NCBI GenBank assembly: GCA_963820065.1
Contig: CAWFYM010000001.1
Span: 168,767-232,766, forward strand
DNA: 64,000 nt
Direction of reading: 5' to 3'
Source of the DNA: an uncultured Actinomycetota bacterium
Lineage (GTDB): Bacteria > Actinomycetota > Actinomycetes > DATJPE01
Numbering within the stretch: the stretch's first letter is position 1; the number at the start of each line of letters is the position of its first letter. Both the position numbers and the translations under genes were made by a program. The notes under the pieces were generated by a model. The model did no database searches, was not told where the DNA came from, and was given only the letters and a program-made list of their open reading frames with translations. Shown here in pieces: positions 1 through 64,000 of the stretch.

Positions 1-1269
1 GCGGTCGGGTGGGGTGAGCGGAGTGAAGAAGGCCGAGGCCTGGCTCATGGCCTTCAGCGCCAGAGTGAGCTGCGGATCCAGCCGAAGGCCGTTGTCGCGC
101 AGCACGCCCATGGACGTCGAGAGCACCAACTTGATGTCCGGGGCTGTGCCGCGCCCGTAGCGCGACATCTTGCGCTCGAAGTCCTTGAGGAAGGCCTTCT
201 CGTCGACCGGACGGAAGGGGACGCTGAGGGAGAGGATCTGCTCGCTCATGGCCGGTATGTCTCCGCGGACGAAGGTCCACAGCAGCATGCCGAGGTGGGC
301 CCGCTGGCCCAAGGTCAGCTCGCCGACCATCCCGGAGTCGAGGAAGGTCACGACACCGGTGTCCAGGCTGACGAACAGGTTGCCCGGATGCGGGTCGGCA
401 TGGAAGAAGCCATCGATGATCAACATCTTCATGGCCGCCCGGAGCGCCGATTCGCCCACGGCCGCGAGGTCGAGACCGGCCGCACGCATCGCGTCGACAT
501 CGGAGATCTTGACGCCCGAAACGAACTCCTGGGTCAGGACGCGCTGTCCGGAGAGGCTGCGCTCGAGGGTCGGGATATGGACCCCCTGGATGGGCGCCAT
601 GTTGGCCGCCAGCTGCTCCATGTTGTAGGCCTCGGCGTAGTAGTCCAGCTCCTCGATCAAGGTGCTGCCGAACTCGTCGAGCATGGACGCCAACCCCATC
701 TCGCGCGCCGATCGGCTCCGACGCTCGGTGTACCGACCCATCAAGCGGGCCACCCCGAGATCGGCGCGGACCTGCTGGTCGAGGTTGGGGCGCTGCACCT
801 TGACCGCCACGGCTCGCCCGTCGTGCAAGGTCGCCGCATGAACCTGACCGAGGGAGGCGGCGGCCAACGGCTTGGGGTTGAAGGTCGCGTAGAGCTCTTC
901 GGGAGGTGCTCCCAGCTCGTCGATGATGACTTGGCGGGCCGCGGCGTACGGCACAGGAGGCACGTCGTTCTGCAGGCGGTCGAGTTCTACCCGCCAGTCG
1001 TCGGGGAGGTTGCTCGACTGGCTCGAGACGATCTGCCCCAGCTTGACGTACGTGGGGCCGAGCCCCTCGAGCATGATCCGGGTGCGCTCGGCGTCGTTCA
1101 GTCTCGGGATGGGCTCAGGGGTCTTGTACACCCACTGCTGCATCCGCCGGCTGAACCCGGCGAAGGGCGAGCGGTCCACGACCGCGCTAGCCCCGAAGTT
1201 GAGCATCGTCGTGTAGACCTGCTGCAGGCGGAGGTTCTCATTGACCGCGTCGAAACTGCCGCCGCTCAT
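1..1269 (-). CDS. ABC1/UbiB-family atypical kinase (N-terminal part; 3' end runs off the window start)
   Basis: Minus-strand translation from ATG at 1269 reads MSGGSFDAVNENLRLQQVYTTMLNFG...LGQVHAATLHDGRAVAVKVQRP and, at the window edge, ...DFERKMSRYGRGTAPDIKLV. These are ABC1/AarF kinase motifs. It is absent from the ORF track only because there is no in-window stop. Confidence 0.8.
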   Translation of the reverse strand, partial: MSGGSFDAVNENLRLQQVYTTMLNFGASAVVDRSPFAGFSRRMQQWVYKTPEPIPRLNDAERTRIMLEGLGPTYVKLGQIVSSQSSNLPDDWRVELDRLQNDVPPVPYAAARQVIIDELGAPPEELYATFNPKPLAAASLGQVHAATLHDGRAVAVKVQRPNLDQQVRADLGVARLMGRYTERRSRSAREMGLASMLDEFGSTLIEELDYYAEAYNMEQLAANMAPIQGVHIPTLERSLSGQRVLTQEFVSGVKISDVDAMRAAGLDLAAVGESALRAAMKMLIIDGFFHADPHPGNLFVSLDTGVVTFLDSGMVGELTLGQRAHLGMLLWTFVRGDIPAMSEQILSLSVPFRPVDEKAFLKDFERKMSRYGRGTAPDIKLVLSTSMGVLRDNGLRLDPQLTLALKAMSQASAFFTPLTPPDR

Positions 1270-1793
1270 GAGTCCCCCTCGTTTCCGTGATCGTGGTCGA
1301 AGATCGGCGGTGACGCCCCCGCAATCGTCTCGAACACGAGCCCGAGTGCGCCGACGAGAAGGCCTCCGAGGAGCAACGGGAGGATGCCGCGCCAGGCGAG
1401 CTCGTCACCGAGAATCCACGAGAGCATGGCCAGCATAAGGGCGTTGATCAGGACGACGACGAAGCCGTAGCTGACGACGAGATAGCGCAGAGCGAAGAAC
1501 TGGATGATCGGTTTCACGATCGCGTTCAGGAGCCCGAACACGAGCCCGGTCAGCACGAAGATCCCCAGGTACCAACGGTCGACGCGCAAGCCCGGCAACA
1601 CCAGGACGGTGACGACCACGGCCAGACCGTTGGTGATGATCCGGATCAGCCACAGCCGCCAGTTCGCCCAGTCGCGCAGGAGCCTGGTCCGTGCGACGTC
1701 GGCGACGAAGTAGTGATGCACCTTCGACTGCGGTTCGGCGATCCCGGTGGCGGCACCGCGGGGTGGCTCGCTAGGCGTTGTTTGTGCCGACAT
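1266..1793 (-). CDS. phage holin family / DUF360 membrane protein
   Basis: 175-aa ORF with four hydrophobic helices (VVVTVLVLPGL..., LGIFVLTGLVFGLL...). Its stop overlaps the ATG of the ABC1 kinase (ATGA), a typical pairing. Confidence 0.7.
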   Translation of the reverse strand: MSAQTTPSEPPRGAATGIAEPQSKVHHYFVADVARTRLLRDWANWRLWLIRIITNGLAVVVTVLVLPGLRVDRWYLGIFVLTGLVFGLLNAIVKPIIQFFALRYLVVSYGFVVVLINALMLAMLSWILGDELAWRGILPLLLGGLLVGALGLVFETIAGASPPIFDHDHGNEGDS

Positions 1794-1991
1794 GTGTGGC
1801 TGCTCCGGGGGGTGCCGTCTGGGGTGGGCGATCTGGGCGGTCTGCTGTGTGCACCGACTCTAGGTGTCGCCCGTCGGGCGCGGTGCCTGCCCTGGCAATT
1901 CGTCGTGTCTCAAGGAGCATGGGGCCGGGTCGACGGGGCTCCGCGCGTCAAAGCACTCGAGGGCCAGCGCCGACCGTGCGACGATCGGTGC

Positions 1992-2210
1992 ATGACTGAG
2001 ACCACCCCTCCGGCGTCCAGCGGCCCGTCGGCAGCTCAAACAGACGGCGGTGCGGCTGAGGACGAGGCGCACCGCAAGTTCCGCGAGGCCTTGGAGAAGA
2101 AGAAGCAGGCCCACCACGCCAGCGCAGAAGGCGCCCCTGACTCGTCGGGGGTCGGTCCGTCCAACAACACCAAGACGACGCGGCAGTTCAGACGCAAGTC
2201 TGGAGGCTGA
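1992..2210 (+). CDS. DUF5302 family small protein
   Basis: Internal ATG of ORF 1713..2210 gives MTETTPPASSGP...HRKFREALEKKKQ...RQFRRKSGG. The FRRKSGG C-terminus and KFREAL core match DUF5302; the ORF upstream of this ATG is Arg/Gly junk. Confidence 0.6.
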   Translation: MTETTPPASSGPSAAQTDGGAAEDEAHRKFREALEKKKQAHHASAEGAPDSSGVGPSNNTKTTRQFRRKSGG

Positions 2211-2278
2211 GGGCGCGTCCCAGGTCGCGCCCGAGGGGGGTGCTGGACGCAAGACGGTGGTGAGGCCGGCCCGGCAGG

Positions 2279-3550
2279 ATGGCGGCCATGGCTGCCACGT
2301 TCTCGCTGTCCGCTGCTGACCTCGAACGTCAGCGACTGCTACGCCGAGCCAAGGCCGTCGCCACCGGGCTGCTTCTGGTTGCGGCGGCCGTGTTTGTCGC
2401 GGTTCAACCAGCTGTCGAATCCGGAGCAGCCTGGGCCGGCTACGTCTCGGCCGCTGCGGAGGCGGGGATGGTAGGCGGCCTGGCCGACTGGTTCGCAGTG
2501 ACGGCACTGTTCCGCCACCCGCTCGGGATCCCGATTCCGCACACCGCGCTGATCCCGTCGCGCAAGGACGCCCTCGGCGCAGGCCTGGGGGCCTTCGTGG
2601 GTGACAATTTCCTGGCCCCGGAGGTGGTACGCCGTCGCCTTCAGCAGGTGGACGTGGCCGGGCGGGCCGGGGCCTGGTTGGCGCGCGAGGAGCATGCCAA
2701 GCGCGTGGCCGAGGAGATCGCGGTGGCGCTCAAGGGCGCGATCGACGTACTGCGTGACGACGACGTCCGTGCGGTCGCCGAGGAGGCGATCGGGCAGCGG
2801 GTTCGCTCCACGGCGGTCGCGCCGGTCCTCGGGAGGTTGCTCGGCGACGTCGTCGCGGACGGCTCGCACCACGCCCTGGTCGACGTCGCCTCCGAGCGCA
2901 CGGCCGCCTGGCTCGCGAGCAACCAAGCCACGGTCATCCGGATCGTGCAGAGCCAGGCCCCGACCTGGTCGCCGCGCTTCGTCGACCGTGCGCTCGCCAA
3001 GCGGGTCGCTGCCGAGCTGTCCCGCATTGCCAGCGAGGTCGCGGCCGACCCAGAGCACCCGATCCGCCGCGGGCTGGACGGATACCTCGAGGGGCTGGCC
3101 CGGGATCTGCGAGACGACGCTGCGACCGGTGAACGTCTCCAGGCCCTGGTCGGGCGCCTCCTCGAGCACGCCGCCACTCGTGAGGCGCTCGGCACGCTCG
3201 TGGGCGCCACGCGCCGCGCCGTCGTCGCGATCATCGAGCAGCCGGACGGTGAGCTTCGGGGGCGCACCATCCAAGCGCTCCAGGCCCTTGGCGAGCGGCT
3301 CTCGTCGGACGGTCAGCTCCGGGCCAAGGCCGACCAGTGGGTGGGGGACGCGGCCGAGCACGTCGTGACGACCTATCGCGACGAGCTGACGCGGGTCATC
3401 ACCGACACCGTCGATCGTTGGGACGGCGACGAGGCCGCACGTCGCATCGAACTCGCCGCCGGTCGAGACCTGCAGTTCATCCGGGTCAACGGGACGGTCG
3501 TGGGTGCCTTGGCTGGCATAGCCATCCACGCGGCGGCCACCGTCCTCTAG
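2279..3550 (+). CDS. DUF445 domain-containing protein
   Basis: 423-aa ORF with N-terminal membrane helices and the DWFAVTALFRHPLGIPIPHTALIP motif characteristic of DUF445. Confidence 0.75.
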   Translation: MAAMAATFSLSAADLERQRLLRRAKAVATGLLLVAAAVFVAVQPAVESGAAWAGYVSAAAEAGMVGGLADWFAVTALFRHPLGIPIPHTALIPSRKDALGAGLGAFVGDNFLAPEVVRRRLQQVDVAGRAGAWLAREEHAKRVAEEIAVALKGAIDVLRDDDVRAVAEEAIGQRVRSTAVAPVLGRLLGDVVADGSHHALVDVASERTAAWLASNQATVIRIVQSQAPTWSPRFVDRALAKRVAAELSRIASEVAADPEHPIRRGLDGYLEGLARDLRDDAATGERLQALVGRLLEHAATREALGTLVGATRRAVVAIIEQPDGELRGRTIQALQALGERLSSDGQLRAKADQWVGDAAEHVVTTYRDELTRVITDTVDRWDGDEAARRIELAAGRDLQFIRVNGTVVGALAGIAIHAAATVL

Positions 3551-3556
3551 GGCTGC

Positions 3557-4639
3557 CTACGGGTTCAGCGCTGAGTGCGGCACGACCTGGTGACTCTGCG
3601 CGGATCGGCGGGCCGCCTCGAGGATCTCCAGGCCTCGAACGGAATCGCGAGGGTCGACCGGCGGGCTCACGGATGAATCGGTCAGCGCTCGGGCGAGCTG
3701 AGCGTAGAACGCGGGGTAGTCCCCGCTCAGCGAGGCGACGGGGACCCGTTCATCGCCGGTGACCAGCTCACCCCAGGCCTCCCGCGCGACGGCGCCCCAG
3801 CCTTGCGACGGCCGGGCACCCGCGCGCAGCGCCTCCTCCTGCCCGTCCAGTCCGGCCACGACGTAGGCCGATTCAGAGCCGAGCACACGGAAGCGGGGAC
3901 CAGGACTGCCGGCCACGGCAGAGGCCCACAGGTGCGAACGGGCTCCGGACGCGTGCTCGAGCGCGATGAACACGTCGTCGTCTGCGGCCTGTGGCGAGCG
4001 ACGGCGATCGATCTCGGCGTAGACCGACACGACCGGTCCGAGCAGGAGCAGGGCCTGGTCGACCAGGTGACTGCCCAGGTCGAACAGGAGGCCGCCTGCT
4101 GCGTCGGGGTCGTCGCGCTCGCGCCAGCCGCCGCCAAGAGCCGGACGCCACCGCTCGAAGCGTGACTCGAAGCGGCGTACGTCGCCGAGCGTGCCGGCCC
4201 CGACCAGTGCCTGGATGGTCCGGAAGTCGCTGTCCCAGCGTCGGTTCTGAAACGTCGTGAGCAGCACGCCTGCTGATGAGGCCCCTTTGACGAGGTTGTC
4301 CGCCTCACCCGAGGTGGGGGCCATCGGTTTGTCGATCACGACCGATACTCCGGCCTCGATCGCCGCGCGCGCCAAGGTCACGTGCGTCGCGTTGGTCGTC
4401 GCGACCACCATCAGGTCGAGGTCGAGTCGCAGCAAGGCGTCGACGTCGTCGACGACGGTTGCGCCCGGATGATCCGCCTGTGCCTGGCTGATCCGAGCGG
4501 AGTCGCGCGTGACGATGCCCACGAGGGCGAGGTCGAGGTTTGCCGCGATGAGTGGCGCGTGGAACACCGCGCCGGCCAAGCCGTAGCCGGCGAGACCGAC
4601 ACGGAGGGGCTGATCGGCGCCTTCGGGTTGGGTTGTCAT
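3557..4639 (-). CDS. Gfo/Idh/MocA family oxidoreductase
   Basis: Start MTTQPEGADQPLRVGLAGYGLAGAVFHAPLI (Rossmann GxGxxG) followed by EAGVSVVIDKPMA, typical of this family. ATG at 4639 overlaps the TetR stop (ATGA). The longer track ORF to 5041 is a junk extension overlapping the TetR gene. Confidence 0.8.
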   Translation of the reverse strand: MTTQPEGADQPLRVGLAGYGLAGAVFHAPLIAANLDLALVGIVTRDSARISQAQADHPGATVVDDVDALLRLDLDLMVVATTNATHVTLARAAIEAGVSVVIDKPMAPTSGEADNLVKGASSAGVLLTTFQNRRWDSDFRTIQALVGAGTLGDVRRFESRFERWRPALGGGWRERDDPDAAGGLLFDLGSHLVDQALLLLGPVVSVYAEIDRRRSPQAADDDVFIALEHASGARSHLWASAVAGSPGPRFRVLGSESAYVVAGLDGQEEALRAGARPSQGWGAVAREAWGELVTGDERVPVASLSGDYPAFYAQLARALTDSSVSPPVDPRDSVRGLEILEAARRSAQSHQVVPHSALNP

Positions 4640-5385
4640 GCGTCGGTGGGGCGCCCGAGCAGGGAGAGGAAGGCCGTGAGCGCGCCTTCGAAGAAGGCCT
4701 CGGCATCGGCTACCACCTGCTGGTGCTGGCCGTTGAGCTCGAAACTGATGACGCCGTAGACCGCGTCGCGCACGGCAACGCCGGTCGCCATGAGGGCGGC
4801 CTCGTCGTCCGACAGGGCGCCGGAGCCGTGGTTCTCGAGCATCTCGGAGAGGACCGAGCGTCCAGGGACCCGAGGAGCTGGACCGGGGCTCAGCTCGCCC
4901 ACCGCCGCGGCTTCGGCCAGCAGCCGGACCAACAGGATCGAGACCCGGGAGGCGGGCCCGATCGTGTCCTGCGGGGCCGCGTAGCCGGGGACCGGGGACC
5001 CGTAGATGAGCGCCCACTCGTGGGGGTGAGACCGCGCCCACCGGCGGACGTTGCGGAAGACCTCGGCCGCCCGAGCGGCGAACGTGCTCTCGGAGTCGGC
5101 CGCGGCAGCGGCGTCGCCCCGTTCCACGACCTCACCGAGGGAGTCGTAGGCCTCGATGATGAGCGCGGTGAGCAGAGCATCGCGGCTGGGGAAGTAGCGG
5201 TAGACGGCTGAGGACGACATGCCGAGGTCGCGCGCCACCGCCCGCAGGGACAGCGCTGCGGCGCCGTCGCGAGCGAGATGGGTGCGCGCGACGTCGGTGA
5301 TCTCCTCGGTCAGTTCGGCGCGGACTCGCGCACGGGCCGAACTGGCCCGAGTCTCTGAGCGCGCCGTGTCGGTGGACGAGGTCAT
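4636..5385 (-). CDS. TetR/AcrR family transcriptional regulator
   Basis: N-terminal HTH LSLRAVARDLGMSSSAVYRYFPSRDALL; 249 aa. Confidence 0.85.
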   Translation of the reverse strand: MTSSTDTARSETRASSARARVRAELTEEITDVARTHLARDGAAALSLRAVARDLGMSSSAVYRYFPSRDALLTALIIEAYDSLGEVVERGDAAAAADSESTFAARAAEVFRNVRRWARSHPHEWALIYGSPVPGYAAPQDTIGPASRVSILLVRLLAEAAAVGELSPGPAPRVPGRSVLSEMLENHGSGALSDDEAALMATGVAVRDAVYGVISFELNGQHQQVVADAEAFFEGALTAFLSLLGRPTDA

Positions 5386-5427
5386 GAGGGAAGTCTGTCA
5401 GTGAAAGAGAGCGGTGACAAGAAGTGA

Positions 5428-5491
5428 GAGCAGTGCTCTTGACAGCCACTCAACAATAGTGCACACTGCTCGCATCAGAGAGCACCGCTCT
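5428..5491. promoter_or_regulatory. Two related palindromic operator-like sites (AGAGCA-G-TGCTCT at 5428-5440; GAGAGC-ACC-GCTCTC at 5477-5491) plus a TTGACA hexamer at 5439-5444, in the divergent TetR/epimerase intergenic region
   Basis: Read directly from the sequence. These are perfect inverted repeats sharing a GAGCA..GCTCT core, between tetR (start 5385, minus) and the epimerase gene (start 5522, plus). Confidence 0.5.
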
Positions 5492-5521
5492 CATCCAATT
5501 GCGACCGAAGGAGAACCACTC

Positions 5522-6469
5522 GTGAGCCGCTTCGTCATCGTCGGCGCCGGAATCCTGGGCAGCCGCACCGCACTGGCCTTGGCCGAGGCCGGGCACGACG
5601 TCCGCCTGGTCAGCCGTCGGGGTCGCGGTCCGGCCCATCCTCGAGTGGAGGCGGTGGCCGCCCCCGCCCAGGACCCCGCCCGGCTGGCCGAGCTGACCGC
5701 CGGGGCGCGCGCGCTCTACAACTGCGCCAACCCTGACTACTGGACTTGGGAGACCGAGTGGCCGCCGCTCGCGGCCAGCCTGCTCACTGCGGCTCGGCAG
5801 ACGGGAGCGACGCTGGTCGCGGCCGGGAACCTGTACGGCTACGGGCAGGGCTCGGGTCCGATGAGCGAGAGCACCCCGCTGGCGACGACCTCCCGCAAGG
5901 GCAGGGTGCGCGTCCAGATGTGGGAGGACATGCTCGCGGCTCAGACCGCCGGCGACGTCCGCGTGTGCGAGCTGCGGGCCTCGGACTACTTCGGCCCGGG
6001 GGCCCACGTCAACGCGCACCTGGGGGAGCGGGTCTTTCCTCGCGTGCTCGCAGGCAAGAAGGCGCAATTCGTCACCGGGAACGAGCGGGCCCCGCACAGC
6101 TGGACCTACGTCCCCGATTTCGTCTCGGCGCTGGCGCTGGCCGGAACCGACGAGCGGGCCTGGGGCCGTGCGTGGCATGTGCCCACCGAGGCGCCACGCA
6201 CGCCGGGCCAGGCCGTCAGCGACATCGCGTCGGTCGCTGGAGTGCGCGACCCCGGCTACCAGGCCTTCCCGAATCCGGTCCGAGCGGCCCTGGGCGTCTT
6301 CCAACCCTTCATGCGTGAGCTCGGCGAGGTCCGCTACCAGTTCAACGAGCCGTTCGTCCTCGACTCCTCGGCGTGGACGGCGACGTTCGACGTCGGTCCG
6401 ACGCCGTGGCGGGAGGCGCTCCTGGCCACCGTCGAGGACGTGCGCGACGGGGCTTCGGCCGCGGCTTAG
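5522..6469 (+). CDS. NAD-dependent epimerase/dehydratase family (atypical SDR) protein
   Basis: GTG at 5522 is preceded by GAAGGAG. Product VSRFVIVGAGILGSRTALALAEAGHDVRLVSR has a Rossmann N-terminus. The ORF upstream of the GTG has no RBS and runs through the operator region. Confidence 0.7.
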   Translation: MSRFVIVGAGILGSRTALALAEAGHDVRLVSRRGRGPAHPRVEAVAAPAQDPARLAELTAGARALYNCANPDYWTWETEWPPLAASLLTAARQTGATLVAAGNLYGYGQGSGPMSESTPLATTSRKGRVRVQMWEDMLAAQTAGDVRVCELRASDYFGPGAHVNAHLGERVFPRVLAGKKAQFVTGNERAPHSWTYVPDFVSALALAGTDERAWGRAWHVPTEAPRTPGQAVSDIASVAGVRDPGYQAFPNPVRAALGVFQPFMRELGEVRYQFNEPFVLDSSAWTATFDVGPTPWREALLATVEDVRDGASAAA

Positions 6470-6493
6470 CGCTCGGCGCCGTACGCTCGGCTG

Positions 6494-7411
6494 GTGCCCG
6501 GCAGCATCGGTTCGTTCATCGACCTCCTCGGAGAGCAGTCCTGGCACGGCGCGCTCGCCTGGACGATCCTGCTGGCGAGTGTGGCCGTCGTGCTGGCCCA
6601 GGCGCCGGCAGGGCGTTGGCGCACCGTCGGGATCGCGGCTCGCGAGGCGGCGATCGTGTTCGCCCTGCTCGGGCTTTGGCGCTACGTCGGCCATTACGTG
6701 CGACTGCGTGTCACTGGTGGCATGGAGAACGGCCAAGGGATCTGGGACTTCGAGCGCGCGGTCCATCTACCGAGTGAGGTGTGGGTGCAGTCGTGGGTGC
6801 TGCCTCACCCCGACGTCGTGCGGTTCCTGAACCTCTACTACATGAGCCTGCATCTCACCTCGATGGCGATCTTCCTGGGCTGGATGTTCTGGCGGCACCG
6901 GCAGCACTACGCCCGCGCTCGCACGCTCGTGGCTGTCACGACCTTGCTCTGCATGCTGATCCAGTTCATCCCCGTCGCACCTCCGAGGATGTTCCCCGAG
7001 CTCGGATTCGTGGACACCGCGATCGAGTACGGCCAGTCGGTGTATGGCTTTGGCGGCAGCTCGGTGGGCAGCCAGCTCGCGGCGATGCCGTCGGTGCACG
7101 TCGCGTGGGCGCTGATCCTGGCGTGGTTCGCCTGGCGCGTGATGTCCGGCCCGATCCGCTACCTGATCTGGTTCCACGCCGCGATGACCGTTTTCGTGGT
7201 GACGGCCACGGCCAACCACTGGTGGATGGATGGGATCGTCGCGGCCGGGCTGATGGCCCTGGTCATCCTCGGGCAGGGGCTGTGGTCCACGTGGCGCGGG
7301 CGTTCGGTCGGTGACTCAGTCGACGAGTCCGACGATCGTCGGATCAGCGCTTCGCCCGCGGCGTCGTCGGGGCCTTCGGCCGGGGCCGCGGGAGACCTGC
7401 TCGTCGGCTGA
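6494..7411 (+). CDS. PAP2 superfamily phosphatase / inositol-phosphotransferase-like membrane protein
   Basis: Multi-TM protein carrying the PAP2 motifs ...AMPSVHVAWA... (PSxH) and ...TATANHWWMDG (HxxxD). Confidence 0.65.
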   Translation: MPGSIGSFIDLLGEQSWHGALAWTILLASVAVVLAQAPAGRWRTVGIAAREAAIVFALLGLWRYVGHYVRLRVTGGMENGQGIWDFERAVHLPSEVWVQSWVLPHPDVVRFLNLYYMSLHLTSMAIFLGWMFWRHRQHYARARTLVAVTTLLCMLIQFIPVAPPRMFPELGFVDTAIEYGQSVYGFGGSSVGSQLAAMPSVHVAWALILAWFAWRVMSGPIRYLIWFHAAMTVFVVTATANHWWMDGIVAAGLMALVILGQGLWSTWRGRSVGDSVDESDDRRISASPAASSGPSAGAAGDLLVG

Positions 7412-7448
7412 GAGGCGCGGACGAACGCCATCCGTGCGGATGGTGCCC

Positions 7449-7673
7449 TCAGCCGGCGGACGCGCTGGAGCCACGGACCTCGAGCGTGGCCAGCAAGGCC
7501 GCCGTGGCGTTGGCGACCTCCTCGACCGCGCTGTCGAACGCAGCCCGGTTGTGGGCGGCCGGCGCGCGGAACCCCGACACCTTGCGGACGTATTGGAGGG
7601 CGGCCGCGTGTACATCGGTGTCGGTGACTGACTCGGTGAACGGCGGACGCAGCGTCTTGATGCTTCGGCACAT
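7449..7673 (-). CDS. DUF2277 family small protein
   Basis: 74-aa ORF MCRSIKTLRPPFTESVTDTDVHAAALQYVRKVSGFRAPAAHNRAAFDSAV... with high GC3. The MCRxIKTL start and AALQYVRKVSGF block resemble DUF2277. Confidence 0.5.
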   Translation of the reverse strand: MCRSIKTLRPPFTESVTDTDVHAAALQYVRKVSGFRAPAAHNRAAFDSAVEEVANATAALLATLEVRGSSASAG

Positions 7674-7739
7674 GGCTGAAGGCTAGCGGCGTCCGAAATC
7701 CGCGATCCCGCGTCGGAGCCGCCCGATAGCGTCGCCCGC

Positions 7740-8744
7740 ATGGCGACACCGAACGCGGCGGCGCGAGGTCTGTCGGGGGAGGGAACGAACTCGGGCGCCT
7801 TCACCGGGATGGACTGGCTCTTCCTCATTGGCCCGGCCGCGATCTGGGGGTCGTCTTTCGCGCTGATCGCCGTTGGCCTCGACTCCTTCCCCCCGACCGT
7901 TCTGACGTTCCTGCGCCTGTTGTTCGGGTTCGTGGCGATCTCGCTGGTGCCGAAAGCGCGCAAACGCATCGCGCGCTCCGACTGGCCCCGCGTAGCCCTC
8001 GTGGGCGTGTTCTGGATGGCCGTACCGCTGTCGATGTTCTCCCTTGCTGAGCAGTGGGTCTCCTCCTCGACAGCGGGGATGATCAACGGGGCCACGCCGA
8101 TCACGGCGCTGTTGGTGGCGACGCTGGCCCTGCACCGCCGCCCGGGACGGCTCCAGCTGCTCGGCATCCTCGTCGGCTTCGTCGGCATCGTGTTCGTGGC
8201 CCTTCCCGACCTCGGCAAGGGCTCCGACGAGGCCCTCGGAGTGCTCCTCCTCGTGATCGCGGTGTCGTGCTACGGGATCGCGCTCAACCTCACGGTGCCG
8301 CTCCAGCAGCGCTACGGGTCGCTTCCGGTTTTCTGGCGAGCTCAGATCGTGGCCCTGGCGCTCACCGCCGTTCCAGCGGCTCTGCACGTCGACGAGTCCA
8401 CGCCTCAGGTCGGGGCCTGGTTGGCGCTCGTGGTGCTCGGCGTCCTGGGCACGGGTCTGGCGTTCGTCCTCGCCGGCAACCTCGCGGGACGGGTAGGTGG
8501 GGCTCGCGCGTCGATCATCACGTATTTGATCCCGCCGTGGTCGATCATGATCGGCGTGCTGTTCCTCGACGAGACGGTCGCCGTCGTGGCGCTGGTGGGC
8601 ACCGCCGTCGTCTTGTGCGGGGCCTTCTTGGCCACCCGTCGTGACGATGCTGCTCGGCCGAGCTCGGCGGCGAGCCCTGGCCCCGAAGGGATGGATGTGG
8701 CGGCCATTCCTACCGAACGGGAAGGTCCGGCCGGGCCTTCCTGA
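7740..8744 (+). CDS. EamA/DMT family transporter
   Basis: 10-TM protein with duplicated EamA-like halves. The true start may be the internal ATG at 7809 (MDWLFLIGPAAIWGSSF). Confidence 0.75.
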   Translation: MATPNAAARGLSGEGTNSGAFTGMDWLFLIGPAAIWGSSFALIAVGLDSFPPTVLTFLRLLFGFVAISLVPKARKRIARSDWPRVALVGVFWMAVPLSMFSLAEQWVSSSTAGMINGATPITALLVATLALHRRPGRLQLLGILVGFVGIVFVALPDLGKGSDEALGVLLLVIAVSCYGIALNLTVPLQQRYGSLPVFWRAQIVALALTAVPAALHVDESTPQVGAWLALVVLGVLGTGLAFVLAGNLAGRVGGARASIITYLIPPWSIMIGVLFLDETVAVVALVGTAVVLCGAFLATRRDDAARPSSAASPGPEGMDVAAIPTEREGPAGPS

Positions 8745-9645
8745 TGGCCGCAAGCGCGCGGATCTGATCCGGCCCGACCCGGCAACAGCCGCCGATCATC
8801 CGCGCACCTGCATCCAGCCAGCTCGTGACCTGGGAGATCGTGAAGCCCGGGTCGCCGTGCCACTGGCGCTCGTCGGCGTCCCATGCTTCGCCGCTGTTGG
8901 GGTAGGCGACGATCGCCTTGCTCGTGATGCCGGCGGCTGCAGCGACCAGGGCCTCCACGTCATGGGGCGCCGAACAATTGACGCCGACGGCGACAACGTT
9001 GGAGACCTCCTCGGCCATGTCGAACGCCTCCAGCACGTCCTCGCCCCGGCGAGTCCGTAGTCCCTCACAGGTCAGGGACAGCCAGGCCGGGACACCGAGA
9101 TCGGCCACCTCGGCCAGCAGTGCCTCAGCTTCGGCCAGCGACGGGATGGTCTCAAGGGCGAGGAGGTCTGGCTCTGCGCTGGCCAGCACCTCGAGCCGCC
9201 GCCGATGCCACTGGCGTAGTTCGGGGACTCCGACGTCGGGGCCGTAGTCACCCGTGTATTCCTCGCCGTGGGCGAGCATGGCGCCGTACGGCCCGACGGA
9301 CGCAGCGACCCAGCGGGGCGTGCCGTGGTCTGGCTCGTCGCCCGCGGCTTGCCGCGCCAACTCGACGCTGCGCTGCAAGAGGCGGTCCGTGGCGGTGGCG
9401 TCGTACCCGGCGGCGGCCAGCCCCTCGTAGGACGCCTGATAGCTCGCGGTGGTGGCCACCTGCGCTCCGGCGGAGAAGTACGACCTGTGCACCGCGCGGA
9501 TCTCGTCGGGTGTCTGCGCGAGCAGTCTCGCTGACCACAGGTCACTGCTCAGATCGTGTCCGCGGGACTCCAACTCGGTCGCCAGGCCCCCGTCGAGCAC
9601 CACCAGCTGATCGCCAGCGCCGAAGCTTTGAGGGGACGTCGTCAC
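8710..9645 (-). CDS. mmuM: homocysteine S-methyltransferase
   Basis: LVVLDGGLATELESRGHDL..., ...AVGVNCSAPHDV..., ...MIGGCCRVGPDQIRAL match the MmuM/Pfam02574 motifs. GTG at 9645 gives about 311 aa, similar to E. coli MmuM. The track ORF extends to 9732. Confidence 0.8.
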   Translation of the reverse strand: MTTSPQSFGAGDQLVVLDGGLATELESRGHDLSSDLWSARLLAQTPDEIRAVHRSYFSAGAQVATTASYQASYEGLAAAGYDATATDRLLQRSVELARQAAGDEPDHGTPRWVAASVGPYGAMLAHGEEYTGDYGPDVGVPELRQWHRRRLEVLASAEPDLLALETIPSLAEAEALLAEVADLGVPAWLSLTCEGLRTRRGEDVLEAFDMAEEVSNVVAVGVNCSAPHDVEALVAAAAGITSKAIVAYPNSGEAWDADERQWHGDPGFTISQVTSWLDAGARMIGGCCRVGPDQIRALAAIRKARPDLPVR

Positions 9646-10212
9646 GTGGCCAGGATCCCACCTCGTGGGACTCCGGCCGTGGTTGAAGAAAGATCTTGAA
9701 CTTTCTGCGAACAACCTCTTGCGCGCCAGCACGCTTACCTGTTGAATCTCCCCACGTCACCGGAAGCGGTGGTCGGAGCCGGGGAAACCTTAGGCGCCGC
9801 AAGGGAATTCCGGCTTGCTGGAGTTCTTGCGCGGAGGGCACCATGCGCACGAAGGATCAGGGGAGACCCTGACCCGTCGGAGGCGGTGCGCCGCCGGTCA
9901 CAGTGGACGGAGACCGGTCGAGGGAGCCACTGGAGTCCTGGCAACGGGACGATCGAGGTGAAGCCGACCAGGGCAAGGCCCCGCGAACTCATACTTCGCG
10001 GGGCCTTGTTCCATGATGGGGGCGGCATCCCGGCGGACCGGGGAGCGACACGCGGGCCAGCCGACAGGGGCGCGGCGCTGGAGACCCGTCGAGTCAGGAC
10101 TTCTGAGCGCCGCGGCGGAGGCTTGGTACGAACGGCTGCCGGGCCTGGTCCGGCCGGGCGTGGCAGACTCGCGTGCAGCGGGGGACCCCCGCGGCCGATC
10201 GGAAGGGTGTTT

Positions 10213-12528
<2,316 letters not shown>

Positions 12529-12830
12529 CCGCCCCACCACCCCCTCCGCCCCCCACACGTGATCATGCGCAAATGGCCCCTGCCGTCCGGTCGGCCGCGC
12601 CCCGCCCGCCCGTCCACCCACCCCCCTTCGTGATCATGCGCAGATGGCCCCTCCGAGATCGCTCGGTCAGGGGCCATCTGCGCATGATCACGAAGGGGGA
12701 CGGTGGTCGTGGGGGAGGTTGAGCGTGGGCAGAGGGGCCATCTGCGCATGATCACGAGGGATGGTGGGTCGGGGTGATGGGGATGGGGATGGGGATGGGG
12801 CGCCCGGGGTCACGCGGGGTCACGCGGGGG
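12529..12830. repeat. Composite palindromic repeat element, copy A: C-rich arm, 2 direct core copies, loop, 2 inverted core copies, G-rich/G4 arm
   Basis: Core GTGATCATGCGCA(A/G)ATGGCCCCT at 12558-12580 and 12628-12650; its reverse complement at 12668-12690 and 12732-12754. The inner pair forms a roughly 31-bp perfect hairpin around loop ccgagatcgctcggtc. GGGGATGGGGATGGGGATGGGG lies at about 12775-12796. Confidence 0.85.
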
Positions 12831-12831
12831 A

Positions 12832-13455
12832 TTAGTGGCCGCGGGCCAGCCAGGCGTCCAGGTGTGGGGCCTCGGCGCCGATCGTGGTGGGGTCGCCGTG
12901 GCCGGTGTCCACCACCGTCTCCGGCGGCAGCACGAGCAGCCGGTCACGGATCGAGTCGATGATCGTGGGGAAGTCTGAGTACGAACGCCCGGTGGCGCCT
13001 GGGCCTCCGTTGAACAGGGTGTCCCCGCTGAACAGGGCGCCGTGCTCGGCGTCGTAGAGGCAGACCGCGCCCGGAGCGTGCCCCGGCGTGTGGAGCACGG
13101 TCAGCGTGTGCTCACCAACGGCGAACGTCTGCCCGTCAGCAAGCTGTTCGTCGGGGGAGCGGTCCGGGTAGACGGTGTCCCAGAGCATCCGGTCGTCGGC
13201 GTGCAGCCAGATCGGCGCCTCGACGAGCGCCTGCAGGTCAGCGGCTGCCCCGATGTGGTCGTCGTGACCGTGGGTCAGAACGATCGCGGTCACCCGACGG
13301 CCGGCCACGGCCGCGGCGATGGCTGCCGCGTCATGAGCGGCATCGACCACGAGCACCTCGTCGGCATTACCCACGAGCCAGACGTTGTTGTCGACGTCCC
13401 AGGTGCCGCCGTCGAGGCTGAAGGTCCCGGACGTGATGACCCGCTCAACAGCCAT
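12832..13455 (-). CDS. MBL-fold metallo-hydrolase (candidate S-formylmycothiol hydrolase)
   Basis: [10 protein letters not shown]...IVLTHGHDDHIGAA...HTPGHAPGAV is a metallo-beta-lactamase fold with the HxHxDH motif. ATG at 13455 overlaps the stop of the upstream dehydrogenase (ATGA). The longer track ORF to 14262 is out-of-frame junk. Confidence 0.8.
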   Translation of the reverse strand: MAVERVITSGTFSLDGGTWDVDNNVWLVGNADEVLVVDAAHDAAAIAAAVAGRRVTAIVLTHGHDDHIGAAADLQALVEAPIWLHADDRMLWDTVYPDRSPDEQLADGQTFAVGEHTLTVLHTPGHAPGAVCLYDAEHGALFSGDTLFNGGPGATGRSYSDFPTIIDSIRDRLLVLPPETVVDTGHGDPTTIGAEAPHLDAWLARGH

Positions 13456-14537
13456 CAGAAGACGACGACCGAGCGAAGGACCTCGCCGCGCTCCATCTTG
13501 TGGAAGGCGTCCTCGACCTCGTCCAGCGCGATCGTCTCCGACACGAACTTGTCGAGGGGAAGGCGTCCCTGCTGATGCAGATCGACGAGCATCGGGAAGT
13601 CGCGGGAGGGCAGACAGTCGCCGTACCACGACGACTTGATCGACCCGCCGCGCCCGAAGATCTCGATGAGCGGCGTGGACCAGACCATGTCGGGGGTGGG
13701 TACGCCGACGAGCACCGTGGTCCCCGCGAGGTCGCGAGCATCCCAGGCCTGCTGGAAGACCTCGGGGCGTCCGACCGCATCGATGGTCACGTCGGCGCCG
13801 TGCTCGGTGATCTCCCGGATGGCAGCGACCGGGTCGGTCGTCCGCGAGTTCACCGTGTGGGTCGCCCCGAAATCCTTGGCCCACTCCAGCTTCCGGTCGT
13901 CGATGTCGACCGCGATGATCGAGCGCGCCCCGGCCAGTCTCGCCCCAGCGATCGCCGCGTTTCCGACGCCTCCGCAGCCGAAGACGGCCACGCTGTCCCC
14001 TCGTCCGACTCCGCCGGTGTTGATCGCGGCTCCGAGCCCAGCCATCACTCCGCACCCGAGCAACCCGACGACCTCCGGCTTGGCCGAGGGGTCGACCTTG
14101 GTGCACTGGCCGGCCGCCACCAGCGTCTTCTCGGCGAAGGCGCCGATGCCGAGCGCGGGCGACAGCTCGGTGCCGTCGAGCAGGGTCATCTTCTGGGTGG
14201 CGTTGTGGGTGTTGAAGCAATACCAGGGGCGCCCACGCAGGCAGGCCCGGCACGAGCCGCACACGGCACGCCAGTTGAGAATCACGAAGTCACCGGGGGC
14301 GACGTCAGTCACGCCGTCACCCACGGCCTCGACGACTCCAGCCGCCTCGTGGCCGAGCAGGAACGGGAACTCGTCGTTGATGCCGCCCTCGCGGTAGTGG
14401 AGGTCGGTGTGGCAGACCCCGCAGGCCTGCACGGCCACGAGGGCCTCGCCTGGCCCAGGGTCGGGGACGATGATCGTCTCGAGGGAGACCGGCTCTTTGA
14501 CCGTACGGCTGACGATCCCCTTGACCTCGTGCGGCAT
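13455..14537 (-). CDS. S-(hydroxymethyl)mycothiol dehydrogenase (class III zinc ADH family)
   Basis: [52 protein letters not shown]...; zinc-ADH motifs [16 protein letters not shown]; strong similarity to the actinobacterial mycothiol-dependent formaldehyde dehydrogenase. Confidence 0.85.
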
Positions 14538-14670
14538 GGCGGTGGCTCCTCGACGTGACGGGGACCGGGACGGTCCGGTCGTGACGGTGTGGTCTTTGTG
14601 CTCGCTGGTGTCGCGGTGGTGCTTGCGTGCCTGGTGGCGCCTGACTGTCCGGTCAGCCTAGGGCCCGGCG

Positions 14671-15312
14671 TCAGTCGATGCGGACGACGCCGTGCGCGGT
14701 CTGGAAGGCGACGGCCAGCAGGCCGGCTTCGTCGCTCGCGGCCTGCCACGTGATCGCGCCGCCATCGATGGGGGAGTCGATCGGTCCGCCGAGCCAGGCC
14801 CGAACCTTGTCGATGTCCCCGGCGAGCTCGCAGGAGGCGATCCCGACCGTGGCCGGCGCGACCCGGGACGGGTGGTCCTCGGCCGAGGACGTCCACTGGG
14901 TGAAGTACGGAAGCGCCGGGTCGTCGATCAGGTCATTGACGCCGATCTGGCGCCAGGTCAGCAGGTGTCCGTCGGGACGGATCCGGTGCGCTTCGACCGA
15001 GCGTCGTCCAAGTCGGGCTTCGATCGGTGCGAGGTCATCGACCGAGACCACCCAGCCGAGCCAGCCGCCGCCGAGCTCGGCACGGCGCCGCACGGCCTGG
15101 CCGAACGGGGCGTTCTCGGCTGCCGGATGGTCGAGGGCGGCCACCACCTCGATGTAGACGCCGTCGGTCAGCGGGAGCACAAAGTTGCTCGTGCCGAACT
15201 GCGGGTGCCGCCCACCGTCGAGGAACGCGCAACCCAGGGTGGCCCCGAGTCGTTGGACGGTGTCGGCGAGCTCCCCGGCGGATACCGCGTAGGACACGTG
15301 GTCGAGACGCAT
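14671..15312 (-). CDS. VOC family (glyoxalase/bleomycin-resistance fold) protein
   Basis: Internal [13 protein letters not shown]...; glyoxalase-like domain. Confidence 0.6.
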
Positions 15313-15416
15313 GCGGGCATCCTCCCCCACGGCCGATGCCAGCCCGACTCGGGGTCCCCTGCCCACAGGTCGGACACGCGGCCGGGTCTGCCAGAGAGGT
15401 CTGTCAGGATCGTCGA

Positions 15417-18260
15417 GTGAACGAGGTGACGAGACCCGAGTCGGCGCCGACGTCGGCCGCCGGGCCGCTCGACGGGCGACCTGAAGGCTTCAGGTCGGAC
15501 GAGAGCGACGCGCTGCGCGCCGAGATCCGGCGCCTGGGGGACCATCTCGGATCGGCGTTGGTGCGGCAGGAAGGCCCCGAGCTCCTCGAGCTCGTTGAGG
15601 AGATCCGTGGACTCGTGCGCACCGACCCCGCGGTCGTCGCGAGTCGGCTGGAGAGCATCGATCTGCCGACGGCGATTCGGCTGGCTCGGGCGTTCTCGTC
15701 CTACTTCCACCTCGCCAACATCGCCGAGCAGGTCCACCGGGCTCGCGGGATCCGCGACCGACGGTTGGCCGGCGGGGGCCGGTTGGCCGAGGTGGGCCGA
15801 CGCATCGTGGCCGAGGTCGAGGCCGGTTCTCTCGATCGCGACGCGGTCGAAGGGGTCGTCGGTCGGCTGAGTGTCCGCCCGGTGTTCACCGCGCACCCCA
15901 CAGAAGCGGCCCGGCGCTCCGTGCTCGTCAAGCTGCGCCACATCGGCGACCTGCTCGACGCTCCCGCCGACAAGGCCGTCAGGGCTGACCGTTCGATCGC
16001 CGAGCTGATCGACCTGCTCTGGCAGACCGACGAACTCCGGCTGGACAAGCCCCAGGTCGTCGACGAGGCGCGCAACGCCCTCTACTACCTCGACGACCTC
16101 GTCGGCGACCCACTCACGGCGGTGCTGGACGACCTCGACGACGCGCTGGCGCCGATCGAGGCGCGACCGGCCGCCGCGGCCAAGCCGCTCGCGTTCGGCT
16201 CGTGGATCGGCGGGGATCGCGATGGCAACCCCTTTGTCACGGCCGAGGTGACGACCCGGGTGCTTGCGCTGCAGCACGAGCACGCCGTGCGCGCGCTGCT
16301 GCCGGTGCTCGACCAGCTGTTGCAGGATCTCAGCACCAGCGAGCGGATCGTCGACGTCTCCGAGGAGCTGCGGACCAGCCTCGCCCGCGATCTCGAGACC
16401 CTCCCGGACCTCGACCCGCGGTTTCGCAGGCTCAATGCCGAGGAGCCCTACCGCCTCAAGGTCACCTGTATCCACGCCAAGCTGACCCGCACCCGGACGC
16501 GGGTCTCGACCGGGCGGCCGCACCAGCCGGGCCACGACTACTCCTGCGCCCGCGAGCTGATCGATGACCTGCTGCTGGTTCGCGACTCGCTGCGGGACCA
16601 CAAGGGCGGCCTCGCCGCTGAGGGGTCGGTGCGGACGGCGATCCGTACGGCGGCTGCGGTCGGCCTGACCATGGCGACCCTCGATGTGCGCGAGCACGCC
16701 AGCGCCTTCCACCACGCGGTCGGGCAGCTCGTCGATCGTCTCGGCGAGCACGGCTGGCGCTACGAGGACCTGCCCTCCGACTACCGCACCCGCCTGCTGG
16801 CGGCCGAGCTCGCCAGCGTGCGTCCGCTGGCACCGACCCCACCTCCTCTCGACGCGACCGGCTTGCGGGCGTGGAGCACGTTCGTCGCCGTGCGAGAGGC
16901 CCAGGACCGCTACGGGCCCGACGTCTGCGAGTCCGCCATCGTGTCCATGACCAAGGGGCCGGACGACGTGCTGGCCGCGGTCGTCCTGGCCCGCGAGGCC
17001 GGTCTCGTCGATCTGACCGCCGGGACGGCCCGGGTTGGTTTCGTGCCCTTGCTGGAGACTGTCGATGAGCTGCGCCGGGCTGACCATGTCCTCGACGCGC
17101 TGCTCTCTGACCCCTCGTACCGGCGGATCGTGTCGCTCCGCGGCGACTTCCAGGAGGTCATGCTCGGCTACTCCGACTCGACGAAGGACGCCGGGATCGC
17201 GACGTCACAGTGGGAGATCCACCTCGCGCAGCGGCGCCTGAGAGAAGTGGCGCTGCGCCACGGCGTACGCCTTCGGCTGTTCCACGGTCGCGGAGGCTCG
17301 GTGGGCCGGGGCGGTGGGCCGACCTACGACGCGATCCTCGCGCAGCCCTGGGGTGTGTTGGACGGAGAGATCAAGGTCACCGAGCAGGGTGAGGTGATCT
17401 CCGACAAGTACCTCCTGCCGGAGCTGGCCCGCGAGAACCTCGAGCTCACGCTGGCCGCCGTGCTCGAGTCTTCGGTCTTGCACCAGGGACCTCGGGTCAG
17501 CGCCGAGGCGCTGCAGCGGTGGGACGCAGTCATGGACACGGTTTCGGCGGCGGCCCAAGCCGCCTACAGGGGCTTCGTGGATGCCCCGGGACTGCCGGCG
17601 TACTTCTCGGCCACCACCCCGGTGGACGTGCTGGGCGACCTGCACCTGGGGTCTCGACCCGCGCGCCGTCCCGATGCGGACGCTGGTCTCGAAGGGCTTC
17701 GCGCGATCCCGTGGGTCTTCGGCTGGACGCAGTCCCGCCAGGTGGTCCCGGGATGGTTCGGCGTCGGCTCGGGGCTGCGGGCGGCGCGCGAAGCCGGGCA
17801 CGGCGACGTCCTGGCCCAAATGCATGGGCAATGGCACTTCTTCGCCAACTTCGTGTCCAACGTCGAGATGACGCTGGCCAAGACCGACCTCGAGGTGGCC
17901 CGGGCTTACGTCGAACGGCTGGCCCCTCCCGGGCTGGCTGAGTTCTTCGAGGTGATCCGCGAGGAGTACGAGCGGACCGTGATCGAGATCCTGGCGCTCA
18001 CGGGGCACGAGCGGCTGCTCGGTGGCCAGCCCGAGCTGGCGCGGACCCTGGCCGTTCGGGACACCTACCTCATGCCGCTGCAGTATCTGCAGGTCTCGCT
18101 GCTCCACCGACTGCGGGCCGCAGCCGCCGCAACCGATGCCACCGATGCTCAGCAGACCGACGGTCCAGGCGAGGACGAGGGCGCTGTTGACCCGCTGCTA
18201 CGGCGTGCTCTGCTGTTGACCGTCAACGGCATCGCCACGGGCCTTCGCAACACCGGCTGA
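15417..18260 (+). CDS. ppc: phosphoenolpyruvate carboxylase
   Basis: About 947 aa from GTG 15417. N-terminal [21 protein letters not shown], motifs [19 protein letters not shown]-terminal ...NTG. The 5' part of track ORF 15027.. is Arg-rich junk. Confidence 0.9.
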
Positions 18261-19043
18261 GTCGGTGACTACGGCGGGAGCCTCGTCGACCACGAGCGCA
18301 TCGCCTTCGCCTGCGACACGGCCGCTGGTCGACGGGGGGTCAGGATCGGGATCGAGGCCTGTATCGGGATCGAGGTCGGAAGGGCGGACGGCGTCGAGCC
18401 ACGCCTCGTGCTCTCGACGGGCCCAGTCCTCGCTGACCGACCCCGTCGTGATGCCGCGCATGGCCTCGGTGTCGCGAAGGGCGTACACGAGGTGCCCGGC
18501 CACGAGCAGGAACAGTCCCAGGGCCACCCAGTCGTGAACGAAGGTGGCTCCCGTGCGCGCGCGCAACGGCCACAGCCCGAGCAGGTCGATCATGACGCTG
18601 CCACTGAGCAGCATGACCAGGACGGCGCCGGTGGTCACCGAGGCGTTCAACTTCTGCCCGGCGTTGAACTTGCCGACCCGGATCCGACCACTGCGACGAT
18701 CCTTGGCCCGCAGCCACTCCTTGTCGGCTGCGCTGAAGGCGTCCACCTCACGGGCATCAGCCCGCATGGCGCGGCTGAGCACCAGCGCCACGAGGACCGG
18801 GAGGGGCAGGAGGTATCCCGACCACAGATGGATGCCCCGGACCAGGCTCCGATGACCGACGGCGACACTGATCGGGTCGACGTACAACGCGGCCGCGGTC
18901 GCGAGGCAACCGATCATGAGCACCGCGCTGAGTGCGTGGGCCCAGCGTTGGGCGGCGCTGAACCGAGGGACCCGAACGGCCGTCGCGGTCTCAGATCGTG
19001 GGTGCGTCGTCACGGCCGTTGGACCCTCCGACCCAGGCGTCAA
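18198..19043 (-). CDS. cytochrome b/b6 domain-containing membrane protein
   Basis: [21 protein letters not shown]... has four TM helices with conserved His and is of Ni-hydrogenase cyt b / cyt b561 type. It lies downstream of the Mo-oxidoreductase. The start is uncertain (ATG 19043 overlaps the upstream gene by 53 nt; an alternative GTG lies near 18977). Confidence 0.65.
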
Positions 19044-19818
19044 CGTCGTATCCGCGCTGTTCCCAGTAGCCCGGGATCACGCTGTCGACGAGCTCGATCC
19101 CCCCGAGCCATTTCAGTGACTTGTAGCCGTACATCGGGGCGACGAACAACCTGACCGGGCCGCCGTGAGCCGGCGTGACCGGAGCCCCCAGCATCTCGGT
19201 GGCGACCAGCACGTCGTCGCGCATGGCTTGCTCGAGGGTGAGCGACTCGGTGTAGGCCCCGTCGAAGGAGTAGAGCCGGACGGCCTGCGCGGAGGCCTTG
19301 ATCCCCGCGCGATCCATGACGTCGCGCAACAGCACGCCTCGCCAGGCGACGTCAGCGACCCGCCAGCCGGTGACGCACTGGAAATCCTTGGTCATGGCGA
19401 CCTGAGGCAGGTCGTTGACGAGGTCGGCGAAGCTGAGCTCGACGGGTCGATCGACCAGGCCCCCGACCTCGAGTGTGTAGTCGGACTCCGCGACGGCCGG
19501 GACGGTCCCGGTCACCGAGTAGTAGCGAAACCCGCTGCCGGCAGGAATCAGGCCGCTGATGCCGGTCGGGTCTCGGTTGGCGACGGCTCCGATGACACCG
19601 TCGAGCCCGTTCTGGACCGACGCGCCCACGGCGATGCCGACCGCTCCGAGACCGAGTAACCCCAGGACGACCCGTCGTCCGATCGGCGTGGTGCTGGTCG
19701 CCTCGCCCACGCCGGTCGCGGGGCCTGTCTCGAGGACGGGCCCGGAGGGTGGCGCCGCAGGCGGATCGGTTCTCACTCCACCATGGAACCCCCGCTTGAG
19801 CCTGGGCGCCAGCGGCAC
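18991..19818 (-). CDS. molybdopterin-dependent oxidoreductase (sulfite oxidase/MsrP-like) with Tat signal
   Basis: RRVVLGLLGLGAVGIAVGA is a twin-arginine signal; ...DFQCVTGWRVADVAWRGVLLRDV... and ...YGYKSLKWLGGIEL... are sulfite-oxidase-fold Mo-binding motifs. Confidence 0.75.
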   Translation of the reverse strand: MPLAPRLKRGFHGGVRTDPPAAPPSGPVLETGPATGVGEATSTTPIGRRVVLGLLGLGAVGIAVGASVQNGLDGVIGAVANRDPTGISGLIPAGSGFRYYSVTGTVPAVAESDYTLEVGGLVDRPVELSFADLVNDLPQVAMTKDFQCVTGWRVADVAWRGVLLRDVMDRAGIKASAQAVRLYSFDGAYTESLTLEQAMRDDVLVATEMLGAPVTPAHGGPVRLFVAPMYGYKSLKWLGGIELVDSVIPGYWEQRGYDVDAWVGGSNGRDDAPTI

Positions 19819-19857
19819 GCGGGAGGCGTCACCGGATCGTCAGACCCTGTCGATGTC

Positions 19858-21171
19858 TCACGCGGCGCCGGTGCGTCGTCCGCCGACCCGTGAGCGCGCC
19901 CGCCGCTTCACCGTGTTGCTCGAGGTGCGCGTGCTCGGGGTGCGCGCCGACACCAGGCGGCCCCTTGCGTCGAGCACGGGTTCACCCCGTGCGCGGATGG
20001 TCGCCGTGGCGCTGACCAGCGTCTGACGCACCAGCGTGGGGGACAAGCCCCCGGCGAGACTTTGCGCGGCGTAGCGGGCGAGCCGGTAGCCGGGGTCGTC
20101 GTCCAGAGCCCGGGCGATGGCTTCGCCCGCGAGAGCGCCCTCCCCTCGTGCGTGGGCCAGAACCCCCGCGAGAGTGGCCGGCGCGGCGACGTGCCCCGGA
20201 GGCGCCAGCCGAGTGGCCGAGCACCACAGCCTCAAGCCAGCCTCGCCGGTGGCTCCTTTCCACGGTGCGAGGCACGCGTCGCGGACCACGATGTCGGTGA
20301 CATCGACGAGCAGCTGAGCCCAGATCGCCGCCGAGACCTGCGGTTCGGGGTCACGGTGGGTCGCGATGAGGTCGGCGATGCCGGCCAAGGCGGCTTCGGG
20401 AGGCCGGGACGCGGGCGCGCACCCGGGTGCCAGTGCTGCGGTCACCTCGTCGCGCAGCGCTCCGGTGGCCGCGGCCACCCGTTCGACGATCAGGGACCGG
20501 TCGGGGAGCACCTCGGCTGACTCGCCGACCCACGCGCGCTCGGCCGCGAACGCGTCGGAGTCGGCCGGCTGGATCAGCCGTCCCTCAGGCGGACAGCACG
20601 TGGGGTTGCTGCACAGGTAGGACCACCAGCGCCCGTCTCGTACGGCGAGGGCGTCGGCCACTGAGAGGCCGAGCCCGGTGAGCGCCAATCCAAGGTCATC
20701 GGCGACCCGGCTGACCGGGTCGTCACTGTGATAGTTCGGCGGGGTCGTGACCTGGTCGGACACGATCACGATCTGGGCGGCCACGCACTGGTTGCGCATG
20801 AGGGCCGCCGCCAGCTGGAGCGGATGGCAGGGATGGCTCTGATCGCCCCAAGCGCCACGGATCTCCTCTTCGCTGAGGTCGCCGGTCTCGTCATCGGGCT
20901 CGTCGGTGGCACCGAGCGGACTGGTCACGGCCAGCACGGTCGCGAGATCGACGCGAAGGGTGAGTCCCACCTGGCGTCGACCGTTGGGGGCGGGGACCAG
21001 GCCCACCACGACCAAAGACTCGATCGGCGGAAATCCGATGAGCTGGGGGAGGCAGGCGACCAGGGCTCCCGGCCCGGTCAGCCTCACCCTCGGGCGTGCG
21101 TCGGCACCGGGCACGGAGATGACGCCAGGCGAAGAAGATCCAGAAGAAGATGCTGAGTGGCTCGAGGTCAT
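19858..21171 (-). CDS. DUF4192 domain-containing protein
   Basis: 437-aa ORF with LVACLPQLIGFPPIESLVVVGL near the N-terminus, typical of DUF4192; high GC3. Confidence 0.55.
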   Translation of the reverse strand: MTSSHSASSSGSSSPGVISVPGADARPRVRLTGPGALVACLPQLIGFPPIESLVVVGLVPAPNGRRQVGLTLRVDLATVLAVTSPLGATDEPDDETGDLSEEEIRGAWGDQSHPCHPLQLAAALMRNQCVAAQIVIVSDQVTTPPNYHSDDPVSRVADDLGLALTGLGLSVADALAVRDGRWWSYLCSNPTCCPPEGRLIQPADSDAFAAERAWVGESAEVLPDRSLIVERVAAATGALRDEVTAALAPGCAPASRPPEAALAGIADLIATHRDPEPQVSAAIWAQLLVDVTDIVVRDACLAPWKGATGEAGLRLWCSATRLAPPGHVAAPATLAGVLAHARGEGALAGEAIARALDDDPGYRLARYAAQSLAGGLSPTLVRQTLVSATATIRARGEPVLDARGRLVSARTPSTRTSSNTVKRRARSRVGGRRTGAA

Positions 21172-21326
21172 GGCGCCACGGTGCGCCTGACCGGAGCCGT
21201 ACGGGAGCCGAGGTCGCCAGCCTGTGGACGGCTCAGGGCCTGTGGAGCATGCCGTTGGTCGAGGCCAGCTCGCTACCCCTCGGAGCCGTCAAGGGCGGGG
21301 CGACCTCGAGCGGGAACCTCGGTGGG

Positions 21327-22238
21327 TCAGCTCGCGGGGCTTGTCGCTGCGTCGAGGGCCGAGACCAGCTCGTCTCGTTCGGCCTCGGCAGCCGCGAGCC
21401 GCTGAGCGAGCTCAGACATCCGGCCCTCGGCGCCGGCCAGGCTGGCGGCGAGCTCGGTGATGGTGGCTTCAGCCTCACGGTGCCGGATCTGCCATTCCTG
21501 CACAGCGTTGGTCACGGTCCGCAGCTGGGACTCCGCATCTGCGGTGCGCTGCTCCGCGGCCTGACGGACCTGCTCGCTGGCCTCCAGGAGCGCTCGCATC
21601 GCCCGGACCTCTTCGGTGTGGTCGGGAACGGGTGCGGCGAGGGTTGGCGCGACGGCAGCCTCGGCGAACGGGGACGCTGACGGCGCGGGCTCGGTTGCGG
21701 CTTCGGCCGGCACCCCAGCCACCCCAGCCAGACCAGCAGGCACCTCGTCCGCGATCGGCGCGAGGGGAACGGGGGCGAACGGGTCGATCGTCGAGGTGAT
21801 CTCGGTCGAGGTGATCTCGACGTCGGCGGTCACGTCAGACGTGATCGCGACGGGGAACGCGTCTGTGGGTTCCTGTTCTGAGTCGTCCGGAACGGGCTCG
21901 GCGACAGCCTCGTCGGTCGCCTTGGCGCGCCGACCGCGGCCCAGCGCGATCCCGAAGACCTTCCGAGGTGCGTCGGTGGGTGCTTCGGCTGTCGCTGCGG
22001 CGATCGAGGGCGCCGCTTCGGCAGCGGGCTCGGACGGCGGGGCGAAGGTCACGTCGGCCGGGAGCTCCTCTGCGGTGGGGAGGGCCGAGCCTGACTCATC
22101 TGCGGCGGCAGCCGCGAACTCGGCCCCGGTCGCGTCCGAGTCGCTCTTCAGCTTCTTGGCGTTGGCCTGAGGGAGGACGTCGATGGCGGGACGCGCGAGC
22201 GCACCAGCGATCTCGGCGTCGTACAGCTCTGCAGACAT
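21327..22238 (-). CDS. hypothetical Ala/Pro/Glu-rich protein with C-terminal coiled coil
   Basis: 303-aa ORF with GC3 around 80%. It is low-complexity with an internal ITSTEITSTI repeat and a C-terminal heptad-like EQVRQAAEQRTADAESQLRTV...ELAQRLAAAEAERDELVSAL. I recognise no family. Confidence 0.5.
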   Translation of the reverse strand: MSAELYDAEIAGALARPAIDVLPQANAKKLKSDSDATGAEFAAAAADESGSALPTAEELPADVTFAPPSEPAAEAAPSIAAATAEAPTDAPRKVFGIALGRGRRAKATDEAVAEPVPDDSEQEPTDAFPVAITSDVTADVEITSTEITSTIDPFAPVPLAPIADEVPAGLAGVAGVPAEAATEPAPSASPFAEAAVAPTLAAPVPDHTEEVRAMRALLEASEQVRQAAEQRTADAESQLRTVTNAVQEWQIRHREAEATITELAASLAGAEGRMSELAQRLAAAEAERDELVSALDAATSPAS

Positions 22239-22280
22239 GGGACCTCCACGGGCACGGAACGATCTCCCTCCCGATATCGG

Positions 22281-23348
22281 TCACCCCCCAGAAGACCTTG
22301 ACCCCTCGATGCCGATCTTCCTGTCCGCGTGTTTGGCGGCGACCCAGGCGTCCATGTCGGTCCACACGTCGAGCAGCCAGGCCTCGCGCTCGTCCTCGGG
22401 CGGGACCTGCTCACGTGGGACCAGGGTCCACGCGACCGTGAGCTGGTTGTCCTGGGGAATCGCGCGCCAGAGCTCATCGACCTCGTCGAGGTCGTCGAGC
22501 CCGGCATGCGCGGCGTACACCGCGTCGGCGTCCGGGCAGGCGTCCAGAGCGGCGAAGGCGCCCGCCGTGTGGGGGAGCAGGAGGTGGGTCAGGCTCTCGG
22601 CACGGCTGGCCGCTTCGAGGTCCCCCTTCTCTCGGAGGCGCTCGATGCGGCGTAGTCGCCGCTCCTCGGTGAAGTTCCCTCCCTCGGGGAAGATCAACAG
22701 CGCGTCTGCCGGCCCCATGCCAGAGGCCAGGCTCGCGATCGCCGAAACCGGGTCGGCGCCCGGTCGGCGCTTGCTGGCCACGGTGTTGATGAACCGGTTG
22801 GGGAGCCGGTTCAGCAGGACATCGATGAACGGGTCGAGCTGGAGGGTGTGCTTGAGCACGATCCGTGGCCGTCGCCCCGCCCCCGACAGGATCTCGTGGG
22901 CCAACAAGAACGAATCGCCCGGACCGGCGTGACGGGACAACACGATCATCGGTCGATCGCGACCAGTCGCCGTGCTGATCTCGCGACCGGGGTCCTCGAC
23001 GACTGAGACCGTGAAGACCTGCTCGGCGACGGTCACCAAGGCACCAAGGGCCCAGCGCAGCAACCGGTAGTGCTGGTCGATGAACCACGGCGAACGGATC
23101 TTGTAGCCGAACCCGCTGCCGACCCAGAGGCCGAAGGCAGCGAGCAGCCCGAGCAGCTCGACGGCGAGGTAGGCCAGCGCAAAGGCCAGGAGCCTCAGCG
23201 CTCGCCACGATCCCGGGAGGAAGGGTGACGCCGCTGCGGCGCCGATCACGAGGAGCGGCAGGGACGCCAGGATGCCGAAGGCCACAGCCATCACGAGGGG
23301 TGCGATCAGCAGCCGCCGAAGCCACAACGGGGGCACGGGAAGATTCAC
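22281..23348 (-). CDS. lysophospholipid (1-acyl-sn-glycerol-3-phosphate) acyltransferase family protein
   Basis: N-terminal TM helices; acyltransferase motifs SRHAGPGD (HX4D) and IFPEGG. GTG start at 23348 overlaps the patatin stop (GTGA). Confidence 0.75.
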   Translation of the reverse strand: MNLPVPPLWLRRLLIAPLVMAVAFGILASLPLLVIGAAAASPFLPGSWRALRLLAFALAYLAVELLGLLAAFGLWVGSGFGYKIRSPWFIDQHYRLLRWALGALVTVAEQVFTVSVVEDPGREISTATGRDRPMIVLSRHAGPGDSFLLAHEILSGAGRRPRIVLKHTLQLDPFIDVLLNRLPNRFINTVASKRRPGADPVSAIASLASGMGPADALLIFPEGGNFTEERRLRRIERLREKGDLEAASRAESLTHLLLPHTAGAFAALDACPDADAVYAAHAGLDDLDEVDELWRAIPQDNQLTVAWTLVPREQVPPEDEREAWLLDVWTDMDAWVAAKHADRKIGIEGSRSSGG

Positions 23349-24177
23349 GACCGGCCCAGGTTGTGGTCGTCGAGATAGCCCGCCGCGGCGTCGTACGACC
23401 GTTGGATCCTGCTCGGCACCCGGCTCAGGTCGCGGCTCTTGAGCTGGCCGGGGTCGTTGTAGCGCAGCTGCTCGCCGGTCGGCAGCACGTGGGCGGTCAC
23501 GTGGTCAGGAAGCGCCTCGAGATCGCCGGCGTAGCGGTGGCGACGTGCGATCTCAAAGGCGACGAGCGCCACTTCCCACGGCTTGGTGGGTGGCGTGAGC
23601 GGCTCCTCGACCCGCCCCACCTGAAGGACGTAGATCTCCGTCGCGCCCAGGTCGACGGCCCGGCCGAGTGGGATTGAGTCGACGATCCCACCGTCGAGGA
23701 AGTGCTCCCCGTCGATCTCCACGGGAGGGAAGAGCCCGGGGACGGCGGAGGAGGCCATGATCGCCGGGATCAGCGGACCGCGGTCGAAGTAGTGAGCCTG
23801 CGCGCGCTGGATGCTCGCCGCGACGCATTGGAACGGCACGGGCAGGTCCTCGATGAGCCGGTAGGGAAGATGCGCCTCCAGAAGCTTGCGCAGGGCTGTG
23901 TTGCTCGTGACCGACGTTCGCGTGCGTGCGAGTGTCTGCAACTTCGTGTAGACCGAGCCACCGAAGACGTCGGTGTCCTGGATCCCCGTCCAGACCTCGG
24001 CCATCAGATCGACCGTCCCCGCGGTCGGGTCCGCCGCGATCATGGCGCCGTTGATGGCGCCGATGCTGGTGCCGATGACGAGGTCGGGCACGATGCCGCG
24101 CTCGATCAACGCCTTGAGCATGCCGACCTCGTGGGCGCCGAGCGGCCCCCCTCCGCCGAGGACGAACGCGGTGCTCA
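23345..24177 (-). CDS. patatin-like phospholipase family protein
   Basis: From GTG near 24177 (RBS GGGAGGAG): VSTAFVLGGGGPLGAHEVGMLKAL... (GGGxxG), GTSIGA (GxSxG) and DGG in the C-terminal half. The track ORF to 24628 is an Arg/Pro-rich extension. Confidence 0.8.
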
Positions 24178-24395
24178 CCGGACGGTCTCCTCCCAGGCGC
24201 CGCCTGTGCGGGCGGGGGTCGAACCTACCGGCGCCTGGGTTTGAGCGGGCGAGTCGCCGGGGATGAGTCCCAAGCCCGCCCCGCTCCGGCGGCCTCCGGC
24301 GTCGCCACGAGCGGGGCGGGACCAACCTTGGGCCGTGGCCCGGCCACCCGCTCGACGATCGTGCGGGTGGGTCCGGACTCGTCATCCACAGACTC

Positions 24396-25913
24396 ATGTG
24401 GGGGATACCCACGGTCGATGGACGCGTTCTAGGTTGGCCGCCATGGAGATCGCTCCGGGCGTACGGTCCGGAGTCCGTCGGGTGCGCTCCGAGCGACTCG
24501 GCGCCGGCGGGATGGTGCTGGCCGCGGCAGCGCCTGCTGCTCACGGCTTGCGCGTCGTCGGCCGGGACGCCGGGCAGCTTGGCGCCCCTCGAGCCCACGG
24601 AGGTGGCCACCCCGGTGGCCTCGGCCACCCCGTCCGAGTCAGCGACGACGGAGTCCGAGGAAGCAGCTATCGAAGCCGCGGTACGGGAGTACTTCGCGGC
24701 GATGGACGAAGCGGTCCGACCGGCGATGTCTCAGACGTTCGTCGCCGGCAACCACGCGCCGACGTGTCCCTGCCGAAGTTCTTGCGGACTGCCGTGAAGC
24801 AGGGCGTTCGCGCAGGGTGAGGATCGTGGGAGCGAGTGGCGGTTGATTGACCTTTCAGCGAGCGTGACACCGGTTCCGGTCGCGCAGTGTCGACGGTGAC
24901 CTACAAGACAGTCCGCGATACGAGACAGCGATCCGACGATGGTGACCGTCAAGAGCTTCGAAGCCTAGCACCGTCGCCAAGATCCAGCGAGGTCGTTCTG
25001 GTCCAGATCGCGGGCCGATTGGTTCGGTCGGGCCGACGAGATGCTCATCTCGGAGACGCTCATGAGGGTGCGGCTTGGCTGGTCTCCTCTCGCTACGGCG
25101 ATGTCGCGCTGGTTGCTCCAGCACTGTCTCGGCCGACGCGGCACGGATGCGACATCGGTATCGTCTGCGAGGTCGTATGGCAATGATGAGTTGAAGGCCA
25201 TCGAGGGGCGGGTGTTGATTCCGGCGGAAGGGTTCGAGGGCGATCCCGGGGTCCGGCACGAGGCGGCTACCTGTGACGGCTGCTCGTGGGCGCTCACGCC
25301 CAGCTGTGCCGGCAACGACGAGAACACGCAGAATGGCTGTGCTGCGACGGTCACCCTCTGCCCGCCGCCAGCCCTTCGCTACGACATCCTGCGCCGACGA
25401 CCCGGCGAGGCCGCGTTCGTCTTTGTCGGGTCGACCTGCATTGCTCCCGGGACGCCCTTGACCGTCGACGACCTGACGCCCCAGGTTCGCGACCACTTCC
25501 TCGACCTGCTCCCCGACCAGCAGCCCTCCTTCCAACCGACCGCGGGGGCGTTGGTCAACGTGCCCGCGTTGTTTGCCGCAGGGCAGCCCCGGACGATCGG
25601 GCGGGACACGTTCGACCTGGCTGGGTTCACCGTGGTGCTCACCGCCGACGCTCGCTGGACCTGGGACTTCGGTGATGGCGCCACGCAGACGTACGACGTG
25701 CCTGGTGGGCCGTACCCCAACGACGACGTCGCTCATACCTACCTGGACTCGGAAGATCGGGCCGTCGTGGTCACGACCACCTGGGACGGCGAGTTCATGG
25801 TCGACGGGCTCGGTCCGTTCCCCGTAGCCGGGCCGCCGGTGACCCAGGTGAGTCCTCCGCTGCTTGTCCCCGTGCGCGGCGCGCGGTCGGAGCTCGTCTC
25901 CGGGGACGGCTGA
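24396..25913 (+). pseudogene. Possible disrupted secreted lipoprotein/PKD-like gene, comprising lipobox-containing N-terminal fragments (24396-24797, in two frames) and a PKD-like C-terminal ORF (25041-25913), separated by a lower-GC stretch with stops in all frames
   Basis: One frame gives MVLAAAAPAA (h-region). The +1 frame gives LLLTACASSAGTPGS (lipobox LTAC), then PTEVATPV...AAIEAAVREYFAAMDE. The downstream ORF carries a Cys-rich segment and TWDFGDGATQTY (PKD-like WDFGDG) with no signal peptide of its own. Confidence 0.35.
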
Positions 25914-26077
25914 TCGGCGAGCGCCGAGCGCGGGGATGGGATTCGGCGTTGGTGAACGGCAACTGTCGGAGGATGGGCTCGGCTGAAGCCCGGAAACGGC
26001 TCCTCCGTGTCCGGTACGGTCGCGGCGAGGTGGGCGGTAAGGCCGTTCTGCCCGGCTGGTGCGAGGAGAGGACCTGC

Positions 26078-26486
26078 GATGTCGACGATCGTCGTCGGGT
26101 ACGTGGACACCCCCGAGGGCCGTGCCGCCCTCACCCGTGGCGTCGAGGAGGCCAAGCTGCGCTCGAGCCGCCTCGTGGTCGTGAACTCGAGCAAGGAGGG
26201 GCCGCAGAGCAGCAAGCAAGCGGTCAAGGTCGAAGAGCTGCTCGAGAGCATCCGTGCCGATCTCGCTGGCGTGGGCATCGACTTCGCTGTGCGCGGCCTG
26301 GTCCGAGGGCAGGAGGTGGCCGAAGACGTTGTGGACGTCGCTCATGAGGAGGCCGCCGAGCTGCTGGTCATCGGCCTTCGTCGGCGCAGTCCAGTCGGCA
26401 AGCTGATCCTTGGCAGCAACGCCCAGCGGATCCTGCTCGACGCGGACTGCCCCGTGCTGGCCGTCAAGGCCGCCAAAGACGCGTGA
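26078..26486 (+). CDS. universal stress protein (UspA family)
   Basis: MSTIVVGYVDTPEGRAAL...LLVIGLRRRSPVGKLILGSNAQRILLDADCPVLAVK is the UspA fold. RBS GGAGAGGA precedes the ATG. Confidence 0.85.
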
Positions 26487-27076
26487 CGGCACAGTCGCTG
26501 AGGCTTGCCCAGGAGCCGGCCGCGGACGCTCTGCTCACGAACGACCCGTTCGCCTTGCTCGTGGGAATGCTGCTCGACCAGCAGTTCCCCATGGAGCGGG
26601 CGTTCGCGGGGCCCTACCTCATCGCCTCCCGGATGGGCACTCCGACCCGGCTGGATCCGGCGGCCATCGCGGCCGCTGATCCTGAGGAGTTCCGAGCGCT
26701 GATGACCGGACCACCGGCGGTGCATCGGTATCCAGGATCGATGGGAGAGCGGGTGCAAAGCCTCGCTGCCCTGGTCGTCGAGACCTATGACGGCGACGTG
26801 GAGCGGCTATGGACCGAAGCCACGTCCGGCGCCGATCTGCTCGGACGTTTGCAGGCGCTTCCCGGGTTCGGGCGGCAGAAGGCCCAGATCTTCGTCGCCC
26901 TGCTCGGCAAGCAGCGCGCGGTCAGACCGGAAGGGTGGCGAGAGGCCGCGGGAGCGTACGGCGACGACGATTCACGGCGCTCGGTCGCCGATGTGCGTGA
27001 CCAGGTGACCTTGAGCGAGGTGCGCGCTTTCAAGCAGGAGGCCAAGGCGGCTGCAAGGGCTGCCAAGGGCTCGTGA
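26483..27076 (+). CDS. HhH-GPD-type base excision DNA repair protein
   Basis: GTG overlaps the usp stop (GTGA). ...LLVGMLLDQQFPMERAF... and LQALPGFGRQKAQIFVALLG form the HhH motif. Confidence 0.7.
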   Translation: MTAQSLRLAQEPAADALLTNDPFALLVGMLLDQQFPMERAFAGPYLIASRMGTPTRLDPAAIAAADPEEFRALMTGPPAVHRYPGSMGERVQSLAALVVETYDGDVERLWTEATSGADLLGRLQALPGFGRQKAQIFVALLGKQRAVRPEGWREAAGAYGDDDSRRSVADVRDQVTLSEVRAFKQEAKAAARAAKGS

Positions 27077-27331
27077 CTCGGACCGTCTCGGGTTCGCGAG
27101 ACGTGTGGGGAACACCAGAGGCGCTCGCCTCGTTTGACCGAGAGTTCGCCGCCTCTGAGCCGTCGATCCGAGCGCCGCAACCCCCCGCGCGGCGACACGG
27201 CGGGTCGAGACGAATTACAATGGTCAGGTCGCGTCCGGCTCGGCCCGGACCCCCAAGCCTTCCGCCCCGTGCATCTCGCCCTCGTCGGCGGTGCTCCGGT
27301 GCTCTTATACCCGTACGTCGAGAGGTTGTCC

Positions 27332-28837
27332 GTGTCGTCGGTCCGTCGCCCCACAGCTGAGTCGAATGACGTCGTGGACGCCGATTCCCGGACTCGGGTT
27401 CACGCGGCCAAGGCGGCAACCAAGACCGCCGTCACCGCCAAGGCCGCGAAGTCGGCACCATCAAAGTCGGCACCATCGAAGTCGGCGGCCACGAAGGCCG
27501 CAGCGTCCAACGGGAAGGCCGCGACGCCGGCCAAGGCGAGCCCGACCAAGGCTGCGGCTGCTAAGACCTCCGCGTCAAAGACCGCGGCCGCGAAGACAGC
27601 GCCCGCTAAGACCGCGGCAGCCAAGGCGGGGGAGGCCAAAGCCCGACCAGCGAAGGCTGCGAAGGCTGCGCCGGCGAAGTCCACACCGGCGAAGTCCACA
27701 CCGGCCAAGGCTGCAGCGAAGTCCGCTTCGAAGTCTGCTTCGAAGGCCAGCGACAAGGATGAGCCGGCGGGCGATGCCGCCAAGGGGACGGCGACAGCCG
27801 ACGAGCCCGAGGGTGCCGAGGGTGCCGAGGGTTCCGAGGTCAAGCCGGAGGATGCCAAGGACGGCTCGTTCACGCTGTCCGACAGCGACGAGGGCGACGA
27901 GCCCGTCCAGCAGGTCGTGGTCGCAGGCGCCACCGCCGACCCGGTCAAGGACTACCTCAAGCAGATCGGCAAGGTTCCCCTGCTCAACGCCGAGCAGGAG
28001 GTCGAGCTGGCGAAGCGCATCGAGGCTGGCCTGTTCGCCGAGGAGAAGATCAACTCCGGCGACAAGTTCAACGCTCAGCTGCGCCGGGAGCTCGACTGGA
28101 TCGCCGAAGACGGCCGCCGGGCCAAGAACCACCTGCTCGAGGCCAACCTTCGGCTCGTGGTCTCGCTGGCCAAGCGCTACACGGGCCGCGGCATGCTCTT
28201 CCTCGACCTGATCCAGGAGGGCAACCTCGGCCTGATCCGCGCAGTGGAGAAGTTCGACTACACCAAGGGCTACAAGTTCTCGACCTACGCCACGTGGTGG
28301 ATCCGCCAGGCGATCACCCGGGCGATGGCCGACCAGGCCCGGACGATCCGCATCCCGGTCCACATGGTCGAGGTCATCAACAAGCTCGCCCGGGTGCAGC
28401 GGCAGATGCTGCAGGACCTTGGTCGCGAGCCGACTCCGGAGGAGCTCGCCAAGGAGCTCGACATGACCCCGGAGAAGGTCGTCGAGGTCCAGAAGTACGG
28501 CCGTGAGCCGATCTCCCTGCACACCCCGCTGGGCGAGGAGGGTGACAGCGAGTTCGGAGACCTGATCGAGGACTCCGAGGCGGTCGTCCCCGCCGACGCC
28601 GTGTCGTTCACGTTGCTGCAGGAGCAGCTGCACCAGGTGTTGGACACGCTCTCCGAGCGTGAGGCCGGCGTCGTGTCGATGCGGTTCGGGCTCACCGATG
28701 GGCAGCCCAAGACGTTGGACGAGATCGGCAAGGTCTACGGCGTCACCCGCGAGCGCATCCGCCAGATTGAGTCCAAGACCATGTCGAAGCTGCGCCACCC
28801 GTCTCGCTCGCAGGTCTTGCGCGACTACCTCGACTGA
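27332..28837 (+). CDS. rpoD: RNA polymerase principal (group 1) sigma factor with Lys/Ala/Pro-rich N-terminal tail
   Basis: GTG at 27332 after GAGAGG. Regions 1.2-4 are all present ([58 protein letters not shown], region 4 [31 protein letters not shown]). About 200 aa of AK(S/T)APAK repeats precede region 1.2. Confidence 0.9.
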
Positions 28838-29009
28838 ACAGACGGCGCACCGCCTGCTCGGCAGGAGGGCCCGTCCCGACATACGTATCAAACGGCGCCT
28901 GCGCGCGCTTAGACCCTCTCGAGCGTCGCCTGGTGAGGGTCGGATGCCCCGTGAGCGAGGACGGATCCGCCGCGCGCGATGAGCTCGGTGATGGCTCGCG
29001 TGCGTTCGG

Positions 29010-29249
29010 TCAGGCCGCAGCGGCGAGAAGGTCGCGGACCTGACTGGCCGTCGGGACTCGACCCGACACGACGACCTTCTCGTCCACGACGAGGCCGGGG
29101 GTGGACATGACTCCATAGCCCGCGATGGCGCGGTAGTCCTCGACCTTCTCGATCGTGGCGTCCAGACCGAGGTCGGCCAGCGCTTCGCGGGTGATGCGTT
29201 CGAGGTTCTTGCAGTTCTTGCAACCGGGACCGAGCACCTTGATGATCAT
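29010..29249 (-). CDS. thioredoxin family protein (redox-active disulfide protein 2-like)
   Basis: 79 aa: MIIKVLGPGCKNCKNLERITREALADLGLDATIEKVEDYRAIAGYGVMSTPGLVVDEKVVVSG, with a CxxC motif. RBS GGAGACAACG precedes the ATG. The longer track ORF upstream is junk. Confidence 0.8.
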   Translation of the reverse strand: MIIKVLGPGCKNCKNLERITREALADLGLDATIEKVEDYRAIAGYGVMSTPGLVVDEKVVVSGRVPTASQVRDLLAAAA

Positions 29250-29272
29250 CGTTGTCTCCTTCGGGATGTGTG

Positions 29273-30331
29273 CTAAGTGGCCAGGACGATGTTGAACAGG
29301 TAGCCGACGGCGACGATGCCGACTCCGACGACGGCCACGAAGGTGCCGATGAGCTGCGGTTTGAGAACCCGACGGAGCAGGATCAGCTCCGGGAGTGACA
29401 GGGCGACGACGCTCATCATGAAGGCGAGCAGGGTGCCCATCGGCAGGCCCGCGTCGTGCAGGGACTGGACCAGGGGCATGACCCCGGCGGCGTTGGAGTA
29501 GAGCGGGACCCCGATGAGGACCGCGACGACGACGCCGAGTGGGTTGGACGCGTTGGCGTAGGTGGTGAAGAAGTCCGTGGGCACCCAGCCGTGGATGACC
29601 GCACCGAGGCCGATGCCGACGAGCAGATAGGGCCAGATCCTGTGCAGGATCGCACCGACCTCCTCCAGACCCATCTGGATGCGGTCGTCCCACGTCAGGT
29701 CGGCTGTGGAGTCGATCACCGTGCCACCCAGCCGGGTTTCGAAGACGAACGGCTCGACCCACCTGTCCACCCCGAGCCGGCCGAGAACCATGCCTGCCAC
29801 GATCGCCACGGTCAGTCCCGCGCCGATGTAGAGGATGGTCGGGCCAAGCCCGAACAGGCCGAACAGCAGGCCGATGGCGATCTCGTTGACCAAGGGGCTG
29901 GCGATGAGGAAGCTCATCGTGACGCCGATCGGAACGCCCGCCGCGACGAAGCCGATGAAGGCCGGGACGGCGCTGCAGGAGCAGAACGGGGTCACTACCC
30001 CCAAGCCGGCAGCCATGACGTTGCCGACGCCCTCGCGCTTGCCGCCGAGCAGGGCACGGGTCCGTTCGATCGACATGAAGGAGCGCAGCACGGTGACGGC
30101 GAAGATGATGCCGACCAGCAGCAGCGTGATCTTGACGGTGTCGTAGCAGAAGAACAGCACCGCCGAGCCTGCACCGGAGGTCAGGTCAAGCCCGAGCATG
30201 GTCCCGAGGAGCCAGGACCAGAACGGCGCGTTGAGCTTGTAGAGCGCGATCCAGATGACCGTTGCGGCTGTGAGTCCCACCCATCGCCTGGTGGGCGTGC
30301 TCGGGCGGAGCCGTTCGGCCACGGTGGTCAT
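29273..30331 (-). CDS. permease (DUF318/YraQ-type predicted permease family)
   Basis: MTTVAERLRPSTPTRRWVGLTAATVIWIALY... with 8-10 TM helices and PFCSCSAVP Cys motif. ATG at 30331 overlaps the arsR stop (ATGA). Confidence 0.75.
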   Translation of the reverse strand: MTTVAERLRPSTPTRRWVGLTAATVIWIALYKLNAPFWSWLLGTMLGLDLTSGAGSAVLFFCYDTVKITLLLVGIIFAVTVLRSFMSIERTRALLGGKREGVGNVMAAGLGVVTPFCSCSAVPAFIGFVAAGVPIGVTMSFLIASPLVNEIAIGLLFGLFGLGPTILYIGAGLTVAIVAGMVLGRLGVDRWVEPFVFETRLGGTVIDSTADLTWDDRIQMGLEEVGAILHRIWPYLLVGIGLGAVIHGWVPTDFFTTYANASNPLGVVVAVLIGVPLYSNAAGVMPLVQSLHDAGLPMGTLLAFMMSVVALSLPELILLRRVLKPQLIGTFVAVVGVGIVAVGYLFNIVLAT

Positions 30332-30639
30332 GGCGACGCGCCCACCAGCGCACTCGGCAGGGCCGCGTGCATGCGCCCCAGGGCGTCCGGGGCCAGGGCG
30401 TAGTCGATCCACCGCCCCCGTCGAGCGGTCGTCACCAGGCCCGCTTCCCGGAGCACCCTGAGGTGGTAGCTGAGCAAGTTGGTGGCGACCGGCACATGAT
30501 CCTGTAGGTCGCAGACACATCGCGGCGACTCGGCCAGGCGGGACAGGACGGTCCATCGGACCGGGTCCGCGATCACGCTGAGAACCGCGGCGGCAGCCGC
30601 CGCGTCACGGGACACGTCAGACGAACTTGTTCCAGCCAT
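30328..30639 (-). CDS. ArsR/SmtB family metalloregulator
   Basis: LSVIADPVRWTVLSRLAESPRCVCDLQDHVPVATNLLSYHLRVLREAGLV is a winged HTH with CVC metal-sensing motif. Confidence 0.85.
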   Translation of the reverse strand: MAGTSSSDVSRDAAAAAAVLSVIADPVRWTVLSRLAESPRCVCDLQDHVPVATNLLSYHLRVLREAGLVTTARRGRWIDYALAPDALGRMHAALPSALVGASP

Positions 30640-30744
30640 GATTGAAGTGTCGGGGGGATTGGCCCGCGGCAGACAGGGGCGAAGGTCCCCTCCTGGGCGT
30701 GGAGGTGAGGCCGTTCAGCGCACCGGGAGTGGCACGCTTGCGCC

Positions 30745-31353
30745 ATGACGGTCGACGAGATCGACTCCGGGCGCGGAGACGCGCGCGGGCCACTCGGACG
30801 ATCCCGGCTGATCTGGCTCGCGATCGGTGCCGCAGTCGCTGGTGGCTTGGTTTGGTGGCTCGTCGCGCAGGGCGGCCCTTCCGAGCCCGCCGCGATCGTC
30901 TCTCCGACACCGTCCGCGTCCCAGTCGCCGGGCACGCCGCAGCGGCCGGGCATCGCCGACGCAGAGCTCAGTCTCAGCGAGGTCTGCACGCCAACGACCG
31001 ACGGGCGTCGGTCTCTCACGGTGTCGTTCGCGATGGACAACGACAGCCCGGCCGAGCTCGTGGTCATGAGCGTCGTTCCCCAGCTTCCCCTCGGCGGCCT
31101 CACCCTCGACCGTGTTCGCGTGACCGGGGGAACCTGCTCGGCACCGTCAGGTGTGCTCGTCGGAGGGCGGGTCCCGGCTGGTGGCTCCGCCCACATGGTC
31201 ATGCGCTTCGCGCTGCCGGCTGAGTGCCCCACTGCGCTGCCCGTCGCGGCCCTCGTGACCACCCGGGTGTTCAACGTGAACCGCTCGGGGCAGCAGACCC
31301 GCGTACCGCTGCTCCCTGATCTCGGCAGTCTGGAGTTCGACTCCTGCGCCTAG
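30745..31353 (+). CDS. hypothetical membrane-anchored protein (single N-terminal TM; 4 Cys in ectodomain)
   Basis: MTVDEIDSGRGDARGPLGRSRLIWLAIGAAVAGGLVWWLVAQG... has good GC3. I recognise no family. Confidence 0.5.
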   Translation: MTVDEIDSGRGDARGPLGRSRLIWLAIGAAVAGGLVWWLVAQGGPSEPAAIVSPTPSASQSPGTPQRPGIADAELSLSEVCTPTTDGRRSLTVSFAMDNDSPAELVVMSVVPQLPLGGLTLDRVRVTGGTCSAPSGVLVGGRVPAGGSAHMVMRFALPAECPTALPVAALVTTRVFNVNRSGQQTRVPLLPDLGSLEFDSCA

Positions 31354-31426
31354 TGGCGGGGAGCGCGGTTTGGCGACGGGACGGGGGCCGCCTGCGGCGC
31401 GCCGGACTCTGGCACAGTGGTGCGGG

Positions 31427-31612
31427 ATGACCGAGTCGACGAGTCGCTCGCTGGTCGTGGCAACCGTGGTTGCGCTCATCCTCGTCGTGTTCGGTGTCCT
31501 GCTCGTGGTGATCGTGGACGGCGCTGCCATCTGGGTCACGGTCGTGGCCCTGGTCGTTCTCACCCCCGTCGTGTTCGCCGGCGTGCTGCGTTGGCTGGGA
31601 CGCCTGTCGTGA
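31427..31612 (+). CDS. hypothetical small two-TM membrane protein
   Basis: MTESTSRSLVVATVVALILVVFGVLLVVIVDGAAIWVTVVALVVLTPVVFAGVLRWLGRLS. Weak RBS; the start could instead be 31370. Confidence 0.35.
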   Translation: MTESTSRSLVVATVVALILVVFGVLLVVIVDGAAIWVTVVALVVLTPVVFAGVLRWLGRLS

Positions 31613-31741
31613 GTGTGTTGCGCTGAAGACGCGGGACTTCCGGTGCGGGCCGCGCGGGGGCTAGGGTCACCGCAGAAGACTGACTGACTGACCAGCCAGG
31701 ATGTGTGACGCCTGGCTCGTGGCATGCCTGGGAGGGCTCTC

Positions 31742-32839
31742 GTGTCTGACACCATCCGCTCGGTCCTGCACGAGATCCAGGAGTCCCAGGGCGCCACGTT
31801 CCGCGACGACAGTGGGTGGTTCTGGACCGAGGGCTTCGGCAACCACCCGGCCGGCTACGAGGCCGTCCGCCGCGGGGTCGCCATCTGGGACGTCTATCCC
31901 TTGGTCAAGTGGGACGTCTCTGGGCCGGACGCGACTGCCGCCATCCAGCGGGTCTTCACGCGTGACTTGTCCGCACAGAAGGTCGGCCAGGTGCGCTACG
32001 GCGCCTTCGTCGACGAAGCGGGGCTCCTGGTCGACGACGGGACGGTCTACAAGCACTCAGACGACCACTACTGGGTGCTCACGAACAGCGATGAGTGGGA
32101 CGAGTACGCCCGCTCGCACAGCCCGACTGCGCAGTTCACGGCGACGCTGAAGACCCACGACATGCCGCTGATCTCCGTCCAGGGGCCGAAATCACGCGAG
32201 CTCCTGCAGTCGCTCACCGACGTCGACCTGTCCGATGTCGGCTACTTCACCTTCGTCACCGAGCGCGCGACCGTGGCCGGGGTCCCGGCCTGGATCGCGC
32301 GCACGGGGTTCTCCGGCGAGATCGGTTTCGAGCTGATCCCCGACCGGGACGGTGCCGTCGCGCTGTGGTCGGCTCTGTCGGACGCGGGCGCGGTGCCCAT
32401 GGGCCTCGACACGCTTGAGCCCGTACGGATCGAGGCTGGCCTGGTCATCTACTACGCCGAGTACACCCCCGGCGAGCAGAACCCCTACGACCTGTCGATG
32501 GATCGGCTCGTGGCCATCGACAGCCCCGCGGACTTCCTCGGCAAGGAGCAGCTCGCCGCCTGGGCGGCGTCTCCACCGCAGCGGCTGAAGACGCTGTTGA
32601 TCGCGGGCGATGACCTTCCGGAGGACGGCGCTGACGTGCTTCGCGACGGCGCAGTGATCGGGACCATGACCAGTCGAACGGTCAGCCCTGAGTACGGCAC
32701 GATCGCGTTGGCCCGGCTGGCGGCCGACCATGCGGTGGACGGAGTCGCTGTCGAGGTGGCTTGCGGAGCGGGCGTGGTTTCCGCGACGGTGGCGCCGCTC
32801 TCGGTGAAGGACCCGGAGAAGCGGCTGCCTCGCGGCTAG
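31742..32839 (+). CDS. aminomethyltransferase (glycine cleavage T protein) family protein
   Basis: GTG at 31742 after GGAGGG. GcvT-like folate-binding domain (GAVPMGLDTLEPVRIEAGL...), about 365 aa. Confidence 0.7.
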   Translation: MSDTIRSVLHEIQESQGATFRDDSGWFWTEGFGNHPAGYEAVRRGVAIWDVYPLVKWDVSGPDATAAIQRVFTRDLSAQKVGQVRYGAFVDEAGLLVDDGTVYKHSDDHYWVLTNSDEWDEYARSHSPTAQFTATLKTHDMPLISVQGPKSRELLQSLTDVDLSDVGYFTFVTERATVAGVPAWIARTGFSGEIGFELIPDRDGAVALWSALSDAGAVPMGLDTLEPVRIEAGLVIYYAEYTPGEQNPYDLSMDRLVAIDSPADFLGKEQLAAWAASPPQRLKTLLIAGDDLPEDGADVLRDGAVIGTMTSRTVSPEYGTIALARLAADHAVDGVAVEVACGAGVVSATVAPLSVKDPEKRLPRG

Positions 32840-32842
32840 ACC

Positions 32843-33328
32843 TCAGGCGGTAGCCACGACTCCGGCGGCCCACACCGCCGCGACGAGCAGGACGCTCGCC
32901 AGCTCGATGAGGATCGACAAGCCCGTGGCTTTCAGCGCCTCGATCGTCGATGACCAGGCGGGCGCCGGCTGTCGGAGCCTGCTCAGCTCCGCGATGAAGA
33001 TCCCGCCGATGAAGCCGATCGGCAACCCGACGAGCGGGATGACGAAGAACCCGACGATCCCCACGATCCCGCCGACGACGATGCTGCGCGCCGGGACGCC
33101 CTGGCGGGTCAGCCGACGGCCCGGCCAGGCGTACTTGGCGAACTGGCCCGCTGTGATGAGGGCAACGGCGAGCAGGAGCACGAGCCAGCCGGTGACCGAC
33201 CGCTCGACCAAGGCCCAGGCCCCAACGGCGGCCAAGGCCAGCAGCCCGCCGGGCAGAACGGGGATGACGCAGCCCAGCGCCGCCGTGAGCAGAACCAGTC
33301 CGACGAGGACGTCACCCCACCAGGGCAC
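32843..33328 (-). CDS. DUF456 domain-containing membrane protein
   Basis: MPWWGDVLVGLVLLTAALGCVIPVLPGGLLALAAVGAWALV... has the DUF456 signature. Confidence 0.75.
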   Translation of the reverse strand: MPWWGDVLVGLVLLTAALGCVIPVLPGGLLALAAVGAWALVERSVTGWLVLLLAVALITAGQFAKYAWPGRRLTRQGVPARSIVVGGIVGIVGFFVIPLVGLPIGFIGGIFIAELSRLRQPAPAWSSTIEALKATGLSILIELASVLLVAAVWAAGVVATA

Positions 33329-33349
33329 GGCTGTTTAGGCCGCCGCGGC

Positions 33350-33580
33350 TCAGCGCTCGTCGAGGGGAGCAACCGCGGGAGCGGTGGCCAGCTTGTCGGT
33401 CTCGTCCTGAACGTGGGCGGCGAGTGCCTGCAACTTCGGTTTGAACTCGGCGAAGTGGTGTCCGCAGAACAACAGGTCCATGCCGGAGCCGAGCGTCACG
33501 CGTACGTAAGCCTGAGCGCCGCATCGGTCGCAGCGGTCGAGCGCGGTGAGCGGCGTGCTGGGTGCCAGCGCGGTGTCCAC
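33350..33580 (-). CDS. small zinc-ribbon-like protein (DUF7455-like; CxxC...C(G)HH)
   Basis: GTG at 33580 after GGAGG: (M)DTALAPSTPLTALDRCDRCGAQAYVRVTLGSGMDLLFCGHHFAEFKPKL... The track ORF extends upstream with junk. Confidence 0.6.
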   Translation of the reverse strand: MDTALAPSTPLTALDRCDRCGAQAYVRVTLGSGMDLLFCGHHFAEFKPKLQALAAHVQDETDKLATAPAVAPLDER

Positions 33581-33809
33581 ATCGCCTCCGGTTCCTTGGG
33601 GTCGGTTGACCTGTACAACATCCTGACACCTCTTGGCTGTTCCCGTGACGCTGCGGCGCGCCGTTCGCCCGACGCGTAACGCAGGTGTGACCGATCCGAC
33701 ACCTGCTGGGGTCATTTCGGGCTAGGCCGACCGTGGCGGACGACACGCCCGAGCCCGGATCCCCAGGCGTACGGCTCCGTCGGCAGGCCCGGGTAGCCTC
33801 GGCACAGAC

Positions 33810-35993
33810 ATGACAGCCCAGCCCACCGAGACCCCGCCAGTCCGCGGCAAGCGTACGTCCCGCGCCTCTGGCTCCGGACGTGGCGAGCCGGCTGGGGGCT
33901 ACACCGCTCGCCACCTGTCGGTGCTCGAGGGTCTCGAGGCGGTTCGCAAGCGACCGGGGATGTACCTCGGGTCCAACGATTCGCGGGGACTCAACCACTG
34001 CCTCTGGGAGATCATCGACAACTCCGTCGACGAGGCCCTGGCGGGGCACGGCGACCGCATCGAGGTCGTCCTGCACGCCGATGGGTCGGTGGAGGTGCGC
34101 GACCGCGGCCGAGGCATCCCCGTCGACGAGGAGCCCAAGACAGGGCTGACCGGCGTCGAGGTCGTCATGACCAAGCTCCACGCCGGGGGCAAGTTCGGTG
34201 GCGGCTCATACACCGCGTCGGGCGGGCTTCACGGGGTGGGTGCCTCGGTGGTCAACGCGCTGTCCGAAAGGCTCGATGTCGAGGTCGACCGCGATGGCGC
34301 CACCCACGCGATGTCCTTCCACCGCGGCGTCCCCGGTGTCTTCGACGGCGATGAGGCGGCCAGCTCGTTCACTCCGGGCGGCGGCCTCCGCCGGGTCGGG
34401 AAGGTCACCAAGAAGGTGACCGGCAGCCGCACCCGGTTCTGGCCCGACCGACAGATGTTCACCCCCGATGCCCGCATCGGGCTCGAAGAGCTCTACGCGC
34501 GGGCGCGCCAGACCGCTTTCCTCGTTCCGGGGCTGACGCTCGTGGTCCGCGACGAGCGCACCGACGGGCCGCCCGGCGCAGACGCTGGAGCGTCAGCAGA
34601 CGGTGCTGCCGGAGCCCCCACGGAGCAGTCGTTTCACTTTTCGGGAGGGATCAGCGAGTTCTGCGAATACCTCGCGCCCGATGAGGCAGTGACCTCAACG
34701 ATCCGCTTGCAGGGGTCGGGCCATTTTCACGAGACCGTTCCGGTGTTCGACGACCAGGGCCACATGACCCCGCGCGAGGTCGAGCGGGAGCTCTTCGTCG
34801 ACGTCGCGCTGAGGTGGGGGTCGGCCTACGACGCGACGGTGCGTTCGTTCGTCAACATCATCGCCACCCCCAAGGGCGGCACCCACGTGCGCGGATTCGA
34901 GCGTGCGATGCGCGAGACCCTCACCGAGCAGGCCCGCGCTCAACGCGTCCTGCGGGCCGCCGAGCCCGACCTGACGACCGACGACGTGCTCGAGGGCCTC
35001 ACCGCCGTCGTGACCGTACGCCTGGCCGAGCCGCAGTTCGAAGGTCAGACGAAAGAGGTCCTCGGCACACCCGCCGCGTCTCGCATCGTGTCCCGGGTCG
35101 TGGCCCGCGAGCTCAAGACGGTGCTCACGTCGACCCGCCGCGGCGACAAGCCGCAGGCCAAGACGATCCTCGAGAAGGTCGCAGCTGCGGCCCGCACCCG
35201 CGTCGCCGCGAGGCTGCACAAGGAGCACCAACGACGCAAGAACGCGCTCGAGACGTCGTCGCTTCCGGCGAAGCTTGCTGACTGCCGCAGCGATGACGTC
35301 GACCGCAGCGAGCTCTTCATCGTCGAGGGTGACTCTGCGCTGGGGACGGCCAAGCTCGCCCGAGACAGCGAGTTCCAGGCGCTGCTCCCGATCCGCGGGA
35401 AGATCCTCAACGTCCAGAAGGCGTCCCCGTCCGACCTGCTCAAGAACACCGAGTGTGCCGCCATCATCCAGGTCATCGGCGCTGGAAGTGGTCGCACGTT
35501 CGATCTCGAGGCTGCCCGCTACGGCAAGATCATTCTGATGGCCGACGCCGATGTCGACGGCGCCCACATCCGCACGTTGCTGCTCACCCTCATCCACCGC
35601 ACGATGCGCCCCATGCTCGAGGCCGGGCGCGTGTTTGCCGCTGTCCCGCCGCTGCACCGCATCGAGGTTGTCACCGGCGGAGGCAAGAAGAACGACTACG
35701 TCTACACCTACAGCGATGCCGAGTTGCAGCGTTCGCTCGCCGAGCTGGAACGCAAGGGCAAGCGGGTCAAGCTGCCACCGCAGAGATACAAAGGTCTCGG
35801 CGAGATGGATGCAGACCAGCTGGCTGAGACGACCATGGACCCCAGGCACCGCACGCTGCGCCGCATCACCGTCGGCGAGGTCGAGGAGGTCGAGCGGGTC
35901 TTCGAGCTGCTCATGGGCAACGAGGTGGCCCCGAGGCGAGACTTCATCGTCGATGGCGCCCAAGCGCTCGACCGCGACCGCATCGACGCCTGA
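33810..35993 (+). CDS. DNA topoisomerase (ATP-hydrolysing) subunit B, GyrB/ParE-like second type IIA topoisomerase B subunit
   Basis: GHKL ATPase motifs (GLNHCLWEIIDNSVDEA, GGLHGVGASVVNALS), a Toprim EGDSA motif (LFIVEGDSALGTAK) and a C-terminal tail. 727 aa. Confidence 0.9.
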   Translation: MTAQPTETPPVRGKRTSRASGSGRGEPAGGYTARHLSVLEGLEAVRKRPGMYLGSNDSRGLNHCLWEIIDNSVDEALAGHGDRIEVVLHADGSVEVRDRGRGIPVDEEPKTGLTGVEVVMTKLHAGGKFGGGSYTASGGLHGVGASVVNALSERLDVEVDRDGATHAMSFHRGVPGVFDGDEAASSFTPGGGLRRVGKVTKKVTGSRTRFWPDRQMFTPDARIGLEELYARARQTAFLVPGLTLVVRDERTDGPPGADAGASADGAAGAPTEQSFHFSGGISEFCEYLAPDEAVTSTIRLQGSGHFHETVPVFDDQGHMTPREVERELFVDVALRWGSAYDATVRSFVNIIATPKGGTHVRGFERAMRETLTEQARAQRVLRAAEPDLTTDDVLEGLTAVVTVRLAEPQFEGQTKEVLGTPAASRIVSRVVARELKTVLTSTRRGDKPQAKTILEKVAAAARTRVAARLHKEHQRRKNALETSSLPAKLADCRSDDVDRSELFIVEGDSALGTAKLARDSEFQALLPIRGKILNVQKASPSDLLKNTECAAIIQVIGAGSGRTFDLEAARYGKIILMADADVDGAHIRTLLLTLIHRTMRPMLEAGRVFAAVPPLHRIEVVTGGGKKNDYVYTYSDAELQRSLAELERKGKRVKLPPQRYKGLGEMDADQLAETTMDPRHRTLRRITVGEVEEVERVFELLMGNEVAPRRDFIVDGAQALDRDRIDA

Positions 35994-36065
35994 CCGGGGG
36001 GCTCACGGGGACCGAAGTCCGGATAAGTCCCCAGACGTGGGACTGGCCCCTCTAGGCTGCCCGCT

Positions 36066-36371
36066 ATGTGCTGCATCGTCGCGCTCGGAGGTCTGATCGG
36101 ACCCCGCATCGCCCTGATCTTCGCCTGGATCTTCACCAACGAGGTGTCGCAGGCGTTCTCCAGCTTCTGGTTGCCGTTCCTCGGGCTGATCTTCTTCCCG
36201 TGGACCACGCTGATGTACGCCATCGCGTACGCGCCCATCGTGGGAGTCAGCGGGTTCTGGGGCTACCTGCTCGTCGCGCTGGGCGTCGCCCTCGACATCG
36301 GCTCATACTCCGCGTCGGCGTACCAGCGCGGCATGCGTCAAGGTGGCGGCACGGCCGGCACCTACGCCTGA
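36066..36371 (+). CDS. hypothetical small hydrophobic membrane protein
   Basis: 101 aa with 3 TM helices and very high GC3. No family recognised. Confidence 0.5.
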   Translation: MCCIVALGGLIGPRIALIFAWIFTNEVSQAFSSFWLPFLGLIFFPWTTLMYAIAYAPIVGVSGFWGYLLVALGVALDIGSYSASAYQRGMRQGGGTAGTYA

Positions 36372-36438
36372 GCCTTCCCGCATTGGGGAAGTTCACTGTC
36401 GCTGGAGCGACCGCAAACTTCCCCATTCCGGGAAGTCG

Positions 36439-36948
36439 TCAACAGACTTGGGTCACGAGCCCTGTGTCGACGTCGTAGAGGAACCCGCCGACTTCGACGT
36501 CGTTGTGCAGGAACGGCCAGGAGTCGATGCGTTGGACGTCGGCGCGAAGGGTGGCCTCCTGGTCGGCGATCATCCCGAAGTCGAGCGAGCGCGAGTCGAG
36601 GCCCTTCTCGGCCAGCGTGGCGTTGACCTCTTCGGCTGTCGCGCTGGCCATCTTGCAGTTGGTGTGGGGCACGACCATCACTCGGCGCACGCCGAGCAGG
36701 TGCACGGCCAGCACCAACGTGCGAAGCACGTCGTCCGTGACCCGAGCACCGGCGTTGCGCAGGATCTTGGCGTCTCCCGGGGCGATGCCCAGCATCTGCA
36801 GGGGCTCGATCCGGGAGTCCATGCAGGTGACCACCGCGAGGCCCTTGGCTGCTCGAGCGGGTAGCCCAGCGAGCCGGAAACTGGTCGCGTAGGCGCCATT
36901 GGCGGTCAGCACGTCGTCGAAGGCGCCCTTCGAGGACAGCGAGGTCAT
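36439..36948 (-). CDS. beta-class carbonic anhydrase
   Basis: MTSLSSKGAFDDVLTANGAYA...VVTCMDSRIEP...VMVVPHTNCKM carries the Cys/His zinc ligands of beta-CA. The track ORF to 37371 is a junk extension. Confidence 0.8.
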   Translation of the reverse strand: MTSLSSKGAFDDVLTANGAYATSFRLAGLPARAAKGLAVVTCMDSRIEPLQMLGIAPGDAKILRNAGARVTDDVLRTLVLAVHLLGVRRVMVVPHTNCKMASATAEEVNATLAEKGLDSRSLDFGMIADQEATLRADVQRIDSWPFLHNDVEVGGFLYDVDTGLVTQVC

Positions 36949-36953
36949 GGCGG

Positions 36954-37871
36954 TCACCCTGCCGAGGGTACGACGGAGGTCGCCAGAAGGCCTGTCCACG
37001 GCTCGGCAACCCGGCCGCACGACTCCGGCCGCTCCAGTCCCGCGTGCTCCTCGACTGTGACCAGCCAGCTGGCGCCGTTCGGTACGCGCACCGTCACCGC
37101 CCAGGGGCCGTCCCCTGAGGGAGGGAGGACGTCGAGCCGGTCTGCCTCGCGGACTCCCGCTCGATCGCCGCCGAGCTCGGTGAGCACAGCGGCCTCGGCG
37201 ACCTGGGCGGCCGGAGCCAGCGCCGACCGACCGCGATAGGCGCCGAGGGGCACCCGCCCGGCAACGGCGGCGAGGATGTCGGTCACCGAGGCGCGACCGA
37301 GGACCACGCCCGAGGGCAGGAGCAGCACCGTCGGCGCGAACCGGTGTCCGCCCAGGTGCGAGCTCTCCCACAGGGACTCACCCAGCTCCGGCGCCAGCGC
37401 GGCCACGCGGGCACGTCCGACCTCGGCGCAGCACAGGTCGCGGCGGCCGTTGGTGCAGATCAGGACGGTCGGGTCGGCCGTCGCGTCCCCAAAGCCCGGC
37501 CGTCGGCCCTCCGCCAGCGACTCCAGGTCGAGCTCGCCGAGCTCGCGTGCGTCGTCGAGGGACGTCTGTTCAAGCCATCCCGCGCCCGGGTGGCTGGCCA
37601 GCAGCACGCGTCGACTGGCCGTGTGGTGGTCGGCGTGCCGCCCCGGACGACGGATGAGCACGAAGGTCACGCCTGCGGCCTTGGCCCGGGCATCGAGGGC
37701 GGCGCCGAAGTCCCGGTCGAGGTGCGACGACGACGGAGCCTTGCGTCCCCATGGACCGGGCTGCTCCAGCGCCAACCACGCCCGTGGGTGCGGGGCCGTA
37801 CCGGTGAGCACCTCGTCGGCATCCAGCGAAAGCGCCGAGCAGGCCTCCGGGCGCCTCACCATCGAGGTCAT
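36954..37871 (-). CDS. sucrase/ferredoxin-like (thioredoxin-like [2Fe-2S]) family protein
   Basis: ICTNGRRDLCCAEVG and GGHRFAPTVLLLP motifs of PF06999. ATG at 37871 overlaps the stop of the topoisomerase A-subunit gene (ATGA). Confidence 0.65.
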   Translation of the reverse strand: MTSMVRRPEACSALSLDADEVLTGTAPHPRAWLALEQPGPWGRKAPSSSHLDRDFGAALDARAKAAGVTFVLIRRPGRHADHHTASRRVLLASHPGAGWLEQTSLDDARELGELDLESLAEGRRPGFGDATADPTVLICTNGRRDLCCAEVGRARVAALAPELGESLWESSHLGGHRFAPTVLLLPSGVVLGRASVTDILAAVAGRVPLGAYRGRSALAPAAQVAEAAVLTELGGDRAGVREADRLDVLPPSGDGPWAVTVRVPNGASWLVTVEEHAGLERPESCGRVAEPWTGLLATSVVPSAG

Positions 37872-40336
37872 TCGGCTGCCGAGGTGGCCGGGTGGGCCGG
37901 GCCGGCGACTGCGGCGATCACCTGCGAGGTGACCGTGCCGGAGCCGTCCCGGCGACCGGTCGGAGCCGGCAGGTCGAGGGGCACCCCGTTCGCCGCGGAG
38001 GCCCGCGCGGGCACGTCGCCGGCCCAACCCAGCACCAGCGTGTCCTCACCCTTGAGGAACCGGTGGGCCCGCACGCCGCCCGTGGCCCGGCCCTTGGCTG
38101 GATAGTCGCTGAAGGGGCTGACCTTCAGCGCGCCCGGCTCGGTGCCGGGAAGAGCCGCCGACGATCCCGACGCGGTGACGACGATGGCTGTGTCGGGCTG
38201 CCGTACGGCTCCGAAGAACACCGCACGCTCGCCCGCCGCCACCTTGACCCCCGCCATGCCCCCCGCCGCACGACCCTGCGGGCGTACGGCGTCGGCCGAG
38301 AAGTGCAGCAGCTGGGCGTCGGACGTGATGAAGACCAGCTCGTCACCCGCTCCGACCTCGGCGGCACCGATGACCCGGTCGCCCTCGCGTAGGCCGATGA
38401 TCTCGAAGGATTCGCGGTTGCCCGGGTAGTCGGGGGTCACCCGCTTCACCACGCCCTGCTCGGTGCCCACAGCGAGCCCGGCGGTCTCGGACAGCGAACA
38501 GAGCGTCAGCACACGTTCGCCCGGGTTGATCTCGGCGAACTCGGTCAGCGGTCCGCCGCCGGCCAACGACGGAGCCGCAGCCGTGGGAGGCAGCGCCGGG
38601 AGGTCGAGCACGGACAGCCGGATCACGCGTCCCGCCGAGGTCACGAGTCCGACCTCACCTCGCGCCGTCGTCGTCACCGCGCCGACGAGGGAGTCGTGGG
38701 TGGCCCGGTCTCCGTCGCTTGGGAGCGGCGTGGCGTCGGACGTGCGCGCGAGCAGACCCGTGGACGACAACAGGACGTGGCACGGGTCGTCTGCGACCTC
38801 GAGCGGCGTGGCCCCCACGGTCGCCGGAAGCCCAGCGCCCTCCAGCAGAACGGTGCGTCGCGGGGTTCCGTGGGCCTTGGCGACCTCCGCGAGCTCGTCG
38901 GAGACCGTCTTGCGGAGCAGCCCTTCGTCGTCGAGCAGCGCGGTGAGCGTCTCGATCGTCGCGGTGAGCTCGTCGCGCTCCTTCTCGAGCTCGAGCCGGG
39001 AGAACTTGGTCAAGCGCCGCAGCGGCATGTCGAGGATGTAGGTCGTCTGCGTGTCGGTCAGGTCGAAGACGGTCATGAGCCGTTCGCGAGCCTGCGCCGC
39101 ATCGTCGCTGGCGCGGATCAGCTGGATCACCTCGTCGATGTCGAGGATCGCCACGAGGAGGCCTTGCACGAGGTGGAGCCGGTCCTCGGCCCGGGAGCGC
39201 CGATAGGCGCTGCGGCGGCGCACGACCTCGATGCGGTGGTCGACGTAGACCTGCAGCAGCTCGCGCAGCCCGAGCGTGCGAGGTTGACCGTCGACCAGGC
39301 AGACGTTGTTGATGCCGAAGGACTCCTCCATCGGGGTGAGCCGGTAGAGCTCCTCGAGCACGGCCTCGGGGTGGAAGCCGTTCTTGATCTCGATGACCAG
39401 GCGCAGACCCTTCGTGCGGTCGGTCAGGTCTTTGACGTCGGAGATGCCTTGGAGCTTCTTGGCCTTGACGAGGTCGGAGACCTTCTCGATCACCCGCTCG
39501 GGTCCGACGTTGTAGGGCAGCTCGGTGACGACGATGCCCTTGCGTCTGGGGGTCACGTTCTCGACGCGGGCGGCCGCGCGCGTACGGAAGACGCCGCGGC
39601 CACTCTCGTAGGCCTCGCGGATCCCGTCGAGCCCCACGATCTTGCCGCCGGTGGGCAGGTCGGGACCCGGCACGAACCGCATGAGGTCGTCGAGACTGGC
39701 GCCGGGATGCTTGATGAGGTGCCGCGCGGCCGCCACGACCTCGACCAGGTTGTGGGGGGGCATGTTGGTGGCCATGCCAACGGCGATCCCGCTGGAGCCG
39801 TTGACGAGGAGGTTGGGGAACGCCGCCGGAAGCACGTCCGGCTCGCGCTCCTGCCCGTCGTAGTTGGCCCGGAAGTCGATGACGTCCTCATCGAGGCTCG
39901 TCGTCATGAGCAGCGCAGCGGGAGCCAGCCGGCACTCGGTGTAGCGCATCGCCGCCGGGGGATCGTCGTTGCCGAGCGAGCCGAAGTTGCCGTGGCCGTC
40001 GACCATCGGCACCCGCATCGAGAACGGCTGGGCCATCCGCACCAGCGCGTCGTAGATGGCGCCGTCCCCGTGTGGGTGCAGCTTGCCCATCACTTCGCCG
40101 ACGACGCGCGCGCTCTTCACGTGGGCGCGGTCGGGGCGTACGCCCATCTCGGCCATCTGGAACAGGATGCGTCGATGGACCGGCTTGAGCCCGTCCCGGG
40201 CGTCGGGCAGGGCTCGGGAGTAGATGACCGAGTAGGCGTACTCCAGGAACGACCCCTGCATCTCCTCGCGCACGTCGATGTCGACGATGCGTTCCTGGAA
40301 ATCCTCGGGGGGCGGGGCAGCAGTGCGACGGGCCAT
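37868..40336 (-). CDS. DNA topoisomerase IV/gyrase subunit A-like (ParC/GyrA homologue of the second type IIA topoisomerase)
   Basis: IVDIDVREEMQGSFLEYAYSVIYSRALPDARDGLKPVHRRILFQM... with catalytic Tyr region; 822 aa. Confidence 0.9.
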   Translation of the reverse strand: MARRTAAPPPEDFQERIVDIDVREEMQGSFLEYAYSVIYSRALPDARDGLKPVHRRILFQMAEMGVRPDRAHVKSARVVGEVMGKLHPHGDGAIYDALVRMAQPFSMRVPMVDGHGNFGSLGNDDPPAAMRYTECRLAPAALLMTTSLDEDVIDFRANYDGQEREPDVLPAAFPNLLVNGSSGIAVGMATNMPPHNLVEVVAAARHLIKHPGASLDDLMRFVPGPDLPTGGKIVGLDGIREAYESGRGVFRTRAAARVENVTPRRKGIVVTELPYNVGPERVIEKVSDLVKAKKLQGISDVKDLTDRTKGLRLVIEIKNGFHPEAVLEELYRLTPMEESFGINNVCLVDGQPRTLGLRELLQVYVDHRIEVVRRRSAYRRSRAEDRLHLVQGLLVAILDIDEVIQLIRASDDAAQARERLMTVFDLTDTQTTYILDMPLRRLTKFSRLELEKERDELTATIETLTALLDDEGLLRKTVSDELAEVAKAHGTPRRTVLLEGAGLPATVGATPLEVADDPCHVLLSSTGLLARTSDATPLPSDGDRATHDSLVGAVTTTARGEVGLVTSAGRVIRLSVLDLPALPPTAAAPSLAGGGPLTEFAEINPGERVLTLCSLSETAGLAVGTEQGVVKRVTPDYPGNRESFEIIGLREGDRVIGAAEVGAGDELVFITSDAQLLHFSADAVRPQGRAAGGMAGVKVAAGERAVFFGAVRQPDTAIVVTASGSSAALPGTEPGALKVSPFSDYPAKGRATGGVRAHRFLKGEDTLVLGWAGDVPARASAANGVPLDLPAPTGRRDGSGTVTSQVIAAVAGPAHPATSAAE

Positions 40337-40378
40337 GCGTGGATCCTCCCAGGGGGCGCCCCCGGAGCGCGGAGCGAC

Positions 40379-41280
40379 CTACCGGGGGGCGCGGCTCGGT
40401 CGGGCGCCGACCTGCACGACGGCCTGGGCGGCCAACCCGCAGCCAGCCTCGAGGGACGCCTCGGGATCGGCCCCGTTCAGCGCCTGTGGCAGCCACCCGG
40501 CCGCGAAGGCGTCTCCCGCGCCCGTGGTGTCCAGCACATCGACGGGCGCGGCCTCGACACGCACAACCTGGCCGCTGCCCTGGCCGGCCCACAGCGCCCC
40601 ACGCGCACCGAGGGTGACGACGACCTCTGTGAACGCGGCCGTGAGCGTGCGAGCCGCATCGGCCGGGTCGCTCATTCCGGTGAGGGCCATCGCCTCGTCG
40701 CCGTTGGCCAGCAGGGCGTCGCAGCCGCTCACCCACGACAGGAAGCGCTCGGGACCGGCGGCAGCCAGCGGGCCGGCCGACGACGGGTCGATCGACACCG
40801 ACGATCCAGCGGCCCTGGCGAGGGCGATCGCATGCAGGGCTGCTCCTCGTGAGCCTTCGTTGAACAGCGGGTACCCACTGAGGTGGAGGTGGGTGCCGGC
40901 ATCGAACAGGTCGCCTGGGATGTCGTCGACATCCAGGGCGGCGTTGGCTCCGGCGTCCGGGATCATCGAACGCTCACCGCCTGGGGTCACGACGACGATG
41001 CAGGTCCCTGTGGGCCGCTCCGCGTCTCGGGCGACGTGCGGCCGAACGCCGGCATCGATCAATGAGCCGATCGCGACGTCCCCGGCCGGATCGGCCCCGA
41101 CCCGGCCCAAGAACGTGACTTCCTCACCGCCTCGGGCCAGCCAGGCGGCGGTGTTTGCGGCCGAGCCCCCCTGCAGCGAACGGATCGGTGCCGGTGAGTC
41201 GCTGCCGCGCAGCAACGGGCCGCTGAGGTGGGCGACGACGTCGGTCATGACGTCGCCGAGGCAGACGAACCGGATCGGCA
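40379..41280 (-). CDS. PfkB family carbohydrate kinase (pseudouridine kinase-like)
   Basis: GTG near 41280: VPIRFVCLGDVMTDVVAHL..., anion-hole motif DTTGAGDAFAAG. Immediately downstream of psuG. The track ORF 40379..41737 has a junk N-terminal extension. Confidence 0.75.
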
Positions 41281-41285
41281 CCCGT

Positions 41286-42222
41286 TCAGGCGGGGATGGG
41301 GGCACCGGCGCCGAGCCGGGCGTGGGCCACCGCGATACGGGCGGCCACCGCTGCGTTGCCGAGGATGATCGCGATGTTGGCCTCGAGGCTCGCGCCGGCG
41401 GTCTCGCGGTGGAAGTAGTCCAACAGGAACGGCGTGACCTCCTTGCCGCGGATGCCTTTGGCGGCAGCGGCCGCGAGCCCACCCTGCAGCACACGGTCGT
41501 GCAGGTCAGGGTCCAGGGCGTCCATGGCCGGCAACGGGTTTGCGACGACCAGACCGGCCGGCACCCCGAGCTCGTCGCGCACCTGCATGATCTCGGCGAC
41601 CTCCTCCGGTGCGTCGACCCGCCAGTCGAGGCTGTGCCCCGAGTCGCTGAGGTAGAAGCCGGGGAACTGGTCGGTGCCGTACCCGACGACGCCGACGTTG
41701 AGGGTTTCCAGCCGTTCGAGCGTCGCTGCGACGTCAAGGATCGACTTCACCCCGCTGCAGACGACGGTCATTGGGCAGCCGCTCAACGTGGTGAGGTCGG
41801 CCGACTCGTCCCACGAGTCGCGGGCTTCGCGGTGCACGCCGCCGATCCCCCCCGTCGCGAAGACGGTGATGCCGGCCAAACGGGCGATCAGGCTGGTGCT
41901 GGCCACCGTGGTGGCTCCCATGCCGCCGCGGGCGGCGACGGTGGCCAGGTCGCGCACGGAGACCTTGGCGACGTCGTCGCGCATGGCCAGGGCGTCCAGC
42001 TGGGGTGCATCGAGGCCCACGCAGACGCGTCCACCAACGATGCCGATGGTGGCGGGCACCGCCCCTTCGCTGCGGACGGTTTCTTCGATCCGGGTGGCGA
42101 TCTCGAGGTTCGCTGGACGCGGGCAGCCCGTGGCTGATGATCGTCGACTCGAGGGCCACGACCGGCCGGCCGGCCGCGAGCGCGGCGGCGACCTCCGGAT
42201 GGACGCTCAGCAAAGGCTTCAT
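41286..42222 (-). pseudogene. psuG: pseudouridine-5'-phosphate glycosidase (psuG) with a single-nt frameshift around 42118-42126 (or a sequencing error)
   Basis: ATG at 42222 gives MKPLLSVHPEVAAALAAGRPVVALESTIISHGLP, then nonsense (ASSEPRD...). The +1 frame continues RPANLEIATRIEETVRSEGAVPATIGIVGG..., the conserved PsuG sequence, through to the stop at 41286. There is one extra nucleotide in CTGCCCGCGTCC. Confidence 0.8.
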
Positions 42223-42303
42223 GACGCCACGCTATCCCGGGGCCGCCACGGCGCTAGCGTTCCTCTCGTGACCCGCGACCAGGCTGTCGACCCGACGGTG
42301 CTC

Positions 42304-44979
42304 ATGGTCCGGGACCGGTATCCCCGGCAGTGGGAAGCCGACGTGCTGCTCCGCGACGGCAGCGCGGCTCACATCCGTCCGATCCGAGTGGACGACGCCG
42401 ACGGCCTGATCGACCTGCACAGCCGGCTGTCGGAGCAGACCATCTACTTCCGGTTCTTCGCGCCCTACCCGGTCCTGTCAGCTCGCGACGTCGAACGGTT
42501 CACGCGCGTCGACTACGACGATCGCGTGGCGCTCGTGGTGACCGTCGGCGACGAGATCGTTGGCGTCGTCCGCTACGACCGGCTGAGCCCCGGAGGGGAC
42601 GAGGCGGAAGTGGCCTTCGTGGTGCGGGACGACTACCAGGGCTACGGCCTCGGATCGGTGCTCCTCGAGCACCTGGTCGGCGCCGCGCGTGAACGCGGGG
42701 TTCGGCGCTTCGTCGCCGATGTCCTGCCGGCCAACGAGCGCATGCTTTCGGTGTTCGCGGCGGCCGGGTATGCCTCGACCAGGGAGATCGAGGACGGGGT
42801 CGTGCGGCTCGAGCTGGCTATCGAGCCGACCGCAACGTCGCTCGCGGTTACCGAGACCCGAGAGCACCGGGCGGAGGCGCGCTCGATCGAGCGGCTCCTG
42901 GCGCCCGGCTCGGTCGTCGTCGTGGGCGCCGGTCGGCAGCCGTCAGGCGTCGGTGCGACGGTGCTGCGCAACCTGGTCGAGGGTGGCTTCACGGGACGGA
43001 TCTACGCCGTCAATCCCGAGGCTCACGGCGACCTGTACGGCGTTCCGACGTACGACACCGTCGCCGAAGTCCCCGAACGGGTCGATCTCGCGGTCCTGGC
43101 CACCCCCGCCGACACCCTTCCGTCGGTCGTGGCCGACTGCGCCGCGCGGGGTGTACACGCGCTCGTGGTGCTGTCTGCGGGCTTCGCCGAGGCGGGCGAC
43201 GAAGGCCGGGAGCGCCAACGAGCCTTGGTCGACGCCGCGCACGCTGCGGGGATGCGCGTCGTCGGCCCCAACTGCCTCGGGCTGATCAACACGCACCCGG
43301 CCCTGCGGCTCAATGCCTCCCTCGCGTCGAGCATGCCGCTCGCTGGTCGGATCGGCTTCTTCAGCCAGTCCGGCGCCCTGGGAATCGCGTTGCTGCAGGC
43401 GTTGCGGCAGCGCGGCCTCGGCGTCTCCACCTTCGTCTCGGCGGGCAACCGGGCCGACGTCAGCGGCAACGACCTCATGCAGTTCTGGGAGGAGGACGAG
43501 GAGACCGACATCGTCTTGCTCTACCTCGAGTCGATCGGCAATCCGCGGAAGTTCAGCCGAATCGCCCGTCGCACGTCCCGGAGCAAGCCGATCGTCGCAG
43601 TCAAGTCCGGCCGCTCGACCCAGGGGATCCCGCTCGGGCATCGGGTCCGGGCCACCGAGCTGCCGTCCACCGCCGTCGACGAGATGTTCGACCAGTGTGG
43701 TGTGATCCAGGTCGAAACCTTGTCGGAGATGTTCGATGTGGCCCTGGTGCTCAGCTATCAGCAGCTACCTGCGGGGCGCCGAGTCAGGGTCGTCAGCAAT
43801 TCCGACGCGCTTGCCGTGCTCGCCGCCGATGCGTGCGCCAGCCGGGGGTTGGAGCTGGTAAGCGGAGGGGCTCGGGGTTTGTGGCCGAGCATCCCGGTCG
43901 AAGAGTTCGGGGCGGCGCTGTCCGAGGCCGGGCAGGACGTCGAAGCGGACGCGGTGATCGTCTTGTTCGTGCCGCCCGTGGGGGATTCGGGCCAGGGATA
44001 TGCCCGAGAGATCGCCCGCGTGTCGCGCGAGACCGCCAAGCCCGTGGTCGCGACCATGCTGGCCGTCGAGGGGATCAGCGAGCTGTTGCAGAACGTGAAC
44101 CCCGATGGTGTGCCCGTGCTCGGGTCCGTGCCGACCTTTGGGTCAGTCGAGGACGCTGTGCGTGCCTTGGCTTCTGTCACCGACTATGCCGACTGGCGCC
44201 GTCGGCCGGACGGGAAGGTGCCCGAGCTCCCCGACGTCGACCGCGACCGGGCAGACTCGCTGGTGGCACGGCTGCTGCGCGACCACCCCGATGGTGTGGA
44301 TGTGGAGGGGGACGAGCTCACGGAGCTGCTGGGGTCCTACGGCATCGAGCTGCGCCCGATGATCGCTGTCCGGACCGCCGACGAGGCTGTGGCCGCGGCG
44401 GAGTCGCTCGGCTATCCGGTGGTCGTCAAGGCCGTCAGCCGTACGCTCGTGCACCGCACCGACCTTGGAGGAGTGCGGGTCGATCTGGGCACCCCGGGTG
44501 ACGTCCGCTGGGCGGTTGGAGCCATGGTCGAGCAGTTCGGCCCCTGGGTGCGCGACTCGTTGGTGGTGCAGCAGATGACCGCCCACGGGGTGTCTTGTGT
44601 GATCGGGGCCACCGAGGACGACCTGTTCGGACCGGTCGTGTCCTTCCGGTTGGGCGGCGTCGTGACCGAGCTGGTCGAGGATCGTGGCTACCGGATCCCG
44701 CCGGTCACCGACGTCGATGCCCATGAGTTGGTTCGTGCGCCGAAGGCCTCGCCCCTGCTGCTCGGGCATCGCGGAGGACCCCCGCTGGACACCGTGGAGC
44801 TGGAGAATCTGATCGTCAGGGTCGCGCAGCTGTCCGACGACCTGCCGGAGCTCGTCGAGGTGGAGCTGAACCCGGTCGTGGCCACCGCGACCGGGGCCGC
44901 CGTCCTCGGCGCCACGGCGCGGGTGGCACCAGTCCTGCTGCGGGCTGACACCAGGGCTCGGCGGTTGCCGAAGGCGTAG
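42304..44979 (+). CDS. bifunctional GNAT family N-acetyltransferase / NDP-forming acyl-CoA synthetase family protein (Pat-like protein lysine acetyltransferase)
   Basis: N-terminal GNAT domain (IRPIRVDDADGL...VRDDYQGYGLGSVLLEHLV), then a CoA-binding domain (VVVGAGRQPSGVGATVLRNL), succinyl-CoA-synthetase-like domains and a C-terminal ATP-grasp. An alternative GTG start lies at 42268. The track ORF from 41674 is a junk extension. Confidence 0.8.
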   Translation: MVRDRYPRQWEADVLLRDGSAAHIRPIRVDDADGLIDLHSRLSEQTIYFRFFAPYPVLSARDVERFTRVDYDDRVALVVTVGDEIVGVVRYDRLSPGGDEAEVAFVVRDDYQGYGLGSVLLEHLVGAARERGVRRFVADVLPANERMLSVFAAAGYASTREIEDGVVRLELAIEPTATSLAVTETREHRAEARSIERLLAPGSVVVVGAGRQPSGVGATVLRNLVEGGFTGRIYAVNPEAHGDLYGVPTYDTVAEVPERVDLAVLATPADTLPSVVADCAARGVHALVVLSAGFAEAGDEGRERQRALVDAAHAAGMRVVGPNCLGLINTHPALRLNASLASSMPLAGRIGFFSQSGALGIALLQALRQRGLGVSTFVSAGNRADVSGNDLMQFWEEDEETDIVLLYLESIGNPRKFSRIARRTSRSKPIVAVKSGRSTQGIPLGHRVRATELPSTAVDEMFDQCGVIQVETLSEMFDVALVLSYQQLPAGRRVRVVSNSDALAVLAADACASRGLELVSGGARGLWPSIPVEEFGAALSEAGQDVEADAVIVLFVPPVGDSGQGYAREIARVSRETAKPVVATMLAVEGISELLQNVNPDGVPVLGSVPTFGSVEDAVRALASVTDYADWRRRPDGKVPELPDVDRDRADSLVARLLRDHPDGVDVEGDELTELLGSYGIELRPMIAVRTADEAVAAAESLGYPVVVKAVSRTLVHRTDLGGVRVDLGTPGDVRWAVGAMVEQFGPWVRDSLVVQQMTAHGVSCVIGATEDDLFGPVVSFRLGGVVTELVEDRGYRIPPVTDVDAHELVRAPKASPLLLGHRGGPPLDTVELENLIVRVAQLSDDLPELVEVELNPVVATATGAAVLGATARVAPVLLRADTRARRLPKA

Positions 44980-45020
44980 TTGGACGATCCCGAGGCGCGA
45001 TAACCCTTCGAGAACCGTCC

Positions 45021-46340
45021 GTGCCAACGTCTACCGTCGGTCGGATGTCCGTCTTCGACAAGGCCGCCGCCGGGGGCGAGGCTCGTGCCCCGCGCCCACC
45101 GGCGTTGTCGGGGGAGGCGCGTCGGCTGCTGTTGGCGACGTTCGTCGGATCGCTGGGCACGGGTCTGGTCCTGCCCTTCCTCGTCGTCTACCTGTCCCAG
45201 GTGCGCGGAATGCCGACGCTCATCGGTGGACTGGTCATTGCTTGGACCGCGCTGCTCGGCTTCGTCCTGACGCCGGCCGGTGGTTGGCTGATCGACCGGA
45301 TCGGCCCACGAACGGTCATGCTCGTCGGTCTGGCCCTCCAGGCTGCGGCGGCCGGAGGCTGGGCGTTCGTGCGCGAGCCGTGGCAAGCCTTCTCCGTGGC
45401 CACGCTCGCGGCCTTCGGTGGAGCCGGCCTGTGGTCGGCCGCATCCACCCTGCTCTCGCGTCTGGTGGAGGAGGACCAGCGTCAGCGAGCGTTCGGGCTC
45501 AACTTCATGCTGCTCAACCTCGGCATCGGCATCGGCGGGCTCGTGTCCGGGCTCATCGTCGACGTCGACCGTCCGGTCACCTTCGAGCTGCTCTATCTCG
45601 GAGATGCGTTGTTCATCCTGCTCGGGCTCGGAGTGTTCGCGACCCTCCGAGGAGTGGGCGGTCCGGTCCGTCGGGATCCTGGTGAGGAGGGTGACGAGGG
45701 AAGCTACCGCGACGTCCTCGGCGATCGGGCGCTGCTCAGTCTGGTGCTGGTGTCGGTGGTCATGCTCACGTGCGGCTACGGAGCGATCGAGGTGGGCTTC
45801 CCGGTCTTCGCCACCACCGAGGCAGGGCTCAGCGAGCGATTCGTCGCCTTCGGCTTCGTCGGCAACACCGTGGCCATCGTGCTCGGCCAGATGGTGGTGC
45901 TCCGACTCATCCAGGGTCGGTCGAGGAGCCGCATCATCGGGCTGGTCGGTCTCGTCTGGGCCAGCGCGTGGGTGCTGCTCGGGCTCGCCGTACCGCTGTC
46001 GGGAGGCGCTGCGGCGGCTGTGGCCCTGGCGTGCCCGGCGGTCTTCGCGATTGGGGAGACGCTCTGGCAGCCGGTCGTTCCGTCGATCGTCAACGACCTG
46101 GCGCCCGACTACCTCAGGGGCCGCTACAACGCGATCGGGTCCTTGTCGTGGAACGTGGCCGGCACGCTGGGGCCGGCGATGACCGGGATCCTGCTCGGCG
46201 CCGGCCTCGCCGGGTTGTGGATCGGCGTGGTCGTCGGCGGCTGCCTGCTGGCGGGGCTCGGAGGGCTCCAGCTCCGTCGGGTGCTCACTCCTTGGCAGGA
46301 CGGGCGCGTGGCCTTGGGGGTGTCCGGGGTGGGAGGATGA
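45021..46340 (+). CDS. MFS transporter
   Basis: 12-TM protein with MFS-type loops. The start may instead be 45048 (MSVFDKAA). Confidence 0.75.
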   Translation: MPTSTVGRMSVFDKAAAGGEARAPRPPALSGEARRLLLATFVGSLGTGLVLPFLVVYLSQVRGMPTLIGGLVIAWTALLGFVLTPAGGWLIDRIGPRTVMLVGLALQAAAAGGWAFVREPWQAFSVATLAAFGGAGLWSAASTLLSRLVEEDQRQRAFGLNFMLLNLGIGIGGLVSGLIVDVDRPVTFELLYLGDALFILLGLGVFATLRGVGGPVRRDPGEEGDEGSYRDVLGDRALLSLVLVSVVMLTCGYGAIEVGFPVFATTEAGLSERFVAFGFVGNTVAIVLGQMVVLRLIQGRSRSRIIGLVGLVWASAWVLLGLAVPLSGGAAAAVALACPAVFAIGETLWQPVVPSIVNDLAPDYLRGRYNAIGSLSWNVAGTLGPAMTGILLGAGLAGLWIGVVVGGCLLAGLGGLQLRRVLTPWQDGRVALGVSGVGG

Positions 46341-46344
46341 CGCC

Positions 46345-46926
46345 GTGACCGAAACGGGGACCGCCGACCTCCGCACCGCGATCGAGCGTTCGGGCTACTA
46401 CCCCGGACTCGTGACCGAGTGCATCGATGCCGCTGTCGGGGCCGAGGCGGTGCGAGCGTTTCTCGTTCATCATGAGGCGACCTTCGATCGAGACGAGCTC
46501 CGTCGGCACGTCACCGTTCTCGCCCTCACCGACACGCGGCTCGTGGTGGGCCACACGGACGACCACCCCGCCGATGCGACCCATCCGACCGCCACGGCCG
46601 TGACGACGACAGAGGCGGTTCCCATCGGGCAGCTGAGCTCGGTGATGGTCTCCCGCACGATCAACGAGCCGGCCGGCTATCGCCCCGGTGGTCGGCCGTC
46701 CGAGGTCGTCCTGACCCTCGGCTGGGGCGCCGTCAGCAGGCTCGATCTTGAGCCCGCCACCTGCGGTGACCCGGAATGCGAGGGCGACCACGGCTACACC
46801 GGTTCGGCGACCGCCGATGACCTTTCGGTCCGGGTGAGCGAGGTCGGCGACGGGGCCGAAGGTGTGGACCAGGCACTCGCCTTCGCCGGGGCGGTCAACG
46901 CCGCTGTGGCCTCCGCCCGCCGCTGA
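46345..46926 (+). CDS. DUF5998 family protein
   Basis: GTG after GGAGGA. MTETGTADLRTAIERSGYYPGLVTECIDAAVGAEAVRAFLVHHEATFDRDELRRHV...; positioned upstream of an alkaline phosphatase family gene, as is typical for this family. Confidence 0.55.
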   Translation: MTETGTADLRTAIERSGYYPGLVTECIDAAVGAEAVRAFLVHHEATFDRDELRRHVTVLALTDTRLVVGHTDDHPADATHPTATAVTTTEAVPIGQLSSVMVSRTINEPAGYRPGGRPSEVVLTLGWGAVSRLDLEPATCGDPECEGDHGYTGSATADDLSVRVSEVGDGAEGVDQALAFAGAVNAAVASARR

Positions 46927-46937
46927 GTCGCCGTCGG

Positions 46938-48122
46938 ATGTCCGGCGAGTCCCGGTTCGCGAGCCCGGAGGGTCTCCCGGGCTCGCTCAACGCTGCCGTG
47001 GCCCCCGCGTACGGCTCCGACTCCCTCACGGACCTGTTGCCGTCCGTCGCCACCGGTTTCGGCCTCCCTGGGGCGCGCGACACCGTGGACCTGCCAGAGG
47101 CACGATCGGTCGTCCTGCTTCTGGTCGACGGCCTCGGCGCCGAGGCGCTGAGCGCTGCCGACCCGGCGTTCGCGCCGGTGCTGAGCGCGCTGGCCGAGCC
47201 GGGGCGTCGGCTCACGACCTGCTTCCCCTCGACAACCTCCACGAGCATCACCTCGCTGGCCACGGGGCTGCCTCCCGGGGCGCACGGCATCGTGGGCTAC
47301 CAGTTCCGCCTCCCTGGACACGGTCTGCTCAACACCTTGAGCTGGCCGAACGCGCTCGATCCGGCGGACGTGCAGGACCGCCCCAACCTGCTGGCTGCGC
47401 TGCTGCAGGTGGGCGTTGCGGTCAGTCATGTGGGCCCGCGGGCCTACACCTCCAGCGGTCTCACAAGGGCGGCGATGGCAGGAACGCCGTACGTCGGCGC
47501 GGACTCGCCGGGCGAAAAGGTCGCCGCAGCGATGGCTGCCCTTCGAGACGAGCGAAGGGTCCTGGTCAACGTCTACACCAGTGAGCTCGACAACACCGGG
47601 CATCTGAACGGCGTCGACTCAGACGCCTGGCGGGCCCAGCTCGGTCATGTCGATCGGCTCGTCGAGCAGCTGGTCTCGGCGTTGCCCGACGACGCGCTCC
47701 TGATCGTGACCGGCGACCATGGGATGGTCGACGCGCTGCCTCAGGCCGCCGTCGACGTCCAGGGTGACGACGAGCTTGCTCATGGTGTCTCTCTGCTCGG
47801 AGGAGAACCACGTGCGCGGCACGTCTACGCCGCACCGGGGGCCGCTTCGGACGTGCTGTCGACCTGGCGGGAACGCCTCGCCGACGTGGCGTGGGTGCTG
47901 TCCCGCGAGGAGGCCGTCGAAGCCGGCTGGTTCGGCGAGGTCCGACCCGAGATCGCCGACCGGATCGGTGACGTCGTCGCCGCTTGTCATGCCCCCGGCG
48001 CGCTGCTGCTCGCCACCCGTACGCATCCCCACGAAGCGATGCTGGTCGGTCACCACGGCTCGCTGACGCCGGCGGAGGCGTACGTCCCCCTGGTGCTGGC
48101 CACGTCGCAGGACTCCCGATGA
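46938..48122 (+). CDS. alkaline phosphatase family protein (type I phosphodiesterase/nucleotide pyrophosphatase-like)
   Basis: VVLLLVDGLGAEAL, FPSTTSTSITSLATGLPPGAHGIVGY, IVTGDHGM are metal-binding motifs of the AlkP superfamily. Confidence 0.8.
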   Translation: MSGESRFASPEGLPGSLNAAVAPAYGSDSLTDLLPSVATGFGLPGARDTVDLPEARSVVLLLVDGLGAEALSAADPAFAPVLSALAEPGRRLTTCFPSTTSTSITSLATGLPPGAHGIVGYQFRLPGHGLLNTLSWPNALDPADVQDRPNLLAALLQVGVAVSHVGPRAYTSSGLTRAAMAGTPYVGADSPGEKVAAAMAALRDERRVLVNVYTSELDNTGHLNGVDSDAWRAQLGHVDRLVEQLVSALPDDALLIVTGDHGMVDALPQAAVDVQGDDELAHGVSLLGGEPRARHVYAAPGAASDVLSTWRERLADVAWVLSREEAVEAGWFGEVRPEIADRIGDVVAACHAPGALLLATRTHPHEAMLVGHHGSLTPAEAYVPLVLATSQDSR

Positions 48123-48469
48123 GCCGGCCGCTGGAGGCGTGTCGCTCGTTCGCGCTCGGCCTGCCCGAGGCCTGGGAGGACCAGCCCTGGGAGGAATCGT
48201 TGGTGGCCAAGGTCGGCCAGAAGATCTTTGTCTTCTTCGGTCCGCCCGAGCAGCCCGGGATCTCGGTCAAGCTGCCGGACAGCGCCGACCATGCGCTGAG
48301 CCTGGCTGCGGGCGCACCGACCGGCTATGGGCTCGGCCGCCACCGCTGGGTGAGCCTCGACCTTGCCGCGCGTGACTGCCCGGACACCGAGGTCCTGTTC
48401 GACTGGGTCGAGGAGAGCTACCGCACCGTGGCGCCCAAACGCCTGGTGACCCAGCTCGACACCCCCTAA
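48119..48469 (+). CDS. MmcQ/YjbR family DNA-binding protein
   Basis: ATG overlaps the AlkP stop (ATGA). MSRPLEACRSFALGLPEAWEDQPWEESLVAKVGQKIFVFFGPP matches the family. The track ORF from 47984 is an extension. Confidence 0.7.
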   Translation: MSRPLEACRSFALGLPEAWEDQPWEESLVAKVGQKIFVFFGPPEQPGISVKLPDSADHALSLAAGAPTGYGLGRHRWVSLDLAARDCPDTEVLFDWVEESYRTVAPKRLVTQLDTP

Positions 48470-48574
48470 CCCGCCCCGCTCATGCCCCTGGGCCCCCGCC
48501 CAAACCCCTGAGCCCTCGCCCCTCTGGTGGACGTCTTGATCGCGGGACTTCGGTCTCGCGGGGAGGATGTCTTC

Positions 48575-48871
48575 ATGTCAGGTCAACGTCGCAGATTTAC
48601 TCCGGCTTATCGGCGGGAGGCGGCTCATCTGGTGATCGATACCGGGCGGCCGATCGCGGTGGTCGCTCGGGAGATCGGTTTGGGTGAGCAGTTGTTGGGT
48701 CGGTGGGTCGCGGCCGAGCGAGCGCGGATGGCTGACCCGCCGGACGTGCTCGGGGAGGACGAGCGGGCCGAGCTGGCCCGTTTGCGTCTGGAGAACACCG
48801 AGCTGCGGATGGACCGGGAGTTCCTGAAAAAAGCTGCGGCCTTCTTCGCGACCGAACCCCAGAGCCGGTAG
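48575..48871 (+). CDS. IS3 family transposase OrfA (HTH)
   Basis: MSGQRRRFTPAYRREAAHLVIDTGRPIAVVAREIGLGEQLLGRWV...LENTELRMDREFLKKAAAFF. RBS GGGGAGG. Confidence 0.85.
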   Translation: MSGQRRRFTPAYRREAAHLVIDTGRPIAVVAREIGLGEQLLGRWVAAERARMADPPDVLGEDERAELARLRLENTELRMDREFLKKAAAFFATEPQSR

Positions 48872-48882
48872 AGGCTTACGCG

Positions 48883-49761
48883 GTGATGGACGCGGAGAAG
48901 GCGGACTTCGCCCTCGACCGGATGGCTGAGCTGCTCGGGGTGTCCCGGTCGGGCTACCACGCTTGGGTTCGGCGGCTGGCCGCCGGTCCGAGCCGCGCTC
49001 AGCAGCGTCGGACCGACTTGACCGTGAAGATCGCGGCCTTCCACGCCGATTCCGATGCGGTCTATGGGTCCCCGCGGATCCTGGCCGACCTGCGCGAGGA
49101 CGGTGAGCGGGTCTCCCGCAAGACCGTCGCGAAGCTCATGCGCCAGGCGGGGATCGCCGGGATCAGCCCACGCAAGTTCACCCCGGTCACCACCCTGGCC
49201 GGCCCGGACCCGTGTCCGGTGCCCGACCTGGTCGGGCGGAAGTTCGACCGTGGTAGCCCGAACGTGGTCTGGACCAGCGACATCACCTACCTGGGCACCG
49301 ACCAGGGCTGGCTCTACCTGTGCGCGGTCCGCGACGCGTGCTCACGGCGCGTCCTGGGCTGGGCCATCGAGGACCACCTCCGCACCGACCTCGTCGAGGC
49401 TGCCCTGCGTATGGCGGTGACCTTGCGCGGTCACCTACCGGTCAAAGTGATCTTCCACGCCGACCGCGGCACCCAATACACCTCGACTCAGATCGCCGAG
49501 GTCATCAAAGACCTGCCCGTGCTGTCCTCGATGGGCCGCACCGGGGTCTGCTGGGACAACGCCCCTGCGGAGTCCTTCTGGTCCACGTTCAAAACCGAGT
49601 TCTACGACCGGCGCCACTGGGCCACGAAGGCCGAAGCCAAGCAGGCGTCAGCCCGCTGGATCGAGGAACGCTACAACCGCAAGAGACGCCACTCCTCGAT
49701 CGGCATGCTCACACCCGTACGCTTCGAAGCACTCAACCCTCAGACGGCACAAGCCGCCTGA
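48883..49761 (+). CDS. IS3 family transposase OrfB (integrase core DDE), probably expressed as an OrfAB fusion by -1 frameshift
   Basis: rve domain with DDE residues (...WTSDITYL..., ...HADRGTQYTS..., ...CWDNAPAESFWSTFKTEF). It is in the -1 frame relative to orfA and open back to the A6G run. Confidence 0.85.
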   Translation: MMDAEKADFALDRMAELLGVSRSGYHAWVRRLAAGPSRAQQRRTDLTVKIAAFHADSDAVYGSPRILADLREDGERVSRKTVAKLMRQAGIAGISPRKFTPVTTLAGPDPCPVPDLVGRKFDRGSPNVVWTSDITYLGTDQGWLYLCAVRDACSRRVLGWAIEDHLRTDLVEAALRMAVTLRGHLPVKVIFHADRGTQYTSTQIAEVIKDLPVLSSMGRTGVCWDNAPAESFWSTFKTEFYDRRHWATKAEAKQASARWIEERYNRKRRHSSIGMLTPVRFEALNPQTAQAA

Positions 49762-49775
49762 ACGCCTGTCCACCA

Positions 49776-50060
49776 GATGGGGTCAACCCCACCATCGTTC
49801 GTGATCATGCGCGGATGGCCCCTCTTGCCGCGCTCGGACCAACCTCCTAGGCCCCCGCTGGCCGCTGATCATGCGCGGATGGCCCCGCTTGCCCCTCGCC
49901 GCCACCGCCCGCCCGACCCGCCCCTCGGCGGCTAGGGGCCATCTGCGCATGATCACGAAGAGGGTGTGGGGTGTCCGATGGGGTGTGGGGTGTGGGGGTG
50001 TGGGGTGAGTTGGGGCTTTGGGAGTCGCGGGGGGTGGGCGTGCGACGATGTCGCGGCCGT
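49776..50060. repeat. Composite palindromic repeat element, copy B (right part; left C-rich arm at about 48468-48524 is separated from it by the IS3 element)
   Basis: Forward cores GTGATCATGCGCGGATGGCCCCT (49801-49823) and GCTGATCATGCGCGGATGGCCCC (about 49864-49886); inverted core AGGGGCCATCTGCGCATGATCAC (about 49934-49956); then G-rich GGGGTGT repeats at 49962-50040. Confidence 0.8.
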
Positions 50061-50113
50061 GCAGGCGTAGGGCGGCGGCCGGGCGCGGCCGAGTGAGAGG
50101 AGCCGGAGGAGCC

Positions 50114-50779
50114 ATGGCCGAGCTGGTCTTCTTCACCGGGACGATGGACTGCGGCAAGTCCACCCTCGCGCTGCAGACCGACTACAACCATGCCTCTCGG
50201 GGGCGAGTCGGCCTGATCCTGACCTCGCGCGACCGGGCTGGCGAGGCCACACTGTCGAGCCGCCTAGGGCTGTCGGTGCCTGCGCTCGAGATTCGAGAGT
50301 CCACAAACCTCTGGGAGACCGTGACGCGTCGGCTCCAGACCGGCGAGCGCATCGACTACCTGATCGCCGACGAGGCCCAGTTCTACGAGCCTGCCCAGGT
50401 TGACGACCTCGCGCGGCTGGTCGATGACGTCGGCATCGACGTGTTCGCTTTCGGCATCACGACCGACTTCCGAACCGCACTGTTCCCGGGCTCCCGCCGA
50501 CTGCTCGAGCTCGCCGACCGGGTTCAGCTGCTCCAGGTCGAAGTGCTGTGCTGGTGCGGCGCGCGCGCGACCCACAACGCCCGCACGCTCGACGGGGTCA
50601 TGGTGGTCGAGGGCGACCAGGTGGTGGTGGGTGACACTGCGGCAGCGGGGGAGCGGACCGCCGAGGTCGGGTACGAGGTGTTGTGTCGAGCCCACCACCG
50701 ACGGCAGGTCACGGCCGCTTCAGCCCACGCGGCTGCGCTGAGCCCGGACGTGCTCCCGTTCGGTGCGCCGGGCGCCTAG
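50114..50779 (+). CDS. tdk: thymidine kinase
   Basis: MAELVFFTGTMDCGKSTLALQ (P-loop); zinc ribbon CWCGARATHNAR...CRAHH. RBS GGAGGAG. Confidence 0.9.
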   Translation: MAELVFFTGTMDCGKSTLALQTDYNHASRGRVGLILTSRDRAGEATLSSRLGLSVPALEIRESTNLWETVTRRLQTGERIDYLIADEAQFYEPAQVDDLARLVDDVGIDVFAFGITTDFRTALFPGSRRLLELADRVQLLQVEVLCWCGARATHNARTLDGVMVVEGDQVVVGDTAAAGERTAEVGYEVLCRAHHRRQVTAASAHAAALSPDVLPFGAPGA

Positions 50780-50808
50780 TCAGCGCCTATCGGTACTCCC
50801 GCATCCGG

Positions 50809-51909
50809 TCAGTCCTCGGGGCCGGAGCTGCCGCCGAACAGGATCTCGTCCCAGCTGGGCACCGAGGCGCGCCGCCCGGCTCGTTTGGGGGACCGGCCCG
50901 TGGTGGGGCGCAACGGGCTGTCCTTCTCGGCTTCTGGCGGCGACTCGGGTTCGGAGTCATCCATCGAGTCGGTGCCGTCCACGACAGCGCCGTGGTCGTC
51001 AGCGTCATCGGCCGGAGCCTCGATCGGCGGGGCATCGACGTCATCGTCGGTGGTGCTGAGGGTGGTGGTACTGAGGGTGGTGGTACTGAGGGTGGTGTCG
51101 CTGACATCGGTGTCGCTGGCGTCGGCGACATCGATGTCCCCATCGATGGCCCCATCGTCGACCACATCGGGCACGGCTGTGAGCCGCGGTGCCCCAGGGG
51201 AGGCCGGTGGGAATTCTGGGGCGTCTGAGTCATCTGGGTCGTCTGAGGCGGGATCGTTCTCAGAGGCGGCTGGGCCTGCTGGTGCGGTTGACGCCTTCTG
51301 TGACCGACCGCGCGACCCACGCTTCGGCTCGGGCACGGCGCGCTCGTCCCCGATGAGCCAGTCGGCCTCGTCGTCGTGGGGTTCGAGGGTCCGGCGCTGG
51401 TGGTCGAACAGCCAGGTCGCCGAGCGCTCCCGACCTCCGTGGACGTAGTCGAGCCGCACCGCCCAGCGGCCATCTTCGCGGCGTCGTGCGTCCCAGGCCA
51501 GGTCGTCGGGTTCGACTCCGCGGGCCCCGAGCCGCTCCAGCACCAGGGCATCGAGCTGGTGGGCCGCGGAATCGGTGACTCGACGAACGTTGGTGCGCTG
51601 GGCCAGATCGGCGATGTACCAGCGTTCTTGCAGCACCGGTCCCTCGAAGCGACGGATCCGCTCGACCGGGACCTGGGAGGCGATCGCGATCTCCTCGGCG
51701 GTCTGGCCGGCCCTGATGCGCGACTGGATCTCGCGGGGGGTCAACTGGTTCTCGAGCTCGATCTGCAGCTGGCCCAGACGCGCTCGATCACCCCGCATGG
51801 CCGCGTGCACGCGTTCGTCGAGCGGAAGACCGTACGGCGTGCCGTCGGTGCCTTCGAGCAGCAGGCGCGAGCCGTCGTCGCTCACGCCGAGCAGCCGTAG
51901 GTGCTCCAT
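50809..51909 (-). CDS. sepH: septation protein SepH (DUF3071)
   Basis: MEHLRLLGVSDDGSRLLLEGTDGTPYGLPLDERVHAAMRGD is the DUF3071 N-terminus. It has an acidic disordered middle with a (TTLST)3 tandem repeat and a conserved C-terminus RRASVPSWDEILFGG. The track ORF to 52065 is a 5' extension. Confidence 0.8.
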   Translation of the reverse strand: MEHLRLLGVSDDGSRLLLEGTDGTPYGLPLDERVHAAMRGDRARLGQLQIELENQLTPREIQSRIRAGQTAEEIAIASQVPVERIRRFEGPVLQERWYIADLAQRTNVRRVTDSAAHQLDALVLERLGARGVEPDDLAWDARRREDGRWAVRLDYVHGGRERSATWLFDHQRRTLEPHDDEADWLIGDERAVPEPKRGSRGRSQKASTAPAGPAASENDPASDDPDDSDAPEFPPASPGAPRLTAVPDVVDDGAIDGDIDVADASDTDVSDTTLSTTTLSTTTLSTTDDDVDAPPIEAPADDADDHGAVVDGTDSMDDSEPESPPEAEKDSPLRPTTGRSPKRAGRRASVPSWDEILFGGSSGPED

Positions 51910-52067
51910 GTGCCAGGCCTCCGCGATGCCGTCCGGACGGTGTGCCCCCGAGCCTACGCAGCCCAGCCGGGCCAACCGGGTAGATCGCCAGGTCAGCGAG
52001 CGGGTCGACACCGCAGGTACGGTCCTCTGGCGGCCCGACGGGCGCCGTAGCGCCGATCGGAGCACCT

Positions 52068-53096
52068 GTGAACCCCCGCACCCTCGCCGACCTACCCACC
52101 CCGGCCCTGCTGGTGGAGCGATCCCTGCTCGAGAACAACCTCGAGACGGCCGCGCGCGCCCTGCCCGGGCCGGCGCTGCGACCGCACGTGAAGGCGCACA
52201 AGTGCACCAGCTTGTCTCGGCTGCAGCGTGAGGTGGGGCATCCCGGGATCACGGCGGCCACGATCAAGGAGTGTGAGGGGCTGGCTGCGGAGGGGCTCGG
52301 GGAGGACTTGTTGCTCGCCAACGAGGTCCTGGACGCTCGGCGCCTCGGCGCCCTCGTCGAGGCGGGGCACCGCGTCACCCTCGCCGTCGACTCTGAGGAG
52401 ACCATCGAGGCCGCTCACCGCGGCGGGGTGCGCGAGGTGGTCATCGACGTCTGCGTCGACCTACCGCGGTGCGGGTGCCCACCGGAAGAGGCCGGTGATC
52501 TGGCCGCGTTGGCTCGTGGACGAGGGCTCGAAGTCCGCGGCGTCATGGGCTACGAGGGCCACCTGATGCTGTGGGCTGACGCTGAGGAGCGTCGGGGGCA
52601 CGTCGAAGCCTGCATGGCCAAGCTGCTGGCCGCCCACGACCTCGTCGGCGGCGAGCTCGTCACCGGTGCGGGTACGGGCACCTGGGCGGTCAACACCTGG
52701 GTGAACGAGGTGCAGGCGGGCTCGTACGCCTTGATGGACTCGGCCTACGCGAAGCTCCCGGACCTGCCATTCCAGACGGCACTCACCGTGCTCGGCACCG
52801 TCATCTCGGTCAACCCGGGCGGCGGCTGGGCCGTCGCTGACACGGGGCTGAAGGCTCAGGGGATGGATCACGGAGCACCCGACCCCGACTTCGGGGAGGC
52901 GTTCTCGCAGGTGTGGTTCGTCTCTGACGAGCACCTCACGTTCGCTCCGGTCGACCCGGGGGCCACCCGGGTGGGTGACCGGGTGCGGTATGTCCCCGCC
53001 CACGTCGACCCGACGATCGCCTATCACGAGCAGCTGTGGCTTGTAGACGGCGAGCAGGTGGTCGACCGCTGGCCCGTGGACCTGCGCGGCTGGTAG
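52068..53096 (+). CDS. alanine racemase N-terminal domain PLP-dependent enzyme (DSD1 / D-serine deaminase / D-threonine aldolase-like)
   Basis: ...LRPHVKAHKCTSL... carries the PLP-binding Lys context and a TIM-barrel N-terminal domain; about 340 aa. GTG start. Confidence 0.7.
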   Translation: MNPRTLADLPTPALLVERSLLENNLETAARALPGPALRPHVKAHKCTSLSRLQREVGHPGITAATIKECEGLAAEGLGEDLLLANEVLDARRLGALVEAGHRVTLAVDSEETIEAAHRGGVREVVIDVCVDLPRCGCPPEEAGDLAALARGRGLEVRGVMGYEGHLMLWADAEERRGHVEACMAKLLAAHDLVGGELVTGAGTGTWAVNTWVNEVQAGSYALMDSAYAKLPDLPFQTALTVLGTVISVNPGGGWAVADTGLKAQGMDHGAPDPDFGEAFSQVWFVSDEHLTFAPVDPGATRVGDRVRYVPAHVDPTIAYHEQLWLVDGEQVVDRWPVDLRGW

Positions 53097-53144
53097 CGGA
53101 AACGCTTCAGAGCCGACGCTCGCCGATCGCGACAGGCGTCTGTG

Positions 53145-54431
53145 CTAACCGAAGACCTGCTCGGTGTAGGCGTTGGCGAAGGTGCGGTCTGGGTCGACCT
53201 CCTGGCGTACGGCCTGCCAGTCGGCCCAGTGCGGGTAGAGCGGGGCGAGCTGTTCGGCGGTGCGGGTGTGCAGCTTGCCCCAGTGTGGCCGACCCAGATA
53301 GTCGGTCATCAGGCGTTCGACCTCGCGGAAGTAGGGGTCCGTGGCGGTGCGCTGGAAGACGTGGCACGCGATGTAGCACGTGTCCCGGTCCTGCGCGGTC
53401 GACAACCAGACCTCGTCGGCAGGCGAGGTCCGTACCTCGATCGGGAAAGAGATCGTCCACGCGGACCTCTCGATGAGCGCCTTCAGCTCGCGCAGCGCTG
53501 CCACGGCCGCCGAGCGCGGGACGGCGTACTCCATCTCGTAGAAGCGGACCCTCCGGGGCGTCGCGAAGACCTCGAAGGACTTCGTCGTATAGGTCCGTGC
53601 GGTCAAGGCGCGCGACGAGACCCTGTTGACGAGGGGGACGACCCGGGGTGCGGCCCGACCGATCCGGTTCACGGCTCCGAAGATGGTGTTGGACAGCAGT
53701 TCGTCGTCGAGCCAGCGGCGGGCGTCGGACAGCGGGCGCGGTGGGCCAGCAGCGCGATTGTTGCGCTTCACCTGGCAGCCATCGGTGTGAGGGAACCAGT
53801 AGAACTCCCAGTGGTCGTTGTCGGCGCTGAATGCGTCGAAGGAGTCGATGACGGCGTCCCACCGCATCGGCTCTTCTCTGGCGTCGAGCAGGAAGGCGGG
53901 CTCGGTCTGCAGCGTGACCGCAGTGACCACCCCGAGGGCTCCTACTGACACGCGTGCGGCCTCGAACAGTGGGTCGCCGGGACCAACCGTCCGCACCGAG
54001 CCATCAGCCAGCACGATCTCGAGCCCCCGGACGAACGCGGCAAGCCCGGCGGAGGCTCGACCCGTGCCGTGGGTCGAGGTACTGATGGCTCCCATGACGG
54101 TCTGGGCGTCGATGTCGCCCATGTTGGTCAGCGCCAGCCCGTTGTCGTCGAGCGCCTTCGACAAGGCCTGCAACGTCATCCCGTGCTCCACGGTGACGAG
54201 CCCCGTCGTGCGGTCGATGGAGCGGACACCGGTCATCCCGAGTGGCGACAGCTGGACGCCTTCACTGGCTGCGGCGGCGGTGAACGAGTGACCGCTCCCG
54301 ACCGCCTTCACCGGCAGGCCGCCGCGGACAGCCGCGGTCACCGCGGCGACGGTCTCCTCGACCGAGCGCGGGGCCATGACTCGGGCCGGATGGGCCACTT
54401 GGTTGCCCGCCCAGTTGCGCCAACGCGTCAT
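53145..54431 (-). CDS. FAD-linked oxidase (D-arabinono-1,4-lactone oxidase / L-gulonolactone oxidase family)
   Basis: [31 protein letters not shown]...GSGHSF is an FAD-binding PCMH domain; the C-terminal ALO domain has HWGK. ATG overlaps the stop of the upstream MFS gene (ATGA). Confidence 0.8.
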   Translation of the reverse strand: MTRWRNWAGNQVAHPARVMAPRSVEETVAAVTAAVRGGLPVKAVGSGHSFTAAAASEGVQLSPLGMTGVRSIDRTTGLVTVEHGMTLQALSKALDDNGLALTNMGDIDAQTVMGAISTSTHGTGRASAGLAAFVRGLEIVLADGSVRTVGPGDPLFEAARVSVGALGVVTAVTLQTEPAFLLDAREEPMRWDAVIDSFDAFSADNDHWEFYWFPHTDGCQVKRNNRAAGPPRPLSDARRWLDDELLSNTIFGAVNRIGRAAPRVVPLVNRVSSRALTARTYTTKSFEVFATPRRVRFYEMEYAVPRSAAVAALRELKALIERSAWTISFPIEVRTSPADEVWLSTAQDRDTCYIACHVFQRTATDPYFREVERLMTDYLGRPHWGKLHTRTAEQLAPLYPHWADWQAVRQEVDPDRTFANAYTEQVFG

Positions 54432-55627
54432 GCGAGCTCCTTGGTGGACGTGGGAATGAGCAGCCGCCACCCGAGCAGGGCGCATGCGGCCGTGACGAGG
54501 CCGCACCCGGCCGCCACCAGATAGGCCGGGCGCGGCCCGACTTCGTCGATGAGCCACCCCGACAGCGCCGCGCTGAGCGCGACGCCGAGCGCGATGCCTG
54601 TGGACAACCAGGTCAGCGACTCAGTGAGCCGATCCGCCGGGGCCAGCTCCTCGACCAGGGCGAAGCCGACGATCAGGGTCGGGGCGATGGCCAGGCCGCA
54701 GATCACGGCGGTGGCGCCGAGCACCGTCAGCGAGCCCGAGGCCACGAAGAACAGCGGGGTCAAGGTCGCCATGGCGAGGCTGCCGATGAGCATCTGCCGG
54801 CGGAGGGGCATGTCTGAGTGGCGCCAGCCGTACGTCAGCCCGGCGACCATGCTCCCGAACGCGTAGAGCGCCAGGAGCACCCCGGCCGCCGGCAGTCGGT
54901 CGAGCTCGTCGGCCCGGGCGATGGTGACGACCTCGACGCAGCCGAAGATGCCTCCGAGGGAGATCATGATCGCGAGCAGCACGCGCAGCCATGGCTCGCG
55001 CAGCGCGGATCCGGTCGAGGTCGTGACCCGGACCACGATCGGCGGTTCGGAGCGTCGTTGGCTGACGAACAGCAGCCCGCCGAACACCCCGATCGCAGCC
55101 ACGCCGAGCAGTGCCGTGGGCGCACCCAGGTGCACTGCGGCGATCGTGACGGCCGGCGGGCCGATGACGAAGATGACCTCGTCGAGCACCGACTCCCAGG
55201 AGTACGCCGTCCGCAGGATCGGCCCCCCGCCGACGGCCGTCGACCAGCGTGACCGAACCAGCGAGCCGATGGTCGGTTCGGCCCCGGCCACGATGGCGGC
55301 GATGAACAGCGTCCACGCGGGAGCCTGAGACCCGGCCAGGATCACGATCGCGCACAGCCCCGACGCGAAGATTGCCAGCTGGGGGACGGTTACCCGGCGC
55401 TGGCCGTGGCGGTCGACCAGCCGAGAGAACTGCGGGCTGATGAGCGCAAACGCGATGCCGGCCGTGGCGGCAACGGCTCCGGCCAGGGCGTACGACCCGG
55501 AGCCGGCTTCGACCACGAGCACGATGCCGATCCCGATCATCGAGATGGGCAGCCGCGCGACGAAACCGCTGGCGGTGAAGGCCACGGTGCCGGGGTGCCG
55601 GAACAGCGCGGCGTACGGGTTCGGCAC
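54428..55627 (-). CDS. MFS transporter
   Basis: 12-TM MFS architecture. Start GTG at 55627 was chosen to avoid overlap with divergent hemH. An alternative ATG at 55705 has a strong RBS (GAAGGA) but would overlap hemH by 26 nt. Confidence 0.65.
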
Positions 55628-55679
55628 CCGCTCAATGTACGGGCGAGCAGGGACGGCCCGGGTGGGGCAGGATCGATCC

Positions 55680-56768
55680 GTGAGCCGGGGCCCGTACGAC
55701 GCCATCCTGCTGGTTTCCTTCGGCGGTCCCGAGGGGCCTGATGACGTGCTGCCGTTCCTGGAGAACGTGACCCGCGGTCGCGGCATCCCTGCCGAACGTC
55801 TGCGGCAGGTCGGTGCCCACTACGACCACTTCGGGGGCGTGAGTCCGATCAACGCTCAGAACCGAGCGTTGCTCGAGGCGCTACGGAGCGACCTGGACGC
55901 GCACGCGATCGACTTGCCCGTCTACTGGGGCAACCGCAACTGGGCTCCTTACCTGGACGATGCGTTGGCTTGCATGGCCGAGGACGGCGTGAGACGCGCC
56001 TTGTGCTTCGTCACCTCCGCGTACTCGTCGTACTCGGGGTGCCGCCAATACCGGGAGAACCTGTTCGACGCCCGGCAGCGATCCGTGGAGGCCGGCGCAG
56101 CGTCAGCCGGGATCGTCTTGGACAAGATCCGTCCGTATTTCGACCATCCGGGCTTCGTCGAGCCGATGGTCGACGCGACTGTCGCAGCGCTGGAGTTGCT
56201 TCCCGAAGCGCTACGGGCCGGTGCGGCTCTGGTCTTCACGACCCACTCCATCCCCACGGCGCAGGCCGTCAGCAGCGGTCCCGAGGGGGGCGCCTACGTC
56301 GCCCAGCACCTGGAGGCGTCCCGGATCGTGGCCGCGGCCGTCGCCGAGCGCACGGGGATCAGCGGCCGGCGCCACGATCTGGTGTTCCAATCCCGCTCGG
56401 GCTCGCCGTCCGTGCCATGGCTCGAACCGGATGTGGGGGATCACCTCGAGGACCTGGCCTCCTCTGGGGTCGCGGCTGCGGTCATGGTGCCGATCGGGTT
56501 CGTGTCCGACCACGTCGAGGTGCTCTGGGACCTCGACACCGAGGCCCGGCAGCGTGCGGACAGCCTCGGGATGGCGGTGACCCGCGCCGCCACCCCCGGC
56601 ACGGACCCGAGGTTCGTCGCGATGATCCGCGAGCTGGTGCTCGAAAGGGCCGACGGCGAGCGCGCCCGCTCGCTGTCTGAGCGAGGAGCGATGTGGGACG
56701 TGTGCGCAGCCAGGTGCTGCCCGAACCCGCGTGGCGCCCGGCCGGCCGTCTCGGAGCTCCCGTCGTGA
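55680..56768 (+). CDS. hemH: ferrochelatase (coproporphyrin ferrochelatase type)
   Basis: [25 protein letters not shown]...; conserved His/Glu region ([22 protein letters not shown]). The start is GTG at 55680; an alternative ATG is at 55636. Confidence 0.85.
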
Positions 56769-57640
56769 CCGAGGGCGGCACGCCGGTCGATCCGGTCGAT
56801 CCGGGATCGGGCTCTCCGGCTGACCCCGACGAGCTGCTGGCGATGGCCCTCGAGATGGCGCGCGAAGCGGGCGCGCTGCTCCTGGAGCGCCGGCGGACCG
56901 CGGTCCGGTTCTCGACCAAGTCGACTCCGACCGACGTCGTCACCGAGTCGGACACGGCCGCCGAGGCCTTGTTGGTGAGCCGCATCACGGCGCAGCGGCC
57001 CGGTGACGGTCTGCTGGGTGAGGAAGGAGCCGCTCGCGCCAGCCGTACGGGCCTGCGCTGGGTCGTCGATCCACTCGACGGCACGGTCAACTACCTCTAC
57101 GACCTCGCGGGGTGGTCGGTCTCGATCGCTGTCGAGGACGGTGCTGGAGCGCTCGTCGGAGTCGTGCACGATCCGAGCGCGGGGGAGACCTTCTGGGCCA
57201 CTCGCGGGGGTGGCGCATTTCGCGACGGTGCCCCCATCCACCCGTCGGGCTGCAGCCGTCTCGACCAGGCGCTCCTGGCCACGGGTTTCGGCTATGACGC
57301 TCGCCGTCGCGTCGTCCAGGCGGCCTGGGTGGCGCGGGTGCTGCCGGTCGTCCGCGACATCCGCCGGCTCGGGTCGGCCGCTCTCGATCTGTGCCGAGTC
57401 GCCAGCGGCCGGGTCGACGCGTTCGCGGAGCAGGGTCTGGCGGCCTGGGACGGCGCAGCCGGGGGACTGATCGCCGCCGAGGCCGGAGCCACCGTCGGGG
57501 GCCTGCGCGGCCAGATCGCCGGTCCCCGGTTGTTCGTGGCAGCCGCTCCAGGGATCTGGACGTCCTTGCACGAGCTGCTGGTCAGCGTGGACGCGGACGT
57601 CGACCCGCTCGATCCCTCGCCCTCGGGGTCTGCCCCGTGA
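56765..57640 (+). CDS. inositol monophosphatase family protein (SuhB/ImpA/histidinol-phosphatase-like)
   Basis: GTG overlaps the hemH stop (GTGA). IMPase motifs WVVDPLDGT, ...GWSVSIAV..., ...DAFAEQGL... are present. Confidence 0.8.
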
Positions 57641-57730
57641 CGCACCCACGGTCTCGCTACGCGGTCGGGGTGGTGGCCAAGGCGTTCATCACCGGGCGTC
57701 GCCTGGCGCCGGATGTCGTGTGGGACGCCT

Positions 57731-58288
57731 TCATCCGTCGCGCGTGGCCCACGCCGCACTGACGTCGTCGTCGTCCAGGCGCTGGAGTCCCGCTCGATAG
57801 AGCGGCCCGTTGGCCACGTAGGTCTCCACTGAATGGGCGAAGGCCTCGGCGGCTACGGCGTCGGGCCTGATCCGCGCTGGGACGCCCAGAGCCATGGCTC
57901 GTTCGGGCACCTCCGTGCCCGGTGAGACGACCGCACCGGCCCCGACCAGGGCGCCGGAGCGGACGATCACCCGGTGAAGCAGCACCGATCCGGAGCCGAC
58001 CAGGCAGTCGTCCTCCACGGTGCACCCCTCGAGGTGGGCGCGGTGCCCCACGACACATCGGGAGCCGATGAGGGTGGGGAGCTCGCTGGTGCAGTGCACG
58101 ACGGTGCCGTCCTGCACGGACGTACGGTCGCCGACCCGGATCCATCCGTGGTCGCCGCGCAGCACCGCGGTCGGCCAGATCGTCGAGCCGGCGCCGATGG
58201 TCACCCGACCGATGACGACCGCGTCCGGATGAACCCAGGCCTCGGGATGGATCCGAGGCAGGTGTTCGCCGAGGGCGTAGATCGGCAT
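57731..58288 (-). CDS. gamma carbonic anhydrase family protein (hexapeptide-repeat, CaiE/PaaY/YrdA-like)
   Basis: ATG after GAAGGAG. MPIYALGEHLPRIHPEAWVHPDAVVIGRVTIGAGSTIWPTAVLRGDHG... has a left-handed beta-helix and His ligands. The track ORF to 58639 is a junk extension. Confidence 0.8.
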   Translation of the reverse strand: MPIYALGEHLPRIHPEAWVHPDAVVIGRVTIGAGSTIWPTAVLRGDHGWIRVGDRTSVQDGTVVHCTSELPTLIGSRCVVGHRAHLEGCTVEDDCLVGSGSVLLHRVIVRSGALVGAGAVVSPGTEVPERAMALGVPARIRPDAVAAEAFAHSVETYVANGPLYRAGLQRLDDDDVSAAWATRDG

Positions 58289-58632
58289 CGGATCTCCTTC
58301 GCGGTCCCGTTCGTTCACCTGCTGGACGGCCCTGTGCCATCGAAACGTCGTTCCGTCGATGCCCTGGTGACGTATTTCTGACCCGTTCAGGGTCGCACCT
58401 GGCGTATCGGCGAGACGTAGCGGGTCAGGTAGGGCACAATCCGCCCTCCAACGGGCATACAACCCGCTCCTGCGGTGTTGTGCCGCCGGAACGGTGCGCG
58501 GAGGAACGTTTTCAGGCTTCAGACTGCTACGGCCGAGCACCATCCAGCAGGGCCCGCACCACCCCACGAGCACACCAGCACAACCCGCACGGCACGTGAC
58601 GGGGCGAGACGACTTCAAGCCCGGAGGTTTCG

Positions 58633-58932
58633 GTGGCAACCGACTACGACACCCCCCGCAAGACCGACGACGAGCTCAACGAGGACAGCATCGAGGAGCT
58701 CAAGGCCCGTCGCGCAGACGCCAGCTCCGGAGCCGTCGACGTCGACGAGACCGAGCTCGCGGAGAACCTCGAGCTGCCCGGCGCCGACCTGTCCAACGAG
58801 GAGCTCTCGGTGCGGGTGCTCCCGCGGCAGTCCGATGAGTTCACGTGCTCCCGGTGCTTCCTGGTCCACCACCGCACCCAGCTGGCCAGCGCGAAGAAGG
58901 GTCAGCTCATCTGCCGGGAGTGCGCAGCCTGA
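58633..58932 (+). CDS. DUF4193 domain-containing protein
   Basis: (V)ATDYDTPRKTDDELNEDSIEELKARR... ending ...EFTCSRCFLVHHRTQLASAKKGQLICRECAA. GTG after GGAGG. Conserved actinobacterial family near dut. Confidence 0.75.
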   Translation: MATDYDTPRKTDDELNEDSIEELKARRADASSGAVDVDETELAENLELPGADLSNEELSVRVLPRQSDEFTCSRCFLVHHRTQLASAKKGQLICRECAA

Positions 58933-58952
58933 GAGGGGGAAGGCTCACGTCC

Positions 58953-59861
58953 ATGTCCCGGATCTCGCGCCTTCGCCGCTCCCGCCCCGATGAGTTCTCC
59001 GGGGTCGGCGCGAAGCCCGCAGGAGATGACGGGTGGTCGGCTGACGACGATGCCCAGCTGGGGGAGCTGCTCGGCCGGTTTGCGGTCTCCGCGGAGGACG
59101 GCGAGATCGGCTCCTCCGACGACCGGCTGGTGTTCGTGTGGGCCCAGGTGGCTGCGGCGCTCCTGCGCTCCGGGCGTTCGGCTGGGGCAGCGGCGATCAC
59201 GAGCGGCCGCTGGATGGCCGACCAGCTGATCAGCGCGGCGCCGCACCTTCCGGTCCGCGATCTGCCGACGCTGAGATCGCACTACCGAGACCTGCAAGGC
59301 GACGAACTCGCGGATGCCCTGGTGCGCAATGCCGTGCTGGCCACGTCGGGCGTCGGGATCGCGGGAGGGGCGCTGTCGGCGGTCAAGTGGTTCGCGCCGG
59401 TGACACTCGTGACCGTTCCCCTGCAGATCGCGGTCGAGTCGTTGGCCGTGGCTGCGGTTGAGATCAAGCTCGTGGGTGAGCTGCACGAGATCTACGGCGT
59501 CCCGGTCCGCGGGACACCGACCCAGCGTGGGCTTGCCTACTCCACGGCGTGGGCCAACCGTCGTGGTGTCACCTCGCTCGACCCGTCCGTCCTCCCCGTC
59601 GGGCTTGGCCTCGTCGCCCGACAGCGCATCCAGCGCAGGCTCCTGGTGAGCGTCGGGCGCGGGACAGGCACGGTGGCTCCGATGCTGCTCGGCGCGGCGT
59701 ACGGCGGATGGGTCAACCACCGCACGACCCAGTCGCTCGCCGATGTCCTTCGGGCCGACCTTCGCCGGGGGCGGCCGCTGACCGGGGGGCTGGCTGGCCG
59801 GATCGCGCACGGGGTGCTGTCCTCGGAGCCTCGGCCGCCGGCGTCAAACCCCAGTCGGTAG
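58953..59861 (+). CDS. hypothetical protein (302 aa; no recognised family)
   Basis: ATG after GAGAGGGGGAAGG. MSRISRLRRSRPDEFSGVGAKPAGDDGWSADDDAQLGELLGRF... Its central hydrophobic segment AVLATSGVGIAGGALSAVKWFAPVTLVTVPLQIAVESLAVAAVEIKLV suggests membrane association. High GC3. Confidence 0.5.
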   Translation: MSRISRLRRSRPDEFSGVGAKPAGDDGWSADDDAQLGELLGRFAVSAEDGEIGSSDDRLVFVWAQVAAALLRSGRSAGAAAITSGRWMADQLISAAPHLPVRDLPTLRSHYRDLQGDELADALVRNAVLATSGVGIAGGALSAVKWFAPVTLVTVPLQIAVESLAVAAVEIKLVGELHEIYGVPVRGTPTQRGLAYSTAWANRRGVTSLDPSVLPVGLGLVARQRIQRRLLVSVGRGTGTVAPMLLGAAYGGWVNHRTTQSLADVLRADLRRGRPLTGGLAGRIAHGVLSSEPRPPASNPSR

Positions 59862-59920
59862 GGTCGTCCAAGACGTCCGGCCGATCGCTCGCCGGTCCAC
59901 GAACGAGGAGGGGTGCCACC

Positions 59921-60163
59921 ATGGCCAGCTCGAAGGCGAACACCGCAGTCTTCGCGGTGACGGCCATCGTGGCGACCCCGATCGCCCGCAAGCTGACCAC
60001 GGTGGTCTGGACGGCGGCGACCGGTAAGGCCTCGCCGGAGAGCGTCGATGATCCGGACGAGCGACTGGGTGAGGCCGTGGCCTTCGCGGTCTTGGCCGGA
60101 GCGACCGCGGGGCTTATCCGGATGTTGCTCAACCGCAACGCCCGCAAGCTCCTCGGCGCCTGA
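59921..60163 (+). CDS. DUF4235 domain-containing protein
   Basis: MASSKANTAVFAVTAIVATPIARKLTTVVWTAATGKASPESVDDPDERLGEAVAFAVLAGATAGLIRMLLNRNARKLLGA. RBS GAGGAGGGG. The track ORF from 59549 is a junk extension. Confidence 0.7.
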   Translation: MASSKANTAVFAVTAIVATPIARKLTTVVWTAATGKASPESVDDPDERLGEAVAFAVLAGATAGLIRMLLNRNARKLLGA

Positions 60164-60500
60164 CCCACCCCTCCGCCCAACCCCACCCGCTCGTGATCAT
60201 GCGCAGATGGCCCCTGTCGGGCCGCGTGCCGCGCCGCGCAACCCCAACCCCCCTCGTGATCATGCGCAGATGGCCCCTATTTTCCGGTGCCGGGGCCTCT
60301 AGCCGTCGGTGGCGTCGTGGTGCTGCACAGGTGCCCGCCGCTTCGTCGCGGTTCCTGTGACTCGATCGCTTGGGTGCTGTCCGCAGTCCCACAGGCGCGG
60401 AAGTACGGGCCATTTGCGCATGATCACGGATGGGTGTGGGTCTAACTGGGGAGGATCAGCGGGGGACCAGGGGCCATCTGCGCATGATCACGAGGGGGGT
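60164..60500. repeat. Composite palindromic repeat element, copy C: C-rich arm, 2 direct cores, 130-bp central segment, 2 inverted cores, G-rich arm
   Basis: GTGATCATGCGCAGATGGCCCCT at 60193-60215 and 60257-60279. Inverted copies are GGGCCATTTGCGCATGATCAC (about 60408-60428) and AGGGGCCATCTGCGCATGATCAC (60469-60491). The stop codon of the convergent DUF3093 gene lies inside the last inverted core. Confidence 0.85.
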
Positions 60501-60991
60501 GGTGCTGGGGGGCGGGCAGCCTCGAGGGCGGCGACGAGGGCCTCGGGATGGCGCGTGGACACATACCAGTACGGCGCTGGGTCTGCCGCGTCCGCCACCT
60601 CAACCCGGACGGCGGTCGGCACCCAGCTGCGGAGGTACAAGTAGGCCCGGGGATCAGCCCCGGGGCCTCTCAGCCAGCGCGCGGCCGCGGCGTCGAGAGC
60701 CACGGCGGCACCCGCTTGGGCTAGGGGCAACCGGGCCCGCCCCGCGCGAAGCGTCGCGTCTTCGACGCTGACCCGCGCGCTCGTCGCTCGCAGCCCCAGC
60801 ACCACCCCCACACCACAGCCAAGCAGCACCACCAGCCCTGCCCACGGTCCGAGCGCGGCCTCGATCGCTACCGCGAACACGGCGACGACGCCCAGCGCCA
60901 CGACCCACAGGCCTGGGGGGGCCGGAATCGACTCGCGAAAAGCCACGTCACGCGAGCCGCTGGCCGCGTCGCCTGTTCCACCACCCGCCAT
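60488..60991 (-). CDS. DUF3093 domain-containing protein
   Basis: Two N-terminal TM helices, then ...RAYLYLRSWVPTAVRVEVADAADPAPYWYVSTRHPEALVAAL, matching DUF3093 (Rv2698-like). The start may be internal. Confidence 0.7.
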   Translation of the reverse strand: MAGGGTGDAASGSRDVAFRESIPAPPGLWVVALGVVAVFAVAIEAALGPWAGLVVLLGCGVGVVLGLRATSARVSVEDATLRAGRARLPLAQAGAAVALDAAAARWLRGPGADPRAYLYLRSWVPTAVRVEVADAADPAPYWYVSTRHPEALVAALEAARPPAPPPS

Positions 60992-61043
60992 GCGGCAAGG
61001 GTCGCAGCCATCGGGATCGGCATCGGCAGTAGGGTCGGGCGAG

Positions 61044-61625
61044 ATGGCCCCCTCGCTCTCCGCATCGCCCCCGGTCGGCGCCTCCCTGCCGGCGCGTCAT
61101 CCCGACGCGCCCGCGCCGGGTGAACCCCTTGGCCCCCACTACTTGAACTGCTTCGGGTGCGGTCCGGAACACCCCACAGGCCTGCACCTGCACGTGGTTG
61201 CAGGCGAGGGCCTCAACCTGCGGAGCACGTTCACCGTGTCCGAGCATCACCAGGGTGCGCCAGGCTTGGCTCATGGCGGCCTGTTGTCGACCGCCTTCGA
61301 TGAGTCGTTGGGCGCGCTCAACTGGCTGATCAGGACCCCCGCGGTCACCGCCCGTCTGGAGACCGACTTTCGCCGGCCGGTGCCGGTGGGTTCGACGCTC
61401 CACATCGACGCCGCGATCGTCGGGGTCGAAGGTCGCAAGATCTGGACGGTGGCGACGGGACGGCTCGACGGCTGGGACGGGCTCGTCGCGGTCGAGGCGG
61501 CCGCCTTGTTCGTCGCCGTGGGTCTCGATCACTTCACGACGCATGGACGGCCCCAGGACGTCGCCGCTGCCGTAGCCGAGGCCCAGTCCCGGCAGACCGT
61601 GCGCACCTTCGAGGTGAACCCGTGA
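61044..61625 (+). CDS. PaaI family thioesterase (hotdog fold)
   Basis: ...[20 protein letters not shown]...[24 protein letters not shown]... is a hotdog-fold 4HBT/PaaI motif. The track ORF from 60990 is a 5' extension. Confidence 0.7.
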
Positions 61626-62092
61626 GCGACGTCGACGTCCTCGTGGTCCGCCTGGATCCCGGGCTGCCCCTCCCCACCTATGCACGGGCGGGGGACGCCG
61701 GTGTCGATCTCTGTACGACGGTCGACGCGAAGCTCGAGCCGGGAGAACGCGCGCTGCTCCCGACCGGGTTGGCTGTGGCTCTGCCGGATGGCTATGCCGC
61801 CTTCGTTCATCCCCGGTCGGGCCTGGCCGTGCGCCACGGCGTGAGCCTGGTCAACGCGCCGGGCACCGTCGACGCCGGTTATCGCGGCGAGATCCAGGTG
61901 TCGGTGATCAACCTGGACCCGGTGGCGCCCGTGGTGTTTCAGCGTGGTGACAGGATCGCCCAGCTGGTGGTCCAGCGTGTCGAGCGCGCGCGGTTCCATG
62001 AAGTCGACAGGCTGCCGGGATCGGCTCGCGCCGACGGTGGTTTCGGATCCACGGGTGGTCATTCGGGCGCCCGTGCACACGTGGAGGGGTGA
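61622..62092 (+). CDS. dut: dUTP diphosphatase
   Basis: GTG overlaps the upstream stop (GTGA). dUTPase motifs [34 protein letters not shown] and a C-terminal GFGSTG are all present. Confidence 0.9.
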
Positions 62093-62095
62093 CCC

Positions 62096-62860
62096 ATGGC
62101 CTTGTTCCGACGCAAGAAGCACGACCTGGACGACGCGTCGGTGCCCTTGGAGGAGGCGGCCGGATCCGACGAGGGACGCGAGGAGGACTCCGCCGACGCC
62201 ATTCCGGCTGGCGGTGCCGACGGCGACGCCGACGCGGCGGCCTCGGGACAGGCGCGGGGGCCGTGGGACTCATCGATCGCACCGGATGACGGACGCCCGC
62301 GCGTCGACCTCGGCGGTCTGCGCGTGCCGGGGTTCCCCGGCATGGAGCTGCGGCTTGAGGTCGACCGCGACACCGAGCGGGTCGTCGCGGCGACGGCCGT
62401 GGCGGCGGGCGGGCAGCTGCAGATCCAGGCGTTCGCGGCCCCGCGCACCGGCGGGCTATGGACCGAAGTTCGGGCCGAGATCACCGACAGCGTGCGCGCG
62501 GCCGGAGGCTCGGTCGATGAGAGCCCGGGGCCGTTCGGGCCGGAGCTGTTGGCCACGGTCCCGGGCGATGTTCTGGAGGGGGGCCTGGAGCCGGCTCGAT
62601 TTGTCGGGGTCGACGGTCCCCGTTGGTTCGTACGCGGGGTGTTCTCTGGTGCCGCTGCGCAGGCCGGTGAGGCATCCGACGTGCTCGAACAGGTGCTTGC
62701 CGGGACCATCGTCGTTCGGGGCGACCAGGCGATGGCGCCGCGTGACCTGCTGAACCTCCAGATGCCGGATCAGACCGCCCCGGTCTCGCCCGGCCCGCCG
62801 CCCCCACCCGCGCTGGACGACCTGCGACAGCGAGGTCCGGAGATCACCGAGATCCACTGA
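62096..62860 (+). CDS. DUF3710 domain-containing protein
   Basis: MALFRRKKHDLDDASVPLEEAAGSDEGREEDS...GPWDSSIAPDDGRPRVDLGGLRVPGFPGMELRLEVD matches DUF3710, which is conserved next to dut in actinobacteria. Confidence 0.75.
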   Translation: MALFRRKKHDLDDASVPLEEAAGSDEGREEDSADAIPAGGADGDADAAASGQARGPWDSSIAPDDGRPRVDLGGLRVPGFPGMELRLEVDRDTERVVAATAVAAGGQLQIQAFAAPRTGGLWTEVRAEITDSVRAAGGSVDESPGPFGPELLATVPGDVLEGGLEPARFVGVDGPRWFVRGVFSGAAAQAGEASDVLEQVLAGTIVVRGDQAMAPRDLLNLQMPDQTAPVSPGPPPPPALDDLRQRGPEITEIH

Positions 62861-62951
62861 CCACCGCGCCCGGCGGGGTCGTCCGTACCGGCGAGCGGTC
62901 AGCGCCCGGTTGGCGCCGCATGCGGGTTCCGCGCGGGGCTACCCTTGAGGC

Positions 62952-63353
62952 ATGGCCGGATCGACACCCACCATCCCGGACAGGGCTTGGGTCCACCCAC
63001 GAGGACTGCGCCAGCGCCTGCGCCGGTGGAGCGCGGGTGAGGTCGAGCTCGAGGCCGCCGATCTCCAGGCTGAGTCCGAAGAGCTGGGCGCGACACCCAT
63101 CACCGCCTGCTGCATGGGCGAGCGGGTCACTGTCGCGGGCACCATGCGCGCCGTGACCCTTCGACCCCACGGTGGCGTACCCGCCCTCGAGGGCGAGCTC
63201 TACGACGGTTCCGCCACCATCAAGGTGATCTGGCTGGGGCGCCGTCGGATCGCGGGTGTCACCGCAGGATCCACCTTGGTCGTTCACGGACGGCTCACGT
63301 CGCAAGCGGGGACGCCAACCATCTTCAACCCGTCGTACGAGCTGCGCGCGTGA
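62952..63353 (+). CDS. OB-fold nucleic acid binding domain-containing protein
   Basis: 133 aa with ...RVTVAGTMRAVTLRPHGGVPALEGELYDGSATIKVIWLGRRRIAGVTAGSTLVVHGRL; conserved neighbour of DUF3710. Confidence 0.65.
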   Translation: MAGSTPTIPDRAWVHPRGLRQRLRRWSAGEVELEAADLQAESEELGATPITACCMGERVTVAGTMRAVTLRPHGGVPALEGELYDGSATIKVIWLGRRRIAGVTAGSTLVVHGRLTSQAGTPTIFNPSYELRA

Positions 63354-64000
63354 GTGGAGCCGCTGGATCACAGCGACGGGAACCTCCCCGCGACGCTCGG
63401 GGCCTGGCCGAGCTCCTGGGTGGCACGCGCGGCATGATCGAGGCGACGATCCCGGGAGTCGTCTTCGCCGTCGCCTATCCAGTGAGTGGTGCCCGCTTGG
63501 GCGTTTCGTTGGCGATTGCCCTGGTCGCGGCCTTCATCCTCGGTGTCGTCGCGCTGATCCATCACAGCCCCATCCAGCAGGTCATCGCCAGCCTGATCGG
63601 TGTCGGCATCATGGCGGGCTGGGCGGCTTGGCGGGGCCGCCCGGAGGACTTCTACTTTCCTTCGATCGTCAAGAACAGCGCCTACGCGGCCGTCTACGCC
63701 GTGTCCTGCCTGGTCCGCTGGCCCTTGCTCGGCGTCATCCTGGGAGCCCTGCTCGGGGAGGGCACTGGGTGGCGGCGAAATCCGGCGCGATACCGCGCCT
63801 ACCTGTGGGCTTCGTGGCTGTGGGTGGCGATGTTCGGGCTTCGCGTGGCGATTCAGGTACCGCTGTATCTGGCGGGCAAGACCACCGCACTCGGCTTCGC
63901 CAACATCCCTTTGGGATTTCCCTTGTTCTTGCTGACGTGCGGCGGCACCTGGTTGATCCTGCGCTCCACCCAGCCCGCCGCTTCAGACGAGTCTGAAGCC
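63349..64000 (+). CDS. DUF3159 domain-containing membrane protein (5' part; runs off window end)
   Basis: GTG overlaps the OB-fold gene stop (GTGA). VSGAAGSQRREPPRDARGLAELLGGTRGMIEATIPGVVFAVAYPVSG..., multi-TM. The track shows only an out-of-frame junk ORF here (63256..63996). Confidence 0.65.

Follow-up and report, generated by a model that had tools for sequence, protein, structure and literature searches.

Between an aldo/keto reductase gene ending at position 12528 and a convergent MBL-fold hydrolase gene ending at 12832, an uncultured Actinomycetota bacterium carries a palindromic element that fills the gap completely. Here we ask what kind of sequence this element is and how it came to lie at the junction, using the window, i.e. 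the whole stretch of 64,000 nucleotides in which it is found. The best explanation, to which we give a probability of roughly 50%, is a non-autonomous, REP/BIME- or MITE-like palindromic repeat that is specific to its lineage, has a core read by a protein, and would have the effect of a bidirectional Rho-assisted terminator.

A preliminary description, made by reading the DNA without database searches, had proposed that this copy (copy A) contains a core found twice in direct and then twice in inverted orientation, flanked by a C-rich left arm and a G-rich right arm, lying exactly between two convergent genes. All four core positions, the composition of the arms and the location were recovered, see Table 1. 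The inner pair of cores lies in a perfect 31-nt inverted repeat (12622-12652 / 12669-12699), while the outer pair is slightly diverged. The loop was said to be a mini-hairpin of its own, and its 16 nt do form a hairpin of 5 bp. The claim that the long palindrome can fold also holds, as the 303 nt reach -213 kcal/mol on the plus strand (z -9.6) and -214 kcal/mol on the minus strand (z -11.4), and none of 100 shuffled sequences was as stable in either case. When folded as DNA, the inner 122 nt reach -59.7 kcal/mol (z -11.8). The outer arm consists of short tandem repeats (GATGGG x4.2 and CGGGGTCACG x2.5) and contains two G4 patterns (12771-12794 and 12797-12830), the first of which, GGGGTGATGGGGATGGGGATGGGG, fits the canonical pattern, in keeping with the G-quadruplex tract proposed earlier.

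Table 1. Features of the three copies of the element, in positions of the window.
Feature	Position	Strand	Remarks
Copy A, whole composite	12529-12831		303-nt spacer; 2 direct and 2 inverted cores
Outer C-rich arm, copy A	12529..12558	+	begins directly 3' of the aldo/keto reductase stop codon
Core A1, GTGATCATGCGCAAATGGCCCCT	12559..12581	+	1 mismatch
C-rich spacer between direct cores, copy A	12582..12629	+	start-to-start period 71
Core A2	12630..12652	+	consensus
Apex loop of copy A, CCGAGATCGCTCGGTC	12653..12668		mini-hairpin, GATC central
Core A3	12669..12691	-	consensus; perfect 31-bp stem with A2
Spacer between inverted cores, copy A	12692..12732	-	period 64; plus strand G-rich
Core A4	12733..12755	-	consensus
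Outer arm, copy A	12756..12831	-	plus strand G-rich; C-rich in the MBL transcript
Outer C-rich arm, copy B	48470..48518	+	after the YjbR-family gene stop; separated from the rest by the IS
IS3-family insertion sequence	48519..49781	+	within the C-rich arm of copy B; not part of the element family
Rest of C-rich lead-in, copy B	49782..49800	+	
Core B1	49801..49823	+	1 mismatch
Core B2	49865..49887	+	3 mismatches
Core B3	49934..49956	-	consensus
G-rich arm, copy B	49957..50040	-	(GGGGTGTG)n; G4 pattern 49980-50005; upstream of the thymidine kinase gene
C-rich arm, copy C	60164..60192	+	directly after the DUF4235 gene stop
Core C1	60193..60215	+	consensus
Core C2	60256..60278	+	consensus; period 63
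Centre of copy C, 126 nt	60279..60404		holds GATCGCTTGG (60364-60373), resembling the copy A apex
Core C3	60405..60427	-	2 mismatches
Core C4	60469..60491	-	consensus
Outer arm, copy C	60492..60520	-	plus strand G-rich

The same architecture had been reported at 49.8 kb and 60.2 kb. For the latter this is accurate: copy C (60164-60520) has two direct and two inverted cores between convergent genes and folds with z -9.2. At 49.8 kb the family does recur, but copy B, with its two direct cores and a single inverted one, is flanked by genes that run in the same direction, has been split by an IS3 element (inverted repeats 48519-48532 / 49768-49781, HTH_Tnp_1 and rve domains) and folds no better than shuffled sequence (z -0.07). 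Copies A and C are collinear homologues, with 73% identity over 78 nt in the left arm and 88% over 49 nt in the right arm. The outermost inverted cores of copy C, C1 and C4, are 97% identical over 31 nt, and here it is the inner pair that is more diverged. All three loci are intergenic, and five of the six flanking genes turn their 3' end to the element, the exception being the thymidine kinase gene at copy B. Overlap with coding sequence is limited to copy C and the final ~8 codons of its DUF3093 gene, where the TGATCA of core C4 provides the TGA stop codon and the outer arm codes for the final residues (PPAPPPS), past the Pfam domain of the protein.

The 23-nt core, GTGATCATGCGCAGATGGCCCCT, has 11 matches with at most three mismatches at these three loci, against 0.00 expected from 100 shuffles of the 64-kb window, which bears out the earlier view of a dispersed repeat family and not a local oddity. 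The members are palindromic, ~200-360 bp long, and combine the 23-bp motif with C-rich and G-rich arms. Direct cores are spaced ~64 bp apart. The core is not a palindrome; it is bipartite, with box 1 (TGATCATGCGC), two variable purines and box 2 (ATGGCCC), and at positions 2-12 and 15-21 all 12 copies agree, i.e. the 11 of the window and a solo unit from an independent MAG described below. As a pattern for genome scans it reads TGATCATGCGCNNATGGCCC.

Conservation is sharply limited to the core, and the flanks are conserved in composition only. Mean pairwise identity is 94.8% among cores, 59% in the 40 nt upstream and 51% in the 40 nt downstream, where composition-matched shuffles give 55% and 49%. 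The sequence upstream of each core retains 59% C and 15% G. A three-way MAFFT alignment misplaced the cores and was excluded from the results. We also considered whether the arms of a locus resemble each other more than they resemble those of other loci, as expected from a local inverted duplication, and found no support for this: all comparisons fall at 59-76%.

The core is not maintained by base pairing. Alone it folds at -0.1 kcal/mol, worse than its shuffles (z +1.4), and together with its C-rich lead-in it reaches z +1.6. The 5' half of the element is likewise unstructured (z +0.4), for the full element z lies at about -9 to -12, and the hairpins arise solely between inverted copies of the core. 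Substitutions in the core have no compensating change in the paired arm. The core is conserved as sequence and not as pairing, so that its most probable reader is a sequence-specific protein that recognises it as DNA. Such a protein would act in trans, from a gene at another place in the genome; a transposase or recombinase that spreads the element would be the simplest candidate, the alternative being a host DNA-binding protein.

To see how widely the family is distributed we scanned 185,579 species genomes and found one genuine copy, a solo unit in another Actinomycetota MAG (MFD00905.bin.2.215, L002) with a 22/23 core match and the same C-rich lead-in. There were no genuine copies in the metagenome and viral scans. 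A metagenome scan with the core pattern (18 specified bases) gave 19 single matches, which we rejected as chance or coding sequence because none has the C-rich lead-in; several sets of them have identical or near-identical flanks, i.e. they are one gene in different contigs. The scan of viral contigs and the blastn searches of phages and plasmids gave no match to the core. Peptides from open reading frames over the core (RGHLRMIT, GPSAHDH, VIMRRWP, DHAQMAP) were searched against a collection of 5.8 billion proteins, where three candidates shared words and none scored. The core string was not found in any relevant paper, and literature searches found no comparable actinobacterial REP or MITE families. 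The sequence family appears undescribed, as the preliminary description suspected; its kind, interspersed intergenic palindromic repeats, is well known.

These searches also bear on the idea that the element is an assembly artefact, a structured RNA gene or a CRISPR-like array, which we regard as very improbable. The source is indeed a MAG, and its long hairpins draw weak matches to microRNA precursors in Rfam. However, the three loci have distinct flanks and arm sequences, and the genes around them are all intact and keep their synteny with relatives. The core and lead-in of the independent MAG show that the family is not an artefact. Rfam has no match at gathering scores in the whole window; at permissive E-values only generic microRNA hairpins appear, the best being mir-1460 with 37.5 bits against a threshold of 74. 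No promoter-like site was found at the element. The earlier rejection of a CRISPR array stands as well: the orientation flips, each locus has at most two direct repeats, regular spacers are absent from the window, and no cas-like domain was found among 30 window proteins (Pfam) or in the annotation of the syntenic genes.

The orthologous junctions of relatives were located by the flanking proteins, which have 74-90% identity, in seven contigs. The core is absent from all covered orthologous sites and from ~3-21 kb around each. What the junctions have instead is a gap of 1-21 nt, a small C/G hairpin or an insert of unrelated sequence. In contig_9022 the gaps measure 21, 15 and 1 nt at sites A, B and C, respectively. 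Sites B and C are empty in contig_61302, as is site B in L028, and L027 has no core at site C. The core is absent from site A in L003, L005, L029 and L030, the last with a gap of 10 nt, and site A differs in every relative examined. In a profile search for diverged cores (nhmmer) nothing significant was found in the loci of six relatives, about 109 kb, while the loci of L029 and L030 were read solely at the junction, outside this search. The 279-nt insert of L003 at site A was considered as a decayed copy and rejected, as its alignment was matched by 85 of 300 shuffles. The absence of cores, together with what the junctions hold, indicates that the elements are lineage-specific and the sites dynamic. 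By the criterion that the preliminary description set for its own claim the family is private to its lineage, but the solo unit shows that it is no artefact. For REP-like repeats, a distribution limited to one species or lineage is the normal case.

The closest relative, L005 (90%; JGI 3300081966), has at site A a C-rich arm, GTGATC and a G-rich arm. Its arm aligns to that of the window up to GTGATC with a score of 27, compared with 18.9 ± 3.2 for shuffled sequences, 9 of 300 of which scored as high. C-rich tracts without cores are found at site A in three close relatives (L005, L029 and L003), which may mean that the arms are host hairpins of older date and not part of a mobile unit.

This variability could also be expected if the copies were functionless debris, in which slippage or template switching makes palindromes at hairpin-prone gene junctions and gene conversion, not selection, homogenises the cores. 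The arms are short tandem repeats specific to each locus, and the likeness of the flanks does not exceed that of composition-matched shuffles. However, conversion would have to be confined to exactly 23 bp, with sharp edges and two internal variable positions, which is an odd requirement; moreover, the loci lie 10-37 kb apart and the same core and lead-in are found in a different MAG. We consider this origin doubtful.

Another explanation is a non-mobile cis module selected by the host, consisting of a Rho-type terminator and an array of binding sites for a host DNA-binding protein, such as a regulator, a termination factor or a nucleoid-associated protein. Such a module would have arisen through duplication in place and been dispersed by recombination or gene conversion. 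The strict invariance of the bipartite core, its retention at 22/23 in the second MAG, a spacing of direct cores equal to six helical turns and the rut-like and hairpin-like composition all agree with such a module, as does the fact that neither a transposase nor a target-site duplication for the element was found in the window. On the other hand, every relative examined manages without the element at the same junctions, beside the same conserved housekeeping genes, and only 2 of ~12 convergent junctions in the window are occupied. The DUF3093 protein owes its rewritten C-terminus to copy C, and an IS insertion is tolerated in copy B. Taken together these observations look like insertion and not like designed regulation, and we think a host module unlikely.

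In our preferred reading, a lineage-specific repeat of REP/BIME or MITE type, the composites would have been gained, and sometimes lost, at gene-end junctions after the lineage split from its sequenced relatives. The window contains no candidate for a mobilising gene; its sole transposase is that of the IS3 element, whose inverted repeats (CCCCTCTGGTGGAC) are unrelated to the core. Neither the 30 window proteins (Pfam) nor the annotation of the syntenic genes includes a RAYT (Y1 HUH) domain. No target-site duplication was found outside the cores, and within each core only the palindrome GATC/TGATCA could be one. The case for TGATCA as a strict target is weak, as nine such sites in the window are unoccupied and none is present at the empty versions of site B.

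A more specific proposal is a miniature transposon without cargo, which either has ends with multiple sites, as Tn7, Mu and Tn402 do, or is a TG...CA DDE-type MITE that targets TGATCA. It would insert at a hairpin apex or at abutting convergent stops (TGA+TCA), and nested self-insertion would give the 2+2 arrangement. Each end does have two direct 23-bp sites, with the ends mutually inverted, and, should TGATCA be a duplication of 6 bp, the ends become TGCGCA...TGCGCA, i.e. 5'-TG...CA-3'. GATC recurs at the apex of copy A, whose perfect inner and slightly diverged outer pair fit nesting; however, copy C shows the opposite. The unoccupied site A has GTGATC in L004 and L005, and site C has TGAaTCA in L025, but GTGATC occurs about once per 1.1 kb, which, with the unoccupied TGATCA sites of the window, makes these matches weak evidence, and the empty versions of site B lack the hexamer. 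The collinearity of A and C along the whole composite suggests that a four-core unit was copied whole, and no autonomous parent element is seen in the window. We therefore find this proposal improbable.

How far the element resembles known families can be judged from the REP/BIME sequences of E. coli (units Y, Z1 and Z2). Both consist of a short conserved motif repeated in extragenic DNA, here 11 copies at three loci in 64 kb, mostly in 3' UTRs and between convergent genes, in clusters (1-12 units in REP/BIME) that form hairpins or cruciforms. REP units bear a 5' GTAG or CGTC tetranucleotide tag; this is missing here, where the core starts with GTGA and is preceded by ...CYTC. In addition, the conserved unit is not itself a palindrome, the orientation is ++-- (A and C) or ++- (B) and not alternating, and the host is an actinobacterium. 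The element thus fails several defining tests for classical REPs. Its microsatellite arms are strongly C>G-skewed, while REPs lack this skew (10.64898/2026.03.23.713779). REP/BIME sequences are species-specific, and they are known targets of insertion sequences (PMC1525189); in both respects the family is similar, an IS3 element lying inside copy B.

HUH Y1 enzymes recognise an internal REP hairpin, and since the core contains none, unlike those of the REPIN-RAYT system, recognition of the RAYT type is unlikely. The repeat-associated RAYTs (Groups 2 and 3) have been described from Enterobacteria, Pseudomonas, Stenotrophomonas and Neisseria. REPINs themselves consist of two inverted conserved sequences of ~21-25 nt and a less conserved spacer, form a long hairpin, are mobilised by RAYTs and also occur as higher-order clusters, nested insertions and singlets (PMC3116915). 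The two inverted cores and spacer of copy A, with its stem and loop, are of this form, and the solo unit of L002 resembles a singlet.

Two other families invite comparison. The Correia MITEs of Neisseria are small (100-350 bp), non-coding, have terminal inverted repeats, insert at gene ends and alter 3' ends and C-termini. The outermost cores here are inverted too (A1/A4, C1/C4), and the element is present or absent at orthologous sites; it differs in that no flanking direct-repeat duplication and no related autonomous IS were found in the window, the internal sequence is unconserved between copies, and the subterminal cores are duplicated. MIRUs are actinobacterial, with units of 46-101 bp in short direct tandem intergenic arrays whose ends overlap neighbouring stop codons. 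The actinobacterial host, the intergenic location and the stop-codon overlap are shared, but MIRUs are not palindromic composites, keep to a single orientation within operons and are unrelated in sequence.

The composition of the arms suggests what the element may do to transcripts. Ranked by C content, the tracts behind the four stop codons that abut an element come first among all post-stop tracts of the window (57-62% C, 12-25% G); that of the aldo/keto reductase gene has 62% C and 12% G in its 40 nt. Of the five 78-nt stretches with the most extreme C/G ratio on either strand, three are element arms. On the minus strand the ratio is 10 in the G-rich arm of copy B, the maximum of the window, and 4.3 in the outer arm of copy A, compared with a 99.9th percentile of 3.4. 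All four runs-of-4 G4 or i-motif patterns in the 64 kb lie within the arms, three of G-type (Table 1; text for copy A) and one of C-type (48462-48497), as predicted by pattern matching. No canonical intrinsic terminator (hairpin and U-tract) was found in 12300-13000.

A transcript that runs past an arm-abutting stop (both neighbours of A and C, and the upstream gene of B) would gain 30-100 nt of C-rich, unstructured, rut-like RNA and then a very stable hairpin. This predicted arrangement resembles a Rho-dependent terminator, although ordinary rut sites are not dispersed and have no conserved 23-bp motif. From this layout the element should work as a bidirectional Rho-assisted terminator, and it would also protect 3' ends, like E. 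coli REP; REP325 is a partly Rho-dependent terminator and mRNA stabiliser (bioRxiv 10.64898/2026.03.23.713779). The small fraction of convergent junctions occupied shows that it is not the general terminator here, and bidirectional Rho-type termination or 3'-end protection is probably a secondary effect.

A bolder version, which we regard as a long shot, is small mobile DNA of a new class, which would home to the apex of terminator hairpins or to abutting convergent stops, which form a TGATCA-like palindrome, and regenerate its target centrally, giving nested palindromes; the C-rich, G4-prone arms would be a portable bidirectional Rho-type terminator, and the enzyme would be unrelated to RAYTs.

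If the preferred reading is correct, the known interspersed palindromic repeats would gain a family from an uncultured lineage of actinobacteria, and the reader of its non-hairpin core could reveal a different route by which such repeats are mobilised or maintained. The combination of a core of the protein-binding type, rut-like C-rich leaders and G4-prone arms makes it a testable case. It would represent a selfish repeat that serves at the same time as a bidirectional terminator where convergent genes are tightly packed, and its insertions would rewrite the C-termini of proteins, as in the DUF3093 protein.

The 23-nt core GTGATCATGCGCAGATGGCCCCT has 11 matches in the window at up to three mismatches, compared with 0.00 expected from dinucleotide-preserving shuffles. 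They are found at three loci, copies A, B and C, see the table. Both the repetition of the core and its dispersal, claimed in the preliminary description, are borne out, and the core family is the only sizeable dispersed repeat of the window. The mean pairwise identity of the cores is 94.8%. In the 40 nt upstream it is 59%, against 55% in composition-matched shuffles, and in the 40 nt downstream 51% against 49%, i.e. the conservation is sharply limited to the core. All 12 copies, 11 from the window and one from outside it, are identical at positions 2-12 (TGATCATGCGC) and 15-21 (ATGGCCC) and differ only at positions 1, 13, 14, 22 and 23. The core is therefore bipartite, with the variable positions 13 and 14 between two invariant blocks. 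No compensating changes for the core substitutions were found in the opposite arm, and the core alone folds worse than shuffled sequence (z +1.4), which argues that sequence and not pairing is the conserved feature. Judged from the sequence, this is how a protein recognition site would look, rather than an RNA helix.

Element copies, the same junctions (sites A, B and C) in related contigs found via flanking proteins, and other repeats and regions. Core positions are starts with strand; identities are those of the flanking protein by which each contig was found.
Feature	Sequence	Position	Identity	Description
Copy A cores	window	12559+, 12630+, 12669-, 12733-		
Copy B cores	window	49801+, 49865+, 49934-		
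Copy C cores	window	60193+, 60256+, 60405-, 60469-		
IS3-family insertion sequence	window	48519-49781		orfA with HTH_Tnp_1, orfB with rve domains; inverted repeats CCCCTCTGGTGGAC / GTCCACCAGATGGG
End of DUF3093 gene	window	60488-60520		within copy C
Sites A, B, C	contig_9022 (L004/L025)		81-85%	gaps of 21 nt (A), 15 nt (B) and 1 nt (C)
Sites B, C	contig_61302 (L026)		79%	both covered, both empty
Site B	L028		78%	alone covered, 18-nt gap
Site A	L030		82%	alone covered, 10-nt gap
Site C	L027 (ERZ25039464 contig_21083)	3821-5395	82% (partial)	unrelated insert of ~1.5 kb containing an ORF of 107 aa and one of DUF222 type (weak Pfam hit)
Site A	L003 (ERZ25039539 contig_52196)	10625-10903	85%	alone covered, 279-nt insert
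Site A	L029 (JGI 3300086378)	3311-3373	86%	alone covered, C/G hairpin without core
Site A	L005		90%	alone covered, 79-nt C/G hairpin
Perfect tandem array	L003	5005-5072		four copies of the 17-nt unit GTCCACACCGTGGCACT; intergenic, upstream of DUF4192 gene
Thymidine kinase fusion	L025 (contig_9022)	14759-16324		called as 521 aa with a rhodanese domain
In-frame 15-nt unit x3.3	window	51049-51097		TTLST repeats in DUF3071-family gene
In-frame 9-15-nt tandem units	window	27447-27839		Ala/Lys-rich N-terminal region of principal sigma factor
Divergent intergenic region	window	9604-10213		unusually long, 610 nt
Divergent intergenic region	window	24179-25190		unusually long, 1012 nt

Copy A fits exactly between two convergent genes, as had been stated, with the aldo/keto reductase stop at 12528 and the MBL-fold hydrolase stop at 12832. 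Its inner pair of cores lies in the perfect 31-nt inverted repeat described earlier, and the 16-nt loop is itself a small hairpin. The folding energy of the 303-nt spacer is -213 kcal/mol (z -9.6) for the + strand and -214 kcal/mol (z -11.4) for the - strand. The 5' half as a whole is unstructured, z +0.4. The claim that all three loci share one architecture stood for copy C, where two direct cores are followed by two inverted ones (2+2) between convergent DUF4235 and DUF3093 genes (fold z -9.2), but only in part for copy B. The latter is incomplete, with two direct cores and one inverted core instead of two, and folds no better than shuffled sequence. It is located between co-directional YjbR-family and thymidine kinase genes, and its left C-rich arm is interrupted by the IS3-family insertion sequence, for which a clear target-site duplication was not identified. 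The orientation of the cores flips within each locus, in agreement with the earlier statement that this is not a CRISPR array.

The start-to-start distance between direct cores is 63-71 nt. Copies A and C are collinear along the full composite: their left parts are 73% identical over 78 nt, their right parts 88% over 49 nt, and their apex motifs, GATCGCTCGG in copy A and GATCGCTTGG in copy C, are similar. This suggests that the four-core unit, rather than the single core, was copied. At copy C the element also reaches into a protein. The DUF3093 protein has 152 residues, and its Pfam domain reaches only to residue 141. The C-rich arm encodes the final ~8 residues (PPAPPPS), and the TGA stop is supplied by the TGATCA of core C4, the fourth core of copy C. 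The tails in the relatives are different and variable; the native tail has been replaced by the element.

With the units oriented on the core, the lead-in of every core is a C-rich tract ending in ...CC(Y)TC, and these upstream tracts contain 59% C and 15% G. The outermost arms are short tandem repeats specific to each locus, (GATGGG)4, (CGGGGTCACG)2.5, (GGGGTGTG)3.4 and a 20-mer x2.4. A G-quadruplex tract had been noted in copy A, and indeed all four runs-of-4 G4/i-motif patterns of the 64 kb fall in element arms. When 78-nt segments of both strands are ranked by C/G ratio, three of the top five are element arms, and the four most C-rich post-stop tracts of the whole window belong to the four genes with a stop codon abutting an element. 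The arm composition is thus peculiar to the elements.

Next to an arm, the predicted tail after the stop codon is 30-100 nt of C-rich, G-poor, unstructured RNA, followed by a very stable hairpin. This layout holds for the genes with a stop abutting an arm, i.e. both neighbours of copies A and C and the upstream gene of copy B. Rho prefers C-rich, G-poor, unstructured RNA. No U-tract terminator is present at the element, and a hairpin without a U-tract led us to reject an intrinsic terminator. From a rut-like tail and a hairpin lacking a U-tract, we infer that the element would act as a bidirectional, Rho-assisted terminator and 3'-end protector. Such a dual role was recently demonstrated for REP325 of E. 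coli (10.64898/2026.03.23.713779). Only two of the approximately 12 convergent junctions in the window are occupied, so the element is an optional add-on and not the standard terminator of the lineage.

In the relatives the junctions are empty or differently filled. As far as these sequences tell, the core-bearing composites are specific to the lineage of the window, and the junctions at sites A-C are hot spots of insertion and deletion. A profile search of six relatives' loci (~109 kb) found no diverged cores; the L029 and L030 loci, outside this search, were read at the junction only. The unrelated insert in L027 makes the DUF3093/DUF4235 junction an insertion hot spot in another lineage too. 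In the L003 insert a C-rich tract directly follows the MBL stop; the insert has a modest fold (z -2.3) and carries its own short repeats, GTGGCCTTCGATTGCC / GTAGCCACTCGATTGC. It was rejected as a relative of the element, because 85 of 300 shuffles score as well. The L029 contig terminates within a small C-rich/G-rich hairpin, 63 nt past the MBL stop, and this assembly break could hide a repeat. In L005, the closest relative, the order is C-rich arm, GTGATC, G-rich arm. The arm aligns to the MBL-side arm of the window exactly until GTGATC, with a score of 27 against 18.9 +/- 3.2 for shuffles, equalled by 9 of 300. Site A can be read in two ways: the cores may have been inserted at the GTGATC apex of an older C/G hairpin, or they may have been lost in L005, which would retain their footprint.

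These observations agree with an interspersed, non-autonomous palindromic repeat of the REP/BIME-MITE kind. The bipartite core would be recognised as DNA by a sequence-specific protein whose gene would lie elsewhere in the genome, most simply the enzyme spreading the element, or alternatively a host DNA-binding factor. No mobilising gene was found in the window. Its only transposase belongs to the IS3, and the inverted repeats of this IS show no relationship to the core. No target duplication was found outside the cores; within them, the palindromic GATC/TGATCA at each core's outer end is the sole candidate. With TGATCA as the duplication, the termini of the element would read TG...CA, and its target would be the palindrome formed by two abutting convergent TGA stops. 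Unoccupied sites give weak hints in this direction, GTGATC at site A in L004 and L005 and TGAaTCA at site C in L025. However, GTGATC is found every 1.1 kb or so, the window has nine TGATCA sites without an element, and TGATCA is missing from site B where that site is empty. The 2+2 layout would be explained by nested self-insertion, which fits the perfect inner pair of copy A but not copy C, where the inner pair is more diverged than the outer.

With REP/BIME and REPINs the element shares a short conserved extragenic motif at gene 3' ends, hairpins between inverted copies, clusters and singlets, lineage-specific sequence and IS insertion inside (PMC3116915; PMC1525189). In contrast to REP/BIME, the unit is not itself a palindrome, the orientation is not alternating and the GTAG/CGTC tag is absent. 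REPs have no C>G skew (10.64898/2026.03.23.713779), whereas the arms here are among the most skewed sequences of the window. No RAYT gene is present in the 64 kb. The element is not a classical REP/BIME or REPIN member. Terminal inverted repeats and presence/absence at orthologous sites resemble a MITE, but the element has no demonstrable target duplication or parent IS within the window. Two direct sites per end are reminiscent of Tn7- or Mu-type transposons, whose ends are multi-site.

The window is ordinary chromosomal DNA, encoding citrate synthase, the principal sigma factor, dUTPase and similar genes, as well as type II topoisomerase subunits (GyrB-like, GyrA/ParC-like). Thymidine kinase is a 221-aa gene here, and in L028 it is separate from the rhodanese gene. 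Among named genera the MBL protein is closest to Actinopolymorpha (75% identity); all closer matches are environmental sequences. Scanning one genome per species (185,579 species) for the exact core gave two matches, one of them genuine: the MAG of an uncultured Actinomycetota bacterium has a solo unit after a gene stop (...ccctccccaccccttcGTGATCATGCGCAGATGGCCCCg). The other, from a Maricaulis MAG and without the C-rich lead-in, was rejected as chance, and all 19 single matches in metagenomes were rejected as chance or coding. Viral contigs, phage records and plasmid records contained no match to the core. The Rfam search proposed earlier gave no match at gathering scores, with only generic microRNA hairpins below threshold; the two long divergent intergenic regions also had no match at gathering scores. 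A literature search for the core string found no relevant paper containing it.

The repeat element is real, and its sequence family appears to be undescribed. Judged by the three loci and the single copy outside the window, the family is confined to one lineage of uncultured actinobacteria. The family belongs to a familiar class of bacterial repeats, and its unusual traits are the bipartite core that is not a hairpin, the head-to-head 2+2 layout with a phasing of about six turns, the G4-prone C/G microsatellite arms, the insertion exactly between convergent stop codons, and one rewritten protein tail.

Follow-up and report, generated by a model that had tools for sequence, protein, structure and literature searches.

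The locus and its neighbours

The window, i.e. the whole stretch of 64,000 nucleotides that was analysed, is actinobacterial in character and has a GC content of 0.697. The region considered here is bounded on the left by acyltransferase and patatin-like phospholipase genes and on the right by the universal stress protein gene usp, which is intact (Pfam Usp, E 3.5e-19, profile positions 3-141 of 141) and keeps the same position in all syntenic loci. Between these neighbours lie the remnant of a lipoprotein gene and a gene for a PKD-like secreted protein, with the following features:

22281-23348, minus strand: acyltransferase gene, left boundary of the region
23345-24178, minus strand: patatin-like phospholipase gene, left boundary of the region
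24179-24442, no strand: divergent intergenic region between the patatin and lipoprotein genes
24443-25065, plus strand: lipoprotein gene remnant as a whole, assigned by orthology and synteny
24443-24538, plus strand: remnant segment 1, with start codon, Arg-rich n-region and h-region (MEIAPGVRSGVRRVRSERLGAGGMVLAAAAPA), frame class 1
24534-24779, plus strand: remnant segment 2, with lipobox, Thr/Pro/Ser linker and the start of the DUF6318-like domain (AAIEAAVREYFAAMDE...CPCR), frame class 2
24780-25065, plus strand: C-terminal half of the remnant, i.e. the low-GC stretch with stops in all frames, placed by frameshift-aware alignments
25052-25055, plus strand: GGAG, putative Shine-Dalgarno-like motif 6 nt before the ATG at 25062
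25062-25913, plus strand: PKD-like secreted-protein gene, open throughout, with codons ~25101-25178 out of the ancestral frame
25101-25178, plus strand: out-of-frame patch in the PKD-like gene, placed by DNA alignment and frameshift-aware alignment with four references
25179-25910, plus strand: mature PKD-like domain, free of lesions
26079-26486, plus strand: usp, intact gene at the downstream boundary of the cassette

From 24443 to about 25178 all three plus-strand frames are closed, in agreement with the first-pass annotation, which had seen no convincing ORF here. Stops fall at 24795, 24897 and 24966 in frame class 2, at 24818, 24848 and 25184 in class 1, and at 24844, 24865, 24943 and 25063 in class 0, and no plus-strand ORF spans 24443-25062. 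Upstream, TAGGTT at 24430-24435 (7 nt 5' of the ATG at 24443) is a conserved -10-like TANNNT element; in the DNA alignment CTAG(G/A)TT is conserved just 5' of the common ATG in those relatives that align there. Its placing would suit a leaderless transcript and suggests a promoter -10. GGAG or AGGAG is also seen just 5' of the PKD-like gene ATG in L005, the nearest relative.

Intact relatives carry two genes

The syntenic loci come from uncultured Actinomycetes. In L004, a contig from a MAG that bears the label 'Actinomycetes bacterium' and a k141-style name (the kind given by a short-read assembler), the gene order is acyltransferase, patatin, lipoprotein (2147-2716), PKD-like gene (2713-3552), usp and a gene of 197 aa. 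In L003, L001 and L005 the lipoprotein and PKD-like genes likewise form a pair with an ATGA stop/start overlap, and in the more distant L007 (~50% identity) and L013 a DUF6318-type lipoprotein gene lies directly 5' of the PKD-like gene. Another locus, L002, belongs to a set of ENA contigs, and siblings from that set show sporadic frameshifts in conserved genes. Read from the intact loci, the cassette is a pair of genes, for a lipoprotein of ~190 aa and a secreted PKD-like protein of ~280 aa, set between the acyltransferase-patatin pair and usp, and in the intact relatives the two are predicted to be translationally coupled through the ATGA overlap. The first encodes a signal peptide with lipobox, a Pro/Ser/Thr linker and a DUF6318-type domain; in the product of the second, the signal peptide is followed by a CxxxxxC pair, a Cys-rich domain and, at the C-terminus, a PKD/Ig-like beta-sandwich.

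The first-pass annotation had instead proposed that a single gene encodes a secreted lipoprotein ending in a PKD-like domain, and that this gene is frameshifted and carries an inserted or decayed segment of ~400 bp. A frameshifted lipoprotein gene is indeed present; that it forms a single gene with the PKD-like ORF is, we judge, highly improbable. The remnants do happen to read in frame from 24969 into the PKD ORF, but in five relatives (L004, L003, L005, L001 and L007) the first of two genes ends in a stop that overlaps the start of the second as ATGA, and in the relatives the second gene has its own signal peptide. The ancestral lipoprotein stop, TGA at 25063-25065, still overlaps the PKD-like gene start in an ATGA retained at 25062-25065, the 400 bp are homologous to the lipoprotein C-terminus and are not extra DNA, and repeats in the region are at chance level. 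Two independent intact genes in relatives were the observation that the first-pass annotation had named as telling against its model; such genes exist, although the ORFs of the window match them only as fragments.

The two genes differ greatly in how well they are conserved. Intact lipoprotein orthologues share 22-32% amino acid identity with one another vs 64-92% for their PKD partners, and the lipoprotein relationships are incongruent with the PKD tree. In L025 and L027 the mature PKD domains differ at two residues (in the N-terminal Cys pair, GIYC vs GMLC), yet the signal-peptide alleles are different.

Searches for a near-identical contig found none for the window locus: among genome contigs the closest was L004 at 77%, and the metagenome contig scan gave no match closer than 50%. 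Exact-protein look-ups of the PKD ORF and usp returned no records, and a word-indexed search with the L004 lipoprotein returned two proteins only.

As sequenced, the lipoprotein gene is broken by single-base frameshifts

In the DNA alignment the ATG at 24443 coincides with the start codon in each of the four relatives, and it opens the frame that contains MVLAAAAPAA. By tblastn, 24476-24541 (n- and h-region, class 1) matches RRLRRVRGLGGGWVLAAALSLA of L002. The lipobox LLLTAC (Cys codon 24549-24551) lies in the next frame, class 2, followed there by the linker and AAIEAAVREYFAAMDE; the hydrophobic run, lipobox and linker are as the first-pass annotation had described them, and so is the first break, which it had placed between the hydrophobic run and the lipobox and which we locate as a 1-nt frameshift near 24539 that parts segment 1 from segment 2. 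The tblastn comparison that it had proposed, with intact orthologues as queries, puts the pieces of the lipoprotein in different frames: 24534-24776 (lipobox to CPCR) in class 2, with 46% identity to L004 residues 23-102 (E 1.7e-15), and 24860-25030, within the C-terminal half, in class 1.

Translation from the ATG at 24443 ends at the TGA at 24818 after 125 codons without reaching the lipobox in frame, and the lipobox-bearing frame has no signal peptide upstream. Start codon, n-region, h-region and a lipobox of the form [LVI][ASTVI][GAS]C are thus nowhere found in one frame, and as sequenced the gene is predicted to yield no lipoprotein. Removal of a single base restores a canonical lipoprotein signal (Kyte-Doolittle mean 2.45).

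Frameshift-aware alignment of the lipoprotein, with L004, L005, L003, L001, P0046 and a profile of these as references, places further switches between classes 1 and 2 at ~24780, 24803-24806, 24873 and 24911, and two to three more in 24953-25053. GC content at third codon positions independently backs the switches in 24782-24805, 24875-24910 and 24911-24960, and the remnant's GRAVSTVTYKT resembles the family consensus GRAVVTVSYRT. In all, the gene carries at least five to eight one-base frameshifts, of which at least five are robust against the intact orthologues L003, L004 and L005, disabling lesions of the kind by which a pseudogene is recognized. The remnant is not reduced in length (619 nt vs 563-578 nt in intact relatives), its repaired reading path holds zero stop codons, and it shares 27% amino acid and 66% nucleotide identity with L005.

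Alternating frameshifts can be an artefact of alignment at low identity, and this was considered and ruled out. With a frameshift penalty of -12 the control, 20 pairings of intact orthologues with references, gave 0 frameshifts in 20/20, and because this control is clean the excess at that penalty (one to four frameshifts per reference in the window, two to five in L002) is not such an artefact. A penalty of -9 gives some spurious frameshift pairs, and we counted as robust the sites found at -12 together with those in the DNA alignment. An extra frame excursion near the TGD motif (24717-24757) appeared at the weakest penalty only, was not backed by third-position GC, and was left uncounted.

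As sequenced, the PKD-like gene has its signal peptide out of frame and its mature domain undamaged

The PKD-like gene is 84% identical to its counterpart P0001/L005. Its homologues (n = 44) are mostly ~280 aa long with a signal peptide and CxxxxxC pair, followed by a motif of the form V-GNDE-DAIEG-LIPA. As reported by the first-pass annotation, the downstream ORF (25041-25913) is Cys-rich and carries WDFGDG with no signal peptide: six of its Cys are invariant, and at its N-terminus the highest Kyte-Doolittle mean over 11 residues is 0.76 as sequenced, too low for a hydrophobic core, vs 2.06 when repaired and 2.3-3.4 in four orthologues. It matches Pfam PKD at E 0.0036 and 17.7 bits, below the cutoff of 23.5, and the orthologues score 23.1-23.2 bits.

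The missing signal peptide is accounted for by the out-of-frame patch, which begins with a loss of about one nucleotide near 25101-25122 and ends with a gain of one nucleotide at 25176-25178, where the window has TGCGAGGTCGTATGGCAAT, one base more than all four relatives in the DNA alignment. In its ancestral frame (class 1) the patch encodes an h-region (VALVAPAL), a plausible cleavage site (ALS|R) and the CxxxxxC pair (GCDIGIVCEVV).

Downstream of the patch the picture changes abruptly: within 60 nt the identity to L005 climbs from 0.68 to 0.90, and the lesions end exactly at 25179. In the mature domain a Cys-rich alpha/beta part at the N-terminus is followed at the C-terminus by a beta-sandwich of PKD/Ig-like fold that bears the WxFGDG motif as WDFGDG. 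It aligns with L005 without gaps over 735 nt (86.8% nucleotide and 92% amino acid identity) at a dN/dS of 0.07, and the two lineages have derived residues in balanced numbers (five and six). The mature domain is under strong purifying selection, with no relaxation.

The low-GC stretch is part of the cassette

The first-pass annotation had remarked on a visibly lower GC content between about 24800 and 25230. The drop is real, if modest, at 0.615-0.635 in 200-nt windows over 24800-25200 vs 0.697 for the window. It is also found in intact orthologues: the L004 lipoprotein gene has a GC content of 0.626 vs 0.671 for the whole L004 locus, and that of L005 has 0.631 vs 0.698 for the L005 PKD gene. 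Along its length the stretch aligns colinearly with the orthologues, first with the C-terminal half of their lipoprotein gene and then with the signal-peptide part of their PKD-like gene. As judged from these alignments, the island is the fast-evolving, lower-GC part of the cassette and is so in every relative. An insertion, mobile element or other foreign DNA, the origin first suggested for it, was rejected because the region is colinear with the orthologues, their GC is equally low, and a repeat search found none above chance (one weak pairing was at chance level).

As an alternative, a small RNA or regulatory region had been proposed for 24800-25230. The missing ORF is the sole support for this, and we consider it extremely unlikely. 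At E <= 1 the sole Rfam match in 24000-26300 lies at 24307-24357, upstream of and outside the low-GC segment, and is at chance level (23.4 bits against a cutoff of 70, E 0.78). The segment folds no better than its shuffles (z = +0.70; 139 of 200 shuffles fold at least equally well). The promoter scan that the first-pass annotation had recommended, extended to terminators, gave nothing above expectation, such a scan being uninformative for this type of organism. The segment also shows protein homology in switching frames, and the -10-like element and Shine-Dalgarno-like motif would belong to the two protein genes.

Genuine decay or local consensus error

The lesions could be biological, in which case the lipoprotein gene is a pseudogene, or they could be errors in the consensus sequence. 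On balance we lean towards genuine decay. Elsewhere in the window, 20 ORFs match their Pfam models over the full length (e.g. PEPcase 1-919 of 919, citrate synthase 1-357 of 357), so the window has no general indel problem and the lesions are local. A second lineage, L002, has the same two genes damaged with the same distribution of lesions at positions different from those in the window.

The alternative, to which we give real weight although we do not think it the probable one, is that the two-gene cassette is real and intact and that the frameshifts are local consensus errors from co-assembled strains with very different alleles. The hypervariability of the lipoprotein and signal peptide would supply such alleles: the lipoproteins are far more divergent than their PKD partners, and the signal peptides of L025 and L027 differ over nearly identical mature domains. 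The lesions of the window are limited to this variable part, ending at the boundary at 25179, and consist of ±1 indels only, alternating in sign between two frames, with length kept and a repaired path free of stops. Once repaired, both products look fully functional as predicted from sequence, the lipoprotein regaining its n-region, h-region and lipobox, and the PKD-like protein its h-region (2.06), ALS|R site and CxxxxxC pair, and the strong purifying selection on the mature PKD domain fits a protein that is still exported. The lineage is known from metagenomes only, and related ENA contigs, apparently long-read assemblies to judge from their contig_NNNN naming alone, carry indel errors in conserved genes, with frameshifts in SpoIIE (L001), an AI-2E transporter (L003), and hydrolase and PKD genes (L025 and L026). 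Against consensus error stand the 20 other frameshift-free ORFs of the window, which mean that any error process must be strictly local; the approximate indel sites, which lie outside homopolymers; and the fact that real bacterial pseudogenes bearing several frameshifts are common.

If decay is genuine, slow neutral decay is a poor description of it. The lesions are ±1 indels between two frames that leave length and a stop-free repaired path, and the lipobox, h-region, Cys pair and family motifs are still readable in hidden frames; since these motifs are preserved, the lesions, if real, are recent. The lack of relaxed selection on the mature PKD domain would likewise be unexpected had the export signal been lost long ago. 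An argument for old neutral decay from the low identity of the remnant to L005 (27% amino acid, 66% nucleotide) was dropped because intact orthologues are equally divergent (22-32%).

A further reading, which we regard as rather unlikely, treats the lipoprotein gene together with the signal-peptide portion of its PKD-like partner as a hypervariable cassette that recombines: strains would swap its alleles, with a sharp breakpoint at the first mature codon, and it would be inactivated repeatedly, independently in the window and in L002, while strong purifying selection on the mature PKD-like domain persists. If true, such a pattern would point to diversifying selection at a surface locus or one of the phage-receptor type, and the PKD-like protein would still be useful without an export signal of its own.

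Comparison with known families

DUF6318 (PF19843) is a family of actinobacterial lipoproteins with which the orthologues of the first gene share a lipobox, a low-complexity linker and a domain of ~130 aa with TG(D/N) and CxC. Against a cutoff of 23.8 bits, L001 scores 32.9 (positions 27-157 of 158) and L013 31.0, with L005 (23.2) and L004 (22.4) just below. The window copy has no open frame and neither its fragments nor the repaired composite gave a match; because it has no score of its own, its membership rests on orthology and synteny. The term DUF6318 was absent from the literature searched.

Known PKD domains (PF00801/PF18911) include those of ColH collagenase, PrtV PKD1 and the archaeal S-layer PKD. 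Whereas these lie within a large enzyme or S-layer protein, the PKD-like protein of the window is small and stands alone. Its N-terminal ~130 aa, with the six invariant Cys, are not prominent in the top matches, which are beta-sandwich domains.

The lipoprotein remnant resembles ordinary frameshift pseudogenes in having intact orthologues, several disabling ±1 indels, intact neighbours and no mobile element. It is unlike them in that all lesions are ±1 indels alternating between two frames, in that the repaired path is free of nonsense codons and nothing has been deleted on balance, and in that the damage is sharply limited to the hypervariable part; a local consensus error would look alike. 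The locus adds one more example to a familiar class, that of frameshifted pseudogenes or else of mis-assembled loci, and its genes belong to DUF6318 and to a family of small stand-alone PKD-like proteins.

Proposed course of events and annotation

Under genuine decay, the 1-nt shift near 24539 would sever the start codon and hydrophobic core from the lipobox, and at least four to seven further ±1 shifts would scramble the lipoprotein domain, with the result that every frame meets a stop. A compensating ±1 pair (~25101 and ~25177) would put the hydrophobic core, cleavage site and first Cys pair of the PKD-like protein out of frame and, with the core and cleavage site so displaced, the product as sequenced could not take the Sec route. 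The -10-like TAGGTT and the GGAG suggest that the PKD-like ORF may still be transcribable and translatable, and its product, having neither export signal nor first disulphide pair, would probably be cytoplasmic and misfolded. These events would amount to the recent loss of a dispensable, hypervariable surface lipoprotein, and the PKD-like gene would be either freshly inactivated or on the verge of decay. Real lesions would also mean that the cassette is disappearing from at least two lineages.

For annotation, the region is best entered as a pair of loci: a lipoprotein pseudogene of the DUF6318 family, and a PKD-like gene whose 5' end is frameshifted. It should not go in as a single broken gene, an island or an RNA, and a flag for read-level verification is due. 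In this uncultured actinomycete lineage, evolution of the lipoprotein and of the PKD signal peptide is much faster than that of the mature PKD-like domain and incongruent with it, and this hypervariable 5' part with its sharp boundary is the sole mildly notable by-product of the analysis.

Evolution of the lipoprotein/PKD locus

The DUF6318-family lipoprotein gene, broken in the window, and the signal-peptide part of the PKD-like gene that follows it (together 24443-25178) change much more rapidly than the mature PKD domain (25179-25910), and do so incongruently with it across the window and the related loci L005, L002, L004, L025 and L027. Amino acid identity between the window and L005 is 27% in the fast part against 92% in the mature domain, and between L002 and L004 it is 50% against 70%. 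L025 and L027 carry different signal-peptide alleles joined to mature domains that differ by two residues only. The boundary between the two parts is sharp which, taken together with the contrast in rate and the incongruence, suggests that recombination exchanges alleles here.

L002 (5243-5960), which belongs to a different organism (79% amino acid identity in the mature PKD domain), is damaged in the same manner as the window, at other positions. Its mature PKD domain is intact, and the frameshifts are as follows:

L002, ~5492, 5577, 5660, 5745 and 5756: lipoprotein gene
L002, ~5889 and 5940: PKD signal peptide

In a distant relative, L013, the lipoprotein gene is followed by a long ORF:

L013, 1494-5242: DUF6318 lipoprotein (209 aa) and an overlapping downstream ORF

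This overlapping ORF runs for 1145 codons, passing from a PKD-like WDFGDG domain into a long hydrophobic region resembling a multi-pass membrane protein without an intervening stop; this is due either to a fusion or to loss of the stop codon.

Frameshifts in the compared contigs

Contigs from ENA with names of the form contig_NNNN, which appear to be long-read assemblies, contain split or frameshifted conserved genes (SpoIIE, AI-2E transporter, alpha/beta hydrolase and the PKD-like gene):

L001, 7975-9113
L003, 9880-11068
L025, ~727 and ~2302
L026, ~2262 and ~2461

Frameshifts in these loci should not be read biologically without checking.

Flanking sequences

Some 60-70 nt before the usp start lies the motif GGTCCGGTAC(G/C)GTC (window ~26006-26020), which is kept in four syntenic loci (L001-L004) while the remaining spacer is not conserved; the L005 sequence stops partway through it. 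Because it contains a TANNNT -10-like hexamer (TACGGT), the motif is probably the usp promoter or an operator.

Two open stretches were rejected as genes and attributed to high GC. The first is a 450-nt extension by which the mechanical patatin ORF (23345-24628, minus strand) reaches into the lipoprotein/PKD region, upstream of the real patatin start at 24178 (VSTAFVLGGGG); the second is a 545-aa antisense ORF spanning 24855-26492.

A repeat element elsewhere in the window

A repeat search of the window recovered at least 12 copies, in both orientations, of a ~31-50-nt element with the core CGTGATCATGCGCAGATGGCCCCT adjoining a C-rich run, clustered at three apparently intergenic spots:

12520-12782
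49788-49983
60154-60517

Several neighbouring copies form perfect inverted pairs (e.g. 12622-12652 and 12669-12699, spaced by 16 nt), and the repeat resembles intergenic elements of the REP or MITE type.

Follow-up and report, generated by a model that had tools for sequence, protein, structure and literature searches.

An IS3-family insertion sequence with a truncated left end lodged in a clustered palindromic repeat upstream of tdk in an uncultured actinobacterium

The yjbR-tdk intergenic region of an uncultured high-GC actinobacterium contains an IS3-family insertion sequence (IS) lodged in a copy (copy B) of a clustered extragenic palindromic repeat, of which two further copies (A and C) are present in the window, that is, the whole stretch of 64,000 nucleotides analysed here. 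The IS most likely inserted into the C-rich leader of copy B and subsequently lost its left end by deletion, a course of events that we regard as well supported and that would have left the IS stranded. The features of the locus are the following:

48119 to 48469, plus strand: yjbR-family gene (116 aa; Pfam PF04237 YjbR, E = 3.5e-13)
48470 to 48518, plus strand: C-rich arm, putative left leader of copy B (49 nt with 29 C and 10 G)
48519 to 49791, plus strand: IS3-family IS, 1273 bp kept of the 1283-bp archetype (blastn and end alignment against L004-L008 and L035-L040)
48519 to 48532, plus strand: left inverted repeat, surviving as CCCC-TCTGGTGGAC and lacking its outer TGGGGTTGA, perhaps also CCCCA
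48575 to 48871, plus strand: orfA (98 aa, HTH_Tnp_1; Pfam PF01527)
48827 to 48833, plus strand: A6G slippery motif (AAAAAAG) within orfA, conserved in L005 and L006
48883 to 49761, plus strand: orfB in the -1 frame (292 aa from GTG, 291 aa from ATG at 48886; Pfam rve, rve_3 and HTH_21)
49768 to 49791, plus strand: right inverted repeat GTCCACCAGATGGGGTCAACCCCA, intact and identical in L004-L007
49792 to 49823, plus strand: 9 nt of unit leader (CCATCGTTC) and forward core F1 (GTGATCATGCGCGGATGGCCCCT) (nhmmer E = 1.9e-12)
49867 to 49886, plus strand: forward core F2, matching the core pattern exactly
49887 to 49933, plus strand: C-rich spacer from F2 to the inverted core, paralogue of the left arm (score 32) and orthologue of the C-rich run in L001
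49934 to 49956, minus strand: inverted core R (AGGGGCCATCTGCGCATGATCAC on the plus strand), found by core pattern search, with its 20-nt core at 49935-49954
49957 to 50039, plus strand: G-rich arm of GGGGTGT(G) repeats (TRF array at 49962-50007, period 7-8, about 6.7 copies)
50042 to 50054, plus strand: small hairpin GCGACGATGTCGC upstream of tdk, a predicted stem-loop in folds, conserved with L001
50114 to 50779, plus strand: tdk, thymidine kinase (221 aa; Pfam PF00265 (TK); 95% identity to P0001)

The IS had been assigned to the IS3 family by a first-pass annotation of the window, and this is borne out by a score of 309 bits of its transposase against NF033516 (cut-off 160) and by the Pfam domains HTH_Tnp_1 in orfA and rve in orfB. 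The integrase core of orfB (Pfam rve, E = 6e-22) keeps an intact DDE triad (D133, D194 and E230, invariant in alignment A1), the protein is 100% identical to P0121, and the slippery motif TTCCTGAAAAAAGC is conserved between the window, L005 and L006. This is an ordinary IS3-family IS, sharing with the archetypes of the family (IS3, IS911 and IS150; NCBIfam NF033516) a length of about 1.28 kb, orfA (HTH_Tnp_1) and orfB (rve, DDE) in the 0 and -1 frames, the A6G motif and, in its full-length relatives, 24-bp terminal inverted repeats that start with 5'-TG and finish with CA-3'. It differs from them in having neither a target duplication nor the terminal 9-14 nt of its left inverted repeat, and in the phasing of the A-run, which reads AAA-AAA-G in the orfA frame instead of the canonical A-AAA-AAG, with either ribosomal or transcriptional slippage as the candidate process. 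The nearest annotated IS relatives are only 57-63% identical and are carried on plasmids of Mycobacterium, Cryobacterium and Corynebacterium; a megablast search of the IS against plasmids gave zero matches, and the IS could be given no ISfinder name. orfB was found on only one contig of the source assembly, the IS being single-copy in the source contig set.

The ends of the IS were defined by comparison with eight independent relatives of 1283-1285 bp, which are bounded by 24-bp inverted repeats (TGGGGTTGACCCCATCTGGTGGAC...GTCCACCAGATGGGGTCAACCCCA). The left end TGGGGTTGACCCCATCTGGTGGAC is present in all eight relatives having a left end (in L040 with a single substitution), and the flanks diverge right after CCCCA in every IS copy compared. 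The first-pass annotation had delimited the IS at 48525 and 49775, where TGGTGGAC does begin and GTCCACCA does stop, but blastn homology to the independent copies extends 6 nt to the left and 16-17 nt to the right of these boundaries, reaching 48519-48523 on one side and a true end at 49791 on the other. The right end of the window copy (...GGTCAACCCCA) closes at this position with its CA-3' present, and the relatives identify GATGGGGTCAACCCCA (49776-49791) as the outer part of the right inverted repeat. The distance of about 25 bp previously seen between the IS and the forward cores is thus made up of 16 nt of IS and 9 nt of flank, after which the extended F1 core begins. The corrected annotation (IS at 48519-49791, not 48525-49775) is of practical value.

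The IS had also been described as complete, and in this respect the description has to be changed. Homology to the relatives on the left begins only at 48519-48523, so 9-14 nt are gone from the outer side of the left inverted repeat, which reads GAGCCCTCGCCCC-TCTGGTGGAC against TGGGGTTGACCCCATCTGGTGGAC in the relatives, the right repeat being perfect; a full-length copy of the window IS natively starting GAGCCCTCGCCCCTCTGGTGGAC would mean that there is no truncation. A CCCC microhomology between the IS and the arm leaves about 4 nt of uncertainty in the position of the left junction. A 3-4-bp target-site duplication, proposed as a check on the insertion, is present neither at 48525/49775 (CTC / GAT) nor at the corrected ends (...CCTCG / CCATC) nor at several alternative boundaries; the IS in L005 is flanked by a 4-bp target duplication, CGGC. 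Loss of the left end explains the missing duplication and makes the left junction a secondary deletion junction, not the insertion site, and because the duplication is missing the original target cannot be reconstructed. Since one terminal TG end is missing, the IS is most likely stranded; it is a decayed, probably immobile copy with only one usable end though its full coding capacity is kept.

On the right side of the IS, the forward cores, the single inverted core and the G-rich GGGGTGT repeats that had been reported were all located. The 20-nt core of F1 lies at 49803-49822, preceded by a 9-nt leader that resembles the leader of unit A-R1 (cccaccatccctcgt), and the G-rich arm falls within a stretch of extreme G-over-C skew (49947-50053). 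All three cores and the G-rich arm are contiguous on this side, so that the term "disrupted allele" used for copy B applies only in the sense of a mild disruption. Its position just upstream of tdk was confirmed by the Pfam TK match, and a 23-nt block upstream of this gene (GGCGTGCGACGATGTCGCGGCCG) is the same in the window and in L001. A scan of 48300-50300 for sigma-70 and intrinsic-terminator consensus sequences gave nothing useful.

The cores of copy B belong to a repeat family that stands out clearly in the window. The 20-nt core GATCATGCGCRGATGGCCCC has 11 matches at up to 3 mismatches in the 64 kb, against 0.04 expected (none of 100 shuffles reaches 11), and these 11 units are grouped in three extragenic clusters, of which copies A and C are:

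12529 to 12830, no strand assigned: copy A, with C-rich leader, F1, F2, 16-nt loop, R2, R1 and G-rich arm, between convergent genes (RNA fold -213 kcal/mol, z = -8.0)
60164 to 60520, no strand assigned: copy C, with F1, F2, 128-nt loop, R2 and R1, between convergent genes (RNA fold -226 kcal/mol, z = -9.2)

Copies A and C have the core order F F R R, copy B has F F R, and the three differ in size (270, about 320 and 357 nt) and internal content. Each unit is an unstructured sequence composed of a C-rich leader and a 24-nt core, always directed away from the stop codon of the adjacent gene. Single units have predicted energies of only -0.1 to -3.1 kcal/mol (z = +0.4 to +1.6), and only opposed pairs fold, giving very long hairpins (z = -13.7 for the inner 78-nt hairpin of copy A). 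Neither MITE-type terminal inverted repeats nor a target duplication could be defined, with no duplicated flank evident, and the empty site in L003 has diverged beyond alignment. Rfam returned nothing at gathering thresholds; at E values up to 1, copy A gave only generic long-hairpin (miRNA precursor) sub-threshold matches and copy B none. Scans with the core 20-mer found 13 matches in 185,579 species genomes and 13 in a JGI metagenome set, nearly all of which correspond by coincidence to one coding sequence conserved in Rhizobiales (Brucella, Phyllobacterium and relatives), the only bona fide unit among them being in L019, an Actinomycetota MAG. A literature search for the core sequence found no paper. 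By these searches, the element is a lineage-specific clustered intergenic palindromic repeat that is almost absent from public genomes. Our best guess is that it could act as a 3'-end module, in which a C-rich, G-poor rut-like tract and a hairpin would terminate or stabilise the transcripts of the flanking genes. As a family absent from Rfam that combines a C-rich leader and GTGATCATGCGCAGATGGCCCCT, with hairpins of -210 to -226 kcal/mol right after stop codons, it offers a modest lead on actinobacterial 3'-end formation.

Whether the IS lies inside this element depends on the C-rich stretch at its left. This run had been placed at 48468-48524; it does follow the yjbR stop directly, with nothing between the TAA and the arm, but it starts at 48470, since 48468 takes in the AA of the TAA. 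The arm (48470-48518) is a 20-nt tandem of about 2.4 copies of CCCCGCCCAAACCCCTGAGC (TRF). It is one of the five stretches with the strongest C skew in the window, a group to which copies A, B and C each contribute their left edge. Its best gapped match in the unit set is the C-rich spacer that follows F2, in forward orientation only and at a score reached by 1 of 500 mononucleotide shuffles, a test to be read with the low complexity of the sequence in mind. Folding of an IS-free reconstruction of copy B predicts base pairing between the C-rich and G-rich arms (z = -2.2; z = +0.6 when the C-rich arm is left out), which is weak compared with copies A and C (z = -8 and -9). The stretch could instead be a mere 3' flank of yjbR, grown by a 20-nt tandem duplication, with the IS at the outer edge of the element, an explanation that we consider unlikely. 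It would account for the self-contained 20-nt tandem, for the lack of any unit-profile match in 48470-48524 (nhmmer, E up to 100), for blastn-short matches that are all short (E of at least 0.12) and for the better fit of the C-rich run of L001 to the F2-R spacer (18 of 21 positions identical) than to the left arm, so that this arm is only presumed to have been present when the IS inserted. It leaves aside, on the other hand, that copies A and C both open with a similarly C-skewed leader right after a stop codon, that the best match of the arm is the spacer of its own copy, that the arm supplies the complement of an otherwise unpaired G-rich arm, and that the 9 nt at the right of the IS are too short for a whole leader, which has about 25-30 nt elsewhere. 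The C-rich stretch thus plausibly belongs to the element as its leader or arm, and the earlier proposal that the IS landed inside a pre-existing element stands in outline, given F1 at 9 nt from the right end and the skew, match and pairing of the arm. A degenerate forward core ("F0") considered at 48478-48497 was discarded, since nhmmer, run up to E = 100, has no match there and the sole trace is a 16-mer match (E = 0.12).

The only close IS-free relative found, L001 (tdk 95% identical), has a yjbR with the same C-terminus and stop position as that of the window, and between yjbR and tdk it carries a C-rich run, half an inverted core (the 3' half of R, TGCGCATGATCAC) and a G-rich arm, but neither F1 nor F2. 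The sequence of L001 therefore places the element at this locus without the IS, in the form of a reduced remnant, with the reservation that L001 is a 1.7-kb metagenome contig in which the assembler could have collapsed the palindrome. L001 could also have lost an ancestral IS through a deletion of its own. More distant relatives (82% identity) have a yjbR-tdk gap of about 15-40 bp and lack the element. No intact IS-free allele was found among the relatives, and a metagenome scan for sister alleles with a 22-mer from the end of yjbR gave 0 matches. The first-pass annotation had expected IS-free relatives to display an intact element, which is not what these sequences contain; it had also named a lack of the C-rich arm or cores in such relatives as evidence against its reading, and in L001 a C-rich run is present along with one core half and the G-rich arm.

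From these data we infer the following order of events. A 1283-bp IS3-family IS would first have transposed into the space between yjbR and tdk, where it hit the C-rich leader of the foremost forward unit at a point 9 nt before the extended core GTGATCATGCGCGGATGGCCCCT. A minor deletion, in which the transposase had no part and which probably came from slippage between the CCCC runs of the leader and the IS end, would subsequently have taken away the left copy of the target duplication, the terminal 9-14 nt of the adjoining inverted repeat and perhaps 10-20 nt of leader. The C-rich arm (48470-48518) would thereby have been fused to the inner part of the IS end. In this course of events, TGGGGTTGACCCCATC would be the repaired form of the truncated left end.

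Two other histories would separate the flanks or reverse the order, and both seem to us very improbable. The flanks might come from different loci, joined by recombination (inversion or deletion) between two IS copies, as the absence of a target duplication and the exchange of flanks among relatives (the left flank of L036 is the reverse complement of the right flank of L039) could suggest; yet L001, L002 and L003 all have yjbR next to tdk in the same orientation, so that neither flank has moved from its ancestral position, an exchange between IS copies by homologous recombination would spare the left end, which is truncated in the window, and orfB is confined to one contig of the source assembly. 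Alternatively, the repeat units might have arrived after the IS, as a mobile F1-F2-R element inserted beside it. Absence of the element in the relatives with 82% identity, which implies a gain in the lineage of the window, and the nested F1 F2 R2 R1 order of A and C, which suggests insertion or duplication of units, would fit such an arrival; the units would nevertheless have had to insert precisely at the last nucleotide of the IS, and L001 has an R core remnant and a G-rich arm with no IS. Insertion into the leader followed by loss of the left end remains the preferred explanation.

As a class, the repeat resembles REP sequences and BIMEs, sharing with them short conserved extragenic repeats at a regular spacing of 63-71 nt, a location at gene 3' ends, often between convergent genes, and clusters that form strong secondary structures. 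It differs in that a single unit is no palindrome and does not fold (REP units are imperfect palindromes of 20-40 nt with a stem-loop fold), in that the units are nested F F R R and do not alternate, in the long C-rich leader of each core and in the near absence of the exact core elsewhere. REPs are associated with a RAYT (Y1 transposase) gene flanked by units; the Pfam scan, which covered the genes beside copy B, revealed no RAYT. Neisseria Correia elements, ERIC and RUP are palindromic MITE-like repeats that act as terminators. With these the element has in common an intergenic location, inverted repeats as the basis of units some 100-300 nt long, and gain or loss among close relatives (L001 versus L003); to our knowledge, it has no parent transposase.

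Insertion of IS3-family elements into REP-like repeats is an already known phenomenon: IS1397, ISKpn1 and ISPsy8 are REP-specific members of the family, in the strictest class every copy is associated with a REP, ISPsy8 breaks the REP at one fixed point, and IS110-family ISs with a fixed insertion point in the repeat have also been described (Tobes and Pareja 2006, PMC1525189). The first-pass annotation had called the element a hot spot, or at least a tolerated target, for transposition. One insertion shows tolerance; a hot spot finds no backing in a single-copy IS, in copies A and C being IS-free and in relatives of the IS at loci without the window core. It is conceivable, if doubtful, that the IS3 clade of the window prefers clustered intergenic repeats and that the element is a genuine preferred target. 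In the P0135 group, which is 78% identical, three of the five distinct sites (L035, L037 and L038) are in arrays of 35-40-nt repeats (GACCGCACGGTCCCTAGGTTTGYCGGGTT), L006, L036 and L039 adjoin C-rich or G-rich tracts, the 32-nt left flank of L040 contains GTGATCATGC, a 10-mer of the window core, and REP targeting by IS3-family members is documented (PMC1525189). Nevertheless, the position relative to the repeat unit varies from copy to copy, in contrast to the fixed point of PMC1525189, the repeats hit in the relatives have no sequence relationship to the window core, the flanks of L004 and L005 are ordinary, the single IS of the source contig set leaves A and C unoccupied, and either survivorship in dispensable DNA or metagenome-assembly bias could give the same picture. 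Less likely still is the combined proposal that an actinobacterial IS3 clade (with ends TGGGGTTGACCCCATCTGGTGGAC) prefers clustered structure-forming intergenic repeats of any host sequence, and that the repeat is an undescribed, lineage-restricted mobile bidirectional terminator, providing both members of convergent gene pairs with C-rich rut-like tracts and giant hairpins. If true, it would extend the IS1397/ISKpn1/ISPsy8 phenomenon to high-GC Gram-positives. The findings leave the general understanding of IS elements and repeats unchanged and add another case of an IS3-family element within a repeat cluster, this time from an uncultured actinobacterium of high GC content. As with IS1397, ISKpn1 and ISPsy8, an IS3-family element lies within a cluster of extragenic palindromic repeats, and repeat arrays also house some of its relatives; unlike them, the IS of the window occupies one of three elements, as a single copy, and its relatives have inserted at varying points.

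An ordinary, decayed IS3 insertion lies in a lineage-specific intergenic repeat cluster (copy B) between yjbR and tdk. The first-pass annotation of this locus was accurate on its sequence features (cores, G-rich array and gene order were all recovered) and mistaken on the ends and completeness of the IS, so that its observation is confirmed, and its interpretation supported, only in part. Downstream of yjbR lie, in this order, a C-rich run, the element that bears orfA and orfB, the 20-nt core in two forward (F) copies and one inverted (R) copy, a G-rich array and tdk. These features and the two other clusters of the window are:

12529-12830: copy A, F1 F2 R2 R1, extragenic, between convergent genes
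48119-48469, + strand: yjbR-family gene (Pfam YjbR)
48575-48871: orfA, 98 aa, HTH_Tnp_1 protein
48883-49761: orfB, rve core, -1 frame
yjbR-tdk intergenic region: copy B, F1 F2 R, extragenic
49962-50007: G-rich array of copy B, GGGGTGT(G) x about 6.7
50114-50779, + strand: tdk (Pfam TK)
60164-60520: copy C, F1 F2 R2 R1, extragenic, between convergent genes

The core, GATCATGCGCRGATGGCCCC, has 11 matches in the window with up to three mismatches (0.04 expected; none of 100 shuffles reaches 11), and a profile made from the 11 units (C-rich leader plus core) recovers exactly those and no others in a window search.

OrfB scores 309 bits against the NCBIfam IS3 model (cut-off 160), its DDE residues do not vary among relatives, and an AAAAAAG run (48827-48833) is also kept in them. 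The ends of the IS were compared with those of independent related copies on metagenome contigs (L004-L008 and L035-L040; orfB 78-93% identical), whose homology to the window extends past the boundaries first proposed, 6 nt leftward and 16-17 nt rightward. All compared copies finish on the right in ...GTCCACCAGATGGGGTCAACCCCA, with unrelated flanks beyond it, and every copy having a left end starts with TGGGGTTGACCCCATCTGGTGGAC, except for a single substitution in L040; the related ISs have a full length of 1283-1285 bp and TG...CA termini, typical of IS3. Because the related copies end in this way, the right end of the window IS is at 49791, giving a corrected span of 48519-49791. The ends originally assigned (TGGTGGAC at 48525 and GTCCACCA at 49775) cover no more than the inner portion of the inverted repeats, and the presumed spacer gatggggtcaacccca is part of the IS, judging from the ends of the related copies. 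Only CCATCGTTC lies between the IS right end and the extended core F1 (GTGATCATGCGCGGATGGCCCCT, 49801-49823). In L007, whose copy shares the site of the one in L006, the right-end terminal 11 nt (GGTCAACCCCA) are tandemly duplicated (L007:1185-1217).

The IS had been described as complete, but its left inverted repeat is damaged relative to the related copies. Where these have TGGGGTTGACCCCATCTGGTGGAC, the window reads GAGCCCTCGCCCC-TCTGGTGGAC: the outer 9 nt of the repeat (14 nt if CCCC is counted as arm) are replaced by arm sequence, and 8 of the outer 16 positions match in an ungapped comparison. The right inverted repeat is perfect and the IS body is 87.6% identical to that of L005, a full-length relative with a 4-bp target duplication (CGGC). 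No target-site duplication was found in the window at the first proposed ends (CTC/GAT) or at the corrected ones (TCG/CCA), an absence for which the left-end damage accounts, and the left junction is a secondary deletion junction. Since deletions that a transposase makes beside an IS spare its end, slippage between CCCC runs is the probable origin of this one. IS3 elements without one terminal TG should be unable to transpose and, since one is missing here, the window IS is most likely a stranded copy, with intact genes. It appears to be single-copy on its source contig, because orfA and orfB, like tdk and yjbR, are each recorded on one contig only (564 kb, NCBI/ENA) in the protein collection.

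The C-rich arm to the left of the IS (48470-48518) most likely represents the element's outer leader. It has 29 C and 10 G in its 49 nt, a C skew that places it in the top five of the window; the left edges of copies A, B and C account for three of these five, and the strongest G skew is found largely at the right edges of the same three copies. Like copies A and C, the arm begins directly after a stop codon. Compared with all units in both orientations, it gives its best gapped local match to the C-rich spacer 3' of F2 in the same copy (score 32, as high in 1 of 500 shuffles; at most 16 in reverse orientation), and after in silico removal of the IS it pairs with the otherwise partnerless G-rich arm, and F1 with R. 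That the stretch is not part of the element is suggested by the unit profile, which has no match in it, and by its being a self-contained 20-nt tandem (48474-48521; 2.4 copies of CCCCGCCCAAACCCCTGAGC, 82% matches); moreover, the fold signal of IS-free copy B (-178.6 kcal/mol, z = -2.2; right part alone z = +0.6) is faint beside those of copy A (z = -8.0) and copy C (z = -9.2). On balance the evidence favours the outer leader, in agreement with the first-pass annotation.

Among about 15 billion proteins searched, the closest relative was found on a single JGI metagenome contig, L001 (tdk 95% identical; the tdk cluster has two members only). Its yjbR-tdk gap, of 217 bp, contains no IS and reads stop codon, CTGCCCCCCGCCGCCGCCACCCCC, TGCGCATGATCAC (the 3' half of the inverted core), GGGTTGG-type G-rich repeats and then GGCGTGCGACGATGTCGCGGCCG, a 23-nt block identical in the window (50037-50059) and L001 (L001:690-712) within a spacer diverged by indels. 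This block may be a regulatory site of tdk; it carries a small palindrome, GCGAC-GAT-GTCGC. An IS-free relative retains a C-rich run and a half core and so does not refute the first-pass interpretation, although the intact allele that had been anticipated is not present, as F1 and F2 are absent. A half core derives only from a whole one, so the element is older than the divergence of the two lineages and is present at the locus without the IS. The C-rich run of L001 aligns better with the F2-R spacer (18/21) than with the left arm, and it is conceivable that L001 once had an IS and lost it through a deletion of its own. In L002 and L003 (tdk identity 82%) the gap is about 15-40 bp, with no element, so the whole element is a recent gain in the window lineage.

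Upstream of tdk, the three cores, the G-rich arm and a conserved GCGACGATGTCGC hairpin (50042-50054) are still contiguous. The proposed disrupted allele is thus a mild one, because the IS cuts off only the outer C-rich arm. Beyond tdk, a 15-nt tandem (GGTGGTACTGAGGGT x about 3.7; 51049-51104) in a minus-strand DUF3071-like gene encodes repeated TTLST.

Each unit has a C-rich leader, 20-30 nt long, and then (T/C)CGTGATCATGCGCAGATGGCCCCT. Single units are unstructured (z = +0.4 to +1.6), whereas opposed units form near-perfect hairpins (inner pair of copy A, folded as DNA: -48.8 kcal/mol, z = -13.7). The sole self-complementary parts of the unit are two adjacent 6-bp dyads, TGATCA and TGCGCA, in the core (49803-49822). 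All units, those of copies A, B and C and the solitary one on L019, face away from the stop codon of the adjacent gene. In each flanking mRNA the core would therefore follow a C-rich, G-poor tract, an order that suggests a 3'-end module composed of a rut-like tract and a hairpin. Rfam gave no match to the element. In 185,579 species genomes and the JGI metagenome set the exact core is almost absent, one Actinomycetota MAG excepted. The sole bona fide unit found outside the window (L019:545-600; uncultured Actinomycetota MAG MFD00905.bin.2.215) is inverted, has a G-rich tail and no hairpin partner, and immediately adjoins a minus-strand gene at its stop codon. G4 tracts with 2-3-nt spacers, a G-quadruplex-type motif, make up the G-rich arms in every copy and in L001 (GGGGTT repeats); in copy A (12776-12829) the arm ends in GATGGG x 4.2 and CGGGGTCACG x 2.5, both of them perfect, microsatellite-like arrays. 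The 16-nt loop that copy A has between F2 and R2 corresponds in copy C to 128 nt with neither C nor G skew (60280-60400), possibly a further insertion inside the element. Classification as REP in the strict sense was rejected: unlike REP, the units are neither palindromic nor alternating in orientation.

Among the related ISs, L036:1-55 (left flank) is the exact reverse complement of L039:1427-1471 (right flank), which points to IS-mediated inversion or assembly ambiguity. Both belong to the P0135 group (78% identical to the window IS), most copies of which lack a target duplication. The left flank of the 80%-identical IS of L040 (L040:1-32) contains GTGATCATGC, a 10-mer of the window core, which may be there by chance (rough p about 0.02) or mark a diverged relative of the element; a palindrome, CCTGCGCGCAGG, adjoins the IS end, both sides carry an 8-nt direct repeat (ATGCAGTT) and the right flank is G-rich (L040:1317-1390).

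The element had also been proposed as a hot spot, or at least a tolerated target, for transposition; with a single-copy IS in just one of the three elements, no more than tolerance is shown. In the P0135 group, three of five distinct sites are inside arrays of unrelated repeats of ~35-40 nt (GACCGCACGGTCCCTAGGTTTGYCGGGTT; L035:1-212 and 1497-1540, L037:700-821 and 2107-2235, L038:1595-1680), and several other related copies adjoin C-rich or G-rich tracts. L035 has four tandem repeat units to the left of the IS and one inverted unit to the right. The P0135-group sites are suggestive of a preference for repeat arrays. The insertion point varies between copies, however, and the pattern could also come from survivorship in dispensable DNA or from assembly bias. 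REP sequences are established targets of the IS3-family elements IS1397, ISKpn1 and ISPsy8 (PMC1525189), so that even a real preference would only add a further case to those known.

Follow-up and report, generated by a model that had tools for sequence, protein, structure and literature searches.

A nearly private family of interspersed palindromic repeats in an uncultured actinomycete, one copy of which holds the stop codon of a DUF3093 gene

The closest described counterparts of the repeat reported here are the REP, BIME and REPIN sequences of Proteobacteria, the TRIT hairpins of mycobacteria, and the MITEs and other small modular repeats. REP-type sequences are short conserved intergenic units, located for the most part immediately 3' of genes and frequently between convergent ones. 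They cluster in opposed orientations and fold in pairs into stable hairpins. The repeat that we describe shares these features, with 11 units in opposed orientations in three intergenic clusters within 64 kb, mostly 3' of genes. REP sequences also serve as targets for the insertion of insertion sequences (PMC1525189), and an arm of one of our copies likewise contains an IS3-family element. The differences are structural: a REP unit is an imperfect palindrome of ~20–40 nt, whereas the unit here is not a palindrome that folds by itself; direct doublets face inverted doublets with a ~64-nt period, in place of simple alternation; every unit is accompanied by a long variable C-rich tract; and the host is an actinomycete. 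Within the window, by which we mean the whole 64-kb stretch of DNA that was analysed, no RAYT gene was seen.

TRIT, a single short hairpin reported only in Mycobacterium, starts ~8 nt inside coding ends and is bidirectional, and its authors also inferred an unidentified factor that reads its sequence (Gardner et al. 2011, PMC3152330). Our repeat resembles TRIT in being an actinobacterial, palindromic and bidirectional hairpin with strong conservation of sequence, not of structure alone, and in its tight position at stop codons: one core holds the DUF3093 stop and arms begin 0–2 nt from four other stops. Unlike TRIT, with which it was compared through the published description, it is modular, 200–345 nt long and equipped with C-/G-rich arms. 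The nearest named relatives of the window's proteins are not mycobacteria.

MITEs and small modular repeats, such as Correia/NEMIS and the BOX, RUP and SPRITE repeats of Streptococcus pneumoniae (reviewed in PMC3184786), are non-coding, 100–350 nt long and bounded by terminal inverted repeats. The present family has such repeats too (inverted arms of 31–40 nt, 80–100% complementary); like MITEs it is present at some orthologous sites and absent at others, and like BOX it is modular with a variable number of units. Unlike MITEs, its conservation is limited to a ~30-nt module and does not extend over the whole element, target-site duplications are absent at all three copies, with the ends placed either at the cores or at the tips of the arms, and no parent insertion sequence with matching ends was found in the public collections searched. 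The bases adjacent to the cores (YTC/GAR) are inverted, not direct. As judged from sequence alone, each half of a copy also resembles the Rho-dependent terminators modelled by RhoTermPredict, in which a C>G rut region is followed by a pause palindrome, although ordinary Rho-dependent terminators are not repeated sequence families. A CRISPR array was considered and rejected: there are just two direct repeats per side, these face inverted copies, the spacers are all C-rich and only weakly alike, and no cas genes were present among the window ORFs scanned. The repeat is thus a new family of a familiar bacterial kind, and not a new kind of system.

The family is defined by a 23-nt core, GTGATCATGCGCAGATGGCCCCT, which has 11 matches with up to three mismatches in the window, grouped in three clusters that we term copies A, B and C (Table 1); none were expected from 100 shuffles. 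Its building block is a variable C-rich tract of 20–50 nt followed by a nearly invariant ~30-nt module, CCCYYTC-GTGATCATGCGCAGATGGCCCCT. Two such blocks in direct order, ~64 nt apart, face one or two blocks in inverted order, and it is this facing arrangement that makes each whole copy a long imperfect palindrome. The five doublets share a single architecture, with core spacings of 71, 64, 64, 63 and 64 nt, and, compared pairwise, the doublets are 96.5% and 91.3% identical in their two cores and 47.8% identical in the spacer. It should be noted that this description rests on three copies within 64 kb of the source genome. Robust homology between the arms of different copies was considered and dropped, as shared 9–11-mers barely exceed shuffled controls (the best is an 11-mer, p ~0.045). 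Nor are C-/G-rich arms a general feature of convergent gaps, since the other convergent junctions in the window have none. Slippage-type microsatellites occur within the arms.

Table 1. Coordinates of copy C, its flanking genes and the other copies of the repeat in the window
Feature	Position	Strand	Basis or remarks
DUF4235 gene	59921–60163	+	Pfam PF14019, E=9e-15
Left outer C-rich arm, cccacccctccgcccaaccccacccgctc	60164–60192	+	Sequence; C-rich tract scan
Core 1, GTGATCATGCGCAGATGGCCCCT	60193–60215	+	0 mismatches
Left spacer ending in C-rich tract	60216–60255	+	Core-to-core spacing 63 nt
Core 2	60256–60278	+	0 mismatches; with 9-nt 5' flank pairs perfectly (32 nt) with core 4
Central segment, 126 nt	60279–60404		Unique
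Core 3, inverted	60405–60427	-	2 mismatches
Right spacer, G-rich on plus strand	60428–60468	-	Core-to-core spacing 64 nt
Core 4, inverted	60469–60491	-	0 mismatches
Right outer G-rich arm	60492–60508	-	60492–60500 inside perfect inverted repeat; tail missing in other homologues
DUF3093 gene, 167 aa	60488–60991	-	Pfam PF11292, E=1.9e-38
Copy A	12529–12831		Cores 12559–12581 (+), 12630–12652 (+), 12669–12691 (-), 12733–12755 (-)
Copy B	48470–50053 (right end approximate)		Cores 49801–49823 (+), 49865–49887 (+, 3 mismatches), 49934–49956 (-)
IS3-family insertion sequence	48509–49791	+	HTH_Tnp_1 and rve ORFs; imperfect terminal inverted repeats TG...CA

Copy C (60164–60508, ~345 bases) occupies the entire gap between the DUF4235 and DUF3093 genes, which is convergent, DUF4235 being on the plus strand and DUF3093 on the minus strand. 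The original prediction had described two direct and two inverted cores around a 130-nt centre, with C-rich and G-rich arms. This layout was borne out, with a C-rich arm at the left (60164–60192) and G-rich sequence at the right (from 60492), and the positions given for the first and last cores (60193 and about 60469) hold; the second core, however, begins at 60256 rather than 60257, the third at 60405 rather than about 60408, and the centre measures 126 nt. No second copy of this centre occurs in the window or the compared loci, it has no significant Rfam match and it holds no convincing ORF, which led us to reject its interpretation as a second repeat or a gene remnant. A perfect inverted repeat of 32 nt (100% complementary) joins 60247–60278 with 60469–60500, and the outer right boundary of the copy is uncertain between 60500 and 60508. 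The left outer arm contains a canonical G-quadruplex motif on the minus strand (60164–60188). At the left flank, the DUF4235 protein ends ...RKLLGA, matching in length its counterparts in three relatives (L014, L016 and L017), and the element starts at the base after its TGA (60161–60163).

Copy A also lies at convergent gene ends, as had been claimed for both A and C, between an aldo/keto reductase gene (AKR, plus strand) and an MBL-fold hydrolase gene (MBL, minus strand). Its arms reach from the AKR stop codon to 2 nt before the MBL stop codon, and its inner core pair forms a near-perfect hairpin (-78 kcal/mol, z = -14.5). Copy B, by contrast, is not convergent: it lies between the YjbR-like and thymidine kinase genes, which point in one direction, and no incoming gene meets its inverted block. 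The left C-rich arm of copy B (48470–48508 plus 49792–49800) is split by the IS3-family element, which is not part of the repeat, and its right G-rich arm extends to ~50053. Each of the three left arms begins at the base that follows a stop codon. On the right, the arm of copy A stops 2 nt short of one and that of copy C contains one, giving five of six element ends that abut or include a stop codon.

Outside the window the family is close to absent, and we regard it as nearly private to the source genome. An exact-core scan of 185,579 species-representative genomes returned one solo core (locus L001), which is identical to the window's in both core and flank and belongs to an independent genome assembly. 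A degenerate-core scan of metagenome contigs gave 11 matches, all in unrelated sequence and judged to be chance, a pattern scan of viral contigs gave no core matches, and copy A had no BLAST match among plasmids and phages. A protein search with the four open translations of the core, intended to pick up spurious ORFs annotated over copies, yielded no candidates, and a literature search for the core sequence found no paper. Neither a larger element bounded by cores nor an autonomous parent with matching ends emerged from the public collections searched; chance matches apart, the pattern scans of genomes, viral and metagenome contigs and the plasmid and phage BLAST together gave only the solo core of L001. 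Among the window ORFs scanned there was no transposase besides the IS3-family one, and none of the copies has a partner gene nearby.

The source appears to be a metagenome-type assembly, and palindromes are a known class of artefact at contig ends, both of which would fit an origin of the repeats in chance similarity or in misassembly, for example as fold-back chimeras of long-read metagenome assembly. This explanation is effectively refuted by the 11 cores against none expected, by their distribution over three separate internal loci with differing spacers and intact flanking genes, by the identical core and flank in the independent assembly, and by the remnant that a third data set contains at the site orthologous to copy A.

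Comparison with relatives shows that copy C entered a DUF4235/DUF3093 junction that was previously gap-free. The two genes overlap by 4 nt in L014 and are separated by 10 nt in L016 and 1 nt in L017, and cores are absent from all three loci; since the genes abut in these relatives, the 324 nt that separate them in the window are read as an insertion. At site A, the closest relative (L019) has lost the cores; what survives there is the C-rich arm, the G-rich arm and, of the core sequence, an 11-nt remnant, GATCACGAAGG. Mobility is deduced solely from such presence and absence, because no target-site duplication, partner gene or close copies elsewhere were found. Contigs of the closest relative end near two of the element sites.

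Other sequences have occupied the same sites. In a fourth relative (L018), an unrelated 1.57-kb DUF222 insertion lies at the DUF4235/DUF3093 junction, and a DUF222 fragment adjoins the solo core of L001. These two observations prompted the idea of a link to DUF222/REP13E12-type elements, which was dropped: DUF222 genes are absent from the window, as cores are from L018, so we treat this as co-occupation of permissive sites. The AKR/MBL gap of a further relative (L020) contains a different palindromic repeat with a second copy 2.6 kb away. This gap was rejected as a degenerate orthologue of copy A, given that its centre is a different local repeat and that arm composition alone is shared.

Some small repeats are incorporated into reading frames, the Rickettsia palindromic elements among them, and copy C has likewise come to form the end of DUF3093. 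The DUF3093 protein ends ...EAARPPAPPPS, and its TGA is the complement of TCA at 60488–60490, within the TGATCA of core 4 as originally predicted. Core 4 also contributes the third base of the Ser167 codon (60491), and this base together with the right outer arm encodes residues 162–167 (PAPPPS). The DUF3093 domain spans residues 18–156 and the conserved part of the protein ends at Pro161 (60509–60511). We found the PAPPPS tail in none of 120 other DUF3093 homologues compared, from a set of 122 proteins, in which the tails beyond the conserved ...AAR(P) vary from 0 to ~25 residues; DUF3093 tails lie outside the Pfam domain. Because the tail is absent from the other homologues and the PPS codons and TGA fall within the perfect inverted repeat of 32 nt, both the six final codons and the stop are judged to be element-derived and not ancestral. 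The refuting case named in the original prediction, a shared PPAPPPS tail in orthologues, was thus not observed.

The original prediction had proposed that the element was either recruited as coding sequence or inserted so as to recreate a stop. The overlap itself is real, but those two routes are not the only ones: the tail may date from the insertion itself, or a stop that once stood immediately after ...AARP (TAG after Pro161) may have been lost later. Under stop-codon loss, the element would first have lain wholly downstream of this TAG, and a small change would then have opened a six-codon read-through to the stop in core 4; the next in-frame stop lands in the core because one of the core's three frames holds TGA. 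We regard this route as a real possibility that falls somewhat short of an even chance. It is suggested by the closest orthologue (L013, 76% identity, from the organism that also carries L019), which stops directly after ARP: CTA (TAG) stands exactly where the window has TGG, a single substitution and an additional G separate the two sequences at this point (GCTAGGGGCGGG against GCTGGGGGGCGGG), and beyond the stop comes a G-rich stretch of 36 nt, a possible remnant, that is alignable with the right arms of copy C. A second homologue, P0009, likewise ends with a stop directly after ...AARP. However, L013 offers a short, low-complexity gap whose homology to the arms is insecure, the L013 contig stops within the last codons of DUF4235, and the converse change, the gain of a new stop in L013, needs an equal number of events. 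Loss of the stop concerns the origin of the overlap alone, and is compatible with the explanation of the family that we prefer below.

Cores that are 91–97% identical beside spacers that have drifted to ~48% identity require ongoing activity or selection, and this strict conservation leads us to infer recognition by a sequence-specific factor, which may be a mobilising enzyme or a host protein. Such a factor could bind the cores as double-stranded DNA, either at subterminal transposon-end sites like those of Tn7, Mu and IS21, the copies being deletion derivatives, or as an array for a nucleoid or regulatory protein, with RNA structure incidental. Several properties of the cores are consistent with this: the single 32-nt module is not self-complementary and folds poorly (-3.6 kcal/mol, z = +0.56; 140 of 200 shuffles fold equally well or better), the cores are asymmetric and invariant rather than co-varying in sequence, the spacing of 63–64 nt is about six helical turns, and, with TGATCA set aside, the remaining TGCGCA...TGCGCA ends read TG...CA like the tips of DDE transposons. 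We nevertheless consider binding to DNA alone to be distinctly unlikely, given that none of the copies has a transposase or partner gene close by (the one transposase in reach belongs to the unrelated IS3-family element), that no larger core-bounded element was found in the public collections searched, that there is no target duplication, and that inner and outer cores alike follow C-rich tracts.

The folding and composition of whole copies are compatible with a role as a terminator or at RNA ends. Whole-copy folds are strongly stabilized (z = -6.6 and -7.0 for copy C, z = -9.6 for copy A), and the C/G ratio read outside-in is 1.8–3.6 in all six halves, against a 99th percentile of 1.84 for 100-nt windows across the DNA analysed. 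In the direction of the incoming gene, each half presents a C>G stretch of 100–160 nt and then strong palindromes. Transcripts arriving from either DUF4235 or DUF3093 would first meet a strongly C>G, rut-like stretch and would then complete a very stable hairpin, and it is on this order of features that we propose copy C to be a two-way Rho-assisted terminator or pause site and a 3'-end protector, insulating the convergent genes. Copies C and A have no sites resembling a hairpin-plus-U-tract terminator and no sigma-70 promoters were found there, and an Rfam scan of the whole window gave no matches at the gathering threshold. A sub-threshold match of copy C to the Rfam family 'hya', obtained in a search at E up to 1 (18.7 bits versus a threshold of 56.8), is taken as chance.

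Two studies bear on the predicted role. In E. coli, the repeat REP325 attenuates or terminates transcription in a partly Rho-dependent manner and also stabilises mRNA (bioRxiv 10.64898/2026.03.23.713779). In M. tuberculosis, predicted TRIT and other hairpin terminators match only 2–4% of mapped 3' ends (bioRxiv 10.1101/2022.06.01.494293), so a hairpin at a gene end is weak evidence for termination. It should also be noted, against a terminator role, that convergent gaps are where neutral insertions survive best, and that copy B is not in such a gap. A two-way Rho-type terminator or 3'-end protector is a plausible prediction for copy C. We give about an even chance to our preferred reading, in which the copies form a lineage-specific, non-coding family of palindromic repeats interspersed in the genome, generally akin to REP/BIME, MITE and TRIT, and act as two-way Rho-assisted terminators or pause sites that also protect 3' ends.

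The main competitor is a selfish or neutral palindromic repeat without host function, which would persist in convergent gaps and beside stops because these are the least harmful places, its C-rich arms and core serving its own propagation alone and the DUF3093 extension being a tolerated accident. The DUF222 insertion at the junction in L018, the different repeat in the AKR/MBL gap of L020, the loss of cores at site A in a sister lineage with no visible consequence, the slippage-type microsatellites, and the variability of DUF3093 tails outside the Pfam domain are all in keeping with neutrality. We think it rather unlikely all the same: near-identical cores among drifting spacers call for ongoing activity or selection, all halves show an extreme and symmetric outside-in C>G skew, and five of the six element ends touch or contain a stop codon.

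A more far-reaching version of the preferred reading leads us to speculate that the repeat is a mobile, self-contained two-way terminator cassette, in which a C-rich Rho-loading tract is combined with a core read by a dedicated sequence-specific factor. Such a cassette would spread to gene ends, rewrite last codons and stops, and remain unchanged in one lineage while decaying in sister lineages without the factor. We consider this improbable, even more so than the binding of cores as DNA. If it were true, transcription-unit boundaries in this actinomycete would be partly the product of a mobile element and its partner protein.

In other respects the system is ordinary, as repeats in convergent gaps and their occasional fusion to reading frames are well known, and in practice gene callers and assemblers are likely to trip on these palindromes. 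The finding nonetheless adds a previously undescribed interspersed repeat family from an uncultured high-GC actinomycete, a group in which few REP-like families have been characterized and transcription termination is poorly understood. Copy C provides a clean example, with empty sites in relatives, of a repeat that supplies the end of a protein-coding gene. The invariant core beside drifting spacers offers a concrete starting point in the search for a factor that recognizes it, and, if such a factor exists, the same logic may extend to the unexplained sequence conservation of mycobacterial TRITs.

The 23-nt core GTGATCATGCGCAGATGGCCCCT matched the window 11 times at ≤3 mismatches, against an expectation of 0 from 100 dinucleotide-preserving shuffles, and three clusters (copies A, B and C) account for all 11 cores. 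A nhmmer profile built from the 11 units found no further copies in the window. The original prediction had described the cores and arms of copy C and the stop codon lying within a core, and did so correctly, with coordinates off by one to four bases. The segments 60247–60278 and 60469–60500 of copy C form a perfect inverted repeat of 32 nt.

Ahead of each core, on the same strand, lie a variable C-rich tract and the motif CCCYYTC. The five doublets have core-to-core distances of 71, 64, 64, 63 and 64 nt, and their alignment gave pairwise identities of 96.5% and 91.3% for the cores and 47.8% for the spacer between them. Likeness between the arms of different copies was weak: the best common word, CCCCTCCGCCC, which copies A and C share in their left arms, was matched in 89 of 2000 shuffles. 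The IS3-family element within the arm of copy B, whose target duplication is ambiguous (CCC vs CCA), is reminiscent of insertion sequences that target REP sequences. Elsewhere in the window, a 15-nt tandem repeat (GGTGGTACTGAGGGT × 3.3, 97% matches; 51049–51097) lies inside the DUF3071 gene, where it codes for STTTL iterations in the low-complexity C-terminal half.

Features of the repeat copies, their neighbouring genes and two comparison loci (window numbering unless a locus is named)
Feature	Position	Strand	Description
Copy A	12529–12831		Two direct and two inverted cores, the inner two separated by 16 nt; aldo/keto reductase (+)/MBL-fold hydrolase (−), convergent
Copy A G-rich arm	12756–12831		Short tandem repeats
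Tandem repeat, copy A G-rich arm	12776–12800		(GATGGG) × 4.2, perfect, slippage-type
Tandem repeat, copy A G-rich arm	12805–12829		(CGGGGTCACG) × 2.5, perfect, slippage-type
Copy B	48470 to ~50053		Two direct cores and one inverted; YjbR-like gene (+)/thymidine kinase (+), co-directional
IS3-family insertion sequence	48509–49791		Interrupts left C-rich arm of copy B; HTH_Tnp_1 and rve ORFs; imperfect TG...CA terminal repeats (~24 nt)
IS3-family orfA	48527–48871		HTH_Tnp_1
IS3-family orfB	48883–49761		rve
Copy B G-rich arm	49957–50053		Short tandem repeats
Tandem repeat, copy B G-rich arm	49962–50007		(GGGTGTG) × 6.7, perfect, slippage-type
DUF4235 ORF	59921–60163	+	Neighbour of copy C, convergent with DUF3093
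Copy C	60164–60508		Two direct and two inverted cores; DUF4235 (+)/DUF3093 (−), convergent
Copy C left flank	60164–60192		C-rich
Copy C core 1	60193–60215	+	0 mismatches
Copy C core 2	60256–60278	+	0 mismatches
Copy C centre	60279–60404		126 nt between cores
Copy C core 3	60405–60427	−	2 mismatches
Copy C core 4	60469–60491	−	0 mismatches
Copy C right flank	from 60492		G-rich
DUF3093 ORF	60488–60991	−	PF11292, E=1.9e-38; domain residues 18–156 of 167
L018 junction insertion	L018 8469–10043		1.57 kb, degraded DUF222-type (REP13E12-like); no cores; same contig as L015
L020 hairpin repeat	L020 3780–3850 and 6415–6462		CGAACGGGGCGATC, loop, GATYGCCCCGTTCG, flanked by CGAGTGGTTG/CAACCACTCG

Gene order around DUF3093 is kept in relatives (DUF3710, dUTPase, 4HBT thioesterase, DUF3093, DUF4235, DUF4193), which allowed the junction to be compared across loci. 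The two stop codons overlap by 4 nt (CTAG) in L014, and the gap is 1 nt in L017, 10 nt in L016 and 324 nt, entirely element, in the window; no cores were found at these three junctions or at that of L018. The DUF4235 C-terminus is equal in length at all of these loci, so the element starts directly after the DUF4235 stop. Because the junction is tight and core-free in relatives and the DUF4235 end is constant, the comparison shows that copy C was inserted into a formerly gap-free junction. The DUF222-type element in L018 therefore marks this junction as a place where unrelated mobile DNA has landed more than once. Between DUF4193 and DUF4235 the window also holds a 338-aa ORF (58845–59861) with no Pfam match, and an unannotated gene of ~300 aa occupies the matching position in L016 (2294–3199) and L017 (2296–3195).

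The window's DUF3093 protein ends in ...EAARPPAPPPS, its TGA being the complement of 60488–60490 within the TGATCA of core 4. Among 122 DUF3093 proteins, whose tails beyond the conserved ...AAR(P) range from 0 to ~25 residues, PPAPPPS was present only in the window's own sequence; the shared tail that would have marked the overlap as coincidental was not found. P0009 and the closest orthologue, P0002 (76% identity), have no residues beyond ARP. The Pro-Pro-Ser-stop codons lie inside the perfect 32-nt inverted repeat and the preceding three codons in the contiguous G-rich arm; with the tail confined to the window, this placement shows tail and stop to be element-derived. A core read from outside has TCG TGA in one of its three frames, so that a stop at this place calls for no further explanation.

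Two histories could have produced the overlap. An insertion that struck a junction without spare bases, replacing the old DUF3093 end, fits the data. The L013 locus suggests another course, in which DUF3093 originally ended at a TAG after Pro161, with the element beyond it, and this stop was lost later: L013 has CTA at the exact position of the window's TGG, a single substitution and an additional G being the local differences, and the 36 G-rich bases after the L013 stop can be loosely aligned to the right arms of copy C. The original prediction had offered recruitment as coding sequence and insertion recreating a stop as alternatives; the element origin of the stop holds, and the stop-loss history would be a third route. 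The heptamer CCGCCCC occurs both in the Ala-Arg-Pro codons of DUF3093 (60509–60516; GCC CGC CCC, minus strand) and at the start of the copy A left arm (12529–12535), directly after the reductase stop, and could reflect chance in C-rich sequence or insertion-point microhomology.

The site of copy A was informative about the age of the family. In L019, a contig from the sample holding the closest DUF3093 orthologue, the MBL hydrolase is 90% identical to that of the window and the gap to the reductase is only 79 nt, comprising a C-rich arm, GATCACGAAGG and a G-rich arm. GATCACGAAGG consists of the last 6 nt of a core and its flank and matches the module (core and 5′ flank) exactly over 11 nt; we read this site as a copy whose palindromic middle was deleted. 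The family is therefore older than the split between the two organisms, of which only the window's has kept intact, near-identical cores. In the closest relatives, short metagenome contigs (L013 1686–1736, L021 3311–3373) stop 51–63 nt past the genes flanking sites C and A, which would fit assembly breaks at repeats.

Beyond the window, an exact 22-mer of the core occurred once, in one genome (an uncultured Actinomycetota assembly, L001), among 185,579 species representatives. This sole outside core is a single module flanked by C-rich sequence (400–600 region); an OsmC-like gene lies on one side and, on the other, a DUF222 fragment that begins ~140 nt downstream. The fragment has a lower-GC leader similar to the L015/L018 DUF222 leader (common GTGCAG...TTTCG and GACTGTCGG motifs); cores and DUF222 elements may be linked or may merely have permissive sites in common. 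Eleven metagenome matches to a degenerate core were dismissed as chance, all being in unrelated sequence and several in protein-coding regions. Viral contigs, plasmids and phages gave no matches, nor did the translated element when used as a query at the protein level.

A module on its own does not fold (z=+0.56). In copy A the two inner cores pair over ~36 bp as a near-perfect hairpin (−78 kcal/mol, z=−14.5), and copy A as a whole (z=−9.6 vs shuffles) and copy C (plus strand, z=−6.6; minus strand, z=−7.0) fold into long hairpins. Read along the incoming gene, every element half has markedly more C than G, at ratios of 1.8–3.6 (the 99th percentile of the window's 100-nt windows is 1.84), and 33 of the 39 most C>G-skewed windows in the 64 kb lie in element halves. 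The window has 16 canonical G-quadruplex motifs; nine are in the arms, always antisense to the incoming gene. C-rich/G-rich arms are absent from the window's other convergent junctions, and neither a hairpin-plus-U-tract terminator nor a sigma-70-like promoter was found at copies C and A.

A terminator role for copy C is plausible. A transcript from either flanking gene would expose an unstructured C-rich stretch, a possible Rho loading site; RNA polymerase would next transcribe the inverted half, and the resulting hairpin could make it pause and afterwards shield the RNA from 3′ exonucleases. RhoTermPredict seeks this combination of C-rich stretch and pause hairpin (bioRxiv 10.1101/2022.06.01.494293), and Escherichia coli REP325 has the same dual role as terminator and mRNA stabilizer (bioRxiv 10.64898/2026.03.23.713779). 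We are cautious because predicted hairpin terminators in Mycobacterium tuberculosis, including TRITs, match only 2–4% of mapped 3′ ends (bioRxiv 10.1101/2022.06.01.494293), and because neutral survival also predicts a convergent-gap location. If only hairpin formation mattered, compensatory changes would be tolerated. Near-invariant cores, drifted spacers and a sister lineage without cores argue that the core is read as such by something, perhaps a mobilizing enzyme or a host factor. We consider it improbable that the element represents a mobile cassette for termination with a factor dedicated to reading it.

In behaviour the element comes closest to REP/BIME clusters and TRITs, and its construction somewhat recalls that of modular MITEs such as BOX. 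Unlike REP, its single unit is not a palindrome, which places it outside that family. Like MITEs, it has inverted ends and is present or absent at orthologous sites, but it has neither a target duplication nor a known parent element. The likeness to TRITs, reported from Mycobacterium only (PMC3152330), is one of behaviour: a conserved palindrome, bidirectional and reaching into coding ends. CRISPR identity was excluded. We class the element, with its own architecture of non-palindromic cores, doublets of ~64-nt period and C-rich arms, as a new family within a known kind, the interspersed intergenic palindromic repeats. In the more distant L020 (same contig as L016), the 279-nt reductase/hydrolase gap holds a different palindromic repeat, one of two copies 2.6 kb apart, the other lying upstream of citrate synthase. 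Local repeat families repeatedly colonize convergent gaps in this clade.
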